Source of the DNA: Takakia lepidozioides
Lineage: Eukaryota > Plantae > Bryophyta
DNA: 64,000 bases
Assembly: GCA_030704615.1 (NCBI GenBank)
Contig: CM060731.1
Coordinates: forward strand, 82,894,001 to 82,958,000
Direction: 5' to 3'
Below are positions 1 through 64,000 of this stretch, piece after piece. How positions within the stretch are numbered: position 1 is the first letter of the stretch; every line of letters begins with the position of its first letter. The position numbers and the translations under genes were made by a program. A model generated the notes under the pieces. The model was not told where the DNA came from. It made no database searches and worked only from the letters and a program-made list of their open reading frames with translations.

Positions 1-29
1 CACTCTGCGTTGCTCAGCCATAGCCAAGC

Positions 30-975
30 TGATAATCCAGGTCAAGCAATTGAGATCCATTGCTTGCCCCAACACCTGACGACGTGATGCCTCAGAAAGA
101 GACGACATCGCCGTGGTACCAGTGGTAAAACCCATTGCCCGTTCACGCTCGTTAGCATTGGGCTCCACTAACTGCTGCAACTGAGCATCCCACAGGAGGC
201 CAGGTCCACTATCCCGGAAAGCATGCGATCCTGGGAAGCTGAGCAGTGTAGGTAATGTTGCTCGTGGTTGACCCACCCTGTTGAACACTGCCAAAGGCGA
301 ACGATCATCGTGTCTCACACGCTGAGACTGCCTCCTTGTGTCCAAAATGCTATCCACTGTGAGGTGTGTTGGGCGCTGCACCCCATCAAATGCACGCTTG
401 AGCAGTGCGGGTGGCATCAAGTTAGTCCACCATAGCCGTGGACGATGAGCCCGTGACCCCACTGCAGCTGCAACCAGCAACACTGTTGACCCAAGCCACG
501 ACCGGACTTGATGCACACTGGCCATCACCCTGGCCCAAGAATCGCCCATCAGTGGCACATTCTCCAAGATGTATGCTGGAGATACAGCTTGATGAAGCTA
601 CAAGTGGTGCAAAACCCGCACCATCTCCCAAAACAAACCCGACCTCGAGTCTCGCAATCCATTGTCATGCGGCTGATGAATGCTCTTGGCAGGGCCAACC
701 TGCCACTGCCAGATCAATGGAGCCAACCCGCTCCAAATCCTGCGCCCCCAGCAACGAAATGTCTGTTGGCAAGGCCTGCTGATATCCACGAACTGCAGAC
801 ACCGACAACAACTCAGGGTACTGCTGCACCAACTGAGCAACATGGTGAAGTGAAATGCGTCGTGTAGTCTCATCCCTCTCTACATACTAGTAACGCCGAA
901 CTCGTACATCTGCCTGTAACACAACAGCCAATCCGGTGTTGATCCCGCCAAACAAGTCCAGAAGACAAATGCCTT
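30..975 (-). pseudogene. DNMT3-like C5 cytosine methyltransferase domain of copy B (disrupted)
   Basis: ICLLDLFGGINTGL (motif I), DLVVAGWPCQ (IV), YILENV (VI), AHRPRLWWTNL (VIII), EPNANERERAMGF (IX) and RRQVLGQAMDL (X) are readable across frames. Stop codon at 887. Confidence 0.88.
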
Positions 976-3866
976 CATCCGGATACTGCCATACAATAGG
1001 TGTGGTGTCCAATGGAGACAACTGAGGTGGTCCTGGTGCAATCCCCGCACTCTCCTCCTCTCCTGATGGTACAAAAGCCTCCACCCAGGCTTGTTGCACC
1101 CGTCGATCAGCAACCCGCTGCAAATCTTTGCTCGTGCCCCACAATGGAGTCTGAGCAACCATGGCAGGCAACTCCGCCATACCATACATGTCATCCTGCT
1201 CTCCCGGAGGTGATACATCGTCTGAATGAGCGTTGCCCTCAAGCAACTCTCCAGGCCAACTCAATGCAACTGTGAATGCTGTTAGTGTCGGCATCTTGCC
1301 TCGCTGGGCAACCGCAACTCCTCCTATGAATGTCACAGGGAGCTGCACACGCCGGCTCTCCCCTGACTGCCATCCACGCCTATAGGAAGCTGACTTTTCC
1401 CAAAAATCCAGGGTGAAGCCCATGGGGTACAACACTGCCCTACCAACCAGGACATCATACGAGACCGCGTCTGTCACAATGGCCTTGGCTCGCATCACTG
1501 AGCCATCTGTAAGGTGATCCGGCCGTAGTCTGATAGCCAACTCATGCCATGTCATGCCCCAAGCCTGCTCCGATCCTCCCAGAGACGTCTGTATCTGGAA
1601 AGGACAAGGCTCCATATCCGCCTCCGTGAGGCCCAAGCCTGCAATAGCAGCTCTGCCCAGCATCAATGGCTGAGCTCCCGAGTCCAACAAGACCCGCAGT
1701 GGCCGGTACCTCTTGCCTGCCAGTCCACTCAAATAGAAAATGTCATTCTGGTTGTCTAACATGACAATTCCAGGTGTCACCAAGGCGCGCTCAATGGCTG
1801 GCCTAGCTGGCAGTTTCATCAACCTGGCAACTGCAGTTTGCCATTGCGCCGCCGTGGCAGTCTTGACCCTCAAATCCGAGGATCCATCCGGCACTACACC
1901 TCCCACTATCTCCGCAGAAGATGAAGTAACCTTCCCACTCTCACAGAGTGTAGCTGCCAGCCTGAACACCTCAGCTGGTCTTACCCCCGGCGTCGCAATC
2001 ATGGTAGCCGAGAACAATGGAGCCTGGCACACAGATGTGGCCGCTCCCAGCAGCACACTTGCTGCCGTAGCCTTGGCAACACTAGGTAGTGATGCTGCCC
2101 GTGTAGCTCTCCCCAATGGCATAGTAACCTCCGCCTCGGTAACAGTCGGGTGAGAACTAGGTGCCATGGATGGCGTCGATACTGTCTCCGCCAATGTGAA
2201 TGACTGAGGAAGCCTAGCCTAATGGCTTGCCTCCCAACGTTGTGGATCCAGCTCCACCTCTGCATCTCGTGGCTCAGAAACTCGTGCTGATCCTCGGGTC
2301 ACGGCTGCAGCAGACTCCACCTGCACTAGTGGTAGTGCTGCTCCGCACATGAATCCCATGCATCCCATATCTCCTCCCTCAGGAGCAGGAGGTGGACCAT
2401 CCGGCCTTGGAGCCGGTACCACCTGAGCTGTAGCCATGGCAGCGAGCCTCTGCTCTAGCTGCTGAAGTCGGTTGGTCATGCCTTGGTCAACACCCTGACC
2501 TCCGCGTCCTTGGCCATGTTGAGCTTGCCCTTGGCCTGCACCTCGTCCTCTTTGGGCTGCTCCACCTCGCCCCCGGCCACCATTGTTCCCTTGGAACTGG
2601 CCTGGGCGCAACTCAGGATGCAAACCATAACACTGGGCTTCTCCATGCCCGTACTTGCCACAATGCCCACACTGCAACTGTGAAAGCTGTGCCAGTGCCA
2701 AACCATTGCCTCCCTCTGGGCAATCCATCTTGACATGGGGTCTTCCAAATGTCCAACACACCACATCCGCCCGTTGTTGGCCAGCAAATGAAGGGAGAGA
2801 CCCCTGCATTTGAGGTCCTCTCTACCCTTCCCTGAGCTTCACCTGAGCCCCCTTGTTGCCTTGAGCACGTTGAGGTAGTGTTGGCTAGGAGCACCACTAC
2901 CCGTGGTGTCTCCTTAGCAAATCCCACCATGACCACTCGTTCCTCCACCATGTTGAGCTCTATCCGCTCTGCCAGCAAAAACACATTTGTTAAGGTGGGT
3001 TGGGCCGCTTGTAAGAGAGTTGCATCCCGCACCCTTCTCTCCTTGTCCAATATCCCATACCAGAATTGGACTGCCTGAGCTTCCGTAATCCCTTAGGTTA
3101 CATTTATCAAGCACCTCTTGCGAGTGAAAGCCTCCCTCAAGCTCTCAGTCGGCTTCCATTGGAACTCTTGCAAGCTCCGCAACTTCTCTGTCCTCACCCC
3201 TTGGTAGTTCTCTCTTAAGTCTTCGAAGAACTCCAAGAAAACAGGGTTGAAGGCAAGCACGGGTACTGGTGCGGGTGCGGTATTGGCTTGGGTTTACGTT
3301 GTAGCTACGGTACCACCAGTCCCACTAGTCCCACTGCTGCTTACTGAAACTGCCGGTGTAGCGGCAGGTGTAGCCACTGCCATCGTGGCTCTAGTGCCCC
3401 TAGTGATGGAGACATAGTCGGGTGACCAGTACATCCTCCACTCCTCGATCTCAACCTCATGCCCCCGCCTGAACTCATGGTAATCATCCGTAGGCGGCCC
3501 CTCAAAGTGCTGAAATAGCCCCTTCTATGCCATGAAAGGCGTAAATAATTGTGGATTGCGCATTTGCTGCAAATCACACCAACTATCAAACTCTTGGATA
3601 AAATCATCCAACTCGATGGTGCCCACCGCCCTAGAGTACCTTCGTGGCCCCTTGGTAGCTCCATACATCTCCTCCATTGTGTCCCACAACAATGGTAAGG
3701 AAACAACTTGCACCGCCGGTGTGAGTCCTCCTGATTCACAATCTGAATCAGAACCTTCCATAGAAGACACAGGAGGTGAAGGTGGCCTAAACCGCACACC
3801 TCGGCTCGTGTATCCACTAGTATCGCTAGTGCTCAAACCGGCACTGTCCCCAGCAACTAGTGGCAC
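976..3866 (-). pseudogene. gag and aspartic protease of copy B (disrupted)
   Basis: ORFs 3525-3866, 2613-3050, 2219-2809 and 887-2194. Zinc knuckle CGHCGKYGHGEAQC; protease motif VLLDSGAQ. Confidence 0.88.
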
Positions 3867-4599
3867 CTCCGTGTTGACAAACTGTCACTCAACGGGTCAT
3901 GAACATGTCCCTAACCCCCTCTCTACAAGGTAACTGGGTAGAGAACCTGTTGCGGCTTATGGTTTGGAATATTAGGTTCCTAACATAGCCTACATCTGCA
4001 CCTGCATCCACCGCAAGCACTCCTATGGTTGGCTGGTCATCACCTCCAACCTCACCATGGGAGAAACAATAATGGTCTGACTGGTCATCACCCCAGCCTC
4101 ACCATCGACAACATGCTCTAGGACTAGCCGGTGATCAAATCCGGACCAATCACCTATAAAAACAAGCGCCCACACAAAACTAACATGGCGCACAGTCAAG
4201 CATGCAGGTATGGAGGGGATCCAAACACAAGAAATCAGAACGACAACTCCCCCACACCAAAAACAACTCCACAGTGTTGCTCCTGCAAGGACACCCCAGC
4301 CCAAACCCGGACTGACTCTTGCCTCCACCTACGGAAAGGTCTTGGCCTAATGAGAGGGTGGAAAACTACGAGGAAGAGAAGCTAAAGCAATGCCTAACCC
4401 CAGCATGCCCTCATCCCAACACTCTTCCTCTCCTCTCTTCTCTCACTTGCATGACCATGGAAATATCATGAAGATATTCCTCAAACCGCCCTCCACGAGC
4501 TTCGAAATTTGGCCTTCAAGACCACATGCCAGTCCTCAAGTAGTCCACCAGTGCCTCCCCGAGTCAGCACATGCCGTCCATAGGTCAACATGCACCACA

Positions 4600-5130
4600 G
4601 ACCAGCACAGGCCCACATAGCCCCATAGGCCATAGGTCACAGCCTGTCACAGCCCGTCACAACCCCAAAGGCCACATGGCACAGCCTGTCACAGCCCTAT
4701 GTACACAGGTCCCAGGGGTCACAGTCCCGAAGGCCACAGCCCATCACAGCCTGTCACAGCCCGTCACAGCCCCACAGGCCACAGGGCACAACCTGTCATA
4801 GCCCGCCACAGCCCATCACAACCACTCACAGCCCGTCACAGCCAAAGGCCACAGGCACAGCTTGTCACAGCCCTACACAGGTCACAGGGGTCACAGCCCC
4901 AAAGGCCACAGCCTGTCACAGCCCGTCACAGCCCGTCACAGCCCCACAGGCCACAGGGCACAGCCTGTCACAACCCCTCACAGCCCATCACAGCCCCTCA
5001 CAGCCCGCCACATCCCATCACAGCCTGTCATAGCCCCTCACGGCCCCACAGGCCACAGACCACAGCCTGTCATAGCCCATCACAGCCCATCACAGCCCCA
5101 CAGGCCACAGGGCACAACTTGTCACAGCCC
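4600..5130. repeat. TCACAGCCY-based (about 9-nt unit) minisatellite in the copy B leader, about 0.5 kb
   Basis: Tandem tcacagccc/tcacagcct units interspersed with aggcca/gggcac spacers. Confidence 0.95.
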
Positions 5131-6593
5131 CATCCATGGCCATTCATGGCAGTTTAGCCATTTCTCCAAGGCGTTTAGCCACGCCAAACTAGGGTTTGTG
5201 TCTCTTGGACTCTAGGCTTCTTTGCACCGAGCTATGGCGGCTGTGAGGAAATCAGCAAGGTATTCTTGCTCTTTATGGCTCCCACGCACCACCAATAGTA
5301 GCTCTAATTCCAAAGGAAGATATTTGCAACCAAAACTAAGTGTACAAGCTTCCTTTTAACTCCCAAAACAGCGCCATTGATCCCTATGGCGACAAGTACA
5401 AGCCTTCAATAGGCTGAAAGCATGCTCCACACATGCATTGCCCTCACATAAGGGAAGTCAGCCCTTCCCTCTTCCTTGCTTGCCCTCCTAGCTTGAAGAT
5501 GGAAGCTTCAATGAGCTGAATACATGCTCCACACATGCAACCTCTTCACACAAGAGGTATCAGCCCCCTATCTTGGCTCCTTGGCTCCTTGGCTCCTTGA
5601 TGCTCTCTAAGACAAGACTAAGCACTCCACAGCCTTTGCCAAGCTCCTGAAACCCTAAGGCTTACATTTCCAACCACAAGACACTCCTCTTGTGGTGCAA
5701 GAGCTCTTCTTCCAAGCTCTGAAACCCTAGGTGCACATTCCATGGCCTTGCCGCACCTCTTAGCTCCTGTTCCAGCCCTGCTCTTGCCATGACAAGAGCC
5801 CTCTCAATGCTGAAGCTCGAGATTGAAACCCAATCTCACCATACTCCACAAAGTGCACTGATTTGCCCCAAGCCAAATCAACCCTTTCGCTTGGTCTTGC
5901 AGTCCTTCACACAATGAAAGCTCGCATTCCCAAGTCCAGTTCTCAGCTTTGCCACCAAAGCCACTATAACCTGCTCTTGACTGGTCCTCTTCCCAATCGT
6001 GCTTGCTCATGCTTGTACACAATCTGAAACCATCAAGGTGCTCTGGAATTACCTGCAGCATGGTGCTTTCATCTGTGAAACTGAAGATCGAATGCCAAGG
6101 TCTACTACCTCGTAACCCACATCGCCTCCGCTTCTACAACCAAGAGCTCCACGGTGCTCCTTGCATAACAACCTGGTTTCTTTCATTCTCAAGCAAAAAC
6201 CACAAGTGCTACAACTAACTCGTATCTGGCACTCACAGATACGAGCTCATCTTTCTCAAGTGATAAAGAAGAAGAATACAAGCACAAGCTCATGCGAGCT
6301 CACAAAGCTGAAGCATAAACTCATGCATATATAACCTCATCACTCAAATACAAGTCAAGCCAAGTGCACCCCACGCCATGGGGAATCCACACTACGGCGC
6401 CATAGCTAGGCGCGGTGAGGCTCAACTCGAGAAAGATGAGCCTCTCGCGTTTGCCGTGAAGATAACCACTCCAGGGCCTAAATCTGCCTTGACCCCTGGA
6501 TTGACACTTGGGCCAATCCCAAATGTCAATATGTAAACGCTAGCTATTTCCTAGCTAGTTTCACACTAGTGGTAAAATAACTTGACATTCATC

Positions 6594-6785
6594 ATGTCGT
6601 TTGGACAAGGATCAAAGAACAATGGGGGAGAAGTCTCAGAGACTAACACGTTAGTTGGACAATCTAACTTTGTTGTGTGGAAATTCAAAGTCCACAATCT
6701 GTTGCTAAGAGATGAAATTGCTCATACTGTCGAGAAAGATTTTGAGGTCACCGATAAGAACAGGGCATTGTTGTTCGAGAGATAG
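6594..6785 (+). pseudogene. Ty1/copia gag N-terminal fragment
   Basis: LVGQSNFVVWKFKVHNLLL matches the copia Gag LxGxNY/FxxWKxKMxxLL start. Copy B inserted just upstream of its ATG. Confidence 0.6.
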
Positions 6786-6789
6786 AAAC

Positions 6790-8232
6790 GTAGAACACTT
6801 TGTCACTCATAGATGAATGAGACATTGTTGTGCATATCCTGCTGTTTGCCTATCGAACCTCTATTCATGCCAGTATCAAAATTTCTCCTTTTGAACTTTT
6901 ATATGGTAGGAAATGTAGAACTCATTTGCATATCTCTTGGCTGCAGGTCTCCGCAACTGAGCCTGAAAATTTGGAAGTCTTTTTGTTTTCCATGGATGCT
7001 AGACGACGTAGTTTACATGAAACAGCTAAATCTAACATTGTGTTTGCCCAAGCTGCTCAGGCCAAGAATTACAACAGACGTGTTGTGTATTCTGAGTCAT
7101 TCAAGGTAGGCCAGTCTGTTTGTGTCAAGCTCCAGCCTGGTAAACAGGTACCTAAGGCCAAGCGTCAGATTGATGGCCCTTACCTGATCTCTGATATTCT
7201 TCCTGGCAGGCAGTATGTCTTGCTTCCCCAACATGTTTCTACCCCTCACTTAGCTAGCCCCATTCATGTTTCATTGATTGTTCCATGCACTCTTACTTTT
7301 GATCTAACCTGTTTGAATGTTGAGAATCGCCAGGTGATTTTCACCCCCACAGCTCGAACAGCTGGTGATCAGGCCCTGGCATCTTCTTCTTTAGCGTAGT
7401 TTTACATTTCGTGCTAGTTTTCTGCACCAATTGTAGCACTTGGGGCTTTTCCTATGGGATGTTTTGTCCTCCACCCAGCTTGCAGGGTGAGGGTTTCTTC
7501 CCTAGGTTTTTTCATCCTTTGTGTGCCAGGTGTGTAGTTTGTTTTTGCTAGGCCTCGTTTTTGTTCTTCCTGAGCTCATCGCTCGCAGGAGCTCGCAGTA
7601 TCTAGTGGCCCCAGCAGGCTTCACATATGTGGAGCTAGGATTCCTTCTCACCTTCTTTTTCGACTTGGATGAACGGAGGGGGGATGTGCCCCAGATGACT
7701 TAGGGATGGACGGAACCAGGATGAAGTCTGGATGAACTTACACCTTGCGCATGAGGATGAGTTGGCAACAACTTATGACTTTATTAGGTGTTGTCTTATT
7801 CTAACAGCTAGTTTAGGATTAGATTAGGATGGATCTGGGTGATCTGGCTTCTTTCTATGGCTATGCTGGAAGGGCATCTGGCTGGCCTATATGTAAGTGC
7901 CACGTGGCACTAGGATTAGATTACGACCTAATACTATTTAAGCTCCACTGCCGTGGCAGTTAGGGTGGTGGCTTTTGGATCTCACGCGAGTGTACGTTTG
8001 GTGTAACGGTGTGCTTGAGTGTGTTGATGAATGTGTTCTGGATGTTTTGACTTTGTTGTGTCCTCTTCGTGAGATTCCGTCTTCTCTGCCAAGCCCATCT
8101 ATCGACTATATCCCCCTTGATAGGATTAAGTCCGGTAGAGGAAGGAGAATAAACCCATAGCGCCGGAATCAATGGCTTCATAGACTTAACCAAACTATAG
8201 CAGAGTTTGGTTTTTGTTATTTGATTTAAATC
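6790..8232 (+). mobile_element. Unrelated Ty3/gypsy fragment: integrase C-terminus, PPT, LTR (about 7685-8192) and a degenerate PBS-like motif
   Basis: ORF 6830-7399 has LFAYRTSIHASIKISPFELLYGRKCR and a GPY motif (IDGPYLI). Purine tract GGAGGGGGGA then TGTGCC at 7685. TATAGCAGAGTTTGGTTT at about 8196 resembles an initiator-Met PBS. Confidence 0.75.
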
Positions 8233-8680
8233 TGTCGTGCGCATACATATCGCTACACAACTACATCGCTGTCCAAAACCACACAACACATGTGCACACC
8301 ACACACTAGTATACCACTAGTCTACCACTAGTCTAGCCACTAGTCCAACCACTAGGCTACAACTAGTCAGTCACTAGGCTGCCACTACGCTGCCCACTAT
8401 GGCAGTCACTAGTTCACACAATCGCCCCCCTAGCTGGTGCTTAGGTCCCTCTAAGTCCAGGTAGCCACAAGATGTGATAGTGACCATAGCCTCACTAAGT
8501 CCTCCACCACTATCCCTACTACACTCAAACTCGATAGATCAAGAGGCCGGGTGCAAGAGTTGCCCCATCGTTAGTCGTCGTCTTGCAACCTGTGAACTTG
8601 AGCTTGGGATCTCATGTATTGACTCCTATGAGCTTGGCCTCCCATGTCTTGTTAGCTGCCTCCAGTCATGTCCACTGCCA

Positions 8681-10228
8681 CTATCCCAAGCAGTGTGGAC
8701 ACAACCAATCTCCGTCAGGAACCTTCTCAAGAGGTGGTGTCAAGCATCCCATATGCCAACCCCTTGAGCATCGATCACACACCAGCATGGTGGCTGCCCC
8801 TTTGGCAGACCCACAGAGCATGCACCTCAAACCTGCAGGTACCACTGCCAAGTTTGGGTCAACTCTGCCATCGACATTGGGAAGGTGACATGGCGCACAA
8901 TTACGCACATGGTCCTTCCAAGTCATGCCATCCCGACCCTCCAAGATCAGGACCCCTGAGGGCAACACCTCTCGAACCCTCAGAATAACACGCCCTGCAG
9001 TAACATCCAGAGTCGTAGGAGCAGTCTGCTGCAAATAAACATAGTCACCAGGGCTAAACCTCCGAACCCCAGGACGATATCCTCCACCACGTATAGTGGC
9101 ATACCTCAACGTATCACGGTGCTGTGCAATGGCAAGGTTCTCAAAAGCCATGGGCATGACTTTCTTGAACAACTCTGCACGCTGATCACATGCACGTACC
9201 CACACGTCCGGATCGTCAAGGTTAAGGACTTGAGCAGTGTCCCTACGAATGGCTGCAGGCAAATCCGGCTCTCGGCCAAAGAGAAGGAAATATGGTGAGA
9301 AGGAGGCAAGTGATGCTTGTTTGCTGAACCTGTAGCCCATGGCTAACCAAGGAACCTGAAGATCCCAATCTCCTAGGTGTCCCTTCTGCAAGCCATACTT
9401 GCGCAAACCCCTCTTCACCGTCTGAACAACTCTCTCTGCTAAGCCATCGGCCTCAGGATGATCCCGAGAAGTGGTGCGGTGGTCGATCAAGGCTTTATCA
9501 CACAAAGCCTGAAACTCCCCCAAGAACTCTCTCCCTTGGTCCGTGAGTACCTCAGCTGGAGCACCAAATCGGCTAAGCACACGATCCAAGAATGCATACG
9601 CAGCCCCCTCACTAGCCTTGTCAGGCAATGGAACCAACTCAATCCACTTGGAGAAGTGCTCCACCATCACCAACACATATCTGTGGTGGCGCATAGTCAG
9701 TGGCAACGGTCCTGCGAAGTCAAGACTCCACCTGTAGCCCAATCCCATGATAGGTAAAGGATGCAACTGTGGTGTAGGGGCGTTGAATGAAGCACGCACC
9801 CTGTCACACACCATGCACCTAGCCACAAACTGTTGCACCTCTGTATGCATACCACGCCACCAATACTGCCCCTGCAGTAAACTGTGAGTGCGTCGCACTC
9901 CAAAATGCCCCAACTCCTCATGGGCATGCCGCACTAACCGTGCACGCTGTGTGGGGTGAGGCACAATCCTCACCCGACCACCCTCCCACACTCGAAGTAG
10001 GTGTATCCCCTCCCACTTGAACCTCTTGGCTCGTTGCAGGATCCGATCCCTCTCCCTGGCAGTCACAATGGCTGCCGTGTCTCCCGTGCGGAGGTAGTCC
10101 AACACAGCCGAATCCTCATGTATATCTCTGGCACCACCTAGCTCATCACTAGCCTCAGGGTCCTCAGACACTCCGTCTACAGTCATCCCTGTTGTAGGTC
10201 CAATCTGACCTCCCGATGCCAAGAACAA
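8681..10228 (-). CDS. Integrase (HHCC + DDE core) with C-terminal PHD finger; C-terminal part of the polyprotein, open frame
   Basis: HAHEELGHFG...CMVC; SLDFAG, LTDQG, GLAERV; terminal CMLC..CDRC..WHMGC..WLCPHC (C4HC3). Confidence 0.95.
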   Translation of the reverse strand: MFLASGGQIGPTTGMTVDGVSEDPEASDELGGARDIHEDSAVLDYLRTGDTAAIVTARERDRILQRAKRFKWEGIHLLRVWEGGRVRIVPHPTQRARLVRHAHEELGHFGVRRTHSLLQGQYWWRGMHTEVQQFVARCMVCDRVRASFNAPTPQLHPLPIMGLGYRWSLDFAGPLPLTMRHHRYVLVMVEHFSKWIELVPLPDKASEGAAYAFLDRVLSRFGAPAEVLTDQGREFLGEFQALCDKALIDHRTTSRDHPEADGLAERVVQTVKRGLRKYGLQKGHLGDWDLQVPWLAMGYRFSKQASLASFSPYFLLFGREPDLPAAIRRDTAQVLNLDDPDVWVRACDQRAELFKKVMPMAFENLAIAQHRDTLRYATIRGGGYRPGVRRFSPGDYVYLQQTAPTTLDVTAGRVILRVREVLPSGVLILEGRDGMTWKDHVRNCAPCHLPNVDGRVDPNLAVVPAGLRCMLCGSAKGAATMLVCDRCSRGWHMGCLTPPLEKVPDGDWLCPHCLG

Positions 10229-10289
10229 AAAATGCAGATGCGTGCCATCCCCGGCACCATCTCCTCGTCCGTCTCACACCATGCCAACC

Positions 10290-11730
10290 GAGCTCCAGTG
10301 TCATCCTGCTGGCTCATGCATGGATTGCGACTCAATCCATCCCCATCCCGATTGACCCAAACCGGTCGATGCACAACCTGAAAGTCATACTCCTGGAGTA
10401 TAAGTGCCCACCGTGCAAGCTTCCCGTAAGCTTGTCTGACTCCATCAACCACCTTGAGTGGCTGGTGATCCGTGACAGGGTGAAAAGATTGCCGTTATAG
10501 ATAGCACCTGAAGTGTACCACGGCCACACTGCCAGCTAAGCACTCTCCCTCATATGAGCTGTACTTAGCCTCTGCAGCGTTGTTTGAGCGGCTAGCGTAA
10601 GCCACTACGAACTCTCTTCCCTCATCATCCACCTGTGTGAGGCACCGCTCCAAGCCCCAGCATGCTCCAATCCGTAGGCAGTCTGAAAGGGACGCCCCAT
10701 GATAGGTCGTCTCAAGATAGGCGCCGAGGTCAACCTCGACTTGAGCTCTTGCAAAGCTCGTTCCTGTGTCATCTTCCCACTGCCACTCTGGTCACCTTGG
10801 TCAGCTTGGTTAGAGCCTTTGCAATGTTACTAATCCCTGACAAAACCGTAATAATAGTTTGCCCAACCAATGAAAGCTCGAACTCGCTCACATCCGTGGG
10901 GCGTGGAATTTGTGCAATGGCCTCTACCTTAGTCTGCTGTACCCCCAACCTCCAGGATATATCATGTGACCCAGATACTCAATCTGGTTGTGGAAAAACT
11001 TGCACTTCCCCGGATGCAACTTCAATCCGTGCGCTCTCAAGCGCTCCAATACCACCTGAAGGTGTCTCTCATGCTCCTCCATCGTAACACTAAAAGATGA
11101 TGATGTCATCTATGTAGCACCGAGCAAAGTCCACCCCTGCTAGAATCCTATCCATGACTCTCTGAAAACTCTGCAGGAGCATTCTTAAGCCAAATGGTAA
11201 GAACCGCCACTGATATAGGCAATCCTTGCCGTGCTCATGATCCCCCAGAATGCGTCTTCTGCTTGTCCGCCTCCTGATGGCAAATGGTGATATCCGGATC
11301 GTAATCCAAAGTGCTAAAGGCCTTAGCATGCCCGATGGCATCAAAGATCTCCTCTGGTGTTGGCATGGCATACTTATCGGACTTGTCTGACGATTTACAG
11401 GCCGGTAATCACCGCACATACGTCTCTCCGTCCAATTGCCATAGACATCCTTCTTGGCTGGCATCACTGTGGCTGAAGCATACTCTCCACCAGAGAGCTC
11501 CACCAAACCTGCCTCCCAGAGATCTTGAGTCCTCATCTGAATCAAAGACCTCTCCATGTCACTGTATCTATAGGGTCTCCGAAAGATTGGCGTGTCAGTG
11601 GCCAACTCAATACGGATCTCTTGACCCTTCAGTGCTCCCAAGTCCTTCAAACTGAAGGCAAAGCAATTCCTGTAAGCCTCAGGAACCGCGTATACGTCGT
11701 CTCTCTCCTCCGGTGACAATGGGTCCAATG
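10290..11730 (-). pseudogene. Reverse transcriptase and RNase H of copy A (many 1-nt indels)
   Basis: RMCGDYRPVN, LPFGL, FQRVMD, CYIDDIIIF, KCKFF, IEYLGH; RNase H TDWS..LGAV, AYASR, KLARWALILQEYDF. Confidence 0.93.
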
Positions 11731-12099
11731 TCAGGCTCCCAATTGTCCTCCGTAACTACAACCTTAAGTCCAGTGGGATTAGAGGTAGAGGACGCGTCCC
11801 GTGGTTGCTATGCTGCACCTCTTGAGCAGTACTTCCACCTGCTCAGTCAATGACAGGCATCATCCTGCCCATCATCTCATCCTTGAGGACCTCCTCAACC
11901 GAGAAGAATCCCCAACCTCATCCATCACAGCCGCCTTGGCTGCCAACTCCCTCTGAACCTCGAGCACCTCCCACGTGTGCCATGGATGCATGCACCCCGT
12001 GGTCCTCATATGCTCGCCCCCCTCACTGCCTGTACCGTCTCGGTAGGCAGAGAGACCATTGAGGGAAGTGTATTCCGCACTCTGCGTTGCTCAGCATAG

Positions 12100-13055
12100 A
12101 GCCAAGCTGATAATCCAGGTCAAGCAATTGAGATCCATTGCTTGCCCCAACACTTGACGACGTGATGCCTCAGAAAGACGACACCGCCGTGGTACCAGTG
12201 GAAAAACCATTGCCCGCTCGCTCGTCAGCATTAGGCTCCACTAACTGCTGCAACTGAGCATCCCACAGGAGGCCAGGTCCACTATCCCGGAAAGCATGCG
12301 ATCCTGGGAAGCTGAGCAGTGTAGGTAATGCTGCTCGTGGTTGACCCACCTTGTTGACCACTGCCAAAGGCGAACGGTCATCGTGTCTCACACGTGAGAC
12401 TGCCTCCCTGTGTCCAGAATGTTATCCACTGTGAGATGTGCTGGCCGCTGCACCCCATCAAATGCACGCTTGAGCAGTGCGGGTGGCATCATGTTAGTCC
12501 ACCATAGCCGTGGACGATGAGCCCGTGACCCCACTGTAGCTGCATCTAGCAACACTGCTGACCCAAGCCACGACGGACTGATGACACACTGGCCATCACC
12601 CTGGCCCGAGAATCGCCCATCAGTGGCACATTCTCCAAGATGTATGCTGGAGATACAGCTTGATGAAGCTGCAAGTGGCGCAAAACCCGCACCATCTCCC
12701 AAAACAGACCCGACCTCGAGTCTCGCAATCCATTGCCATGCCCGGCTGATGAATGCCCTTGGCAGGGCCAACCTGCCACTACCAGATCAATGGAGCCAAC
12801 CCGCTCCAAATCCTGCGCCCCCAGCAACGAAATGTCTGCTGGCAAGGCCTGCTGATATCCACGAATTGCAGACACCGACAACAACTCAGGGTACCGCTGC
12901 ACCAACTGAGCAACATGGCGAAGTGAAACGCGTCGTGCAGTCTCATCCCTCTCCACATACAGGTAACGCCGAACTCGTACACCTGCCTGTAACACAGCAG
13001 CCAATCCGGTGCTGATCCCGCCAACAAGTCAGTCCAGAAGACAAATGCCTTCATC
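12100..13055 (-). pseudogene. DNMT3-like C5 DNA methyltransferase domain embedded in pol of copy A (frameshifted)
   Basis: Non-permuted motifs: ICLLD-LFGGISTGLAAVL (I), RYLYVE (II), DLVVAGWPCQGHS (IV, catalytic PC), GLFWEMVRVL (V), YILENV (VI), GSRAHRPRLWWTN (VIII), EPNADER..MGF (IX), RRQVLGQAMDL (X). A 4-nt duplication near 13030 and other small indels break the frame. Confidence 0.92.
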
Positions 13056-13399
13056 CGGAGACTGCCACACAATAGGTGTGGTGTCCAATGGAGACAATTG
13101 AGGTGGTCCTGGTGCAATCCCCACACTCTCCTCCTCTCCTGACGGTACAAAAGCCTCCACCCAGGCTTGTTGCACCCGTCGATCAGCATCCGCTGCAAAT
13201 CCTTGCTCGTGCCCCACAATGGAGTCTGAGCAACCATGGTAGGCAACTCCGCCATACCATACATGTCATCCTGCTCTCCCGGAGGTGGTACATCCTCTGA
13301 ATGAGCATTGCCCTCAAGCAACTCTCTAGGCCAACTCACTGCCGCTGTGAATGCTGCTAGTGTCGGCATCTTGCCTCGCTGGGCAACCGCAACTCCTCC

Positions 13400-13830
13400 T
13401 ATGAACGTCACAGGGAGCTGCACACGCCGGCCCTCCCCTGACTGCCATGCAGGCCTATAGGAAGCTGACTCCTCCCAAAAATCCAGGGTGAAGCCCATGG
13501 GGTACAACACTGCCCCACCAACCAGGACATCGTATGAGACTGCGTCTGTCACAATGGCCTTGGCTCGCATCACTGAGCCATCTGTAGGGTGATCCGGCCG
13601 TAGTCTGATAGCCAACTCATGCCGTGTCATGCCCCGAGCCTGCTCCGATCCTCCCAGAGACGTCTGTATCTGGAAAGGACAAGGCTCCATATCCGCCTCC
13701 GTGAGGCCCAAGCCTGCAATAGCAGCTCTGCCCAGCATCAGTGGCTGAGCTCCCGAGTCCAACAAGACTCGCAGTGGCCGGTACCTCTTGCCTGCCGGTC
13801 CACTCAAACAGAAAATGCCATCCTGGTTGT
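13400..13830 (-). CDS. Retropepsin-type aspartic protease domain of copy A (within ORF 12779-14875)
   Basis: RVLLDSGAQPLML and YDVLVGGAVL motifs. Confidence 0.88.
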
Positions 13831-14561
13831 CTAACATGACAACTCCAGGTGTCACCATGGCGCGCTCAATGGCTGGCCTAGCTGGCAGCTCCATCAACCT
13901 GGCAGCTGCAGCTTGCCATGGCGCCGCCGTGGCAGTCTTGACCCTCAAATCCGAGGATCCCTCCGGCACTACACCTCCCACTATCTCCGCAGAAGATGAA
14001 GTAACCTCCCCACTCTCACAGAGTGTAGCTGCCAGCCTGAACACCTCAGCTGGTCTTACCCCCGGCGTCGCAATCATGGTAGCCGAGAACAATGGAGCCT
14101 GGCACACAGATGTGGCCGCTCCTAGCAGCACACTAGCTGCCGTAGCCTTGGCAACACTAGGTAGTGGTGCTACCCGTGTAGCTCTCCCCAATGGCATAGT
14201 GACCTCCGCCTCGGTAACAGTCGGGCGAGAACTAGGTGCCATGGATGGCGTCGACACTGTCTCCGCCAATGTGAATGACTGAGGAAGCCTAGCCTGACGG
14301 CTTGCCTCCCCACGCTGTGGATCCAACTCCACCTCTGCACCTCGTGGCTCAGGAACTCGTGCTGCTCCTCGAGTCACGGCTGCAGCAGACTCCACCTGCA
14401 CTAGTGGTAGTGCTGCTCCACACATGAATCCCATGCCTCCCATATCTCCTCCCTCAGGAGCAGGAGGTGGACCATCCGGCCTTAGAGCCGGTACCACCTG
14501 AGCTGTAGCCATGGCAGCGAGCCTCTGCTCTAGCTGCTGAAGCCGGTTGGCCATGCCTTGG

Positions 14562-15968
14562 TCAACACCCTGACCTCCGCGTCCTTGGCCACGTTGAGCT
14601 TGCCCTTGGCCTGCACCTGTGGCTGGCCACCTCGTCCCCTCTGGGCTGCTCCACCTCGCCCCGGCCACCATTGTTCCCTTGGAACTGGCCTGGGCGCAAC
14701 TCAGGATGCAAACCATAACACTGAGCCTCTCCATGCCCGTGTTTGCCACAATGCCCACACTGTAACTGTGCAGGCTGTGCATGTGCCGGCCCTTTGCCTC
14801 CCTCTGGACAATCCTTCTTGACATGGGGTCCTCCACATGTCCAGCACACCACATCCGCCCGTTGTTGGCCAGCAAATGAAGGGAGAGACCCCTGCATCTG
14901 AGGTCCTCTCTGCCCTTCCCTGAGCTTCACCTGAGCCCCCTTGTTGCCTTGAGCACGTTGAGGTAGTGGTTGGCTAGGAGCACCACTACCCCGTGGTGTC
15001 TCCTTAGCAAATCCCACCATGACCACTCGTTCCTCCACCATGTTGAGCTCTATCCGCTCTGCCAGCAAAAACACATTTGCTAAGGTGGGTTGGGCCGCTT
15101 GTAGGAGAGTTGCATCCCGCACCCTTCTCCTCAGCTCCTTGTCCAATATCCCATACCAGAATTGGACTGCCTGAGCTTCCGTAACCCCTTGGGTTACATT
15201 TATCAAGCGCCTCATGCGAGTGAAAGCCTCCCTCAAGCTCTCGGTCGGCTTCCGTTGGAACTCTTGCAAGCTCCGCAACTTCTCTGTCCTCACCCCTTGG
15301 TAGTTCCCTCTCAACTCTTCGAAGAACTCCACAACAGGGTTGAAGGCAGGCACGGGTGCTAGTGCTGGTGCGGTAGTGGCTTGGGTGGACGTCGTAGCTA
15401 CTGTACCACCAGTCCCACTGCTGCTTGCTGAAGCTGCCGGTGCAGCGGCAGGTGTAGCCACTGCCCTCGTGGCTCTAGTGCCCCTAGTGATGGAGACATA
15501 GTCGGGTGACCAGTACATCCTCCACTCCTCGATCTCAACCTCATGCCCCCGCCTGAACTCATGGTAATCATCCATAGGCGGCCCCTCAAGGTGCTGAAAC
15601 AGCCCTTTCCATGCCATGAACGGCGTAAATAGTTGTGGATTGCGCATTTGCTGCAAATCACACCAACTATCAAACTCTTGGATAAAATCATCCAACTCAA
15701 TGGTGCCCACCGCCCCAGAGTACCTTCGTGGCCCCTTGGTAGCTCCATACATCTCCTCCATTGTGTCCCACAACAATGGCAAAGAAACAACTTGCACCGC
15801 CGGTATGAGTCCTCCCGATTCACAATCCGAATCAGAACCTTCCGTAGAAGACACAGGAGGTGAAGGTGGCCTAAACCGCACACCTCGTCTCGTGTACCCA
15901 CTAGTATCGCTAGTGCTCGAACCGGCACTGTCCCCAGCAACTAGTGGCACCTCCGTGTTGACACTCAA
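14562..15968 (-). CDS. Gag of copy A with two zinc knuckles and an RGG/Gln-rich tail; frameshift near 14630 relative to pol
   Basis: FQRKPTESLREAFTRM (major-homology-like), CWTCGGPHVKKDC and CGHCGKHGHGEAQC. True start codon uncertain. Confidence 0.88.
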   Translation of the reverse strand: MSVNTEVPLVAGDSAGSSTSDTSGYTRRGVRFRPPSPPVSSTEGSDSDCESGGLIPAVQVVSLPLLWDTMEEMYGATKGPRRYSGAVGTIELDDFIQEFDSWCDLQQMRNPQLFTPFMAWKGLFQHLEGPPMDDYHEFRRGHEVEIEEWRMYWSPDYVSITRGTRATRAVATPAAAPAASASSSGTGGTVATTSTQATTAPALAPVPAFNPVVEFFEELRGNYQGVRTEKLRSLQEFQRKPTESLREAFTRMRRLINVTQGVTEAQAVQFWYGILDKELRRRVRDATLLQAAQPTLANVFLLAERIELNMVEERVVMVGFAKETPRGSGAPSQPLPQRAQGNKGAQVKLREGQRGPQMQGSLPSFAGQQRADVVCWTCGGPHVKKDCPEGGKGPAHAQPAQLQCGHCGKHGHGEAQCYGLHPELRPGQFQGNNGGRGEVEQPRGDEVASHRCRPRASSTWPRTRRSGC

Positions 15969-16689
15969 CCGGTCATGAACATGTCCCTAACCCCCTCTTC
16001 ACAAGGTAACCGGGTAGAGAACCTGTTGCGGCTTATGGTTTGGAATATTAAGTTCCTAACATAGCCTACACCTGTACCTGCATCCACCACAAGCACTCCT
16101 ATGGTTGGCTGGTCATCACCTCCAACCTCACCACAGGAGAAACAATGATGGTCTGGCTGGTCATCACCCCAGCCTCACCATCGACAGCATGCTCTAGGAC
16201 TGGCCGGTGATCAAATCCGGACCAATCACCTATAAAACAAGCGCCCACACAAAACTAGCATGGCGCACAATCAAGCATGCAGGTATGGAGGGGATCCAAA
16301 CACAAGAAATCAGATCGACAACTCCCCCACACCAAAAACAACTCCACGGTGTTGCTCCTGCAAGGACACCCCAGCCCAAACCCGGACTGACTCTTGCCTC
16401 CACCTACGGAAAGGTCTTGGCCTAATGAGAGGGTGGAAACTACGAGGAAGAGAAGCTAAAGCAATGCCTAACCCCAGCATGCTCTCATCCCAACACTCTG
16501 CCTCTCCTCTCTATCCTCACTTGCATGACCATGGGAATATCATGAAGATACTCCTCAAACCGCCCTCCACGAGCTTCAAAATTCGGCCTTCCAGACCACA
16601 TGCCAGTCCTTAGGCAGTCCACCAGTGCCTCCACGAGTCAGCACAGGCCGTCCACAGGTCAACACGGGCCACCACAGACCAGCACAGGC

Positions 16690-18290
16690 CCACACAGCTC
16701 ACTGGTCAGGCCGTCACAGTCCCACAGGCCACTGGGCACAGCCTGTCGCAGCCCCTCACAGCCTGTCACAGCCTCAAAGGCCTCAGGCACGGCCTGTCAC
16801 AGCCCCTCACAGCCCCTCACAGCCTCAAAGGCCTCAGGCACGGCCTGTCACAGCCCCTCACAGCCCGTCACAGCCCATCACAGCCTGTCACAGCTTGCCA
16901 CAGCCCATCACAGCCCGTCACAGCCTCAAAGGCCTAGGGCACGGCCTGTCACAGCCCCTCACAGCCCCTCACAGCCTCAAAGGCCTCAGGCACGGCCTGT
17001 CACAGCCCCTCACAGCCCGTCACAGCCCCAAAGGCCATGGGCACGGCCTGTCACAGCCCCTCACAGCCCGTCACAGCCCCAAAGGCCATGGGCACGGCCT
17101 GTCACAGCCCCTCACAGCCCGTCACAGCCTCAAAGGCCTCAGGCACGGCCTGTCACAGCCCTCACAGCCCGTCACAGCCCCAAAGGCCATGGGCACAGCC
17201 TGTCACAGCTCGCCACAGCCTGTCACAGCCCATCACAGCCCCATAGGCCTCAGGGCACAGCCTGTCACAGCCCCGCACAGCCCGTCACAGCCCCAAAGGC
17301 CACTGGGCACAGCCTGTCACAGCCTGACACAGCCCGTCACAGCCCCACAGGGCACAGGGCACAGCCTGTCACAGCCCATCACAACCCATCACAGCCGGTC
17401 ACAGCTTGCCACAGCCTGTCACAGCCCGTCACAGCCCCACAGGCCACAGGGCACAGCCCGTCACAGCCCGTCACAGCTCGCCACAGCCTGACACAGCCCG
17501 TCACAGCCCCACAGGGCACAGGGCACAGCCTGTCACAGCCCCTCACAGCCCGTCACAGCCCCAAAGGCCTCAGGCATGGCCTGTCACAGCCCCAAAGGCC
17601 ACTGGGCACAGCCTGTCACAGCCTGACACAGCCCGTCACAGCCCCACAGGGCACAGGGCACAGCCTGTCACAGCTTGCCACAGCCTGTCACAGCCCGTCA
17701 CAGCCCCACAGGCCACTGGGCACAGCCTGTCACAGCCCGTCACAGCCCCAAAGGCCATGGGCACAGCCTGTCACAGCCCGTCACAGCCCCACAGGCCTCA
17801 GGGCACAGCCTGTCACAGCCCCGCACAGCCCGTCACAGCTCGCCACAGCCTGACACAGCCCGTCACAGCCCCACAGGGCACAGGGCACAGCCTGTCACAG
17901 CCCCTCACAGCCCGTCACAGCCCCAAAGGCCTCAGGCACAGCCTGTCACAGCCCGTCACAGCCCCAAAGGCCACTGGGCACAGCCTGTCACAGCCTGACA
18001 CAGCCCGTCACATCCCCACAGGGCACAGGGCACAGCCTGTCACAGCCCATCACAGCCCATCACAGCCTGTCACAGCCCGTCACAGCCCCACAGGCCACTG
18101 GGCACAGCCTGTCACAGCCCGTCACAGCCCCACAGGCCTCAGGGCACAGCCTGTCACAGCCCCGCACAGCCCGTCACAGCCCCAAAGGCCACTGGGCACA
18201 ACCTGTCACAGCCTGACACAGCCCATCACAGCCTGTCACAGCTTGCCACAGCCCGTCACAGCTTGCCACAGCCTGTCACAGCCCCACACA
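16690..18290. repeat. TCACAGCCY-based minisatellite in the copy A leader, about 1.6 kb with higher-order units
   Basis: Continuous tandem array; about three times longer than the equivalent array in copy B. Confidence 0.97.
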
Positions 18291-21200
18291 TGGCCGCTCT
18301 GGCAGTTTAGCCATTTCTCCAAGGGGTTTAGCCACGCCAAGCTAGGGTTTGTGTCTCTTGGACTCTAGGCTTCTTTCCACCGAGCTATGGTGGCTGTGAG
18401 GAAATCAGCAAGGTATCCTTGCTCTTTCGGCTCCCACACACCACCATAGTAGCCCTAAGCCATGAGGTGGTTGCCACAAACCAAGCCTTCTTTCTCACTT
18501 AGCCTCCCCAAACACGCCACTAAACTCAATGGCAAACAACCAAGCCCTGCTGGTTCCCAGCCCTTGTGAGCACTCATTCAAGCACTCCCCTCATTGGCCA
18601 TAGCATCTGTCTTAGAGCCTATTCCAGCCCTCTACACCTGTTGCTTCAAGAGTTGCGCTCCCTTCAAGCTTGAAGTTAGGCCCTACAAGTGCTGTTCTTT
18701 CACTCCAAGTGGAAACCAGCCCTAGACCTTCCGTTCTAGCTCTCTAAGGCTTGAAAACAAGAGCCTCAATGGGCTGAAGGCATGCTCCACACATGCCCCA
18801 CTCTCACCATAAGAGAATCAGCTCCTTTGCTTCATTTCTTGCACCCACAAACCTGATAATACAAGCTTCAGCAGGCTGAAAGCATGCTCTACATGCCCTA
18901 CAGGGAAACCAGCCCCTTCCTTCCTTTCTTGCACTCCCACACCTAAAAGTGCAAGCCTTCACCAGGCTGATAGCATGCTCCACACATACATTGCCCTCAC
19001 ATAAGGGAAGTCAGCCCTTCCCTCTTCCTTGCTTGCCCTCCAAGCTTGAAGATGGAAGCTTCAATGAGCTGAATACATGCTCCACACATGCAACCTCTTC
19101 ACACAAGAGATATCAGCCCCCTATCTTGGCTCCTTGGCTCCTTGATGCTCTCTAAGACAAGACTAAGCACTCCACAGCCCTTGCCAAGCTCCTGAAACCC
19201 TAAGGCTTACATTTCCAGCCACAAGACACTTCTCTTGTGGTGCAAGAGCTCTTCTTCCAAGCTCTGAAACCCTAGGTGCACATTCCATGGCCTTGCCGCA
19301 CCTCTTAGCTCCTGTTCCAGCCCTGCTCTTGCCATGACAAGAGCCCTCTCAATGCTGAAGCTCGAGATTGAAACCCAATCTCACCATACTCCAAAAAGTG
19401 CACTGATTTGCCCCAAGCCAAATCAGCCCTTTCGCTTGGTCTTGCAATCCTTCACACAATGACAGCTCGCATTCCCAAGTCCAGTTCTCAGCTTTGCCAC
19501 CAAAGCCACTATAACCTGCTCTTGACTGGTCCTCTTCCCAATCGTGCTTGCTCATGCATGTACACAATCTGAAACCATCAAGGTGCTCTGGAATTACCTA
19601 CAGTATGGTGCTTTCATCTCTGAAGCTGAAGATCGAATGCCAAGGTTTACCACCTCGTAACCCACATCGCCTCCGCTTCTAACAACCAAGAGCTCCACGG
19701 TGCTCCTTGCATAACAACTTGGTTTCTCTCATTCTCAAGCAAAAACCACAAGTGCTACAACTAACTCGTATCTAGCACTCATAGATACGAGCTCATCTTT
19801 CTCGAGTGATAAAGAAGAAGAATACAAGCACAAGCTCATGCGAGCTCACAAAGCTGAAGTATAAACTCATGCATATATAACCTCATCACTCAAATACAAG
19901 TCAAGCCAAGTGCACCCCACGCCATGGGGAATCCACACTACGGCGCCATAGCTAGGCGCGGTGAGGCTCAACTCGAGAAAGATGAGCCTCCCGCGCTTGC
20001 CGTGAAGATAACCACTCCAGGGCCTAAATCTGCTTTGACCCCTGGATTGACACTTGGGCCAATCCCAAATGTCAATATGTAAAAGCTAGCTATTTCCTAG
20101 CTAGTTTCACACTAGTGGTAAAATAACTTGACAAATCTTTCAAATTGAACTTGATGCCATCATATGCGCAAACATGACACATAAATACATCGTGATGGTG
20201 CAACTTGCTTCCGCGGTTTTTTGAGTGAACTCTTATCTCCGCCGTGTTAAGTTTTGCGTTACGTGTGTCTATCTCATCGTGCGAGTTGTGAAATCTTAAG
20301 AGTTGTAGGTTGCCGCTGTCAAATTGAGCTATCATTACCAACAAACAAAAATTTGGAAAGCAAACATCAATTGTGAGACTGGCCATGTTGGCTGAAGCTG
20401 GAGTCTTGTCTACCCTGACCTCTCCTTGGTTCAAAATGTTAGTCTTCCCAAGTGAATATAGTTTTGGCCAAACTGACTTTGCGATTTAGTCATTGACTGC
20501 AGGAATAGCAATGGTGTGTGTTTGCTGGTGGACATACTCACATCACCAAGTGGGCTGAAAACCATACAGTACAGGTCTTTGGCTAATTCGTTTCTAGAAC
20601 TAGCCAGAATGAACTAGCAAAACAGTGGCTTCATATGTGTGAAGCAAGAACAGGTCGGACCTGTAACATCAAAAAGATCACCACTGGTGGAGTAATGCTT
20701 GCAACTGTAGTCTAGAGAGACCAGCTTTTGCAATGGTGTACACGAAGGTGCATATCCCTGACTCCCACCACCTAGTCGTGTGAGTTGCAAAGCATGTTAG
20801 CAGTGTTAGCATGTTAGCAATTTCCATGCTTTTTACAGCATGGTTCTTCCATATTCCAGTCTTCTCACTACAGAATCCAAGCTTATCATTTCAAGTACGA
20901 GAGGAGAAACAAAGAAATCATCGAAGGAGAGAGACAAATGCAAATGCCTTATCTACTACATTTCGGTGCACCCCTCCTCATATCACAGAAGTTCAATTTC
21001 TGTCAAGTAACAAAACAATGTCATCATCTCCTTTCTGGTTCTTCTTGGGACTAGACATACACATATGGCAACCAGAGATATGCGTTCCTTCTGTCATGCC
21101 TTCCACTTAAACCACTGGAAAGAATGAAGACACTTTTCCTGCGCTACACTAATATGCTACAGACCCAAGTCATTCCTAGCCTCTTCAAGGGTTCAGTTGT

Positions 21201-21498
21201 GCGTTTTACGGTGCACCTCATTTCCCTGTAGGATTCAGCATGATCATCAGAATGTACAAGCAGTGATTCGTATAATCCGACATCACAGTGGACTGCCTGA
21301 GTCCTGTGCTCAAGACACAAGGAGTCTTATCAATCACTAAGGGCCAAAGCTTGCTTCACCCAGCCATCTGCCTTTCTCTCCATGATAGCTGCCTTTCTTC
21401 AATTGTCTTTCCCTCCCTCTCTGCTTTTAATTTCCATCTAAGGACAGCAAAATTTCCATGTGTACATAGCTGTATGCCTAACTTTCTGCACACAATGA

Positions 21499-24129
21499 CT
21501 AAGAAATCCGTCTTAGACCCAAGTAGGCTGCTTCGATAACAAGTCGATGGATTGAATGGGTAAAGACCACAGCATCTAGTCTCTCTATCAGCAACCACAC
21601 CTCATTGGAGTACTCCCTGGAGATTGCTTGGAGATAGCCCAGTGTACACCGACGCCATTGCTGCTCTTCTTCCGCTTTGGAATGAACTTTAATTTCTGTC
21701 CCATTCGCTGACCGTTGGTTCCTTCGATTTCCTTTCCCCTCGGCATTGAGATCATCGGCTTCCACATCTGTAGGGCCCCCAGCAACCGCCTCCACACCCC
21801 CTGCAACAACATCACCAACCGCTGAGTCTTCAACATCTGGCAATGATCTGGAGAGCCGCTCCGTCAACAAATCTGCAAAGCTTTGGTACACGGCCAAAAA
21901 TAGTGCCTCTTGTTCATGCAGTGCCCGGGCAAGAAGAGCCTCCTTAGATTCCAGAGTTTCTTGTGCTGAGGTCTCTTCATCCTTCGCTTTGTCAGCCACA
22001 GTCTTAGCCCAGTCAGCTTTGGAGTTGAGGGGAGAACGAGTTTCATCACTCTTTGCCCCCTCTGCTACTGCAACCGCTGCATCCCACTTGGCCTGGGCTT
22101 TTTCTGTTGAGGCACTTGCTGTTTTAAGCCCCTTTTCAGCAGAGGCCACCTCCCGTCTCAAATCAACTGTGCGGTTATTTGTTTTATTGATAGCATTTCT
22201 AAGAATCTCCCAGACCCGATCTGAAGTGTGGAATTGGTCAACATTGTCAGGACCAAAAACCCAGGCCACAATAGCCAGATTGGAAACCATGCGGTACCCC
22301 ATCATCCTATCAACGACAATTGCAGTCATCTGGGCTGAGTTCTTCCAGAGTCCTGCCACAGCTTCTACCATCGCTGTTTGGTATACCTGATCAGGGGCTA
22401 TCTTCCTCAAAATTTGGCCATACTTTTCCAGCACAGTTACAGTGTGTGTAAAGCTCTTGGACCCAATGTAGAGGAGGGTCTGCACAACGACGTCAATTGC
22501 CACTTTCTGCCCATGTGGCAGTATAATCCGCTCATCAATCCAAACCTGAATCTCGCGCACAGTTTTCTTGCCCCTAACCATCCCAGTCAGCTCAGTGGAA
22601 AGTGCTATTTCCACCTCTGAAACCTCTCCCCGACTCTCTACACCATATTTGAACGAGGGTGTGTTTTTAGGTGGAAGGAGATCCAAAAGCTTTGGTGTGG
22701 AGGCCACACTTTCTTTGATTTTGTCCCAATAAGCTAGTCGAACCTCCTTCTCCAACACTTCCCTTGCAAAGACACGCTGTGGTGCCCACTTGGGTTGGTC
22801 TAATACATGTGCCCATTCCTCCCAGGGCCAAACAAACTGGAAGTTTGAGAGATGGTGGGAAAGCCATTGGACAAGCCGCGCGCGGCACTCCACATCCATC
22901 TCGGCCACGCGGTTGAAGAGAGCCCGGACGCCGCCAGCTACGACAGCAGGGAATGCCCCAGGAAGCGCTTTGCAGAGATCGACCATCACAACAGTGTAGT
23001 AGATTAGCCGGAAGGGAGGATTTGGGAGCAAAAGCAGTTGCGAGAAGACTGTCTCGGCCATCAAATATTCGTAGCGGAAAGGAACTGGCAGGCCCACCAT
23101 GAATGCAGCACACTCCTTGCGACAGCCATTGAGGTAGAAAAGCACATCAAGAAGATACTCTTCCACCACAAAACGATCGATAGGGGCGATTTTCTCATCA
23201 GTTTTCGATGGTGGAAAGATCCGAAGACGCATGTTCCGTCGAGGATACTTCTGTTCTGCTTCTTGCCGCTGCCTTCCAATGGATATGTCTGTTGGAGTAC
23301 CAGGTGGTTTAGGTGTCTCCGGGACAGATAGAGGACCAAAGTCATGGCTCTGATTTGTGGCCAAGCGCGATTCAAATACTAGATGAGGCCTTGGAACACT
23401 GTCTACCTTCCAGCCACTTTCAATAAGAACCTGGATGCGCGACCACAAGTCCTCTAAGTCCTCCAGATTATCCTCCTGGTCGGCACTTACGTCGTTTCCA
23501 TTTTCCCTCTCAGGTTTGCGGAAGACAGAAAGACAGGAGTAAGTTGTGCGTTTCCGCAGGTTCAAGTAAGCCTCCACGCCATTCAAGACTCGTTCCAGCT
23601 CCTCTGGCACGCGCTCAGCAAGCTCCATCCCACCCCACGGCAAAGAAGCTAGAATGCAGAAGACGTAAAAATCTGCCCGTGCCTGCCACGCCGGGTTGCC
23701 ACCATCCTCATCAATCGTGGTGGCCGCAGACGACACGAGAGTCTCAAAGACTTCAATAAGGGACCCGGGCGCTATCACATTGCTACACATGAGTACGGTG
23801 AGGAATCGGGTGAGAATCCGCAACTTGTTGCAGTTATCTGTGTCCAATGCCTCCTGCATTCCCCCGTGAGTCTGGCTCACAACTTTCGCCACAAAGTCAG
23901 CCTCTTCAAGATTGATCAACCCCACCACCGTCCCGTAGAGGGGGTCCTTGTGTGGCAACTCCTCCACACATTGCATCAACAATGCTAGAATCTCACTCCC
24001 ATTTTGCTGCAAATCTCGAACCAGGTAAGTGTAGCAGGTCTCAATGTGGTCTTCGGCATCCGCATGGCCCCCGTACTCTGGGCACCTCTCGCCAATCCTC
24101 ACAAGCAGCGAATGCCAGCTAGTGCTCAT
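21499..24129 (-). CDS. CBP80: Nuclear cap-binding protein subunit 1 (CBP80/ABH1/NCBP1), 876 aa, single coding exon
   Basis: MSTSWHSLLVRIGERCPEYG, ELPHKDPLYGTVVGLIN, PIDRFVVEEYLLD, LSHHLSNFQFVWPWEEW and IGSKSFTH are typical plant CBP80 MIF4G-repeat motifs. Uninterrupted ORF. Confidence 0.96.
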   Translation of the reverse strand: MSTSWHSLLVRIGERCPEYGGHADAEDHIETCYTYLVRDLQQNGSEILALLMQCVEELPHKDPLYGTVVGLINLEEADFVAKVVSQTHGGMQEALDTDNCNKLRILTRFLTVLMCSNVIAPGSLIEVFETLVSSAATTIDEDGGNPAWQARADFYVFCILASLPWGGMELAERVPEELERVLNGVEAYLNLRKRTTYSCLSVFRKPERENGNDVSADQEDNLEDLEDLWSRIQVLIESGWKVDSVPRPHLVFESRLATNQSHDFGPLSVPETPKPPGTPTDISIGRQRQEAEQKYPRRNMRLRIFPPSKTDEKIAPIDRFVVEEYLLDVLFYLNGCRKECAAFMVGLPVPFRYEYLMAETVFSQLLLLPNPPFRLIYYTVVMVDLCKALPGAFPAVVAGGVRALFNRVAEMDVECRARLVQWLSHHLSNFQFVWPWEEWAHVLDQPKWAPQRVFAREVLEKEVRLAYWDKIKESVASTPKLLDLLPPKNTPSFKYGVESRGEVSEVEIALSTELTGMVRGKKTVREIQVWIDERIILPHGQKVAIDVVVQTLLYIGSKSFTHTVTVLEKYGQILRKIAPDQVYQTAMVEAVAGLWKNSAQMTAIVVDRMMGYRMVSNLAIVAWVFGPDNVDQFHTSDRVWEILRNAINKTNNRTVDLRREVASAEKGLKTASASTEKAQAKWDAAVAVAEGAKSDETRSPLNSKADWAKTVADKAKDEETSAQETLESKEALLARALHEQEALFLAVYQSFADLLTERLSRSLPDVEDSAVGDVVAGGVEAVAGGPTDVEADDLNAEGKGNRRNQRSANGTEIKVHSKAEEEQQWRRCTLGYLQAISREYSNEVWLLIERLDAVVFTHSIHRLVIEAAYLGLRRIS

Positions 24130-24399
24130 CCTCGCTCCTAATGCAGCAGCCTCTCTAAGGTCTCCACCAGCATGATATCAGTTCATCCAACCGACTACCA
24201 TTCAAGAACCCCCTCAGCAAAATGAGTTTCCAAAATGAACTGATGCAATGTGAAAACAATAAAACACCAGCAAATGTCGCCTACGAGTCTCCACCACGGC
24301 TGTCATCAATTCAACCTCAGCAGAGAAATTTGACGCTTCACCAAAACGAAGTCCAAGTATTCTTCGCAGCAAACGCAGAAGTCAGAAAACGCAGCTGCA

Positions 24400-24680
24400 A
24401 CTCTCTCAAGACTCTCTCTCTCTCTCTCTCTCCCTCGTTGCTCGGACACAGCAGAGTCTCCAAAGAGAACCCTAACCCTAAACGTGACTCCTCACACGCT
24501 TCCCGCAATTGATTTGTTTTTCGTTTTCGGCTTTCAAACTGTGTACAGAGAAGATTGAACTCGAGACCTTGTTCCTGGGGTATGGAGTCTGGAGTATGTA
24601 CAGAATGGTCAACCAGGGTTAGTCTGACGTCAGTAATTTAATGGGCCCAGTTTTAAGCGGGCCCCACCGGACGATAGCCA
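24400..24680. promoter_or_regulatory. CBP80 promoter/5' UTR elements: (CT/GA)n tract, telo-box-like AACCCTAACCCTAAA, site II-like TGGGCCC
   Basis: (CT)n at about 24412-24432, telo-box at about 24468-24482, TGGGCCC at 24642 and GGGGCCCCAC at about 24659. This combination is common upstream of plant translation and RNA-processing genes. Confidence 0.55.
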
Positions 24681-26697
24681 GCCACAAACCTTCTACAGCC
24701 GGTGGCAGCCTGCGCGACCGGTCACGAGGAGCCAGAAGAGTGGGCGACCGGGCGAGGCGGTCGGCAACATCATGTGGCAGCCACAAATAAAAAATAACTA
24801 AAATTATATATATATATTTGGGAATAAAATGAATAAAACAATTGATCGCGACAGAAGTAGAGGCTGTTTCCGGGGAAGTTTCCCCCCGGTTAGCCTTTAC
24901 GGCCTCCCTGGTGTTTATTTTTTCCACCTTTTGTGAACCTTTATTTAATTTAATTTGATTAAAAGGGCCTCTGTCCCCTTCCATTCAAAAAACAAAAAAA
25001 GAAAAGAAAGTAGAGGCATGGATGCATGGATGCATGGGCGGATGCGGGCATGTGGGCGGGATGGTGTGGCATGTGGAGAGCGGGCGTGTGAGCCAGCAGG
25101 TCACCCTCTCTCTGCAGGACGGATGCTCTGAAGCGCAGCAGAGGGAGGAGCGAGAGGTACGATTGATGAGAAGGGGAGAAAGGACGTATCCAGGATTGTG
25201 TACTCTACATCACCATTGCGTTTTATCTCTGCGATGGTGGGTTTAGCTTGATCGACTACCGCATTGTACTTGCAAGGCCATGGCCTCCCAAGTACTGGGC
25301 AGGATCGGGGTGGTCGGCATCGACTTCTGTTGGGGCCCGAATACAGTGGGACCTGGTCACTGGTCGGATGGTGGAGCAGTGGTGTGAAGAGGTGTGGTCC
25401 ATCTAAAAATGAAGCTGTGGAGGTAGAGGAGGTGTCTAGTGATGGGAAGCTGAAGGTTTTATCATCGACTTGTTTTTGAAGGTGACTTGCATTGCAAGGG
25501 CATAAGATCGCAGCAGCAAAGCTCCAAGCTCGGTTAGTAATCCTGAGTTTTTCTGGGAGAGAAGTGCATGTGCGTCTTGCAATTCTTGAATGGAACAGAT
25601 TCATCGGCCACTTGAAAGGCAAGCTGCTAAATGTGTGGATTGTCGGGGCACAGCTGCCGAAAGCCATCTGGTCTCCCTTCTCAATCTGTAAGAGGCCACA
25701 GCGGGGGACGGTTTGGAGGTTGGTTGGAGTTTAAGCACACCTAGCTAGCTTGGTTGGATGAGCTCTCTATCGTCTGGTAAGTCAGAGGGAAAGTTGCGGA
25801 AGTAGGAGTGGAGAAGCAGTTGCAGGCGCAGGCGTGGAGCCACTCTTTGCCTATGCCGCGTGGATCCTTATGTACTCACCGAAAGATTCGACTGAGGAGA
25901 GGATTGAGTATGCCGTTTCTTGATGGACAGGAATAGTGCAGTTGAAGTGGCCATGGGGTGACATATTCTGCGACTTCGACTTATTATAAACATGGAGGCC
26001 TCTTGTCGCTGACATACTGAAGGTAGAGATCACGAGGAGGTAGGAAGTTAGAACATATAGTGGCCACCAAGATTAGTCATTTTAGTGAAAAAGATACACG
26101 GGACTTCAAAAAAGTAAAACTACTTCAGAGCCAAAGTATAATTGTGCAGGTGCGCAAGTGGTTCTGGTTTATCAGGAGTTTGGAAAAGGGGAACGGTCAT
26201 CAAAGTATGTCTACCTGGGGTTTTGATGAAGTTGATGAAGTTGACGGCTCGTCTTCGGTGAGCCAGCTCTTTCTGTTGTCCTTACTCTTGTGTGGAGGTT
26301 CAGAGAAAACAAAAAAATGTTGTCCATGGGGGGAGGAGCCAGTAGTAGAGAGGGGAGTGAAAGGAGGTGAAAGAATATCCCCGATGGTCATCAGTTCCTG
26401 GCCACTTTGTATTCCAAACTGTTGGCTTGAATTTTTGTTTTCTGCAGTATGTCTTATCCCACCGTGAACCCATTGCTTTGTTGAGCATAACCTTTCAACT
26501 TGGCTTGTTGAAAGTCGCTGTCATGGTCATTTTTTTTTATCAAAGTCTCAGAAACGAGTAGCAAGAAGGACTGACAAAATTGTGCCTCAGCCACATTGCC
26601 TCATCTTGTAGCTAGGGTGAGATATTGGGATTCTGTTATAAAATCTGTTGATCAAGCGTACATGGATGACCTCAATATGCGCCTTGTTTTGTCACAG

Positions 26698-29600
26698 TTT
26701 GATGGTATGGTATGGGATGACTTTGGAGAGAGTGATCAGGCTGTGCCAGAGCCTGATCAAGGTGCCACACATGTAATCATTGGTGATTGGCGGAAAAAGT
26801 CGCATTGTGAGTTCTCACATCCTTTCTCAAAGAACTTGGGGCTAATCTCGCAGCAGTCTGATGGATCCACTGACATCATCAAATTGTGCAAAGAGGAGAA
26901 AGGTCAATTAACAGATTTGGGCTCTGTAACCAGCATTGACCCTCTGCTGCAAGCAATGCCAACTTCATTGGCCCTGGACACATGGGTGGATCTGCAGACT
27001 GGGGTTGATTTGGTGAATGAGCAGGCATCATTTGTCAAAGTATCCCTGCAATCTGGTCAGTTATGCCCTCTTAGCTTTGAGTTTACCAGCTTGATTGTTC
27101 TTGTTGGCTGCTTAGTGTGGAGGCATTGTTTGCTTCAGTTGCATATCCTCTTGCGTCTTGGTGGGCTCCCCTCACAGGATGTATTCATTTGTAAGCTAAT
27201 GCTTATCCTGTTTTCACATAGGCTGCTCAGTGTGTATTCCTGTAGGTGTCCCTGTCACATACATTCTAGATTTACCGTGCATTGGCATACTGGTGGGCTT
27301 TATGGACTGTCCTTAAAAGATTCTCACGTTCATTTTGTTAGTTTATGGTTCTGAGCTTCCAGAAGATTTGCATTATTATGAACGGTCAAAGATGTCAGAG
27401 AGTATGTATGCTGAGACCACAGTGCAGAAGGTATGACAGGGAGTGAGGAGGTGAAATTGGAGCCCACAGTCAGCGGTGATCTTGGGGCCTATATGAATGA
27501 CGCTATGTATTCAGAAGAAGATGCCAGTATTGTGACGACGACATGTCATTTTCCACTTGATGAGGTGGATCCGGCAGATAGTGGACTTCCTTTGTTTGGT
27601 GGGGAGAGTAACTCCGGCAAGCTGGACTACAATTGGGATAACAGTTTTGACAACTTGGGTGATGTGGACAAACTGTTCAGGCACTACATCTCTTTCCCAC
27701 ATGCGTATCTGTGTCTGTTGGATTCTCATTTCTGTGTTCTATGTGTAGTTTGTTCTTCTTGTCAGTCCTTTCAAGTTGGATAGTCAAAGATATGTTACCA
27801 AACTGGCTTGCAGTATCTGACTTTTGCAATGATAGTATTTTTCCTGGTGGGGTTATATGTGTGGTACATTTGGTAAGAGTTGTCACCCAGTCCCTGCAGT
27901 CTAGTGTGTTCATGCTCTTTACTTTCAAGATGCAGTTTCAATTCTCCCTTCATAGGGATGTCACTTTGTGACAACTGCTACTTCAGTGGTGTGGGAGTAC
28001 TTATGTCTCTTTATAGGCTTTTCATGGCATTTCTAGTGCAGAGACATCTGTTTCTCCAGAGTTTCCCCATCTGGGGCAGACGCATTTGGTTTTGAAGACC
28101 AGAAAACCTTGGCAGCTACTTCACAATGCACCCCATCTTTGTGCAACGATTCAAGCCTGGTTTTCTAGTGTTTCTCATTTGTTTTGTGGTCTTGTCCCAT
28201 ACAAAGGGCTTCCCTTGTCACATAGTCGTTTCCCGTCTTCCTTTCTTTTCTTCTTTACTAGTGTTGTTTTTGGTCTGCTTGGGAGGAATGATTCATTTGT
28301 GCCCTTAGCTCACCCTGGAAATGGAACAAAGCTAAGGTTAAGTAGCTGATCAGCAAAGTGTCCACTTGCAGGACTGACTCTTCTTTAGGTCAAGTAATGA
28401 GCTCAAGCGCTGATGGCCTCCAATGGCCTGCTTCTTTGTCCCCTCCCAGCTTGCAGTCAGGCAGCCACATGGCAGGCGTCAGATCACCATCAGGATCTTA
28501 CTGTAGTCCAGTGATGAAAGGCAAGTTGGACCACTTGAACATGAAGATGGAGTTCATTCCTATTAATACCCCATCCACTCTACCATCCTTGGAGAAAGCC
28601 CAAGATGTGAGCTTCTTCAAGGACCAGCACTTTGGTGCTGGTGTTACTGGCAGCAGTTTGCAGCAGCCACATGTCCTCCAGCAGTCGACACCCGACTTTC
28701 ACGAGAGGGATCATTTACAGGGAGGAATGGTGTGTCCTGCTATTTGTGCTTCTTTTGTGTTTCTTATGAGGGCTCTAACTCTTGTTGCCAGGATGAATAT
28801 TTGTAGTGAAGTCAGTTGCAGAGATACGGTATCAGCCACTGTGACCAGGAAAACTTGATGATTTGACAGATCTTGTGAAGTCTTCGGGAAAGTTGGTGGT
28901 GGCCCTACATGTCTTTTACTGGATGGCCCTTACCATGGGGAGTCATGTTTGCGCTATTGCAAGTTCAGTAGCGTCCCAACAACCATTTACTTAGTTATAA
29001 GCGTCTTGATTGCCTTGGTGTTTCTCATGGAGCAGGATCAATCTGTTTTTAAGAGGATTCGGCAGTAATTAGATAGTACATTGTTATTCACTCAAACCGT
29101 GATTTGGGCAGTGTTGTATGGGTTCATCAGCAATTCGAAGCAGATATTTTTTATTGCTTTTTCTTGTCAAGTTGATGCAGGCAACAGCAGCATCTGGAAG
29201 TTTCGTGGAGGGCAACATCTGTGCCATGACAGGAGTAGAGACAACTGAAGATGATGCTGGGCCATCTTCTACCACTATCTCTGACTCAGGCAAAGCCAGC
29301 ATGTCTAAGGTACAAATTTAATTTATATGTGAGTTCAGATTTTAATAGGTTCTCACATCAAGTACTCTGTTGTATTTGTGGACATACAGCGTTCAAGTGG
29401 CAACCAGCTAGTACTCACATCTTCTTTGTTTAGGGTGCAGAAGGCCCCTTCAGCTACCGACCGTTGATTTTCTAAGATGCCACATCTTACTTATGTTTGA
29501 TTTCATTGATATAATCTTTTTTTTGTGTATCCTTAGTTTGCTTCTCTACTGTTTAGTTTTTTTCCCCTCTGTCCCCTCAGGTACATTCAAGTACATTCAG

Positions 29601-32600
29601 TTGGCAGTGACAGTTCCTCTGTCCTATGAGTTAAACTCAGATTATGTCCTTCCATGGAGCAACTCAGTCTGACCTCTTTTCTTTTGTTAGTTCCTTTTTG
29701 TTTTATTCTTAAGTCCTTTGTTGATAGTTTCCTTGTCTTATCGTCTTCTTCTCTGTGGCCTTCTCTAATTGAGTTTGTTGTTTATTAACATTCACCGTAG
29801 TAGGACAGTTTTCTGTCTTCCGGGGACTCATGCATTTGCAGAGCAACTCAGTCCAACCTGTCTTTCTAAACCTCTCTTAGTCTTGGCTTCTTAATGTAAC
29901 ACTCAGGTAAGACAGGTTGCCTATCACATACTGAAGCTCAACTTTTCCCCTTGAAAGAGTCATGCTTGTGTGCACTCGAGAACCGTATCGTTAGACTGGG
30001 TAGTTTTCCATTAGACAGGGGGAACATTTGTATAGTTTGTTATTGTGATTCTGCACTTTCTACCCTAACCATTTAATTTTGTTTCTGTCAAAACTCACAT
30101 TGGCCAAACTGAATTCAACAATAGTTGATGACGTTCAGTTTTCCAGCTCAGGCATAGTTGTCTTGCTTTCGTTGGTTCTAGTTTGTGTCTGTCTTTTCTG
30201 GTTGCATTATTTGTTGTTTATTTTCATTTCCTGTGCTTGGTTTTATTTTGCTGCAATGTGTGCTTTGTTAGTTGTGAGGATCTGCCTTCCTGGTGTTCAT
30301 ATTATTAAAGCTGCTTGCAATGAAGGGTATGCTTGGCATCTCATTTTGACAAGGTTAAGAACTGTTCTCTTGACTCAGAATGTATATAGCATTTCAGACT
30401 TTGGTATATTCAAAATGATGAAGGACAGACTTCTGAAATTTTTTGAAGTGGGGAGATTACCAGGACAAAATATCAAGTTTAACATAAGAAGAAACAATAA
30501 AAGAGAGGAAAGAAACCCAAAAGAATTATGTCTCAAACTTAGAGAGTCAATCTAAGAGTAAAAGACACCAAGTATATTTTGTATACTCCCCACCAATTAG
30601 AAGGTGCAGACGAACTGAGTTCTATTGTCAACGTGGGAAGACCCAGCCAAGGCATATTTTTAGCATTGCTTTGTCTCTCACATAGATACATATTATGGAT
30701 GTTGGGTGATTGTAGTGATACTTTTACCGAGGTTAAACCTCCATCTTTGTGTGGGGAACTACTTCTGGTTTCCAGCCTTCCTCTTCAAGCCATAATAAAC
30801 ATCTTAAAGTCCAGATACCAGAGTGACATATTTGTGGTTGAGCTGTCCAGACCAGATATGTGTCAAAATGCACAGCTGTAGCTGCTTGAACTTCAACATA
30901 GTGGCCTAGATTTTACAGTCTGTGGAGCATAATGGCTGTGAAAATGTGTTGGTATTGGCAAAGAATCTGGAAGATATTTGGATGAGTGGTTTCTTATTGT
31001 GTAAAGGCATAATTAATTATGTAACTTCATGGGAGGAGGTATTAACAACACAAAACATACTTGATTCCAATAAAGGCTGGTAATGTCATACTATCTTGGT
31101 TGCTTTCTCAATGACAGGTCTCTTGGGAAGTGCCTTTATACTTACATCCTTACAGAAACACTGAGAGTTAACTGGCATACACTGATTCCAGTAGAAGCCA
31201 AACCTTTGGTCTTGTGTTGAATTGTTGTGGCTTCTGCATTACTGCTAGCTTGTTCCTTGTGTAGTCTATGGTGATTGTGGATGTCACAGTAATGTCATAC
31301 ATAGCATATGAATGCACTTACACAAACACCCCTATGGAACCCACAACACATGCTGTGAATGTCGGATGTCCTCATATCTGACATCCCACACAGATACGGT
31401 AGTGATGAGCATGTTGAGATTCTGGGATAAGAAATCAGCATGCTGTTTTTCTTTTGGGAATGACTTTCTTTATCACTTACCAAGCTGTTTGCTAACTGTG
31501 CACAGAGAGGTTCTCTACCATTATGCTTACCTCTTGGTGCTATGAATACTATGTTAGTCTACCCATCCACATGGTGGTGTGATTCAGTTTATGAGCAGCT
31601 GCCTGATTTATCCCTTGTGGCAGGCCCACCTAGCACAGCTGCATGCAGCTGACTGTAAGCGGAGCGATGAAACATATAAGAGGCAGCCCAATCGTGGGCC
31701 TGGGGTACCATTTGGATAGGACACTGGAGACTCCAGCAAAAAATCTTTCAGTCAATGCCATTGAGAAGATCTGAAAGAGACCCGTCACCCCAGTTCCTCT
31801 CTCTACATCAATGCAGCTGATGTTGCAGCCACTGTTCCCATATGTGCATGCAGGGTATGCCCCAATGCAGCTCCTACACACCAAGCCTTAGTGAGGAGTC
31901 AGCTGCCACCAGCAAACATCCCAGGGCATGTATGTCGGTTACTCACAGCCTTGCACAATCACACAACCAGTTTTGCATCAGCTGCAGCCATCTTTAGATA
32001 TAGCAGCTAGTAGCCCCACAACCCCTCTAGAGAAGCTGGAGAAGCTTAGGTGGCGGCAACAGATGCAAGCCCGGTTTGCAGTGAGAGCACAGCAACAGCA
32101 GTTTGCTTCCCAACCTGTCGCCATGCACCCGCCACTGCCAAGGGGTCTGCCTGTGAGTCAGTCAGAACCAGCTGGTGGCTCATGTGAGTTAGTTGAGACC
32201 ACATCAGGGACTGACCCTGAACCGTCTCTTTCAATTGGCCAAAAAAGTGCAGAGGCCATCTCAGAAGAGGAAAACGGTACCATGGAGGCTGTGATGCTGG
32301 GCCAGCTTCAAAACATTATGTCAAGGGTAATGACTCTTGTCACGTACCCTACAAAATTGAGAAATAGTGGCAGTCTTAAATTTTTGAAATTTTGCTTGGC
32401 TGGTAGTTGATATCAGGGGATTCGTGCACACAAACTTTCAGCTTAAAATGCCAAGGGAATTGGGGACCCGTCTTGTAGATAATCGGATTCCTTCAGGAGA
32501 TAGAGATTATGCATTTGCAGAGATTTTTCAGAAGCAGCTTTCACAAGATAATTAGTCAGAAATGACTGGATATGCTGCACAATCATCATGCATTTGTGGT

Positions 32601-34178
32601 TTGGCAGTTGGATGTTGGAACCAGGTTGGGCATACGCGATGCTCTGTATCGGTTGGCCAGGAGTGCAATGAAGAGGCGGGTTACAGGTGCAGATGCTCTA
32701 AGCACCAGCCAAACCTCAGAGACTGACAATGCACCCAATGGCCAGGAGTCCTATACAAGAAGCAATCATTCGTCTTCTAGCAGGGTTTCCAGGTAACTGA
32801 CATTCCTTCTGTGGCTTCGCTGGGTCCAAAAAGGGTCTCTTAAGTACAGGTCTATCTTTTGTGGTTACTTTGCTTAATGATGTAGTCTTGCACACAAAAC
32901 ATTGGGCAAGTTTTGACAATCCAACTGTTTTGTATTGTACTATCAAAACATGTATGTTGAAAGCTAATACTTGGGCTTCACTGGGGATTGCGATCCGTGA
33001 GCATAGTATTGCTATAAAGTATGGACCACTGTGTTGGGCAGGTAGGCCTTTGTTTTTGCTCGAGTTTGTAAAGTTCAATGCATGTTTAATCGCTTACAGT
33101 GTTGACATGGAGAGTTGTGTATTTTTGTCATGAGGAGATGAGGAACAGAAGACAGTCTATGCACCATCGGAGGATTGTAAGGATAGGAGCTGGTACAGTG
33201 GAAAGGCTTAACTAGAATATGTTCTTCGATATGGTGCAAGGTGATGAATTTGAGGCACTGGGTGGCGGAGCTCCAACCAATCAGGGAGGGGTCAACCCAT
33301 TGACGAGTCGCATAGGTCTCTTCAGTCTACTCTTCCCCCATAAAAGGCTCTTCAGTCTACTCTTCCCCCATAAACACTAGCTGATAGCACACCTCTTTCA
33401 AGGCCATATCATCCCCCTCCAAGTGGGCCTTGGATGTTTCACCTGGCAGGTTTCCCACCTGGCTACTGTGTAGGCGGAGCTCCAACCAATCTGATGGGAG
33501 GGTCAGCGGCCAGAGGTGTAGCTGGAGTTGACACAGCATCTGGTTCTCTTCTTGGAGTCAATATGCAGTCTTCCCCCATAATGTACGAGGGTCCTACCCC
33601 TGTGACAAGGCCACACGGCATTGCAGGGAATCAAACAGTAGACTGTCAGACCAACAGTTTGTCTTTGATGGAAACTGAGAGCCAGCTTTCTGGTGGACAC
33701 TTGCAACAAAGCCTCGTTGCAAGTGGCAGTGTCTCTCCTGCAGCTCTAGGTTGTCAACCAGGTGAAGGGGCAGCTTGTTCTTTGCGAGCCTCAGTCCCAC
33801 AGGAAGTTGCTGCTTCGGGGCCAAAAGATAGCTGTGAGGAACTCCGACCCCGTCGGTTGCAACATGCTGGAGGATGTGAGGAGCTTAGGAAAGTTTGTAA
33901 GGAGCTCCGACCCCATCGGTTGCAGCATGCTGCAGGATGTGGGGAGCTTAGGCAGTATTTGCAAACTGAGGGACTCGATGTGAGATTGCTAGGACCTTCG
34001 ATTGACAAGGATGACAATATCCCTGAAGCTGGTCCACCTCATTCCACATCTACTGCATCTGATGAATGTAAGGCAGTCTGCCTTCTTGCAAGTGAGCTAT
34101 CAGAGAAAGATGCTGGAAGGACCCCAGGTGGCGACGAGTTGCTGCAGCAAGATGGGCCTATGAAGGGGAGAAGCTAAG
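26698..34178 (+). pseudogene. LNK: LNK family (night light-inducible and clock-regulated) multi-exon gene, apparently disrupted
   Basis: Approximate exons 26698-27056 (FDGMVWDDFGESD..VPEP), 27363-27680 (LDYNWDNSFDNLGDVDKLFR), 28372-28729, 29181-29308, 31624-32327 (TPLEKLEKLRWRQQMQA, LGQLQNIMSR), 32608-32790 (LDVGTRLGIRDALYRLARSA) and about 33241-34178. Stops or frameshifts at about 27430, 31715-31890 and 33295-33400. First coding exon not located. Confidence 0.82.
33833..33958 (+). repeat. 63-bp in-frame tandem duplication in the last LNK exon
   Basis: CEELRPRRLQHAGGCEELRKV / CKELRPHRLQHAAGCGELRQY. Confidence 0.85.
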
Positions 34179-35881
34179 TCTGCAGAAAATAAAGATGAAA
34201 AAATCAGGGCGTGGAGGGTGTGCTCTGATGTTTGAGCAATCATTTGTATTTAGTTGGGGTGCTTCTTCATCTACAATGGTCCCACATACATTAGTTGTGA
34301 TGTACTTCCCCTTCTCTTTTGCTTTCTGTCTCTGTGATGTACACAATTGTTTCTGTCTGGGGCATCAGAGTCACATCTCTTCTATCTGTAGAATGCAGGG
34401 ATTAGAAATTGAGGGCTATGAGATCCAAGGCCGATATTTGTCTCTTTAGAAACTGTCTTTGGCAGAGGCTTGAATGAGCTTTAAAGGACACAGAAATGCC
34501 TGGCAGCCTACCTGCATGCTGCACTTTTGTCTTCAGGCAGATGATTGTACTATGTCGTCACATGCACCCTCAGGGTCCCTTAGGACATTGTATTTCATTT
34601 TTCTCTGTAGATATTATAAGCCTCCTATTTCCCTTTCTCCTCTCTAGCCCTCTGTGGATGTCTGTCAGCTTCCCCTTGCTTGGAGTATATTTTACTATTT
34701 AGAACTTAACCAAAGGTTTGTTTCTCCTTTTGATTCTGGCAGGTGTCTGGGTGCCATGACCTCTGGAGGTTCTCATCACTGCTTGTAATTTCCTCAGTCC
34801 TGTTTCGCGAAGGGCACACAATGCAGCTTGTGTTTGGGGCACTGCGCACCTGCTGGCTGCTAGCCACAACTACTAATGTTTTGTAAATCTTGCTGTATGA
34901 AGAGGTGAGATGGAGTCTAGGTGTTGAAACGAGTGTCTGGACACGGTGGGCACTGAAGGACACCCTTTGTTAATTGCATTGCAAGAGACGGTGTTACAAC
35001 ATGCTAGAAAACAGGCTTGAGTCTCATATCTTGTGTTTTAATTAATTTTGATTGGCCCCTCACTTCGGGGATGACTGAAGGACCCATTGCAAGGCAACTG
35101 GCTTGGGGGTGAGAACTCCCATAAAGACATGGTTTTCAAAGGGCTGGTGACAGCAGAGGGTGACAGCAGAGGGCGAACGGAGAGCGCTCGGGTGAAACCC
35201 ACGATGAAACTTCCTGCAAGTCAACCTGTTTAAACAACTCCTAACAAATATACGGAGAGAAAGCAAACTTGGCAATTTTTTAGCAACTCACAATGTCTCA
35301 GGTCTGAATTTACGGACAACTCTATTACCATCCAGCCCGACATAGAGGTTTATGTCCAGCTATCTCTGGACTTTGTCGCATCATGAGGAATACCAGTACC
35401 TACCTCACAGAACTAGGAGTCTGATGAAAAGCAGAACACAAAATGGAGGAACAAAACTTGTGAATTACCTCCCCACTTAGTTATGGGTATCGCCAATCCT
35501 CTGAGATGCCGCTTCCGTTGTCACTTCAGTGTGGCGATTTGCTACCAAGTTGGCGTCCCATCCTCAGCTGTACTTTCTGTACACTCTCTTTGGTACATCT
35601 CAACCAATCGCCTGCCCCCAGAGCTGTCAAATCCAGGAATTATGCATGTGTTGCCCGATTGTGAGTTTCTCAATCCCCCTGTCCTCACCTGCACCTTCAA
35701 TCCGCTCTTCTGCGTGGTGTGAGCCACAACGGACTTAGCGAACACTTTCTGCAGTCAATGAGTAATGCTGGAGGTCCCTTCCTCGGCTGTGGCTCATGAC
35801 CATCCACTTCCAGTGAACTCCGGAGTAAGACGTGCCGTTATCCCATATCACTAGTTGCAGGGGCGAGGACCGTGGCGGGGC

Positions 35882-36106
35882 TGTTTTCCTTAAGTGCCCT
35901 ATGCCTTGTGCAGTATTACAACAGAGCCTGTCACCTCGGATGGGCATTTCCACCCTCTGTAGCAGCTGGTATGGGCAGCCCCATGGAGAGAAGGTGTTTT
36001 CCTTACGTGCCTATGCCTTGCGGCAGTATTACAACAGAGCCTGTCACCTCGGATGGGCATTACCACCCTATGTAGCAGCTGGTATGGGCAGCCCCCATGG
36101 AGAGAA
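35882..36106. repeat. Tandem duplication of a 113-bp unit (2 copies), probably inside an unclassified repeat element spanning about 34960-36900
   Basis: TGTTTTCCTTA..GCAGTATTACAACAGAGCCTGTCACCTCGGATGGGCAT..CCCCATGGAGAGAA starts at 35882 and again at 35995. Confidence 0.9.
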
Positions 36107-37540
36107 TCCATCGGCTGAAGTGTGGGACTCACTGCTGGGCCTATGGCTGGGGACCGGCTGGTGACGTGTGGGGATGCTCCCTGGGAGGGTCCCAGAGATT
36201 TGCTGTCTTACCCATCTTTCCCGTGTAGGAGTGGATGGTGCATAGTTTGGGCTGGGGTATGTATTTGGATCGGGGCTGGGGTTAGAAGTTAGAACCGGTT
36301 GCAGGTGGGCGGGCCTTCATATTCCCCTGCTTGTGACCCATGGAATCATTACAGCAACTTTCCCTCTGCTCCTTGCCAGAGTCAGGTAATCTACACCGAG
36401 GCCTTGGGTATCCTCAGAGTCCTCAAAACCAACAACTCTACAATTTGATCAGAGTGCTAACTACTACTTCATTAATCTGTGGGATACGAAGCTGCTTGAC
36501 AAGTCCTACACAGTCAGACTGCTCCCAGTGTGGAGCATGACATTCTCACCTATACCGTCCCCACAGTCTGAGCGATGTTAATCCATCCTCCCCTTCATTC
36601 TTTCGCTCTTTGTGAATAGTGATGTGACTGGATGTGACGCACGAATCTAAAAATTCATGGCGTCTTATGTCACCTTACAACTGTTCATACTCTTCCAGGG
36701 CCGTTGTTTTATATGGTCCTCTTCATCGAGTGGCAAGGGGGGTTCACTTTAATTAGCCCCCTGTAGGGATGAGGGCTTATTAGGGCGGAAACTGATGAAC
36801 CCCTGCGCCCCGGTTCTATACCGAGCATAAAAACGCTTCAAACGTGTGTTGACTCCGCTAGTTACGCCCGGTAACACACTCGCCAGCCTCGCGCGGGCGT
36901 TCCCCGCTGTAACGCATTCGGGGTCCTAACGCAAAATACAAAGGAAATATTTGAAGTGTTGTAAAACTGTTCTTTGGGGCTACCTTCAAACTGGTTTTGG
37001 CACTAATGTGTAGTCTCCTCTTCTTGTCTCTTTTCTTCTGTCTTTTAGTGACAAAACCATTGTAGGCAACCGCACTCTCTGGATTCAACTACATAACACA
37101 AACTATGGTACTATTGACTAAAGAACATTTGGGTTGGCTAATAGGACCCAACATATTTCTAGCCTCTCGATAACTAGTATCAACTTATTAGTCTGGTCTT
37201 GCAAGGCCACTAGTCACATAATGGCTCCACACGTGAGTATAATGTTAATTATATAACATTATGTATTTATTATTACATCCAATACTTGAAAAATGATAAT
37301 ATGATGTAAGTGTCGAGGTAGTTAAGAACAATAATTGTGGCTTTATGATTAGTCCAATGTGATTCAATAGTTCCAGCTATAGCACGCAACAACGCCAATC
37401 TGTCCATTGTAAGTTTGCAAGTTTTAGGACGGATGTCTGCTTCTTCTCCCCTTTTTACTATGGTTACCATTACAAGGACGACGGTTTGCTCAGTAACTCT
37501 ACTCTGATGTGACCACACTTGGTGTGAACAGTGTAAATAC

Positions 37541-37892
37541 CAGTGTTGGGCGGTTACCCGCCGGGACCCAGGTTAACCGCCGGTTGAGGTTCAGGTTAAC
37601 CGCAACCGGACCGGAACCGGGCCCATTCCTGCAGAACCTGACCCGGAACCGGAACCTGCCAATGGGGATTGGCACATAACCGAACCGACAGTCCGTGCTT
37701 GGTGAGAACTAGAGAACCGAGGCGCATGGGGATAAAAACAGGTTCAGGTTCTTGAACCCTTGGTGGGCCGCAATGCTTGAAGGCCATGACATTTTATGTT
37801 CAATGCTTCAACGCCATGAGATCTTGGGTTCAATCTCCAGCTCCATGATATCCTGGCTAAGTTCATTAATGAAAATTCGAAAGATGCCAATA
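37541..37892. mobile_element. hAT-like DNA transposon/MITE end with AACCGG subterminal repeats, interrupted by copy C
   Basis: Starts CAGTGTTGGG, followed by dense AACCG(G)/CGGTT motifs in both orientations and three 30-bp CAATG..CCATGA units. No partner TIR found. Confidence 0.55.
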
Positions 37893-40800
37893 TGTCATGG
37901 TTTTGTTTGTGATTAGTTAGAAATAGTTATTTCTAGCTAATTAGGACATTATACATTTATATTTGTATTTTGTTGGCATTGGGACTTCATTTGGTTCCAT
38001 GTGCCAAGTGAGGTGGCGAACCTCACTTGGGACGTGGGGGGGGTTATCTCCACGTGAGACGTAGGCAGACTCGTCTTCTTCTAGTCGAGCATCCCGAGGC
38101 TTCTCTCGCCGCCATAGCTCTAGTACTTGAGATGGAGAGTGGGTGAGGTCTGTATGGTGGAGTCATTTAGCAAGGTGCCATTGGCTTGACTTATATAACG
38201 TGATAGAGTGGTTTCTCCTCTTTTCACCATTTTTTTATCACTAGAAGAAGACCTGCTTACATCGATAAGTGCAAGGTGTTAGCATAGTTAGCACTTGTGT
38301 AGAGGAGAGCTTGATAGATAGCTCTTAAGTTACAAGATGTTGCAGGGTTTGCAAGAAGAAAGCCTTGTGGTGTTTATGTACAAGAGGAGGTCTTCAAGGA
38401 GAGCCCCATTGAAAAGTTTGAGAGCTTGTGAAGAAGCTTTTGTTCTGCACGTGTGCAAGGTTGAGGAGTTCAAGAAGAGCTCGGGTGTTAAGGGAGCAAG
38501 CGGTGCATGTGTAGAACATGGTTTCAGCTTGTGGAGTCTTTCAACTTCAAGCTTAGGAGAGAGCTATAAGTGGAGGTAGATATCTGATTTCTCTTTGGGG
38601 CAGTTGTAGAGCATGCTTTGAGTTGGGGTTTCAATCCCAAGCTGGGGAAGAGCATGTTTATGGAAGTGGCAAGTGCAGGGCTGGATTAGGAGCTCTAAGA
38701 GGTGCACTATGGCTATGGAAGGAAGCACTATAAGTGCATGCGATGGCTAGAAGAAGGTATGCCATAGAAAGCTCAATAGTTTGTTCTATGCTTGTTTCAA
38801 TAAGTTCTATAGAAAAAGAGAGCTTGTTGTGTGCCAAATAGCTTGCTCAGGGACTTAGAAGCACTTTTGGTGGTCTATTGATGCTCAAGAAACCAAGAAC
38901 AGCACCTCTAGTTACTCCATAGAAGCCATAGCTCGTTGCAGCAATCGCAGAGGCATGCTTGGGAACGCGTGTGAACTCTTTGGGAACTCGAATGAACGCT
39001 TGGGAACTCCTTGGGAACTCGTAGGAACACGTGGAAAAATTGCCCCAGAGTTGGGAGCACCACCATTGTCCCTTCGGATGAACTATTGAGCCAGTGGATG
39101 AAAATCGGCGCTCCTGGATGAGAATCGGTTGTAGTGGATGAAACTGCGCCAGCGGATGAAATCTTGACAGCGGATGAACTATCGCACTATTGGATGAAAA
39201 ATTGCGGCGACGGATGAAACTGCGCCAGTGGATGAAATCTTGTCAGCGGATGAACTATCGCGCTATCGGATGAAAAATCGCGGCAACAGATGAAATTGTG
39301 TCAGCGGATGAACTATTGCGCTATCGGATGAAAAATTACGGCAACGGATGAAACTACATCAGCGGATGAAATCGTGGCAGCGGATGAACTATTGTGCCAT
39401 CGGATGAAAAATTGCGGCGACAGATGAAATCATGCCAGTGGATGAAATATCGCACCGACGGATGAACTATCGCGGCGGATACACCTGCACAGCCTCCTAT
39501 GCCTAGGGAAGACCAGATTGGTATGGGCTTCATGTGTGGAGCCGCACTTGCAGGACCATTGCATGTGGATTCTGCAGCTGCTGTCACTCGAGCAGCAACG
39601 CGTGCTCCTGAGCCAAGAGGAGCAGATGTGATTTTGATCCACGAAGAGGGGAAGCAAGTCGACAAATAAGGCTTCCACAGTCTTTCACATTGGCTAAGAC
39701 AGTGCCAACTACGCCATCGATGGTACCTGCTCGTCCAAGTGTGTCAGAGGTAGAGCCACGAATGCCAGTGGGGAGAGTTGGTGTGGCTTGGGAAATGTCA
39801 GTGGGTGGTGCTGCAAAACAAGGTGCAGCCAGTACATTGTTGGGGGCGGCTACGGTTGTTTGTCAAGCTCCATTGTTTTCTGCAATGACCATTGCAATAC
39901 CGGGGATTCGGCCAGCTACTGTGTTCAGACTAGCAGCTAAACTCTGTGAGAGTGGTGATGCATCGGCACTATCTGCGGGGATAGCGGATAATGTACAGTG
40001 CATGGATGCCCTGGACTCAAGGGTGAAGACAGCCACAGCTGCACCATGGCAAGCGGTAGCTGCAAGGTTGCAAGAGTTGTCAGCTAGACCAGCCATTGAG
40101 CGTAGTATGGTGACTCTCGGGGTAGTCGTGGTAGACAATCAAGATGGTGTGTTTCAGTTAGGTGGCCCAGCCAGGAGGAGGTATAGGCCACTGCGGGTCT
40201 TGTTGGACTCGGGAGCACAGCCATTGATGTTGGGGAGAGCAGCAATTGCAGGCTTGGGCCTTACAGAGGCGGATTTGGAGCCTTGCCCTTTCCAAATTCA
40301 AACATCTTTGGGTGGTTCAGAGAAGGCACGAGGGATTACACGCCATGAGCTCTTCATTCGATTACAGCCGGATCATCCTACGGACGGCTCAGTCATGAGA
40401 GCTAAAGCCATTGTTACGGACACGATGTCTTATGATGTGCTTGTTGGTGGGGCTGTGTTATACCCCATGGACTTTACTTTGGACTTTTGGGAGAAAATGG
40501 CATCCTACAGGCCGGAGTGGCAGTCAGGAGATGGCCGACGTGCACTGCCCCCAGTGCGGTTTATTGGGAATGTAGAGGTGGATCATAGGAACATGATGCC
40601 CACATTGGCTGCATTCTCAGGGGTGTTGGCTTAGGGTGGTGAGCTCTTGGAGGGCAATAGTCATGCAGATGATAGGCCATCACCTTATGAGGACAAACAA
40701 TTGGCATACAAGGCTGATTTGTTTCCTCATGTGCCTGTGCATATTCCATTGTGGGGTACGGTTGGGAATTTGCATTGAGTAGTAGGCGAGTGTGTGCACC

Positions 40801-41313
40801 AAGCATGGCAGGAGGCATTTCCATTGGTGAGTGAGGGGAGTTCAGTGACATCACCTGGACCTCCTGAGTTAGCTCCTTTGGACACATTGCCCATTACCTG
40901 GCAACCACCTGACTCAGGGATTTGTTCGCTAGACCTGTTTGGAAGCATAAGCACTGGGCTTGCAGGAGTGTTGCAAGCAGGGATTAAAGTACACAAGTAC
41001 TTGTATGTGGAGAAGGATGAGATAGCTCGGCGTATTTCTATGCGCCACATCGCCTTGCTCACACACCGATATCCTAAGTTGTTGCCTCTCTCAGCAATTC
41101 AAGGGTATCAAAAGGCCTTGCCTGCAGACATTACCTTGCTGGGGGCGGATGATTTGGACCGGCATGGTGCCATTGACTTGGTGATAGCCGGATGGCCTTG
41201 CCAAGGACACTCTCCCGCATGTCATGGGAATGGCTTGCATGATGCACGATCGCATTTGTTTTGGGAGATGTTGCGAGTGTTGCGGGACTTGCAGACGAGG
41301 CAAATGCAACCTC
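37893..41313 (+). mobile_element. Copy C of the DNMT3-retroelement family (second subfamily): leader, gag mostly deleted, protease, MTase motifs I-V, 3' truncated
   Basis: Starts TGTCATGGTTTT like copy D. ORF 39690-40634 has VLLDSGAQ; ORF 40794-41321 has SLDLFGSISTGL and DLVIAGWPCQGHS. Homology to D ends at 41313. Confidence 0.9.
39075..39480. repeat. GGATGAA-anchored tandem array (about 19-nt subunits, about 76-nt higher-order unit) at the deletion junction in copy C
   Basis: About 20 GGATGAA(A/C) cores at 17-21 nt spacing; GGATGAAACTGCGCCAG recurs after 76 nt. Confidence 0.9.
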
Positions 41314-44300
41314 TAGGCTAAGAGTGTAACCAAGGCTGTCTGCCACCGCTAGAAATAAGAAGGGGGATAGTGGGCAGCCTTGACGAACCGATCTAAGGAG
41401 GGAGAAGGGTTTGGATAAAGCCCCATTGACAATGACCCTGCTGGTGGAAGTGGATAGAAGGATCCTGACCCACTGACAAAACGATTGCGGGAACCCTATT
41501 TTGGCCAGTGCTGCAAGAAGAAAAGACCATTCGACCCTATCGAATGCCTTTTCAAAGTCCAAGAGCACTGGTGCAATAGCCTGTTTCGTTTGCTTTGCGT
41601 AATGGGGAATCTCTTGGGCCAGCAGTAAATTATCCATTATGTATCTGCCTTTGAACCCGTTTGATTCGGTCTGATAAGGGAGGGCAGCAGGGGCTGCAAG
41701 CGAAGGGCGAGAGCTTTGGCAATGATCTTGTATGCCACATTCAGCAATGTGATAGGTCTGTAGTTAGAGAGGTTTGTCCTATCTCCCTTCTTATACAACA
41801 ATGTAATGACTCTTTGGGACATTGCAGGTGGCATTACCTGACAATGAAACAAGTAGTTAGCCATAAGGGTGAAGTCACCCGAAATCTCTGGCCAAAGCAC
41901 TTTGTAGAACTCTGCAGTGATGTCGTCCATGCCTGGGGCTTTATTGTTTTTAAGCTTGCGTAGCGTTTCTTCCAGCTCATAGTCTGTAAATTCACCCTCC
42001 AGTGTCTGCGCCTTATGCCTAGTTAGGATGGAGGGAGTGTGGGCCAGGCAGTCCTTCTATAGCTGAGAAGGCTCCAGGCTGATGTGAGTGTTGTGGTATA
42101 GATTCCCAAAATGAGTGGCTACCAATGTAGCCAGTTCCCTGGGGTGTGAAACCAGATTCCCTGAAGCTTGATCGGTCAGTTCCGTGATGTTCTGGACCGC
42201 CCTACGAAGCTTGGTTTTTTCAAAGAAATATTTGCTCATTTTCTCTCCCTTGGTGGACTAGTTCATCCCTGCTTGTAACTTGAGTTGTTTTTCGTCAAGT
42301 TGTGATGAACTTCTAGGTTTTTCCGTGCTTCCAGGTATGTGAGGTAGGTGTACTGTGCTCATCACAACGAGGTGACTCTAGCCTCAGTTGGCAGACCTTA
42401 AGGCATTTTGTGAGAGCATGCACTTTGCGTTTTCTTATGGCTGCTAGGGTTTGGCTCATCCTTTGGCTTTGTATGTTCACCGCTTTGATTTTATCCAGGA
42501 AGCGTTCCGCTGGGTTCTGAGATGCGTTTCCTGCTTGTTGCCAGGCGAGGAGTAGACCTTTTTTGAACTCTGGCAATTTGAGCATGAGGCTGTTTAGTTT
42601 GAACAGGCCTCTCCCTCTTTGCTGAGTATCTTGGATGCGAATGACAGCCGAAATTGGAGCATGATCAAATCCCTGGGGTATTGGTTGTTGGTGTTGTCGT
42701 TTGGTCCATTGAACCAAGTTAAACGAGATATAGGCTCTGTCCAATCGGGCCATCTGCAAGTGTTCAAGGGCTCTGTTATTTGTCCAAGTGAAAGAGAGGT
42801 CAGTGGCCACCTACGAAAGAGGGGCTGCCTCCACCAGGTTGTGGATCTGGGTGCAATGTAGCCAGTGATCCACGTCCTCTATGTTTGACTTAGGCCCACT
42901 CTCACCTCTTCTATCCTGTGGAGATTCTATCATGTTGAAGTCCCCCATGATGATCCAACTGTGAGCTGACATTTTGTCCGAGAGACTGGACCAAAATTGG
43001 CTTCTGTCAGAAGAATTATTTGGCGCATAAATCTTAACCAGACCCAACGTGCCTGTGTTGTTTGGGAGTTTTAGGGCACAAAATTGGAGACGTCCAGGGA
43101 TCCAGGATTCTTCAGCTACGAGCAAAGGTTGCAGGGAGGGCAAAAGAAGGATGGAGGTGCCACCTTGGCTGCCCTAAGAGGTTGGTTTCCAAAGGGCATT
43201 GGCCCTTGGCCAGAGGTGATCCGTAAGTAGATTTATTTTTGGTTGGTTCAATTTGTGTTCTTGTAAAAAGACTATTGAGTCTTTCTGCAGGAATGGATTG
43301 AGCCAAGATTTAATCTTGACTCTCTTGAGAGCAGCTGGGTCCATTCCCAGCCCTCTGATATTCCATGAATGAAGGTCAATTAACATTGGTCAGGCTGAGA
43401 AGGCTGGGGCTGGGAGCCCCAATTGATGGCCTTGGAGGATCAAAGTAGAACTTAACACGACGATCTTTGGGATGGAGAGATTTGACCCGGGAGTAATTGG
43501 TTGGGGCTTTGCGGTTTGTCCTCTTAATTTCCACAAACAGCACAGAAAGGTTTTGTTTGGCATCTTGAGTGAGGGGAGTATTGACATGAGAGAATTGGTC
43601 ACTTGAAACAGGGTCAATTGTCAGGAGATAATAGCAGCCTGTTCCGGATAAAAGGTACTTTTAAGGATGGAGGTGAGCAGAGGATCAGCTTGAAGATATG
43701 AAGGAATAATGATGGACGGGAGAGTCTGCCGAGCCAATTTTCTCGCTGAAGATGGCTTTTTCAGACATAATAACCAACATCTGTAAGGATCAGAAGAGAG
43801 TACTTGGAATAAAATGCATGGCGAGGTGCAGGGGAGAACCTGGATTTGTGGGTTTGTTGACTCAGTGACGCAGAGAGGGGTATTGTGTCCTACTTGAGGC
43901 ATAGTGTTGTTGAAGCTGTTGCTGAGTTGAGGGGAGATGTGCAGCTCACTCGAGCTTCATCTTGTATGTGTTGAGTCTGAAGGTCTGCGAGAGGTTCTTC
44001 ATCTGAGGAAGATCCCGATGATGGTGGTTTGACACCCGCCAGATGGTCCCTCGTTCTTTGAAGTTCCATTCTACGTGTGTCATCGTCAATCTCTGCTTCA
44101 ATTATTGCCCCTAGAATCTAGAATGCATTGATTAGGGTATCCTGATTTCTGATTTGGAGTTTGTGACCTCCGCATGGAGTGTCAAGACCAAGTTCATGAA
44201 CCCATAGACCACCCATGGGAGGGTCAAGATGATAGATGTCTGCCTCCTCCAACAGAGCCAGCACATGAGTAGATGGCTTACAGCTTAGCCCTGGATGTTC

Positions 44301-45117
44301 TTCTAGGTATGCTCCCCAATAGATTTTGGTGGTTTCTGTCAAAAGGTAGTGTGGCTGGTAGGCCCTGAAGAACTCCTGGATTTTGTTTTTGATCATAGAA
44401 TCAGGGCATCCATTGGGTGGACAAGTTCTCATGAACTGTCTTACATCTTCCGTGGTAATCCATAGTGATTCAACACATTCCCAGTCATCCGAGGTGATGA
44501 GGATTGATGGAGAGTTCCCTTGCCCGAAGATGATTGGAGTGATACATACTGCAGATGGCTCGCCAAAGGTTTGTAGGGCCGAACAGCCTTTTATATCCAA
44601 CCTTGGAAAGGAGGTTTGTTTAAGACAGATCTTTGCAAAGGTCGGATAATTGGCGATTCCGGTAAGAATTTTGGGTGATTGCACCATCATTGAAGGATGG
44701 CCTTTGGGGGCAGAAAGGGGTGATCGATTCTGCACTTTGGTTTTGCCTTTGTCCTTGTGCCCCTTCGTGTGGTTGTGGGTGCTTGTGCCTGCTTCCAGAT
44801 ACATAGGATTCATGTCGTTTCCACGAGGGTTTTAATATGTTTTTTTTAATGAACTGCAGGTGATCAGTAGGGGTAGCAGCTGGTGGCTAAACTTGAGAAT
44901 GTTGTCTTGGAAGCTGGGCTCTGTTGTTGAGGTGGTCCTGAACAGGAGCAATGATGCCTTGTGGAGAAGACACAAAGTTGGTGGATCTGGGACGTATGAT
45001 GGGCGAGCGTTTCCTCTTTCATGTAGGGCAATTAACCTTAGTATGTCCCATTTGTCCACAGTTGAAGCACGCTGATGAGGAGCAGTCTTCAATGAGGCGA
45101 ATAGTGTAGTAGTTACC
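41314..45117 (-). mobile_element. L1-clade LINE, degenerate and truncated at both ends (ORF1 zinc knuckle, APE endonuclease, partial RT)
   Basis: CFNCGQMGHTKVNC at about 45030-45070; SWNIRGLG, FLQEHK, IYAPN, MGDFN, RLDRAY, DHAPI; YRPITLLNVAYKIIAK, LDFEKAFDRVEW, VRQGCPLSPFLF. Stops before the YADD motif. Confidence 0.93.
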
Positions 45118-46887
45118 TGTCATGGTTTTAGACATGGTTATCTAGAATTACCTACTTCTAGTTAACTAGGACATTTTAGATATTTATATTTATATTTTGT
45201 GTGTTGGGACTTCATTTGGTCTCACATGCCAAGTGAGGTGTCGAGCCTCACTTGGGACATGGGGATAGGTTTTTCCCTTGTGAGGATAGAGGAGGCTCAT
45301 CTTCTTGTAGTTGAGCCTCCATGAGCCTCTCTCACCTCCATAGCTCTAGGTATCGAGAGGGAGTGTGGTGAGGGCTTTGTAGGGTGGATTCCCTTAGCAA
45401 GGGTGCCCTTGGCTTGACTTAGTTTATGTGATTGAGTGGATTCATGAGTGGAGGGTTTCCATTATGTTCACTTCCATTATCACTACAAGAAGACCACCTT
45501 ATGCTTGTGAGTGCGGAGTGTAAGGATAGTTTTGCACTTGTGTTGGTGTACACCAAGGAGTGAGAGAGCTAGGAAAAGCTCAAGCATCTCACAAGGCTTG
45601 CAAGGTGTTGCAAGGGAGAGTGTGTTTGCATTACATCAAGGAGGTGGAGAGCTCAAGGAGAGAGCTCTTGAGTTACAAGTCTTTGCAAGTATTGCAGGGA
45701 GAAAGTCTTGTTTGTGTGGAAGCAAAGGTTTGAAAGTTTGAGAAGAAGGAGCGCCATCTCTTGTATCTTAAGTGTTGTGACAACCATTTGCCAAGGAAGT
45801 GGCTTCTATGGTGAAAAGAATGCATTGAGGGTTTGTAGAAGCATTATTGTGCACCAAGGGTTTGAGAGCTTGGAAAAGAGCTCTTGCATCACAAGAGAAG
45901 CGTCTTGTATGTGAAGAAGATAGACACTAGGGTTTCAAGAGCAAGCTCTAGTTGTTTATGGTGTGAAAGAGAAGCCAAAGAGCGGCACATGCTTGGGTTA
46001 GAAACACCATAGAAGGAGTACAACAATGATAGCTTGAGGAGCATTGAGTAGCTCATGAGAAGCTAAGAAGTGGTTGTTTTATCCATGGTGAAATGAAGCC
46101 AAGTGGGGTTTCATTTGGTTGACAAACAAGCAAGCTAAGGCGCTAGAAGGGAGTGCTTTTGCTAGTCTATGAGTTCTTGGATTGCTCTTGGTGAAGCAAG
46201 TGGTTGACCAAGCAAGTGGCGCATGTGTGGAGCATGATTTCCAAGTGCGGCTTTCAACTTCAAGCTTGAGGAGAGCTAGAAGGTGAAGGGAACAAGTCAT
46301 TATTTTGTGTATGAGGTGATACTTATGTGGAGCATGTTTTCAGCCATTGAGGCTTCTATTTTCAAGCCTTGGAGAGCAAGAAGAAAGGAAAAGGGCTGAT
46401 TTCCACTCAGGTGAAGGAAAAGCAGTTGTAGAGCACATGTTTGAGTTGGGGTTTCAACCTTAAGCTTAAGGAGAGCACGACTCTTGAGCTAGTAAGTGAA
46501 GGGACTTGAATCTTCCTCTTTGCATGAGATGGAGATGTATTGATGCTTGGAGAAGCAACACATAAAAGCCAAGAATGGAGCATGTGTGTGGATGGCCAAA
46601 GGAGAGCACATGAATGAGTGCAAGACTTGGTTGTTTGTCAAATGAGGTAAAACGCTTGATTCTTGAGCTCCAAAGAGAAGTGAAGCTTGTTGTGTGGCAA
46701 ATGCATTGCTAGGTGAGATGGAATCAAGCTTGGTTGTGGCTTGAGGTGAAGAAGATCAAGGTAGTTTGCCTTGGTATCTCATAGAAGTCATGGATGCTTG
46801 AGGAGGACAAGCATGAAGCTCAAGGAAGCCCAAACCCTAGCTTGGAATGCACAAACCCTAGCATGAGATGCACATGAAACCCTAGGT

Positions 46888-47020
46888 TCATGGGAACAGT
46901 CACCAAAATGTGGGAACTGTCACCGTAGTCTGGGAACCGTCACCGTAGTTTGGGAACCGTCACTGTAGTTTGGGAACGGTCACCGTAGTCTGGGAACGGT
47001 CACTATAGGCTGGGAACATA
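46888..47020. repeat. 20-bp tandem repeat TGGGAACCGTCACCGTAGTY (6-7 copies) in the copy D leader
   Basis: Directly visible at 20-nt period. Confidence 0.93.
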
Positions 47021-47164
47021 GTGACATATAAAGGCAATATAGGGCTTTTGGAGGATTTTCAAGGGCCTTTTGGAGGATTGTTTGGGGGATCTTTGGGGAG
47101 CTTTTGTAAGGCACTTTGAAGAGCTCTTGAAGAGGTATTTGGATGACTATTTGGAGGCCTATTT

Positions 47165-47480
47165 GCGATCCTTGAAGGCCAAGTTTTGGCAAGTTTTTGG
47201 AGCCTTGGAAGGCTATGTGGAGGACCATTTGGGGTCTTTGAAGGCCAAGTTTTGGCAAGTTTTTGGAGCATTTGGAAGGCTATGTGGAGGACCATTTGGG
47301 GTCTTTGAAGGCCAATATTTGGCAAGTTTTTGGAGCCTTTGGAAGGCTATTTGGAGGGCTGTTTAGGGTCCTTGGAGGCCGATATTTGGCGAGCTTGAGG
47401 AGTCTTTGGCGACTTGTTGAAGGACTATTTGGGGTCCTTGAGGGCCGAGATTTGGCAGGCTCTTGGGGCCTTGGTGTACT
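47165..47480. repeat. 66-67-bp tandem repeat (about 5 copies) in the copy D leader
   Basis: TTGAAGGCCAAGTTTTGGCAAGTTTTTGGAGC.. at 47172, 47238 and 47305, with diverged copies at 47372 and 47438. Confidence 0.9.
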
Positions 47481-50400
47481 GTTTGGAGTACCATTGTCCA
47501 AGCTTTGGGAGTCTTAGTGAGATTGTTTGAGAGACATCTTGAGGGATCTTAGAGAGTTATTTGAGAGATCCTTGAAAGGTCTTGTCTATTGCTTAAGCAA
47601 GAGAGTGTGGAGATAGGGTAGTGGGATGAGAGCATGTTGTGATAGGAATTGCTTTAGTCTCTCTTCCTTGTAGTCTTCCACCCTCTCTGTAGGCCAAAAC
47701 CTTTCCGTAGGTGGAGGCAAGAGTCAGTCCGGGTTTGAGCTGGGGTGTCTTGCAGGAGTGACACTGTGGAGTGTTTTTGGTGTGGGGGAGTTACTGTTTT
47801 GATTTCCTTGTGTTTGGATCCCCTCCACGCATGCATGCTTGACTGTGCGTCATGTTAGTTTTGTGTGGGCGCTTGTTTTCATAGGAGGTTGGTCCGGATT
47901 TGATCATCGGTCAATCTTAGAGCGTGATGTCGATGGTGAGGCTGGGGTGATGACCAGTCAGATCATCATTGTTCTATTATGGTGAGGCTGGGTTGATGAC
48001 CAGCAGACCATAGGATTGCTTGCGGTGGCTGCAGGTGCAGGTACAGGTCTACATTAGAAACCTATTATTCCTGCTTGAACCAGTAGCCGCAACAGGTTCT
48101 CTCCCGGTTACCTTGTAGAAAGTGGGGATTAGAGATAGGTTGACAACCGGTTGGGTTGTGAGTTTTCATCACGGAGGTGCCACCAGTTGTTGAGATGAGT
48201 GCCGGTACGAGCACCAGCGATACTAGTGGGTACACAAGACGAGGTGTGCGGTTTAGGCCACCTTCACCTTCAGTGTCTTCTGAGGAAGGTTCAGACTCGG
48301 AGTCAGGAGGATTCTCGCCGAGGGTGCAAGTCATTTCCGTGCCATTGTTGTGGGACACGATGGAGGAGATGTATGGAGCTACCAAGGGGCCACGTAGGTA
48401 CTCTGGAGCTGTGGGCACCATCGAGCTTGATGACTTCATACAAGAGTTTGACAGTTGGTGTGATTTGCAGCAAATGCGCAATCCACAACTGTTTACGCCT
48501 TTTATGGCGTGGAAGGGGGCTATTCCAGTACCAAGGGTGCGGGATGCAACTCTCCTACAAGTGGACCAACCCACCTTAGCAAATGTGTTTTTGCTGGCAA
48601 AGCGGATAGAGCTCAATGTGATGGAGGAGCGAGTGGTCATGGTGGGGTTTGGCAAGAAGACACAACAAAGTAGGGCTCCTAGCCAACAACAACCACTATC
48701 CCAACGTGTTCAAGGCAACAAGGAAGCTCAGGTGAAGCCGAGGAAAGGACAGAGAGGATCTCAGATGCAGAGGTCTCTTCCTCATTCTCAGGCCAACAAC
48801 AGTCGGGTGTGACTTATTGGGATTGTGGAGGACCCCATGTCAAGAAGGATTGCCCGGAGAGAGGCAAAGGGTCGGTACAGGCACAGCCTACACAACTACA
48901 GTGTGGGCATTGTGGAAAGTATGGGCATGAGGAGGCCCATTGTTATGGCTTGCATCTTGAGCTACGGCCAGGCCAGTTCCAAGGGAACAATGGTGGTCGA
49001 GGACGAGGCAATGTAGTCCCGAGAGGTAGAGGAGGCAGAGGTCGGGGTGGAGGTCGTAACCAAAACCAAGGAGCACAGGGTCAGGGTCAAGGTCATGACC
49101 AAGGCATGGTGGATAGACTTGCCCAGCTAGAGCAATGTCTTGCTGCCATGGCCACTACTCATGTTGCGCCAGCTCCAAGGCTTGAGGTTCAAGCCCCACC
49201 TGCACAACCTCCTATGCCTAGGGAAGACCAGATTGGTATGGGTTTCATATGTGGAGCCGCACTTGCAGGGCCATTGCATGTATTGGACTCTGTTGCTGCT
49301 GTCACTCAAGCAGCAACGCGTGCTCCTGAGCCAAGAGGAGCGGATGTGGATTTTGATCCACAAAGGGGGGAAGCGAGTTGTCAGACAATGCTTCCACAGT
49401 CCTTTACATTGGCTAAGACAGTGCCACCTACGTCATCAATGGCACCCACTCGCCCAAGTGTATCAGCGGTAGAGCCACGAATACCATTGGGGAGAGTTGG
49501 TGTGGCTCGGGAAATGCCAGTGGGTGGTGCTGTAAAACAAGGTGCAGCTAGTACATTGTTGGGGGCGGCTACGGCGGTTTGCCAAGCTCCATTATTTTCT
49601 GCAATGACCATTGCAATGCCGGGGATTCGGCCAGTTGATGTGTTCAGACTAGCAGCTAGACTCTGTGAGAGTGGTGATGCATCCGTGCTATCTGCGGAGA
49701 TAGCAGATAAGGTGCAGTCTATGGATGCTTTGGATTCGAGGGTGAAGTCAGCCACAGCTGCGCCATGGCAAGCGGCAGCTGTATGGTTGCAGGAGTTGCC
49801 AGCTAGGCCAGCCATTGAGCGTAGCATGGTGACTCATGGGGTAGTCCTAGTGGACAATCAGGATGGAGTGTTTCAATTGGGTGGCCCAACCGGGAGGAGG
49901 TATAGGCCATTGCGGGTCTTGTTGGACTCAGGAGCACAGCCATTGATGTTGGGAAGAGCAGCAATTGCAGACTTGGGCCTCACGGAGGCGGATTTGAAGC
50001 CTTGCCCTTTCCAAATTCAAACATCTTTGGGTGGTTCAGAGAAGGAGCGAGGGATTACACGCCATGAGTTCTTCATTCGATTGTAGCCGGATCATCCTAC
50101 GGACGGCTCAGTCGTGAGAGCTAAAGCCATTGTTACGGCCGCGATGTCCTATGATGTGCTTATTGGTGGGGCTGTGTTGTACCCCATGGGCTTTACTTTG
50201 GACTTTTGGGAGGAAACGACATCCTACAGGCCGGAATGGCAGTCAGGAGATGGCCGACATGCACTGCTCCCAGTGCGGTTTATTGGGAATGTAGCGGTGG
50301 ATCATAGGAACATGATGCCCACATTGGCTGCATTCTCAGGGGTGGTGGCTTGGGGTGGTGAGCTCTTGGAGGAAAATAGCCATGCAGATGATAGGCCACC

Positions 50401-50634
50401 ACCTGATGAGGACAAACAATTGGCATATAAGGCTGATTTGCTTCTTCATGTGCCTGTTCTTATTCCACTGTGGGGTACAGTTGGGAATTTGCATCGAGTA
50501 GCAGACGAGTGTGTGCACCAAGCATGGCATGAGGTCTATCCATTGGTGAGTGAGGGGAATTCAGTGACATCACATGGACCTCCTCAGTTAGCTCCTTTGG
50601 ACACAGTGCCCATTACCTGGCAACCACCTGACTC

Positions 50635-51498
50635 AGGGATTTGTTTGCTAGACATGTTTGGAGGCATGAGCACTGGGCTTGCAGGAGTGTTGCAAGCAGG
50701 GATCAAAGTACGCAAGTACTTATATGTGGAGAAGGATGAGATTGCTCGGCGTGTTTCCATGCGCCATGTTGCCTTGCTCACACATCAGTATCCTGAGTTG
50801 TTGCCTCTCTCAGCAATTCAAGGGTACCAAAAGGCCTTTGCCTGCAGACATTACCATGCTGGGGGCGGAGGATTTGGATCGGCATGATCCCATTGACTTG
50901 GTGATAGGAGGGTGGCCTTGCCAAGGACATTCTCCCGCAGGTCATGGTAATGGTTTGTAAGATGCACAATCGCATCTGTTTTGGGAGATGTTGCGAGTGT
51001 TGCGTGACTTGCAGGTGAGGCAAGTGCAACCTCCAACTTACATCCTGGAGAATGTTCCTCTCATGGGGGATTCTCAAACCAGGGTTATGGCCAGTGTACA
51101 TCAGATCCGGTCATGGATTGGACCAGCTGTATTGTTGGAAGCAGCTGCAGTGGGTTCACGGGCACATAGGCCTAGGTTGTGGTGGACCAAACTTGTACCA
51201 CCAGAGTTGCTCAAGAGAGCCTATGATTCCATTCAACGGCCACCCAATCTCACGGTTGAGGGCATTTTGGACCAAGGGAGGTAACCACAGAGGGTGCGAC
51301 ATGATGACCGTCCACCTCTAGCAGTGGTAAATCGAGTGGGGCAGCCACGTGCAGCCTTGCCTATGCTCATGAGCTTTCCCTCGTCTCATGCTTTTCAAGA
51401 CAATGGTCCTGGGTTGATTTGGGACAGTGTGTTACAACAATTGGTGGAGCCCAATGCGGATGAGCGAGAGCGGGCAATGGGATTTGCCACGGGCACTA
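50635..51498 (+). pseudogene. DNMT3-like methyltransferase domain of copy D (disrupted, lacks motif X)
   Basis: ICLLDMFGGMSTGL, DLVIGGWPCQGHS, YILENV, GSRAHRPRLWWT, EPNADERERAMGF. Confidence 0.9.
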
Positions 51499-52399
51499 GG
51501 GTCAAAGCATGTTCAGGTGTCTCATTTTGCTGTTACAGTAACAGATGTATGCAAATCACTTTACAAATTGCAAATTGACCAAGATTAGGCTGTCATGCAA
51601 AGTCCTTTTGCGTGATGTAACAATTCCATCAATTAAACATAACACACTAGAGGATGTTGATAGGACTTGGAGATGTAGCCTAATTGTCATGTACATTGAC
51701 TCCATCTAGGCTTTAGATGTCTGGGTACTACTTCATGATGGACTTAGAGGATCCTTGGGTGCAATGACCCTCTACTAGAAAATAATCTAACCAATTTGTT
51801 CCATGTAATGACACCTTTTGGAGCGCCAACGAAAAGGACATGAAATCTTTGTCAAAATGACACAATGTCTTAAGAGAAAGTGTAAGGCTCCAAGCATATA
51901 AAAGCACTATGTACTAAATTGCATGACCTGAGCCTCCCCTCATGCACATATTCATCATTTTTCCTGGTTGATTTCATTTTATTTAAATTTGATTTAAAAA
52001 GAATTATATATATATATAACAATGACCAATGATCTTTTGCAAATTTCATCCTTGGACGTTATAATGAATTCCAAATCGCAAGTCATTTTCACAGCGCTGG
52101 TACGTTACATGCTCCAACCGCCATGGAAGCTGAAGTGGAGCTCCATGCATATGAGTACCAAGGTGAGAGAGACGACAGTAATGAGCCCTCCAATCTTTGA
52201 GCGCATGCCAGCCTTGTCTTCTTAAGTCCATGTGAGTCGAGCAGACTTAAAATGCCGTTTGCGGCGCTCGCGGGATGACAACCACCGGTGGTTACAGGTA
52301 ACATGAATTTTAACCTACGACTCTAGGTAATGAAGATGATGATGATCAAATGGCAATAGGCCACGTCCCAGACACACTTCATTGCAGCTCGTGAGCGTC

Positions 52400-54521
52400 C
52401 GAATTATTGCCCACGGGCACACTTGTTTGAGCCGTGTAGATGCATTCCAAGACAGTAGGGGTGATATGTGCATCTGCAGGATAGGGCCGCCACATCCCAG
52501 TAAGGATACCATCCTTTGCAAACAGGACATGCATTCAATGCAATGGTGGCTTGTGGCGTTGTCTGGCATGGTGGATGAAGGATGGGCATGGGCACGGTCT
52601 TTACATGTGTCCCATCCTTCATCTTCTGGATTTGCTCTGCCACACCCCAACAATGCTTAGTCTTAGTTCACACAAACATCCACTGTTACAACCTGAATAC
52701 AAGGAGCTGACAAACAAAAAAGTGTACAGACCATATGTCACTACCTCACTATTGCCTAGAAAAATGATCCTATTGCAGTGTATAGTATATCTTCAGTTTC
52801 CTGAAGGGCATGCTCTCTATTTCAAGTGTGTCGGATCACCACTCTATGGCAAAGGTTGTTGCTTTGAGATGGAGTTCTTGAGTGCAGACAGAGAATGAAA
52901 GTCAGAGTCACACAAAACTACGACCATACTTTTATGAGAATCTACCTGACAAATTAGAGGCAATCCCTGTATGCTTATACATTGGTACCGTACGAACAAT
53001 CAGAGTTTTCTGTATGAGCTCCAAGTGAGAGCCCAAAAATGTTGGTACAAACTTGTTTCCATATCATGTTAATTTCCATATCATGTCACAGACTTCTTTC
53101 CCTTTTCACACTGCACTAAGCAGGGGTGACCTCATCCACACAAATTTTGTTCAAAGTATATTTCACAATACAACATTAATTCCAATGGCAGAGCAACAAA
53201 TTGTATTTTCCACGGCAAGAATGATGCCAGCGTTACTATCACTGCCTAAATGGAATGCGGATACACAAACATTCGAGGGCATCAGCAAAAATGATGAATG
53301 CGTAAGGGAAAGGTTCTCCTGGAAAGTACCACACAAACATTGCTTCTCCTTCTCGCAAACCTCCTTGACATGTGTTGCCTTCGAAATTCGAGTTTGCTGG
53401 TCTTCGAGAAGACTAGAGGCATCTTTATAACTTCCCTCGATCTCCTGCACGTGCTTAAGGTAAAAACGTTGCAAGACCATTGCCTCTGCCAAATCGCTTT
53501 GTAGTTGGGCAACACATTCAGTTTGGGAGTGCAAGCTTTTCCGAATCGTCTCCGCCTGCACCTTTAAGTCCACAATTTTTCCAGCATTAGGGTCATGGTG
53601 CCTTAGCGCCTCCTGCAAAACACTTTGGCATTGCTCCAGCCGCCTGCCTGTGTCTCTTTGGGCGGATTCTTGAGTATGGAGCTCTGACTTTTTGGAGTTG
53701 AAAGCAACATTCTCACGCTCCATCAGCGATTGTCTATCCCGCATCTGAGCTCGCAACACCTTGACCTTCTCCAGTTCAGTATCATGTACACCAGTGTAGT
53801 TCCGGATCTTCTTGTTTGCAGCCTCAATTTCCTTCTCTTTCATGGCCACCAACTCTTGTATGTCCTCAATCTCTGTGTTCAGTAGTGTGGAGAACCGGGA
53901 GTGGTGGTCGATGGGATTTGACCGGTTGACAATGTTGACCGCAACTTTTGGTGGAGGTTGTCGAGTCATGCCAGACCACACCTCGGGCCACTTCTTGGTT
54001 CGCCTTAATTCAGACAAAAATGCATTTTGTCTTTCCATGATCCCTGGACAGGAAGGCTCACGAGAGGTGACATCTTTGTACTTCGCAGCTTGCATCTAGC
54101 TAGTTTCCACTGCAAACCTTGCCCAATCAATCAGCACTCCACTGTTTCGATGAGCCACAAATCCTTTGGCAAATTGGAGACCCAACACATTGTTTTGGAT
54201 GGTGGCCCGCAGGTATATCCTTGTATACAGCTCCTCCACCTCCCTCCTCAACAATGTACTGCGATTGTTCTTGTACTTGAATCCATTCCGATCTTTTGGG
54301 CCCCACAATTTCACACAGTCGGAGTAAGTTGAGTACTCGTCGTTATCTCCAGCAAAGTCTTTTTTAGGGTCCAACCCTACATTGCAGAGCTTCATAACAT
54401 CACGAAAATACCACAATGGGTATCCCTGGAGACCTACGGTGAAGAAATCAAAATCCGGAGCTAAGACTTTTTCCATGATCTTAGGACCTACAGTGTCGTC
54501 CATGTCGTCGTTGATGTCCAT
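52400..54521 (-). pseudogene. Coiled-coil protein with a C-terminal RING-like finger; disrupted, possibly TE-associated
   Basis: ORFs 54096-54521 and 53163-54095 are in frame and split by one TAG. E/K/Q-rich heptad region. Downstream exon CPVCKGW..SCRCTYHPYCL..C at about 52410-52530. Confidence 0.55.
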
Positions 54522-54990
54522 AAAGTCGGTTGGTTCACAACAGACGCAGTCACCACGCCTTTTGCAACTCTCACACTAGATACTTGCAGACTTCTCTGTC
54601 ACGACTAGGCCACAATAGCAATCTCTCCGTGTATCGAACTGTCGAGCATTCAACCTGAGCGCATATATGCGCGGCATATTTCAGCCCATCGCTCAATCAG
54701 GACCCCTACGCGCTATAGTCAGCTCTGGAGTATTTTTCCCACTTCAGATGTTTCCAGTGAAGATATCGGAGAGTGCTAATTTGAAAACCCTCACACAACA
54801 ATGAACCCTGGGCCAAATGTTTGTTGGATCTACAGAAGTAGAATGACTACACTAACATAAGAAAGACCTTTCATACTCTGAACACACTATGACTACGTAG
54901 AAAAAGAGATGATAAGCATGCACACTGTAGACAGACTGCAGGGAGAAGTCGAAGGACAGTGGTGAAGAGAGACGAGTCCAGCAGCAAGGA

Positions 54991-57490
54991 GTGGAGTCAC
55001 CGCCAAAAGAACTCCTCCATCCTGAATGGTGGAAATCGTTTGGGTATGCCATGCATCCTGAAGGGAAGGCCAGCCCTGCTGCTGTTCAAGTGCCTGCAGA
55101 ACGACGAAGGTGGATGCAAATGAGGAAGGCCCGACATCATAAACTGAAAGGTATTTTCCTTCTTGTGTGTTTTAGTGCTTGCAAAGGGTTTTTCATTTAT
55201 TTACCAGAATGTTGGCAATGAACTTCAGGTGTTTGCAGGGTCAGGGATGACTGAACTTCAGGTGAGATTTACATATGAGTTATGGCAAGTCATGCTGCTC
55301 ATTTTCCAGATTGTTAGCAATGATTAGGCGTATGCAAGGTCAGCTATGACAATAGTCGATTTTGTTTTTTGACACATGATTTCTGGCAAGTCATGCTGGT
55401 CCCTTTCCAGGTATGGTTAATGAACTTCAGTTGTTTCCAAGGACAGCGATGAGAGTAGTCCAGTTTTTTTCTGCCCTATGAAATATGGCAAGTCATGCTG
55501 CTCCCCTTCCATTGTCCTTCATTTCCTTTACTGTAGGGTCTTTTCCGGCTGTCATGGCGTTAGTGTGGAATTCTAACTCCTTTCCAGTTCATGAACTCAT
55601 TACAGATCCTCAGGTACTACAAGTCTGGCATCTCATTTCTTGTCATGAGTGTTGCTTAGGGTTGTTTTCCGTCATGTTGTGTCATTGTTTGTAGTTTCAT
55701 GTTCCTTCAGATCATGTAAGGGATTGGGTTCATTGTATCATGGGTGTCATAGAATTTGTCATGGTATAATATGTCATTGAATGTCATGCTTGATGTCCTT
55801 TCAGGTCATAATGTCATTCCATTCCATTCCATGATGTCATTTTCATAGATCTCATGTCCTTCATTTCATTAACATGGCATGGTGTTTAGGCTTCATTACA
55901 GGTCAGGATGGGCACAACCTTTGACATAGATTGGCATAACTGGAGAATGGGCATGGTTGCAAGGAATTGAGAAATGATATAACATAATTAAACCCTGTGC
56001 ATTGTTATTTAATTGCAGGTGATGGATTACCAGCAAAGCAAGAAGCTTCCAGCGGAGTTGCATCTGAGCTTCATATTCCGCCTCTTACCAATGTGTTGTA
56101 GGCTCAACTTACATCTGAAAAGGACACTCCATGTGGTGGGGATGATTTGATACAACCTGAGACCCAGCTGGCACATGGACCTGTTGTCTCTGATTCAGAC
56201 AGCAGCCACTCAGAGCACGGACAACCAAGGTCAGGACTGAAGGCCTCACCTAAGGCAGTCCACATGCCACCTGAGCTTCATCCTCCTCCCACTGAAATCC
56301 TATCACAGGCTCCAACACTTATCACCCTACCAGCGGCCACAGCTGCTGTCAACATGGGATTGACAAACAAGGACGGGAAATCGGCTGTGGTTCCACTATT
56401 ACCTGAGCAAACAGTGGTTACAGAGGGAAATCCCCCACCTACATGGAGCCAGTAGCAGTTCAAGGGGCGAAAGATAGGCACAAGGACCACAAGCATAGGA
56501 GTGATAGAAAAGAACACCGCCACCATCGAAAGAGGCGAAAGAGCAGTGATGAACGGACATTCCCTTCCAGCTGGCTGAGTCTGAGCTTGAGGGTATTGCT
56601 GTCACCCCTCACAAATCCTAGAAGTATTTCAATTGTAGGTGGATTTAGGATTGGCTGTACAACATAGGGAGCGCGGCCAAAATTCTGATGTGACCATTCT
56701 CCTATGTGCAGGTCATGGCATGCTTCCGAATACTTCTGGGCACAGCCTCCCATTGAACACCGCCACAGCAGCCTCTGCTGAAGGAGTTGAGAACATTGGG
56801 TCGGCTTTCACCCCAATCTGGGGTAGTACATCACCACCAGGATTGAAGGATCCCAATGGATATGCAAGGACGGGACCTCTGCCAACACCTCCACTCCACA
56901 CCCCCTCCACTCCTGGCAATCGCACCTCCTCCACTCTTGGCAACAGTAAAAATTGAGAAGTGCAGTCCTGAGACAAAAGTTAAGGTAAAGATGCATGAAA
57001 GCAAGGGTATGGATTTTGCACCTACTAAGAAGTCTGAATCACAGAGTGACAGTAGTAGTAGTAGTGAGGTTCAAATTTTAAGCAAGAATCATACAATGGT
57101 TCAAAAGTGATGTTGGAGAATGGGGGGGAAAATGTGATCTTCAAGCAAGATTGTCGCTCCGAAAAAAAATTGATACGTGAGTGGGACAATACCAGACAGT
57201 CTGGCTTAGCAATCCAGGTTCGGGGTGCTTCCGTTACACCTATCCTAATGAGTGATGGAATTGCAGTTGACACCATTACACCAGACGGGCTTGTGAAGGC
57301 TGTGTCTAAGCACTCACACAGCCCACATTCACCATCAACATCATCTGGTCATGCATTGCGCTCGCAAAATTCTGCTCCTGACAAGCCCAACAACAACTTG
57401 TCAGAAGTTCAGGGTGCTTCTGGCCGCGATGTTGAATCTCGGCACAAAAGAAAGAAGAAGAAGCCCCAACGTTGGAAGGGGTATTGCTAA
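54991..57490 (+). pseudogene. Degenerate multi-exon gene for a low-complexity (Ser/Pro/Lys-rich) protein of unknown function
   Basis: Successive ORF pieces 54991-55150, 56147-56455, 56639-56956 and 57107-57490 with plausible splice sites and basic NLS-like tracts. No recognisable domain. Confidence 0.3.
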
Positions 57491-59189
57491 GTTTGCATTA
57501 TAGGGCAGTCCAGGATGTGTAGGGGGGCTACTATAAGGGAGCTAATCTTTGTGTAGGATTGAGGGGAAGAAGTCCCTCTTGTATGGCTGCCTATTTATGC
57601 CGCAGTGCTTGTAGAGAAAGAATTTACTCTTCCAAGGACCTCACGACTGGACAATGAACAACCTTAAAGAAGGATACTGGTTTTTTCAGGCCCAATGAAT
57701 TCTTGGATGTCATGATTCTCTGTATGATGATCGGTAGTACCTCAGGTTCCTTCATTTCATGCTATCCCTACTGGGATCATAAACTCCATGAGTACACACT
57801 TGCTCATGGCCATTCTATGTAGAGTTTTGAAATTGCGAGAAGATGGCAGCTGTAAGGGAGAGTGGACTTAGTTGTTCACAGAAGGGACACAACCTCACGA
57901 TGTGCTCATCGTTGGCCCCTTAAGAAATGCACCAACAAAGATCCATTCCCTCCTCGCACCATGATGGCCATCACCCCAACCTCCATCTGCAATGATTCAC
58001 CCTCCAAGACCCTCCATGTGGTGGAATCTCCAAGTCTTGCCTGCTTCTGATCCAGAATTTGCCAAAGCCATCTCTTGACTACAAACCCTTGCTCCAGCCT
58101 TGAGCTTGCACCACAACCAGCCTTTCCTCCAGGGTCATAAGGCACACTCAGTAGGCACAATATTTAAGCTCACAACAGTTCCTGCTCCATACCTTGCCAC
58201 CCATCTTTCAGCTCCCAGACTCGCTTTGCCTCCATTGTTTGGTCTTGAACATTGCAGTCCTTGTATCCCAAGAATAAACAGTCTTTTTTCCCGCGAGCAG
58301 TCCACCATAGATATGTGCACCCCTTCTGCTGGTACATGGACAAATGGGTGTCTTGCCTCGAATTGCATGGATAGGATGTGGCCCATGAGAGCCAGGCAAA
58401 AGCTTTTGTCCCAGTCACCCTCTGCTGACTCTGCCAACACAGCCAACCCTGTCTTGAGTGCTTCAGTCACCCATTCCATCAACACATGGTAATGCGAAAC
58501 ATCCCTCTCATGCCTGATTTCATACTGTTCACACATCTTGTCAAACTCATCACTCCATTCTGCCCTTTTGCATGAAACTATAACTCCCAGGGCACCCATG
58601 TTGCACCAAGAGCTCTCCTTCCAGAAACTGAGATGTGAGGAAAGACGTTGGGTCTGCCATTGGGCTGACTCCCACCTCTCCAGATTGATGGTGAATGGAC
58701 AACAAGGCATACTTGTTGCCTAGCTTTGTTTTCATAAGAGTACCTGCAATTCCAACATAAACAAGATATGCTAATTCTTTAAAAGAAGTGTAAACAGGCT
58801 GGCTGGACTCTGGATGATCCAAGGTTCCCAGACTTGTACTCTGGCCTTCTGGCAGCGTCATAGGATTGGGCCTCATGTTAGGATAATATCCTTTCTCTTT
58901 GCTGTAGTGCAAGCAAGCTTTTCTTTTCTTTGAGTTGACATGGTGTCTCGCCTTCCACCATTGTTGCATTGACCATGCCTCAGACTGTTTGATGTTGTGG
59001 CAATCATATGTACCTGTGATCCAGCCACCAAAGCACTCTTATCTTGTCCTCTCATGTTTACCCATACCAGCAACAACAGAATCATGCACCACCCCACCCT
59101 CCGGGTTATGCCCATCCCTTCCCTTCGAAGTTGCACCTCTGATTGAGCCCGCTGGCTCCTTGCGCATGGATCTGATCCACTCTCCAGAT

Positions 59190-59770
59190 CCTCCCTCATG
59201 ACCAGGCTGAGCATTTCCTGCAATCATCGCATTCGATGACACCACATCTCGTTCAGCCCTACAATCACACACTCCCTTTGCATCTCTGATGCTGTCACAT
59301 TTGGCGTACCTGTCCATGAGGGTGTTGTTCAGATTGGTACTTGGCAAAATTCCAGCCCCCATGATATCAGCATGGACCTCTTGGCCCCTTCCCAAGGCTG
59401 CCCGGCTTGCACATGTATTGTAAACGCAAAGGGGCGACACCTGATTGGGCTTCATTGCCACCCACATCATCTGCTCACAGGTTTCCAGAGCCCCAATCCC
59501 ACACATATGCTGGACATATCCTGTGATCATCACACTCCATGAGACCGGGCTGAACACCCTGTCAAACACTTGTTGTGCATTTTCCAGACTCCCACACTTG
59601 CAATACATATAGACAAGGGTGTTCCCCCATGGACATCTGCCTCAAATCCAGCTTTGATTATGCCTTGGTGGACCTGCCTGCCCTGTTCCAGGTCTACTGG
59701 GCTAGCGCATGTATCTGCAAGTATGCTCAGGAAGGTGATCTTGCTTGGCTTTGCACCTTCTTGTTGCATT
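59190..59770 (-). pseudogene. PLS-class pentatricopeptide repeat gene fragment (frameshifted)
   Basis: MQQEGAKPSKITFLSIL..CASP..LEQGRQVH, MYCKCGSLENAQQVFD..SWSVMITGY, YAKCDSIRDAKGV..RDVVSSNAMIAG. Confidence 0.9.
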
Positions 59771-60876
59771 TGCTGACCTGACCCCCAAATCTATGATAAT
59801 TCTATAGTGACATGAGGCACCCACTCTTCTTCTCTTCTCTCACACCAGTAAAGAGTGGCTTGAGCTGCCCCGGTTTGACCAATAGTGATTTGAACATAGC
59901 TAGTACCTCCACCTTCTTTGGCCATTTCAGCCTTTGCATTCCAGCGGGCTGCAATAAATGGTCTTGAGCAAGACCCGTTCCCTTTGCTGCAGGTCCTCTT
60001 CAAGACCCAAATTTGCTGCTCTCATCAGTAGGCCGTTCCCCTTTCAATTGCATTGTTGGTGGCAAACTGTGGCACACCCTCTGGTCACCATGCCTTCTTG
60101 CTCCCTTACTCAGTTTAGTGCTCTCATTAATCTTCAAAAGTGTAAGTTGGTTTCTCACTGTTCCCTCACTCTCTCCCTTGGCAGGATGCCTGTCCAATTC
60201 GTCGTCTAAGCAACTCTGGCTGACTCCTGGTTGACGTTCTTTCTTGTTTTCGACATGCAATGGCACAGCCTCCGATCCCGAAGAAGGTACTTCAATCACT
60301 TTTGTCAGCAATTCCTTCTCACTTTCTCTCCCCTCTTCATTAGGTTGATCAATTTCAAACTGAAGACTTGGGTTAGATCTGTGCCTTCCACCTGTCCTTG
60401 CTTCATCCAACCCAATTGCATGTTCGGTTCAGGTAATTTGTACAAGTAGGGAGGCATCATACATGTCCCACAAAAATCTTATAAAAGCGAAAGTAGGTAC
60501 ATTGATCTTTAATTGAGGAGGAAGCCTATTGAGGAGTTGAACCTCAAATTCCCTTGCGGGAATTGCTGCCCAATGCAGCCAATAGACTGTCTGCAGCCCA
60601 CAGAATTAGTACTTCACACAGGTATGATAACACAAGGTATGATAACACTTAGAACTGGCAGGCATGTACATTTTATGACAGTAGTACACAGAAAGAGTCC
60701 ACTATGTTTAGTCTTACTGTCTCACAAATATTGCAGTCATCATTAGCAATACTAGTTAGCTGCTTCATAATGGCAAGAACGGACTGCACGACCAAAATGC
60801 TATGATGACTAGAAGGCTCATAATGTCGAACTATGATGTTGAACCTATGTGGATAAAGGGAGTTCAGAAACATATC

Positions 60877-61209
60877 CTAAAATCCATCATCAGGACCATC
60901 CAATTGTTCTATCGAACTCCCAATTTGTGACAAGGTGTCACCACCAAGCTCATATACTACTCTGTTCCCTTTCACCCTATGCAACCCTGGGGGCATTTGA
61001 AACATTGCAGCCCTGATGAGATGAGAGAACACATAGGCATGAGGCTTATCCTCTAGCAAAATGTAATATTTCTGCCCATTCCCACTCGGCTCATACCACC
61101 TCCCTCGGACAACATGTTCACCTGCATGCCACTTGCAACCCCAATGGTCCTCAAAGTCCGCTTGCACAATGGCCAAGGGCATGTCACACTGGATAATGTA
61201 GAAGTCGAC
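60877..61209 (-). pseudogene. C-terminal fragment of an unidentified, probably DNA-transposon-related protein, cut by the insertion at 61210
   Basis: Protein-like frame VDFYIIQCDMPL..FEDHWGCKWHAGEHVVRGRWYE..AYVFSHLI. Family assignment is from loose recollection only. Confidence 0.35.
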
Positions 61210-62170
61210 TGTCGAGCGGCTTTTTACTCACCCATCCCTTCGCTATCCGAGGTGGAAACTCCAAGATAGAAGAGTTGGATATCTCTAAGCACTCAGCCCG
61301 CTCAGTACAATCAGTCATGACCTACAGCTAGTGAATCATGGTTGTGCTTCCCCTTTGTATTCATTCTTGCCTTCATGTTAACAATTTACCTTATCTGATA
61401 CTGAAGCATCAGTTTGCTTCAGTATCTTCTTAGTTCCAGTTAATCATGCATTCATTTCACAGCTTCACTCATGTCTCTCTACACAGTGTGCTTGTATCGA
61501 ATAAGTATCAGATTACGATTTATTAGGTACTAGGCCAATGTCAAGTGACTCTAATCCACCCTACAGTATCACTACAGCTCTGCATGAATTAAAGCATCTA
61601 CTGTTCATCTCTTCTCCTACTCCGTGCTCTCGTTCTTGCTCTCCGCCTGATCTCCTCTCCTCCATGACCCTCAAGCGCTCCCCCGTGAAGTGTCATTCTT
61701 TCCGTTGCCGCTCTCCTTATCTGCCCCCCAAGCTGTTCTAACCACCTAACTAATTAACCGTTATCCCCGAAGTATCACGTTCCTTCTGCAGATGTCGTTC
61801 CCTCACAGTCGTTCCCTGCTGTTCCACATGTACTGTGACAGGCTGTGTCAAGCTGTGCCGAGCTATGACTGGCTGTGTCGGCTGTGTTGGATGTGACGGG
61901 CTGTGACTGGCTGTGTCGGGCTGTGTTGGCTGTGACGGACTGTGTCGGCTGTGCGAAGCTGTGTCAGGTTGTGTCGGCTGTGATTGGCTGTGACGACTGT
62001 GTAAGCTGTGTCAGGCTGTGTCGGCTGTGACTCGTTGTGACGGACTGTGGCTGTGCGAGTGTCAGTGTTGTGATTGGCTGTACGACTGTGTTGGGCTGTC
62101 GGCTGTGTCGGCGTGACGGCTGTGTCTGGCTGTGACGGGCTGTGTCGGGCTGTACCCCCCCCCCTCCCCT
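61210..62170 (-). mobile_element. Putative 3' LTR-like end (about 945 bp) and PPT of a further element
   Basis: On the minus strand, AGGGGAGGGGGGGGGG (62155-62170) follows the upstream ORFs. The segment ends ...CTCGACA at 61210, where it interrupts a coding frame. It starts TAC rather than TG. Confidence 0.5.
61833..62152. repeat. GCTGTGAC/GCTGTGTC minisatellite, a reverse-complement relative of the copy A/B array
   Basis: GGCTGTGACGGGCTGTGTC units; the reverse complement ACAGCCCGTCACAGCC is identical to the copy A core. Confidence 0.9.
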
Positions 62171-62324
62171 AAAGTGCGCTGCTGTCACCCCTAAGGCTCC
62201 TGTTGGTCTCAGTCTGCGCAAAAATTAAGGGTACCCCCACAGAACCCGTAAAAGCGTCTAAGTCCCAAGCAGCCCTCTAACATTTACCCCTCCCCCTCTC
62301 AAAAAGCCATGTCCTCACGATTTA

Positions 62325-63982
62325 CTATTTGGGATTAGCAAACCTTTGTGAGCGAGCACCCTTCTGACGGTGAGAGTCTCGTGAAGGACTCCGTGTGCGA
62401 GCCCGAGTCCTGTCACTGGTTGACGACGGAGATGATTGAGCACTACCTGGAAATGTCAGTCCCTCATTTGGCTGATATCGTGGTAACCTCTCAGGCATAG
62501 GAGATCCCCGTCGTTTCTTCTCTGCCATCTGAATTGCGTAGTCTTCTGCCATGTCAAAAGAGTCCGCTGAAGAAACAGTAGTATCAGAGTCTTCGTCGCC
62601 CCTCAGGTGTTTTAACGGTCGAACTCTAACTGGAATCCGTTGGGGCATACAATGTGGTCCCACCATGTCTGGAAGTTTACACTGTTCAACCTGCTGTAAG
62701 CTCTTAATGGCAAAATTGGTGAACACCCTGAACTCCTTGTCCGTATAGGTGAGTGGTGTGCCAATGACTTGGGAACAGTGCAAGTATTTCCATGCCTCAT
62801 GGCCCTTAAAGAAAATATCGTCAGGGCCAAATTTTTGTGTTGTCAAATTGTTCCAAACCGAATGAAACCATGAACGAAGTTGGGAATCCTTCTGCATCAT
62901 AACCTTTGCATCATATAGGTACATATGAGGTGGCATTGAAGGTAAGACCCAATGATCCCCACTGGAATAACTCAGAAATCGCGATTGCATCTTCTGCTGC
63001 TCAATGTGATAACGTGCCAGAAAACAAGCAGCATAGTATAACCCGCAGCCCATGACAATACTTGCTACCTCCTTTGGTCTTGGTATAAATGTACCCCATG
63101 TACAACCTGGAAGGCAATTAATTCCTTCAACATGGTACTTGCTTCATGCCAGAACCTCGCAAAGTGATGCAGGAGTTGCGGGCCATGTGCACTAGACGTC
63201 CAACCTGCCTGCCAACCAGCCTGGTGTCTAGGGTATTTGAACACCAGGCTGGGACTCAGTCTTCAAACAGTCTGCTGTGCCAGCCAGCAGACCAAACCTG
63301 GCTGACCAGTGAGCCTCATGCGGTTTGCCCATCAGACTGGCCATTCTCAGCACGGTGGACTCTCATTACGAACCTTAGTCCTAGTTGCCACTGGCAGCCA
63401 AATGCGCATGATCTGGTAGTAATGTGCCAACGACTGCGGAGGACTAAATTCCTTCCAAGCCAAATCCAACACAATGGGAATTTGGTTGAAGGGCATAATC
63501 ATAGTCTGACTATACTCCCGTGCAGCAGGAGTCCTAGGTGGGTTAAAAGCAGCATCCCCCCATACCTCAGGCTGTGGCGGTTGTGGTCTGGCTGTAGTAA
63601 CAACAGGGTCAGCTACCGGCACAGTCACTTGTTGTGGTATTGGTAATACTGGCCCTTCCACCACTGGCATCTCCTGCACCCCTTGCGAAGAAGACTGAAA
63701 AATTAGAGTTCTGGCTTGTAATTAAGTAGCCATCAGCTGCTCCTCAGGTACAAAGACTCTCTTATCAATATTTGAAGTCAGGTCCTCCACCTGAGTCTGC
63801 AGGCCGTCTACATCCTCCTTTAGCTCCGCTATCCTACTATAGACATTGTCTATAGTAGTTGTGGCAATGTTCTGCACCTGCAGTCTGAGCTCATTCATCT
63901 CGCCTTGGGTGAGCTTCCGTGGTGCTTTGCCTTCCACCGGCCCTTGTGCTAACCAGATCTGCATAAGGTGGTTATCCACCAA
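62325..63982 (-). pseudogene. Fragmented ORF of unknown function, probably an accessory ORF of the element ending at 61210; runs off the window end
   Basis: ORFs 63722-63982 (coiled coil), 63347-63679 and 62325-63053 are colinear and end upstream of a PPT-like tract. Confidence 0.4.
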
Positions 63983-64000
63983 GTTGTGTGTGGCACCCCT

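Follow-up and report, generated by a model that had tools for sequence, protein, structure and literature searches.

A probable reduced Gypsy-DNMT3-type retrotransposon with a target duplication and no LTR pair in Takakia lepidozioides

How an insertion with a Gypsy-type integrase, TG...CA ends and a target-site duplication comes to stand without a pair of long terminal repeats (LTRs) is the question raised by copy A, an element that occupies positions 8233-20133 on the minus strand of a 64,000-nucleotide stretch of Takakia lepidozioides DNA (the window; GenBank assembly GCA_030704615.1, contig CM060731.1, positions 82,894,001 to 82,958,000). Our analysis leads us to regard copy A as, in all probability, a genuine, old and frameshifted Ty3/Gypsy insertion of the Gypsy-DNMT3 kind, reduced from a complete form A-PBS-internal-PPT-B-GC-A-B (A and B, terminal modules; PBS, primer-binding site; PPT, polypurine tract), an assessment that includes the life cycle proposed below and the later loss of A2-B.

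Read on its own strand, copy A begins with TGTCA (TGTCAAG at 20133) and ends with CGACA, and the letters AATC flank it at 20134-20137 on the 5' side and at 8229-8232 on the 3' side, in agreement with an earlier interpretation made from the letters alone (the sequence-only reading). A 5-bp duplication, AATCT, with a tail one base shorter, was dropped because other copies show exactly 4 bp. The 3' tail, module B (8233-8421, about 188/189 bp; the start of U3 in reverse-transcription terms), terminates in GCGCACGACA and holds the expanded CACTAG-type array that had been reported before (7.5 copies of 11 bp, 8304-8387). Directly 5' of it lies the polypurine tract GGGGGGCGA (8430-8422), likewise noticed earlier, and the same G-run abuts B in relatives from other genomes (L001, L002, L003, L017 and L018) and in a related metagenome family. 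Over its final ~40 nt, the tail is nearly the same as that of Riccia and resembles the tails of Calypogeia. A word-7 blastn search of the tail against the leader and the rest of the window revealed no counterpart, the best match covering 37 bp at 73% identity, and what had been judged by eye thus holds. The terminal inverted repeat is limited to 4 bp (TGTC/GACA), and no repeat links the two ends in copy A or in its relatives L001 and L004, none of which carries two identical terminal LTRs. For the flanks of copy A, no paralogue was found within the window, and no reading frame crosses the joined flanks.

Pfam searches met the domains on the minus strand in Ty3/Gypsy order, with gag followed by reverse transcriptase, RNase H and integrase (rve). 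The gag-like ORF (468 aa, 14562-15968) gives a weak Retrotrans_gag match and is conserved in copies B and D of the window. A 698-aa ORF (12779-14875), the N-terminal pol part upstream of the methylase, has no Pfam match, and no protease was detected in copy A; the equivalent in L002, a 715-aa product, combines a weak aspartic protease match with DNA_methylase. Between gag and reverse transcriptase lies a frameshifted C5 cytosine DNA methyltransferase domain (12388-13004; PF00145, E 3e-13), for which a 152-aa fragment gave PDB sequence matches that are confined to the generic C5 motif-IV region and do not discriminate the DNMT3 subtype. The reverse transcriptase (10924-11728; RVT_1 on two pieces) is broken by frameshifts, RNase H (10495-10772; RT_RNaseH / RT_RNaseH_2) is spread over two frames, and the integrase ORF (515 aa, 8681-10228) comprises an H2C2 zinc finger, the rve core and a C-terminal PHD finger. 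With respect to a tyrosine recombinase, none of the ORFs scanned matched Phage_integrase; rve and H2C2 were found instead. The closest named relatives of the integrase ORF stem from liverworts, with Calypogeia fissa reaching as much as 82% identity across 75% of the query, and the integrase-PHD region shares 52-56% identity with K. nitens proteins (E 1e-195 to 1e-135).

Three further copies are present in the window, and the TGTCA start at 20133 had correctly been described as common to all four. Copy B (1-6587, minus strand) is 92-97% identical to 12078-20133 and has the same 5' end, a 24-mer at 6587 identical to the start of copy A, while its 3' part falls outside the window. Copies C (37893-41313) and D (45118-51490), both on the plus strand, are diverged relatives truncated after the methylase; each starts with TGTCATGG, the exact point at which their mutual homology begins. 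The window as a whole is a nest of broken elements.

The 3-4 kb leader that the sequence-only reading had taken as one unit proved to be composite. It consists of module A (19808-20133, about 326 bp, starting TGTCAAG), a putative self-priming PBS (19791-19807) and a long 5' UTR (15969-19790) with a 52-bp CACAGCC minisatellite (16707-18288). As copy A contains a single A, the inner boundary of this module was placed from the position of the PBS and its length is to be read as an estimate. The PBS is an exact 17-nt complement of a segment inside A (19971-19987), a length reached in 0/300 shuffles. Complementary pairs of 10-17 nt at homologous positions and with differing sequences were seen in copies A, C and D, L003 and L019, where the observed length was attained by 0/300, 0/300, 1/300, 0/300 and 15/300 shuffles, respectively; homologous pairs that covary were found in copies B, C and D as well as in L001, L003 and L019. 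A tRNA-type primer site, TGGCGCCGTAGTG, located roughly 186 nt inward of the 5' end, would have meant two dissimilar 185-bp LTRs; it was rejected, as copies C, D and L003 do not conserve it and the covarying self-priming pair fits better.

Comparison with other genomes revealed the structure from which copy A departs. In intact relatives, which come from Calypogeia, Riccia, Klebsormidium and an ENA contig, the order is A–internal–PPT–B–GC–A–B: the first tail is followed by a second occurrence of the initial ~330-440 bp at the 5' end (A) and by a second tail (B). This complete form was seen four times, in L003 (Calypogeia), L002, L017 (K. nitens) and L018 (Riccia), always with the dinucleotide GC between ...CGACA and TGTCA.... 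In L003, A could be delimited directly (341 bp); its two A modules are 99.4% and its two B modules 100% identical, and the outer duplication is GTCA. The reduced form A–internal–B with a duplication is found in copy A (AATC), L001 (CCCC) and L004 (AGGT). The complete relatives have the DIRS-like order A-coding-B-A-B, K. nitens L017 included, whereas copy A has only A...B. Divergence is slightly higher in the reduced than in the complete copies; the difference is small, and some contigs may represent one and the same locus.

All four copies with both ends readable carry a 4-bp duplication (AATC, CCCC, GTCA, AGGT), as do five of nine short two-module A-B units of the metagenome family. TGTC...GACA ends and 4-bp duplications are therefore traits of the family, from Klebsormidium to liverworts, and of the options offered by the sequence-only reading, the first proves to be right, namely that the family has dissimilar termini and replicates in a non-canonical way; a recombinant of two elements is rejected. 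Its statement that there is no matching LTR pair is correct for copy A and does not extend to the family: the pair is missing from the individual copy, whose ends share nothing because it has the reduced form A-PBS-internal-PPT-B. The arrangement that it had named as a possible counterexample, the leader as a normal 3' LTR, was found in none of the copies examined in the window and in other genomes; something near to it does exist, in that A and B are repeated in the intact relatives.

The boundaries of the modules indicate how this repeat order is related to an ordinary LTR. A stops exactly at the start of the PBS, B starts exactly after the PPT, and the A2|B2 joint falls at the same two points. 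With the PBS directly after A and the PPT directly before B, the LTR in reverse-transcription terms is therefore B+A, and the genomic copies are, to judge from these sequence boundaries, circular permutations of it opened at the conserved palindrome …ACGACA-GC-TGTCA…. In one related family, represented by 79 metagenome loci, the B|A joint was constant apart from transitions, and the A|B joint was variable, sometimes with extras derived from the PBS or the PPT.

On this basis we propose the following life cycle, in which the ends of the transcript, the joining of the cDNA ends and the cut by integrase are inferred. The RNA would start inside A and terminate where the second A terminates. Its 5' segment would pair with the site directly after A and prime the minus strand, as complementarity and covariation suggest, and plus-strand synthesis would begin at the G-run directly before B; self-priming after A and a plus-strand start before B would give a cDNA with ordinary LTRs of the structure B-GC-A. 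The ends of this cDNA may then be joined, the end of A to the start of B, with which the variable A|B joints and their PBS or PPT remnants are consistent. Integrase would presumably cut after CA on both strands of the ...ACGACA-GC-TGTCA... palindrome in the upstream LTR, a cleavage predicted to yield standard recessed CA ends and the 4-bp target duplication, in line with the observed termini and duplications. Finally, copy A would have lost A2-B via recombination between the two B repeats, a counterpart of solo-LTR formation that keeps the duplication; without a 3' A, it could no longer make a complete RNA.

A simple version of this scheme, the symmetric opening of a two-LTR circle at either palindrome, is disfavoured. 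It predicts A-B-A-int-B copies as commonly as A-int-B-A-B, and in the metagenome family no B end had A before it and the junction after it, versus nine with the integrase end before and the junction after. As such A-B-A-int-B copies were not found, the proposed model requires an unexplained preference for the upstream junction. A stronger claim would be that the family integrates obligatorily through joined-end cDNA, with an integrase that ignores the cDNA ends and opens the CA-GC-TG palindrome in the upstream LTR of a molecule that is circular or joined at its ends, similar to the circle-junction pathway of the bacterial elements IS3/IS30 and conserved from charophyte algae to liverworts. We put this forward tentatively, as a conjecture with somewhat less in its favour than against it.

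Among the alternatives, the one that survives best concerns the last step of the proposed history. Copy A may have integrated directly as A-int-B without any later deletion, with the integrase acting on the B|A junctions in the two LTRs of a linear cDNA or on the one junction that a one-LTR circle contains. Three genomes show the reduced form flanked by a perfect duplication, and in ten metagenome contig matches B follows the integrase end and is itself followed by flank, at least two of these matches (L021, L024) being one locus; moreover, aberrant A|B joints are more frequent in short A-B units than in the second tails of complete copies, a hint that some of the units arose as primary products. 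However, recombination between direct repeats that lie close together accounts for this structure with no need for another integration route, the reduced copies tend to be more decayed, and the metagenome counts are open to assembly artefacts, since assembly jumps across the repeated B may have inflated the number of reduced forms in short-read contigs. We therefore consider direct integration unlikely, and less likely than loss of A2-B by recombination between the B repeats.

An artefact of the Takakia assembly, in which a true A-int-B-GC-A-B locus had its two tails collapsed into one, appears improbable. B1 and B2 are indeed near-identical and only ~330-450 bp apart in relatives, which would favour such an error, but the chromosome-scale Calypogeia assembly contains both forms (L001 and L003), the tail of copy A is cleanly followed by the matching 4-bp duplication, and a collapse of ~500 bp is unusual in long-read assemblies. 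Even less can be said for an ordinary LTR retrotransposon that suffered deletion or replacement of its 3' LTR and whose AATC match arose by chance, the chance 4-mer already considered in the sequence-only reading. A single 4-mer match has a probability of ~1/256 per register, and lost LTRs would suit a window full of broken elements; nevertheless, the 4-bp duplications recur in three related full copies from other genomes as well as in the short units, both termini are precisely conserved across species, and no copy examined has the leader as a 3' LTR, so that this explanation is already contradicted. Finally, a Ginger-like cut-and-paste DNA transposon, suggested earlier by the similar TGT ends and 4-bp duplications, and a DIRS/Ngaro-type tyrosine-recombinase retroelement, suggested by the resemblance of A-int-B-A-B to the split direct repeats of the PAT/Ngaro/TOC1 type, can be set aside almost entirely, the former given the reverse transcriptase, RNase H, gag, PBS, PPT and 4-bp inverted repeat described above, the latter given a DDE integrase (rve and H2C2), ORFs that lack Phage_integrase matches among those scanned, and the target duplications.

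Reduction of copy A from a complete A-int-B-GC-A-B element thus explains an apparent paradox, a Gypsy integrase with TG/CA ends and a duplication and no LTR pair, with no new class of element being required. A repeat order for which the other reports concern tyrosine-recombinase retroelements is combined in this family with a DDE integrase, and the mechanism of the family is constrained by the self-priming site after A, the PPT before B, the invariant B|A palindrome, the variable A|B joint and the lack of A-B-A-int copies. If a joined-end intermediate is indeed used, the family would represent a natural case of a route long held to be a dead end for retroviruses. For annotation, finders based on LTR pairs will miss or mis-bound abundant bryophyte elements of this family.

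Several known systems share single features with this family. Ginger elements have a Gypsy-type integrase, TGT ends and 4-bp duplications, but they carry long terminal inverted repeats and neither reverse transcriptase nor gag. Retroviral two-LTR circle junctions and the abutted ends of the bacterial elements IS3/IS30 show the same kind of palindrome with 2 bp between CA and TG. Joined cDNA ends typically have variable joints with PBS or PPT remnants, and retroviral two-LTR circles are dead-end by-products, whereas in the copy A family every LTR contains the palindrome of abutted ends, which seems to serve as the regular site of integration. PAT, Ngaro and TOC1, with their split direct repeats, have the order A1-internal-B1-A2-B2; they differ in encoding a tyrosine recombinase, whereas a DDE integrase, TG...CA ends and 4-bp duplications are found here. 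To our knowledge, no target duplication has been noted for tyrosine-recombinase retroelements, whose insertion is attributed to recombination. TOC1 of Chlamydomonas has been called a non-autonomous DIRS element (PMC9940879).

The complementarity described above resembles that of Tf1 of fission yeast: a segment at the putative RNA 5' end is an exact complement of the site that immediately follows the 5' repeat, and a tRNA-type TGG site is lacking. In Tf1, the two ends carry ordinary, identical LTRs and integration proceeds from the cDNA ends, whereas the integrated copy is permuted in the copy A family. The self-priming of Tf1-type LTR retrotransposons is summarised in PMC5006619.

The closest known system is KnitGypsy-Dnmt3, or 'streptophyte Gypsy-DNMT3', a kind noted for the first time in 2018, in the alga Klebsormidium (de Mendoza et al. 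2018, PMC5890265); a figure legend of that paper describes the Gypsy-DNMT3 repeats as arranged as in DIRS elements. Literature searches for an integrase-encoding split-repeat element, for Gypsy-DNMT3 and for self-priming with circle junctions returned only this legend and one mention from 2026, where a bioRxiv text uses the name again (10.64898/2026.05.21.726589). The domain content of copy A (gag, C5 methylase, reverse transcriptase, RNase H and integrase-PHD) matches this kind. Both have the Ty3/Gypsy order with a C5 methylase inside pol and related integrase-PHD proteins, and the K. nitens copy L017 ends in PPT-B-GC-A-B with CGACA/TGTCA termini. They differ in their hosts, an alga there and a land plant here, and in the reduced A-int-B form of copy A. 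The searchable text of PMC5890265 contains no account of the termini, target duplication, priming site or mechanism of Gypsy-DNMT3; these are worked out here, in the form suggested by comparison of copy A with its relatives.

Copy A, the Gypsy-DNMT element on the minus strand at window positions 8233-20133, starts at 20133 with TGTCAAG and, as inspection of the sequence revealed, carries a G-run (GGGGGGCGA, 8430-8422, the polypurine tract, PPT) followed by a tail of 188/189 bp that closes with GCGCACGACA at 8233. Direct comparison of the flanks placed AATC on both sides (8229-8232 and 20134-20137), so that the start, G-run, tail and flanks listed by the sequence-only reading were all recovered where it had located them. 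The tail includes an 11-bp CACTAG-type array of 7.5 copies and has no match elsewhere in the window, even at 7-base words, bearing out the earlier statement that it lacks a counterpart in the leader. In a self-comparison of the window, copy B (1-6587) matched 12078-20133 with 92-97% identity and shared the terminal base of copy A, with a different flank beyond, while two diverged plus-strand copies (37893 and 45118) open with TGTCATGG precisely at the onset of homology. Within the window, RT, integrase and a 3' end are present in copy A only.

Pfam scans of copy A gave, in minus-strand order, a weak match to gag, a 698-aa ORF with no Pfam match, a C5 DNA methyltransferase domain (E 3e-13), RT and RNase H spread over several frames, and an integrase with H2C2 finger, rve core and C-terminal PHD finger; the copy carries frameshifts and is dead. 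The closest relatives of the integrase-PHD protein are found in liverworts, namely Calypogeia fissa (up to 82% identity over 75% of the query), Riccia and Marchantia, followed by Sphagnum, Klebsormidium nitens (52-56%) and green algae. This ranking points to a liverwort-like land plant as the most likely host.

A complete form of the element was recognized in a Calypogeia copy (L003), which consists of a 341-bp 5' terminal module A, an internal region, the G-run, a 99-bp 3' tail (module B), the dinucleotide GC, a second A and a second B. Its repeats are nearly or fully identical (A1 versus A2, 99.4%; B1 versus B2, 100%), and GTCA forms a perfect 4-bp duplication around the entire unit. An ENA contig (L002), K. 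nitens (L017) and Riccia (L018) likewise show the PPT-B-GC-A-B end, the final ~40 bases of the Riccia tail being almost alike to those of copy A. Like copy A, another Calypogeia copy (L001) and one from a metagenome (L004) carry only A, the internal region and B, flanked by CCCC and AGGT, respectively. With AATC in copy A and GTCA in L003, a 4-bp duplication therefore accompanies each of the four full copies whose two ends could be read, and the termini TGTCA and CGACA are constant from the alga to the liverworts. Around 12090-12120 of L004, ~80 bases ahead of the true 3' end, lies another palindrome, GACA-GT-TGTCA, which may be left over from a B|A junction.

In the 520 bases that open each 5' end, searched with shuffled sequences as control, the longest inverted repeat always paired a segment ~150-180 bases inside A with a site starting at A's end, both partners lying at homologous places across copies. 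The pair measures 17 nt in copy A (19987-19971 with 19807-19791), 13 and 12 nt in its window relatives C and D, 12 nt in both Calypogeia copies and 10 nt in the metagenome locus L019, lengths that were almost never attained in shuffled sequences. Its sequence varies from copy to copy with complementarity kept, which reads as a signature of reverse transcription by self-priming. U5 therefore finishes where A does, U3 starts with the base that follows the G-run, and the LTR as defined by reverse transcription is B-GC-A. The A2|B2 joint of complete copies brings together exactly the last base before the primer site and the first base after the PPT; what stands in the genome is thus a circularly permuted version of an ordinary LTR-int-LTR molecule. 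The opening falls at the B|A point, within the palindrome ...GACA-GC-TGTC..., which resembles two abutted integrase ends. Shortly after the primer site, a short perfect hairpin of differing sequence occurs in copy A (19785-19760, minus strand) and L003 (~4135-4165), and may represent an RNA structure conserved close to where priming would occur.

We propose a route in which an RNA would begin within the first A and stop where the second A ends, standard strand transfers would generate cDNA with B-GC-A LTRs, the cDNA ends would be joined, and integrase would nick the upstream palindrome after CA on each strand and so produce recessed ends of the usual kind. No copy with the permutation A-B-A-int-B was encountered, and the mechanism offers no reason for the exclusive use of the upstream palindrome.

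When metagenome contigs were scanned once for the tail end, 79 loci emerged, mostly of one abundant related family, and each tail end was classed by its preceding and following sequence. B preceded by the integrase end led into a junction to A in 9 cases and into flank in 10, and B preceded by A was followed by flank in 39 and by a junction in none, where the flank counts may be inflated by jumps of short-read contigs over the repeated tail and some contigs represent one locus from different samples. The B|A palindrome is invariant, its central dinucleotide in this family reading GC (L019, L061, L094), AC (L074, L093) or AT (L038, L039, L062, L091, L048), variants that we infer to be transitions at a CHG site. 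The recurrence of AT reflects either a junction that tolerates change and is inherited through RNA, or one locus in several samples. The A|B joint is variable, mostly precise, with 9-15 extra bases matching the primer site in three loci and a PPT end in one; remnants of this sort are characteristic of joined cDNA ends. Non-element DNA surrounded nine distinct short A-B units, five with a perfect 4-bp duplication and a further two with one off by a single transition.

Copy A itself is missing the second A and the second B. Exactly its form, with the duplication kept, would result if the two tails of a complete insertion recombined, just as recombination between both A modules would yield short A-B units. 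Preservation tends to be better in complete copies, and reduced ones are slightly more diverged, a tendency that hints at later loss of A2-B2. Direct integration as A-int-B is possible, as is an assembly collapse at copy A.

Copies A and B lie within a nest of broken elements. The 1.6 kb between them (6588-8232) hold fragments of other elements; a short ORF (6582-6785) resembles, by eye, the start of a retrotransposon gag, and an ORF at 6830-7399 contains a motif of the kind usually found where an integrase core ends. In the 5' UTR of copy A lies a 52-bp CACAGCC minisatellite (16707-18288), which recurs inverted at 61833-62153, close to the end of the window, with 72-78% identity. An uninterrupted 876-aa ORF (21499-24129, minus strand), which shares the strand of copy A and lies 1.4 kb upstream of it, combines MIF4G, MIF4G_like and MIF4G_like_2 domains as the nuclear cap-binding protein CBP80/NCBP1 does. 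Since the plant gene has many introns, an intron-free frame of such size suggests a processed retrocopy.

The first interpretation of the sequence-only reading, dissimilar termini with non-canonical replication, was partly right. Copy A belongs, as a dead copy of reduced form, to a kind of element that has been described before but is poorly understood. KnitGypsy-Dnmt3 has been described in K. nitens, and the legend of Fig. 4c states that its repeats are arranged like those of a DIRS element while its domains are Gypsy (de Mendoza et al. 2018, PMC5890265); a 2026 preprint mentions 'streptophytes (Gypsy-DNMT3)' (bioRxiv 10.64898/2026.05.21.726589). In our incomplete coverage of the literature, which leaves absence unproven, no paper was found on the termini, duplication, priming site or mechanism of this kind. 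Self-primed reverse transcription is known from Tf1, and the same signature is seen here, in sequence, in the 5' ends of the copy A family.

Follow-up and report, generated by a model that had tools for sequence, protein, structure and literature searches.

A DNMT3-like cytosine methyltransferase in decayed Ty3/gypsy retrotransposons of a moss genome

Introduction

The only Gypsy-type retrotransposon with a DNMT3-related methyltransferase for which we found a description in the searchable literature is KnitGypsy-Dnmt3 from the charophyte alga Klebsormidium (de Mendoza 2018, PMC5890265). In yeast, its methyltransferase domain produced no methylation, a result that the authors call inconclusive, and human DNMT3B likewise failed in the same assay (PMC5890265). 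The domain of a second retrotransposon, SymbioDIRS-Dnmt3, did methylate CG sites de novo in yeast (PMC5890265). A published report of a Gypsy-DNMT3 element in a land plant was not found in the searchable literature, in keeping with a preceding sequence-only reading of the present locus, which knew of no such report for embryophytes.

Here we describe four stretches within a window of 64,000 nucleotides, this being the whole stretch of DNA that was analysed. They are very probably decayed copies, belonging to two subfamilies, of a bryophyte Ty3/gypsy lineage that is present in very high copy number, whose active members encode a DNMT3-type methyltransferase together with an integrase PHD finger, and which is of the same kind as KnitGypsy-Dnmt3.

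Results

The copies in the window were located by tblastn and blastn, and four of them were found. Copies A and B are 92% identical and copies C and D 90.7%, while identity between the pairs is only ~73-75%, which defines two subfamilies. The features of copy B and the extents of the other copies are as follows.

8233..20133, minus strand: copy B, a complete 11,901-bp insertion bounded by TGTC...GACA
20137-20134 and 8232-8229: 4-bp target duplication GATT flanking copy B
18300..20133, minus strand: 5′ terminal region (A-type end) of copy B, 96-99% identical to copy A 5147-6587
16700..18290, minus strand: tandem repeat array (~51-bp and 10-bp units), between the 5′ end region and gag
14565..15986, minus strand: gag of copy B, weak Retrotrans_gag match, CCHC knuckle at 14846-14808
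13300..13900, minus strand: aspartic protease of copy B, LLDSGA at 13765-13748
12094..13060, minus strand: DNMT3-like C5 methyltransferase domain of copy B, pieces in three frames (13028-12549, ~12579-12394, 12388-12221 and 12177-12100)
11808..11810, minus strand: in-frame UAG followed by CAA CCA at the methyltransferase/RT boundary of copy B, type-I leaky-stop context
10927..11755, minus strand: reverse transcriptase (RT) of copy B, frameshifted, YIDD at 11116-11105
10186..10791, minus strand: RNase H region of copy B
8852..10273, minus strand: integrase of copy B, H2C2 zinc domain and rve core
8684..8830, minus strand: PHD finger at the integrase C-terminus of copy B
8233..8433, minus strand: polypurine tract (8433-8422), then the B-type 3′ terminal repeat of copy B
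1..6587, minus strand: copy A, running off the window start, with its 5′ end TGTC at 6587
39482..41313, plus strand: copy C, a fragment carrying the protease and motifs I-IV of the methyltransferase (40869-41312), truncated beyond these
47622..51497, plus strand: copy D, with gag and protease followed by the methyltransferase (50588-51497), which breaks off after motif IX

The Ty3/gypsy order of gag, aspartic protease and then RT-RNase H-DDE integrase is present in copy B, where a ~320-aa C5 methyltransferase is placed between protease and RT and a PHD finger follows the integrase. The 160-aa piece at 13028-12549 on the minus strand matches the Pfam family PF00145 (DNA_methylase) with an E-value of 3.2e-13 and 50.3 bits (cut-off 22), LLDSGA lies upstream of it and YIDD downstream. 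This bears out the proposal that a Ty3/gypsy element carries a C5 methyltransferase between its protease and RT. The same position had been claimed for all four copies, and indeed the domain starts ~270 nt past the protease in each of them, but the downstream RT is visible in copy B only, because copy A leaves the window and copies C and D are truncated. The catalytic PC, said to be kept throughout, was found in W-P-C-Q codons of all four copies (at 700, 12773, 41190 and 50910).

All four window copies are dead through stops, frameshifts and truncations, and in none of them does the methyltransferase domain lie in one open frame. That of copy B contains a stop within motif I and several frameshifts; that of copy A (~1-990) contains one stop and a 2-bp deletion, and retains an uninterrupted 199-aa piece (597-1) spanning motifs VI-X. 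In copy C, the domain ends after motif IV/V. The gag, RT and RNase H regions of the same copies are broken to an equal degree. Since no copy is intact, the window gives no sign of current activity. The observed/expected CpG ratio was 0.45 for the element and 0.42 for the whole window; as the depletion in the element is that of its surroundings, it is uninformative on self-methylation. The window contained no tRNA genes and no Rfam families.

The ends of copy B depart from the Ty3/gypsy scheme of two matching LTRs. Despite the TGTC...GACA ends and the 4-bp duplication, copy B has no second terminal repeat, either direct or inverted, and its layout is A-internal-B; the remaining three copies are incomplete. 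Relatives in Sphagnum troendelagicum (L003) and Calypogeia fissa (L004) carry A..B-A-B repeats instead of two LTRs, and the last ~50 nt of the B-type 3′ repeat are kept in both. A metagenome contig with a long open element (L001) showed no repeats, probably for want of sufficient length.

In a CBP80 tree, the host sequence falls with that of the moss Ceratodon (SH-aLRT 100). The host is thus a moss and not a charophyte, which bears out its assignment to the land plants in the sequence-only reading. The order gag-methyltransferase-RT-RNase H-integrase-PHD is shared by the elements from S. troendelagicum and C. fissa, the latter being frameshifted, and fragments of the family are present in Marchantia (where locus L002 is one) and Riccia. 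The uninterrupted relatives observed are the metagenome contigs L009, L011, L001 and L010, and P0152 on L001 is one ORF of 2327 aa. The methyltransferase domain therein lies within single long natural ORFs, intronless and in the polyprotein frame. No Klebsormidium name occurred among the sequence-search matches, and the nearest named charophyte was Closterium; NCBI/ENA matches considered as Klebsormidium sequence were rejected as metagenome scaffolds with decayed copies. In one DNA run, 58,985 contig pieces were at least 90% alike, which points to a very high copy number. None of the sequencing runs matched is on record as RNA; a 2.2-kb family contig stems from a run marked as RNA by guess and is not evidence of transcription. 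Family sequences are already present, unremarked, in public bryophyte annotations.

The methyltransferase motifs of copy B occur in unpermuted order: motif I as GGISTGL (13022-13002), motif IV as GWPCQG (12773-12756), motif VI as ILENV (12641-12627), motif VIII as AHRPRLWW (12522-12499), motif IX at ~12230 and motif X as RRQVLGQAMD (12162-12133). The family profile aligns collinearly with DNMT3A over motifs I, IV-VIII and IX-X. Among 30 diverse family members, of which 25 match PF00145, the catalytic Cys, the Glu and Asn of ENV (E-N), both Arg residues of RxR and the Gly of motif I are invariant, and Glu replaces Pro before the catalytic Cys in most relatives. When the family profile was compared with PDB sequences, DNMT3A scored best (E 6e-24, 88 bits), with DNMT3B/C at 82-86 bits, DRM at 47-53 bits, M.HhaI at 44 bits and DNMT2 at 33 bits; DNMT1 or CMT were not matched by this profile. 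The DRM match falls in the C-terminal part of DRM, in keeping with the circular permutation of that enzyme. An AlphaFold model of the domain (pLDDT 96) was used in a Foldseek search of the PDB, and the 44 best matches were all DNMT3A/B/C (TM 0.73/0.82). Judged by profile scores and modelled fold rather than phylogeny, the domain is DNMT3-like, a better description than DRM, bacterial enzyme or DNMT2, and the earlier assignment to unpermuted DNMT3 enzymes rather than DRMs is upheld. 'DNMT3-type' here denotes a class of profile and fold.

For the analysis of selection, the N- and C-terminal halves of the domain were aligned separately, since a joint MAFFT alignment of the pieces overlaid the two halves. 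Between subfamilies, the N-half of the methyltransferase gave a dN/dS of 0.13-0.17 and the C-half one of 0.10-0.12, compared with 0.18-0.21 in protease plus linker. Between copies A and B it was ~0.7-1.6, which reflects decay following insertion. The methyltransferase domain is therefore kept by purifying selection, in agreement with the earlier expectation that it is not neutral. Matches to the domain with E<=1e-10 are found in 468 clusters formed at 50% identity.

In the clade of the window copies, a conserved in-frame UAG parts gag-protease-methyltransferase from RT-RNase H-integrase-PHD, and L011 and L009 each hold a pair of in-frame ORFs divided by one UAG. The suggestion that the methyltransferase sits inside pol was thus correct as to its position in the polyprotein, between protease and RT, but the frame concerned runs from gag through protease to the methyltransferase, its last domain, and is closed by this UAG. 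The context matches the type-I leaky-stop motif UAG-CARYYA (as defined in PMC5382211) and is retained with differing codons, namely CAA CCA, CAA TCA and CAG TTA. We infer that the UAG is a leaky stop, readthrough being predicted from this context.

In chlorophyte relatives the methyltransferase is found after RNase H, directly before the integrase. In the methyltransferase and integrase trees alike, a single branch with strong support divides the two layouts, showing that methyltransferase and integrase have co-diverged. Its two positions in sister lineages show the methyltransferase to be a module that can be moved yet is indispensable. PHD finger and methyltransferase occur together in every full-length relative, and the finger is of the CHD4/KDM5/BHC80/AIRE/UHRF1 type.

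Discussion

Cytosine methylation is the main means by which plants silence transposons. It is therefore paradoxical that selection has maintained a de novo methyltransferase within a transposon family. Mosses and liverworts harbour the family in abundance, among them genetically tractable genera such as Marchantia and Sphagnum, and uninterrupted relatives exist, so that the target and the beneficiary of the enzyme can be tested in land plants. In addition, many bryophyte gene models annotated as 'DNA (cytosine-5)-methyltransferase' or 'hypothetical' are pieces of this Gypsy-DNMT3 element and not host genes.

The explanation that we favour, and consider likely as a whole, combines the family identity given above with two-product translation, cDNA methylation and PHD-guided integration. 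The main translation product would be Gag-protease-methyltransferase, and a minority of ribosomes would pass the leaky UAG and add RT-RNase H-integrase-PHD. The methyltransferase would thereby be packaged into the virus-like particle at a level comparable to that of Gag, and the leaky-stop layout predicts its amount relative to RT and integrase. Once released by the protease, it may methylate the element's own new cDNA or pre-integration complex, and the new copy would arrive with host-like 5mC already on it. PHD fingers of this type read histone H3 that is unmethylated at K4; the finger could direct integration towards chromatin that lacks H3K4 methylation. Enzymatic activity of any Gypsy-borne DNMT3 is itself a prediction, and to the cDNA-methylation step taken singly we would give somewhat less than an even chance.

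A more far-reaching scenario is possible, if rather doubtful. It posits a single ancient DDE-integrase Gypsy lineage, extending from chlorophytes to mosses and liverworts, in which the DNMT3 writer and the PHD reader are working parts of the life cycle; the bryophyte enzyme would be made in Gag-like amounts via the leaky UAG and would pre-methylate its own cDNA, and integration at a palindromic site in the repeat would generate A..B-A-B or A..B insertions. If this is true, a retrotransposon writes plant-type 5mC on itself ahead of the host, which is testable in Marchantia or a moss.

Instead of acting on cDNA, the methyltransferase might act during or after integration, within or beside the integrase-PHD complex, and place 5mC either on the newly inserted copy or on the host DNA around it, thereby limiting the element's own expression or marking the site. 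The joint presence of a DNMT3-like writer and a PHD reader in every full-length relative would fit such a role, as would the location of the domain directly before the integrase in chlorophyte-type relatives. We nevertheless regard it as unlikely. In the clade of the window copies, the stop codon parts the methyltransferase from the integrase-PHD; with the UAG in between, most methyltransferase molecules would be made without integrase-PHD.

Less probable still is that the domain no longer methylates DNA and is kept for RNA methylation or nucleic-acid binding in the particle. In favour of this, the domain would be present at the level of a structural protein if it forms the C-terminus of the Gag-protease product, the residue preceding the catalytic Cys is Glu and not Pro in most relatives, and KnitGypsy-Dnmt3 gave no DNA methylation in yeast (PMC5890265). 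The yeast assay, however, also failed to reveal activity of human DNMT3B (PMC5890265), the catalytic Cys, the ENV Glu, both RxR Arg residues and the motif I Gly do not vary among the 30 members, and the fold best matches DNA-bound DNMT3 structures. That the domain is a neutral passenger or chance neighbour, either a decaying host DNMT3 fragment or a host gene beside transposon pieces, would suit its breakage in all four window copies but is hardly credible given equal breakage of gag, RT and RNase H in the same copies, between-subfamily dN/dS of 0.10-0.17, the same position in four copies and in other genera, its inclusion in single long natural ORFs and the 468 clusters mentioned above.

The favoured reading, a Gypsy element with its own DNMT3-like writer and PHD reader, can be set against several known systems. 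Host DNMT3 enzymes (animal DNMT3A/B/C and plant DNMT3) are the best profile and fold matches and have collinear motifs I-X, but identity is only ~20%, the element has ~30 additional residues in the target-recognition region that separates motif VIII from motif IX, PWWP and ADD domains are lacking and the enzyme is encoded within a retrotransposon polyprotein. Plant DRM, which ranks second by profile score, also has a DNMT3-derived catalytic domain; it is permuted, with profile motifs I-VI matching its C-terminal end, whereas the domain of the element is unpermuted. Chromoviruses likewise bear a histone-reader module on the integrase C-terminus, which is a chromodomain, while here a PHD finger is found along with an additional DNA methyltransferase. 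As in tobamoviruses with their type-I leaky stop and in the gammaretroviral gag-UAG-pol arrangement, an in-frame UAG divides the polymerase from a more plentiful product encoded upstream, and the six nucleotides after it conform to the CARYYA of the tobamovirus UAG-CARYYA stop. In those viruses the stop follows the replicase core or gag, whereas here it follows protease and methyltransferase, and readthrough is predicted.

Among retrotransposons, chlorophyte-type elements such as the 'pol' of Scenedesmus sp. PABB004 and MNEG_11595 of Monoraphidium neglectum form the nearest methyltransferase clade and have the same integrase-PHD module and Gypsy RT/RNase H, but the methyltransferase of these chlorophyte-type relatives lies between RNase H and integrase rather than between protease and RT. 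SymbioDIRS-Dnmt3 from Symbiodinium resembles the moss family in its retrotransposon-borne DNMT3-type domain, its A-coding-B-A-B repeats and the coexistence of two domain orders; it differs in being a tyrosine recombinase DIRS element and not a DDE-integrase Gypsy, and its acquisition was independent according to the paper (PMC5890265). KnitGypsy-Dnmt3 of Klebsormidium nitens is closest: like the moss family, it is Gypsy-type and intronless with an unpermuted DNMT3-related domain in the polyprotein, key residues are kept and Ka/Ks is below 0.2 in both, and its A-coding-B-A-B repeats (PMC5890265, Fig. 4 legend) recur in the Sphagnum and Calypogeia relatives. Compared by description and not by sequence, the text on KnitGypsy-Dnmt3 mentions no PHD finger (0 occurrences) and no leaky stop (PMC5890265). 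The present family differs from it in its moss host, its kin in liverworts and its very high copy number, where the paper stresses few copies in Klebsormidium (PMC5890265). The element thus extends a published kind of retrotransposon (de Mendoza 2018) to land plants.

Structure and decay of the four copies

Copy B, one of four window copies (A to D) of a Ty3/gypsy family carrying its own C5 methyltransferase (MT), proved to be a single insertion of 11,901 bp on the minus strand, extending from 20133 to 8233. It starts with TGTC, finishes with GACA and has GATT on either side (20137-20134 and 8232-8229). The three minus-strand frames and a Pfam scan revealed the following domain order.

Domains of copy B
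15986-14565, minus: gag with CCHC knuckle
13765-13748, minus: aspartic protease, LLDSGA motif
about 13060-12094, minus: C5 methyltransferase
11755-10927, minus: reverse transcriptase (RT), YIDD at 11116-11105
10791-10186, minus: RNase H
8852-10273, minus: integrase, H2C2 and rve domains
8830-8684, minus: PHD finger (Pfam E 1.8e-10)

The sequence-only reading of a DNMT3-type MT between the protease and RT of a Ty3/gypsy element was correct in substance. A 1.6-kb tandem-repeat array of ~51-bp and 10-bp units (16700-18290), which gives rise to long spurious plus-strand ORFs, lies between the 5′ end region of copy B and gag; the corresponding array in copy A is shorter (4596-5130). The best PDB matches of the PHD finger were those of CHD4, KDM5B/A (PHD1), PHF12, ATXR5, DPF3, PHF21A, AIRE and UHRF1. 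Most of these fingers bind H3 tails that lack K4 methylation, and a like preference of the element's finger is a lead.

The other copies belong to the subfamily of copy B (A) or to a second subfamily (C and D).

Copies A, C and D
1-6587, minus: copy A, 92% identity to B
39482-41313, plus: copy C, 90.7% identity to D, 73-75% to A and B
47622-51497, plus: copy D, 90.7% identity to C, 73-75% to A and B

Copy A follows copy B 1.6 kb on, in the same orientation. The MT starts ~270 nt past the protease in all four copies and the codons for W-P-C-Q are intact in each, which bears out the earlier claims of a shared position between protease and RT and of a retained catalytic PC; the RT downstream of the MT is visible in copy B only. 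All four copies are dead, and in none is the MT domain one open frame. In copy B, motif I is interrupted by a stop and frameshifts are numerous, in gag, RT and RNase H as well; copy A carries a stop and a 2-bp deletion. Copy C terminates after motif IV/V and copy D after motif IX; their break points differ, both lying inside the MT (41313 and 51497). No RT or integrase of the C/D subfamily is present within the window.

The methyltransferase is DNMT3-like in profile and predicted fold

The MT piece at 13028-12549 matched Pfam PF00145 with E 3.2e-13 and 50.3 bits (cut-off 22), and motifs I, IV, VI, VIII, IX and X of copy B are in normal order. With this piece alone, DNMT3A was the top match in PDB sequences, albeit weakly (E 1.6e-4). 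Relatives were gathered by an exhaustive HMMER search with the uninterrupted 199-aa piece of copy A (597-1), which yielded 892 clusters at E<=1e-3, of which 468 reached E<=1e-10. A family profile built from 30 diverse full-length domains was then run against PDB sequences; it matched neither DNMT1 nor CMT.

Family profile against PDB sequences
DNMT3A: 88 bits, E 6e-24
DNMT3B/C: 82-86 bits
DRM: 47-53 bits
M.HhaI: 44 bits
DNMT2: 33 bits

The alignment with DNMT3A was collinear across motifs I, IV-VIII and IX-X, whereas in DRM it was the C-terminal end that aligned with profile motifs I-VI, as expected for a permuted enzyme. This agrees with the initial description of the domain as unpermuted and closer to DNMT3 than to DRM. 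An AlphaFold model of one relative's MT (pLDDT 96) pointed the same way: its best 44 Foldseek matches in the PDB were all DNMT3A/B/C (TM 0.73/0.82). Judged by profile scores and predicted fold, the family's domain is therefore DNMT3-type. The catalytic Cys, the motif VI E-N, both motif VIII Arg and the motif I Gly were invariant in 30/30 aligned domains; the residue before the catalytic Cys in motif IV is Glu in most of these relatives and Pro in the window copies.

We estimated dN/dS by the Nei-Gojobori method, with codons set by the frames of uninterrupted pieces and without a consensus. Between subfamilies the ratio was 0.13-0.17 for the N-half of the MT, 0.10-0.12 for its C-half and 0.18-0.21 for the protease plus linker; since dS was near saturation (1.3-1.8), these ratios are rough, though their direction is clear. 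The MT values of 0.10-0.17 lie far from the ratio near 1 that neutral evolution would give. Between A and B the ratio was about 0.7-1.6 in all regions, which is the expectation for post-insertion decay. The ratios between subfamilies indicate purifying selection on the MT.

A putative leaky stop separates the MT from the RT

In uninterrupted relatives from metagenome contigs, a single in-frame stop separates MT from RT. Locus L011 encodes a 1330-aa gag-protease-MT and a 1044-aa RT-RNase H-integrase-PHD in the same frame with one stop between them, and L009 (1-10888, JGI metagenome 3300081889) carries two head-to-tail copies of this layout, which are near-identical, with ~2.2 kb from the PHD stop to the next gag start. 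The stop in these relatives is UAG, and the next six bases match CARYYA fully or nearly. Plant viruses have UAG-CARYYA as their type-I signal for readthrough (PMC5382211).

Stop between MT and RT
Window copy B, 11810-11808, minus: TAG CAA CCA, fits CARYYA
L009: TAG CAA TCA, fits CARYYA
L011: TAG CAG TTA, fits CARYYA
Sphagnum L003 (S. troendelagicum) and L006: TAG CAA CCC, near fit
L005: TAA CAA CCC, mutated, decayed copy
L004 (Calypogeia fissa): TAG TAA, mutated, decayed copy

Protein P0158 and seven more protein clusters (~1330 aa) finish at this position; the more distant P0152 and P0406 lack the stop and each form one continuous ORF. The main translation product would be Gag-protease-methyltransferase, with RT, RNase H, integrase and PHD produced via readthrough of the UAG, and the MT would be made and packaged at Gag-like levels. 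Such a layout would suit MT action inside the particle better than at the integrase.

Relatives and two polyprotein layouts

Named MT relatives came from liverworts (Calypogeia fissa, Marchantia polymorpha, Marchantia paleacea and Riccia sorocarpa), a moss (Sphagnum troendelagicum), a zygnematophyte (Closterium) and chlorophytes (Scenedesmus and Monoraphidium). The Sphagnum and Calypogeia loci show gag-MT-RT-RH-INT-PHD as in the window, both decayed; the Marchantia locus (L002) is a fragment. Among 461 fetched proteins, the MT lies ahead of the RT in 21, as in the window, and between RNase H and integrase in 90, including the chlorophyte ones. These layouts split across one branch of the MT tree (SH-aLRT 100), with every streptophyte name grouping with the window layout; the window pieces themselves fall in a clade of support 99 holding bryophyte names only. 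The integrase tree gave the identical split (support 96.6), and therefore the enzyme diverged together with the element. On these trees, the MT either moved once within the polyprotein or stems from two captures whose sources were very closely related.

Integrase identity is 80-84% among the window moss (8852-10273), Sphagnum (12839-13798) and Calypogeia (13596-14520), exceeding the moss-liverwort identity of housekeeping CBP80 (65-71%). This may reflect either very strong constraint or horizontal movement among bryophytes. As to copy number, one host DNA run contained 58,985 contig pieces that match at 90% or more across 5.9 kb. A 2.2-kb contig with RT, RNase H and the MT end (~94% identity) came from a run whose status as RNA is a guess and unconfirmed.

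The host is a moss

An uninterrupted, intronless ORF (24129-21499, minus; 876 aa) encodes a full-length, CBP80-type nuclear cap-binding protein subunit 1 with MIF4G, MIF4G_like and MIF4G_like_2 domains, and looks like an intact retrocopy. It shares 80% identity with its best unnamed relative, 71% with Ceratodon and 65-67% with liverworts (the best named), 62-63% with Ginkgo and a lycophyte, and about 55% with flowering plants. In the protein tree it joins Ceratodon in a clade (SH-aLRT 100) whose sister is the liverworts, its own branch lying outside the Ceratodon group. These matches and the tree identify the host as a moss, not a charophyte, in line with the land-plant host first proposed. 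A PPR-repeat ORF (59039-59608, minus) is probably part of a host gene.

Element ends

The ends of the Sphagnum and Calypogeia elements are arranged A..B-A-B, with a polypurine tract directly 5′ of B1 and a palindromic B/A junction (GACA-NN-TGTC).

Ends in L003 and L004
A1: L003 5742-6079; L004 1861-2197
B1: L003 14362-14476; L004 16367-16468
A2: L003 14478-14817; L004 16467-16802
B2: L003 14817-14931; L004 16802-16903
Element ends: TGTC...GACA in both
4-bp target duplication: ATTC in L003; AATG in L004
B/A junction: GACA-GC-TGTC in L003; GACA-AC-TGTC in L004

Window copy B lacks a second terminal repeat altogether. Its polypurine tract (8433-8422) is followed by a single B (8233-8433 region), which with the A-type 5′ end region (18300-20133) gives the form A..B, and the final ~50 nt of this B are conserved across three genera. 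If the canonical repeat were B-A, a two-repeat circle cut at the B/A palindrome would yield A..B-A-B, and a one-repeat circle would yield A..B, as in copy B. Recombination between B1 and B2 would be an alternative route to A..B, and the form is compatible with either.

Comparison with known elements

The sequence-only reading pointed to Klebsormidium and to no embryophyte, and full-text searches for Gypsy-DNMT3 yielded de Mendoza et al. 2018 alone. Land plants in that survey include Physcomitrella and Selaginella, with no liverwort or Sphagnum in the portion of its entries consulted (PMC5890265). A paper of 2025 and a preprint of 2026 mention TE-borne DNMT3 in 'streptophytes', the former citing the 2018 work. 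No methylation was obtained in yeast with the Klebsormidium domain; since human DNMT3B also failed there, the authors regard this result as inconclusive (PMC5890265). According to the Fig. 4 legend of that paper, KnitGypsy-Dnmt3 of Klebsormidium nitens is arranged A-coding-B-A-B (PMC5890265), like the Sphagnum and Calypogeia elements. The window family is real and belongs to this published kind, extended to land plants, to which our analysis adds the putative leaky-stop layout, the second MT position in chlorophyte kin and the common A..B-A-B ends.
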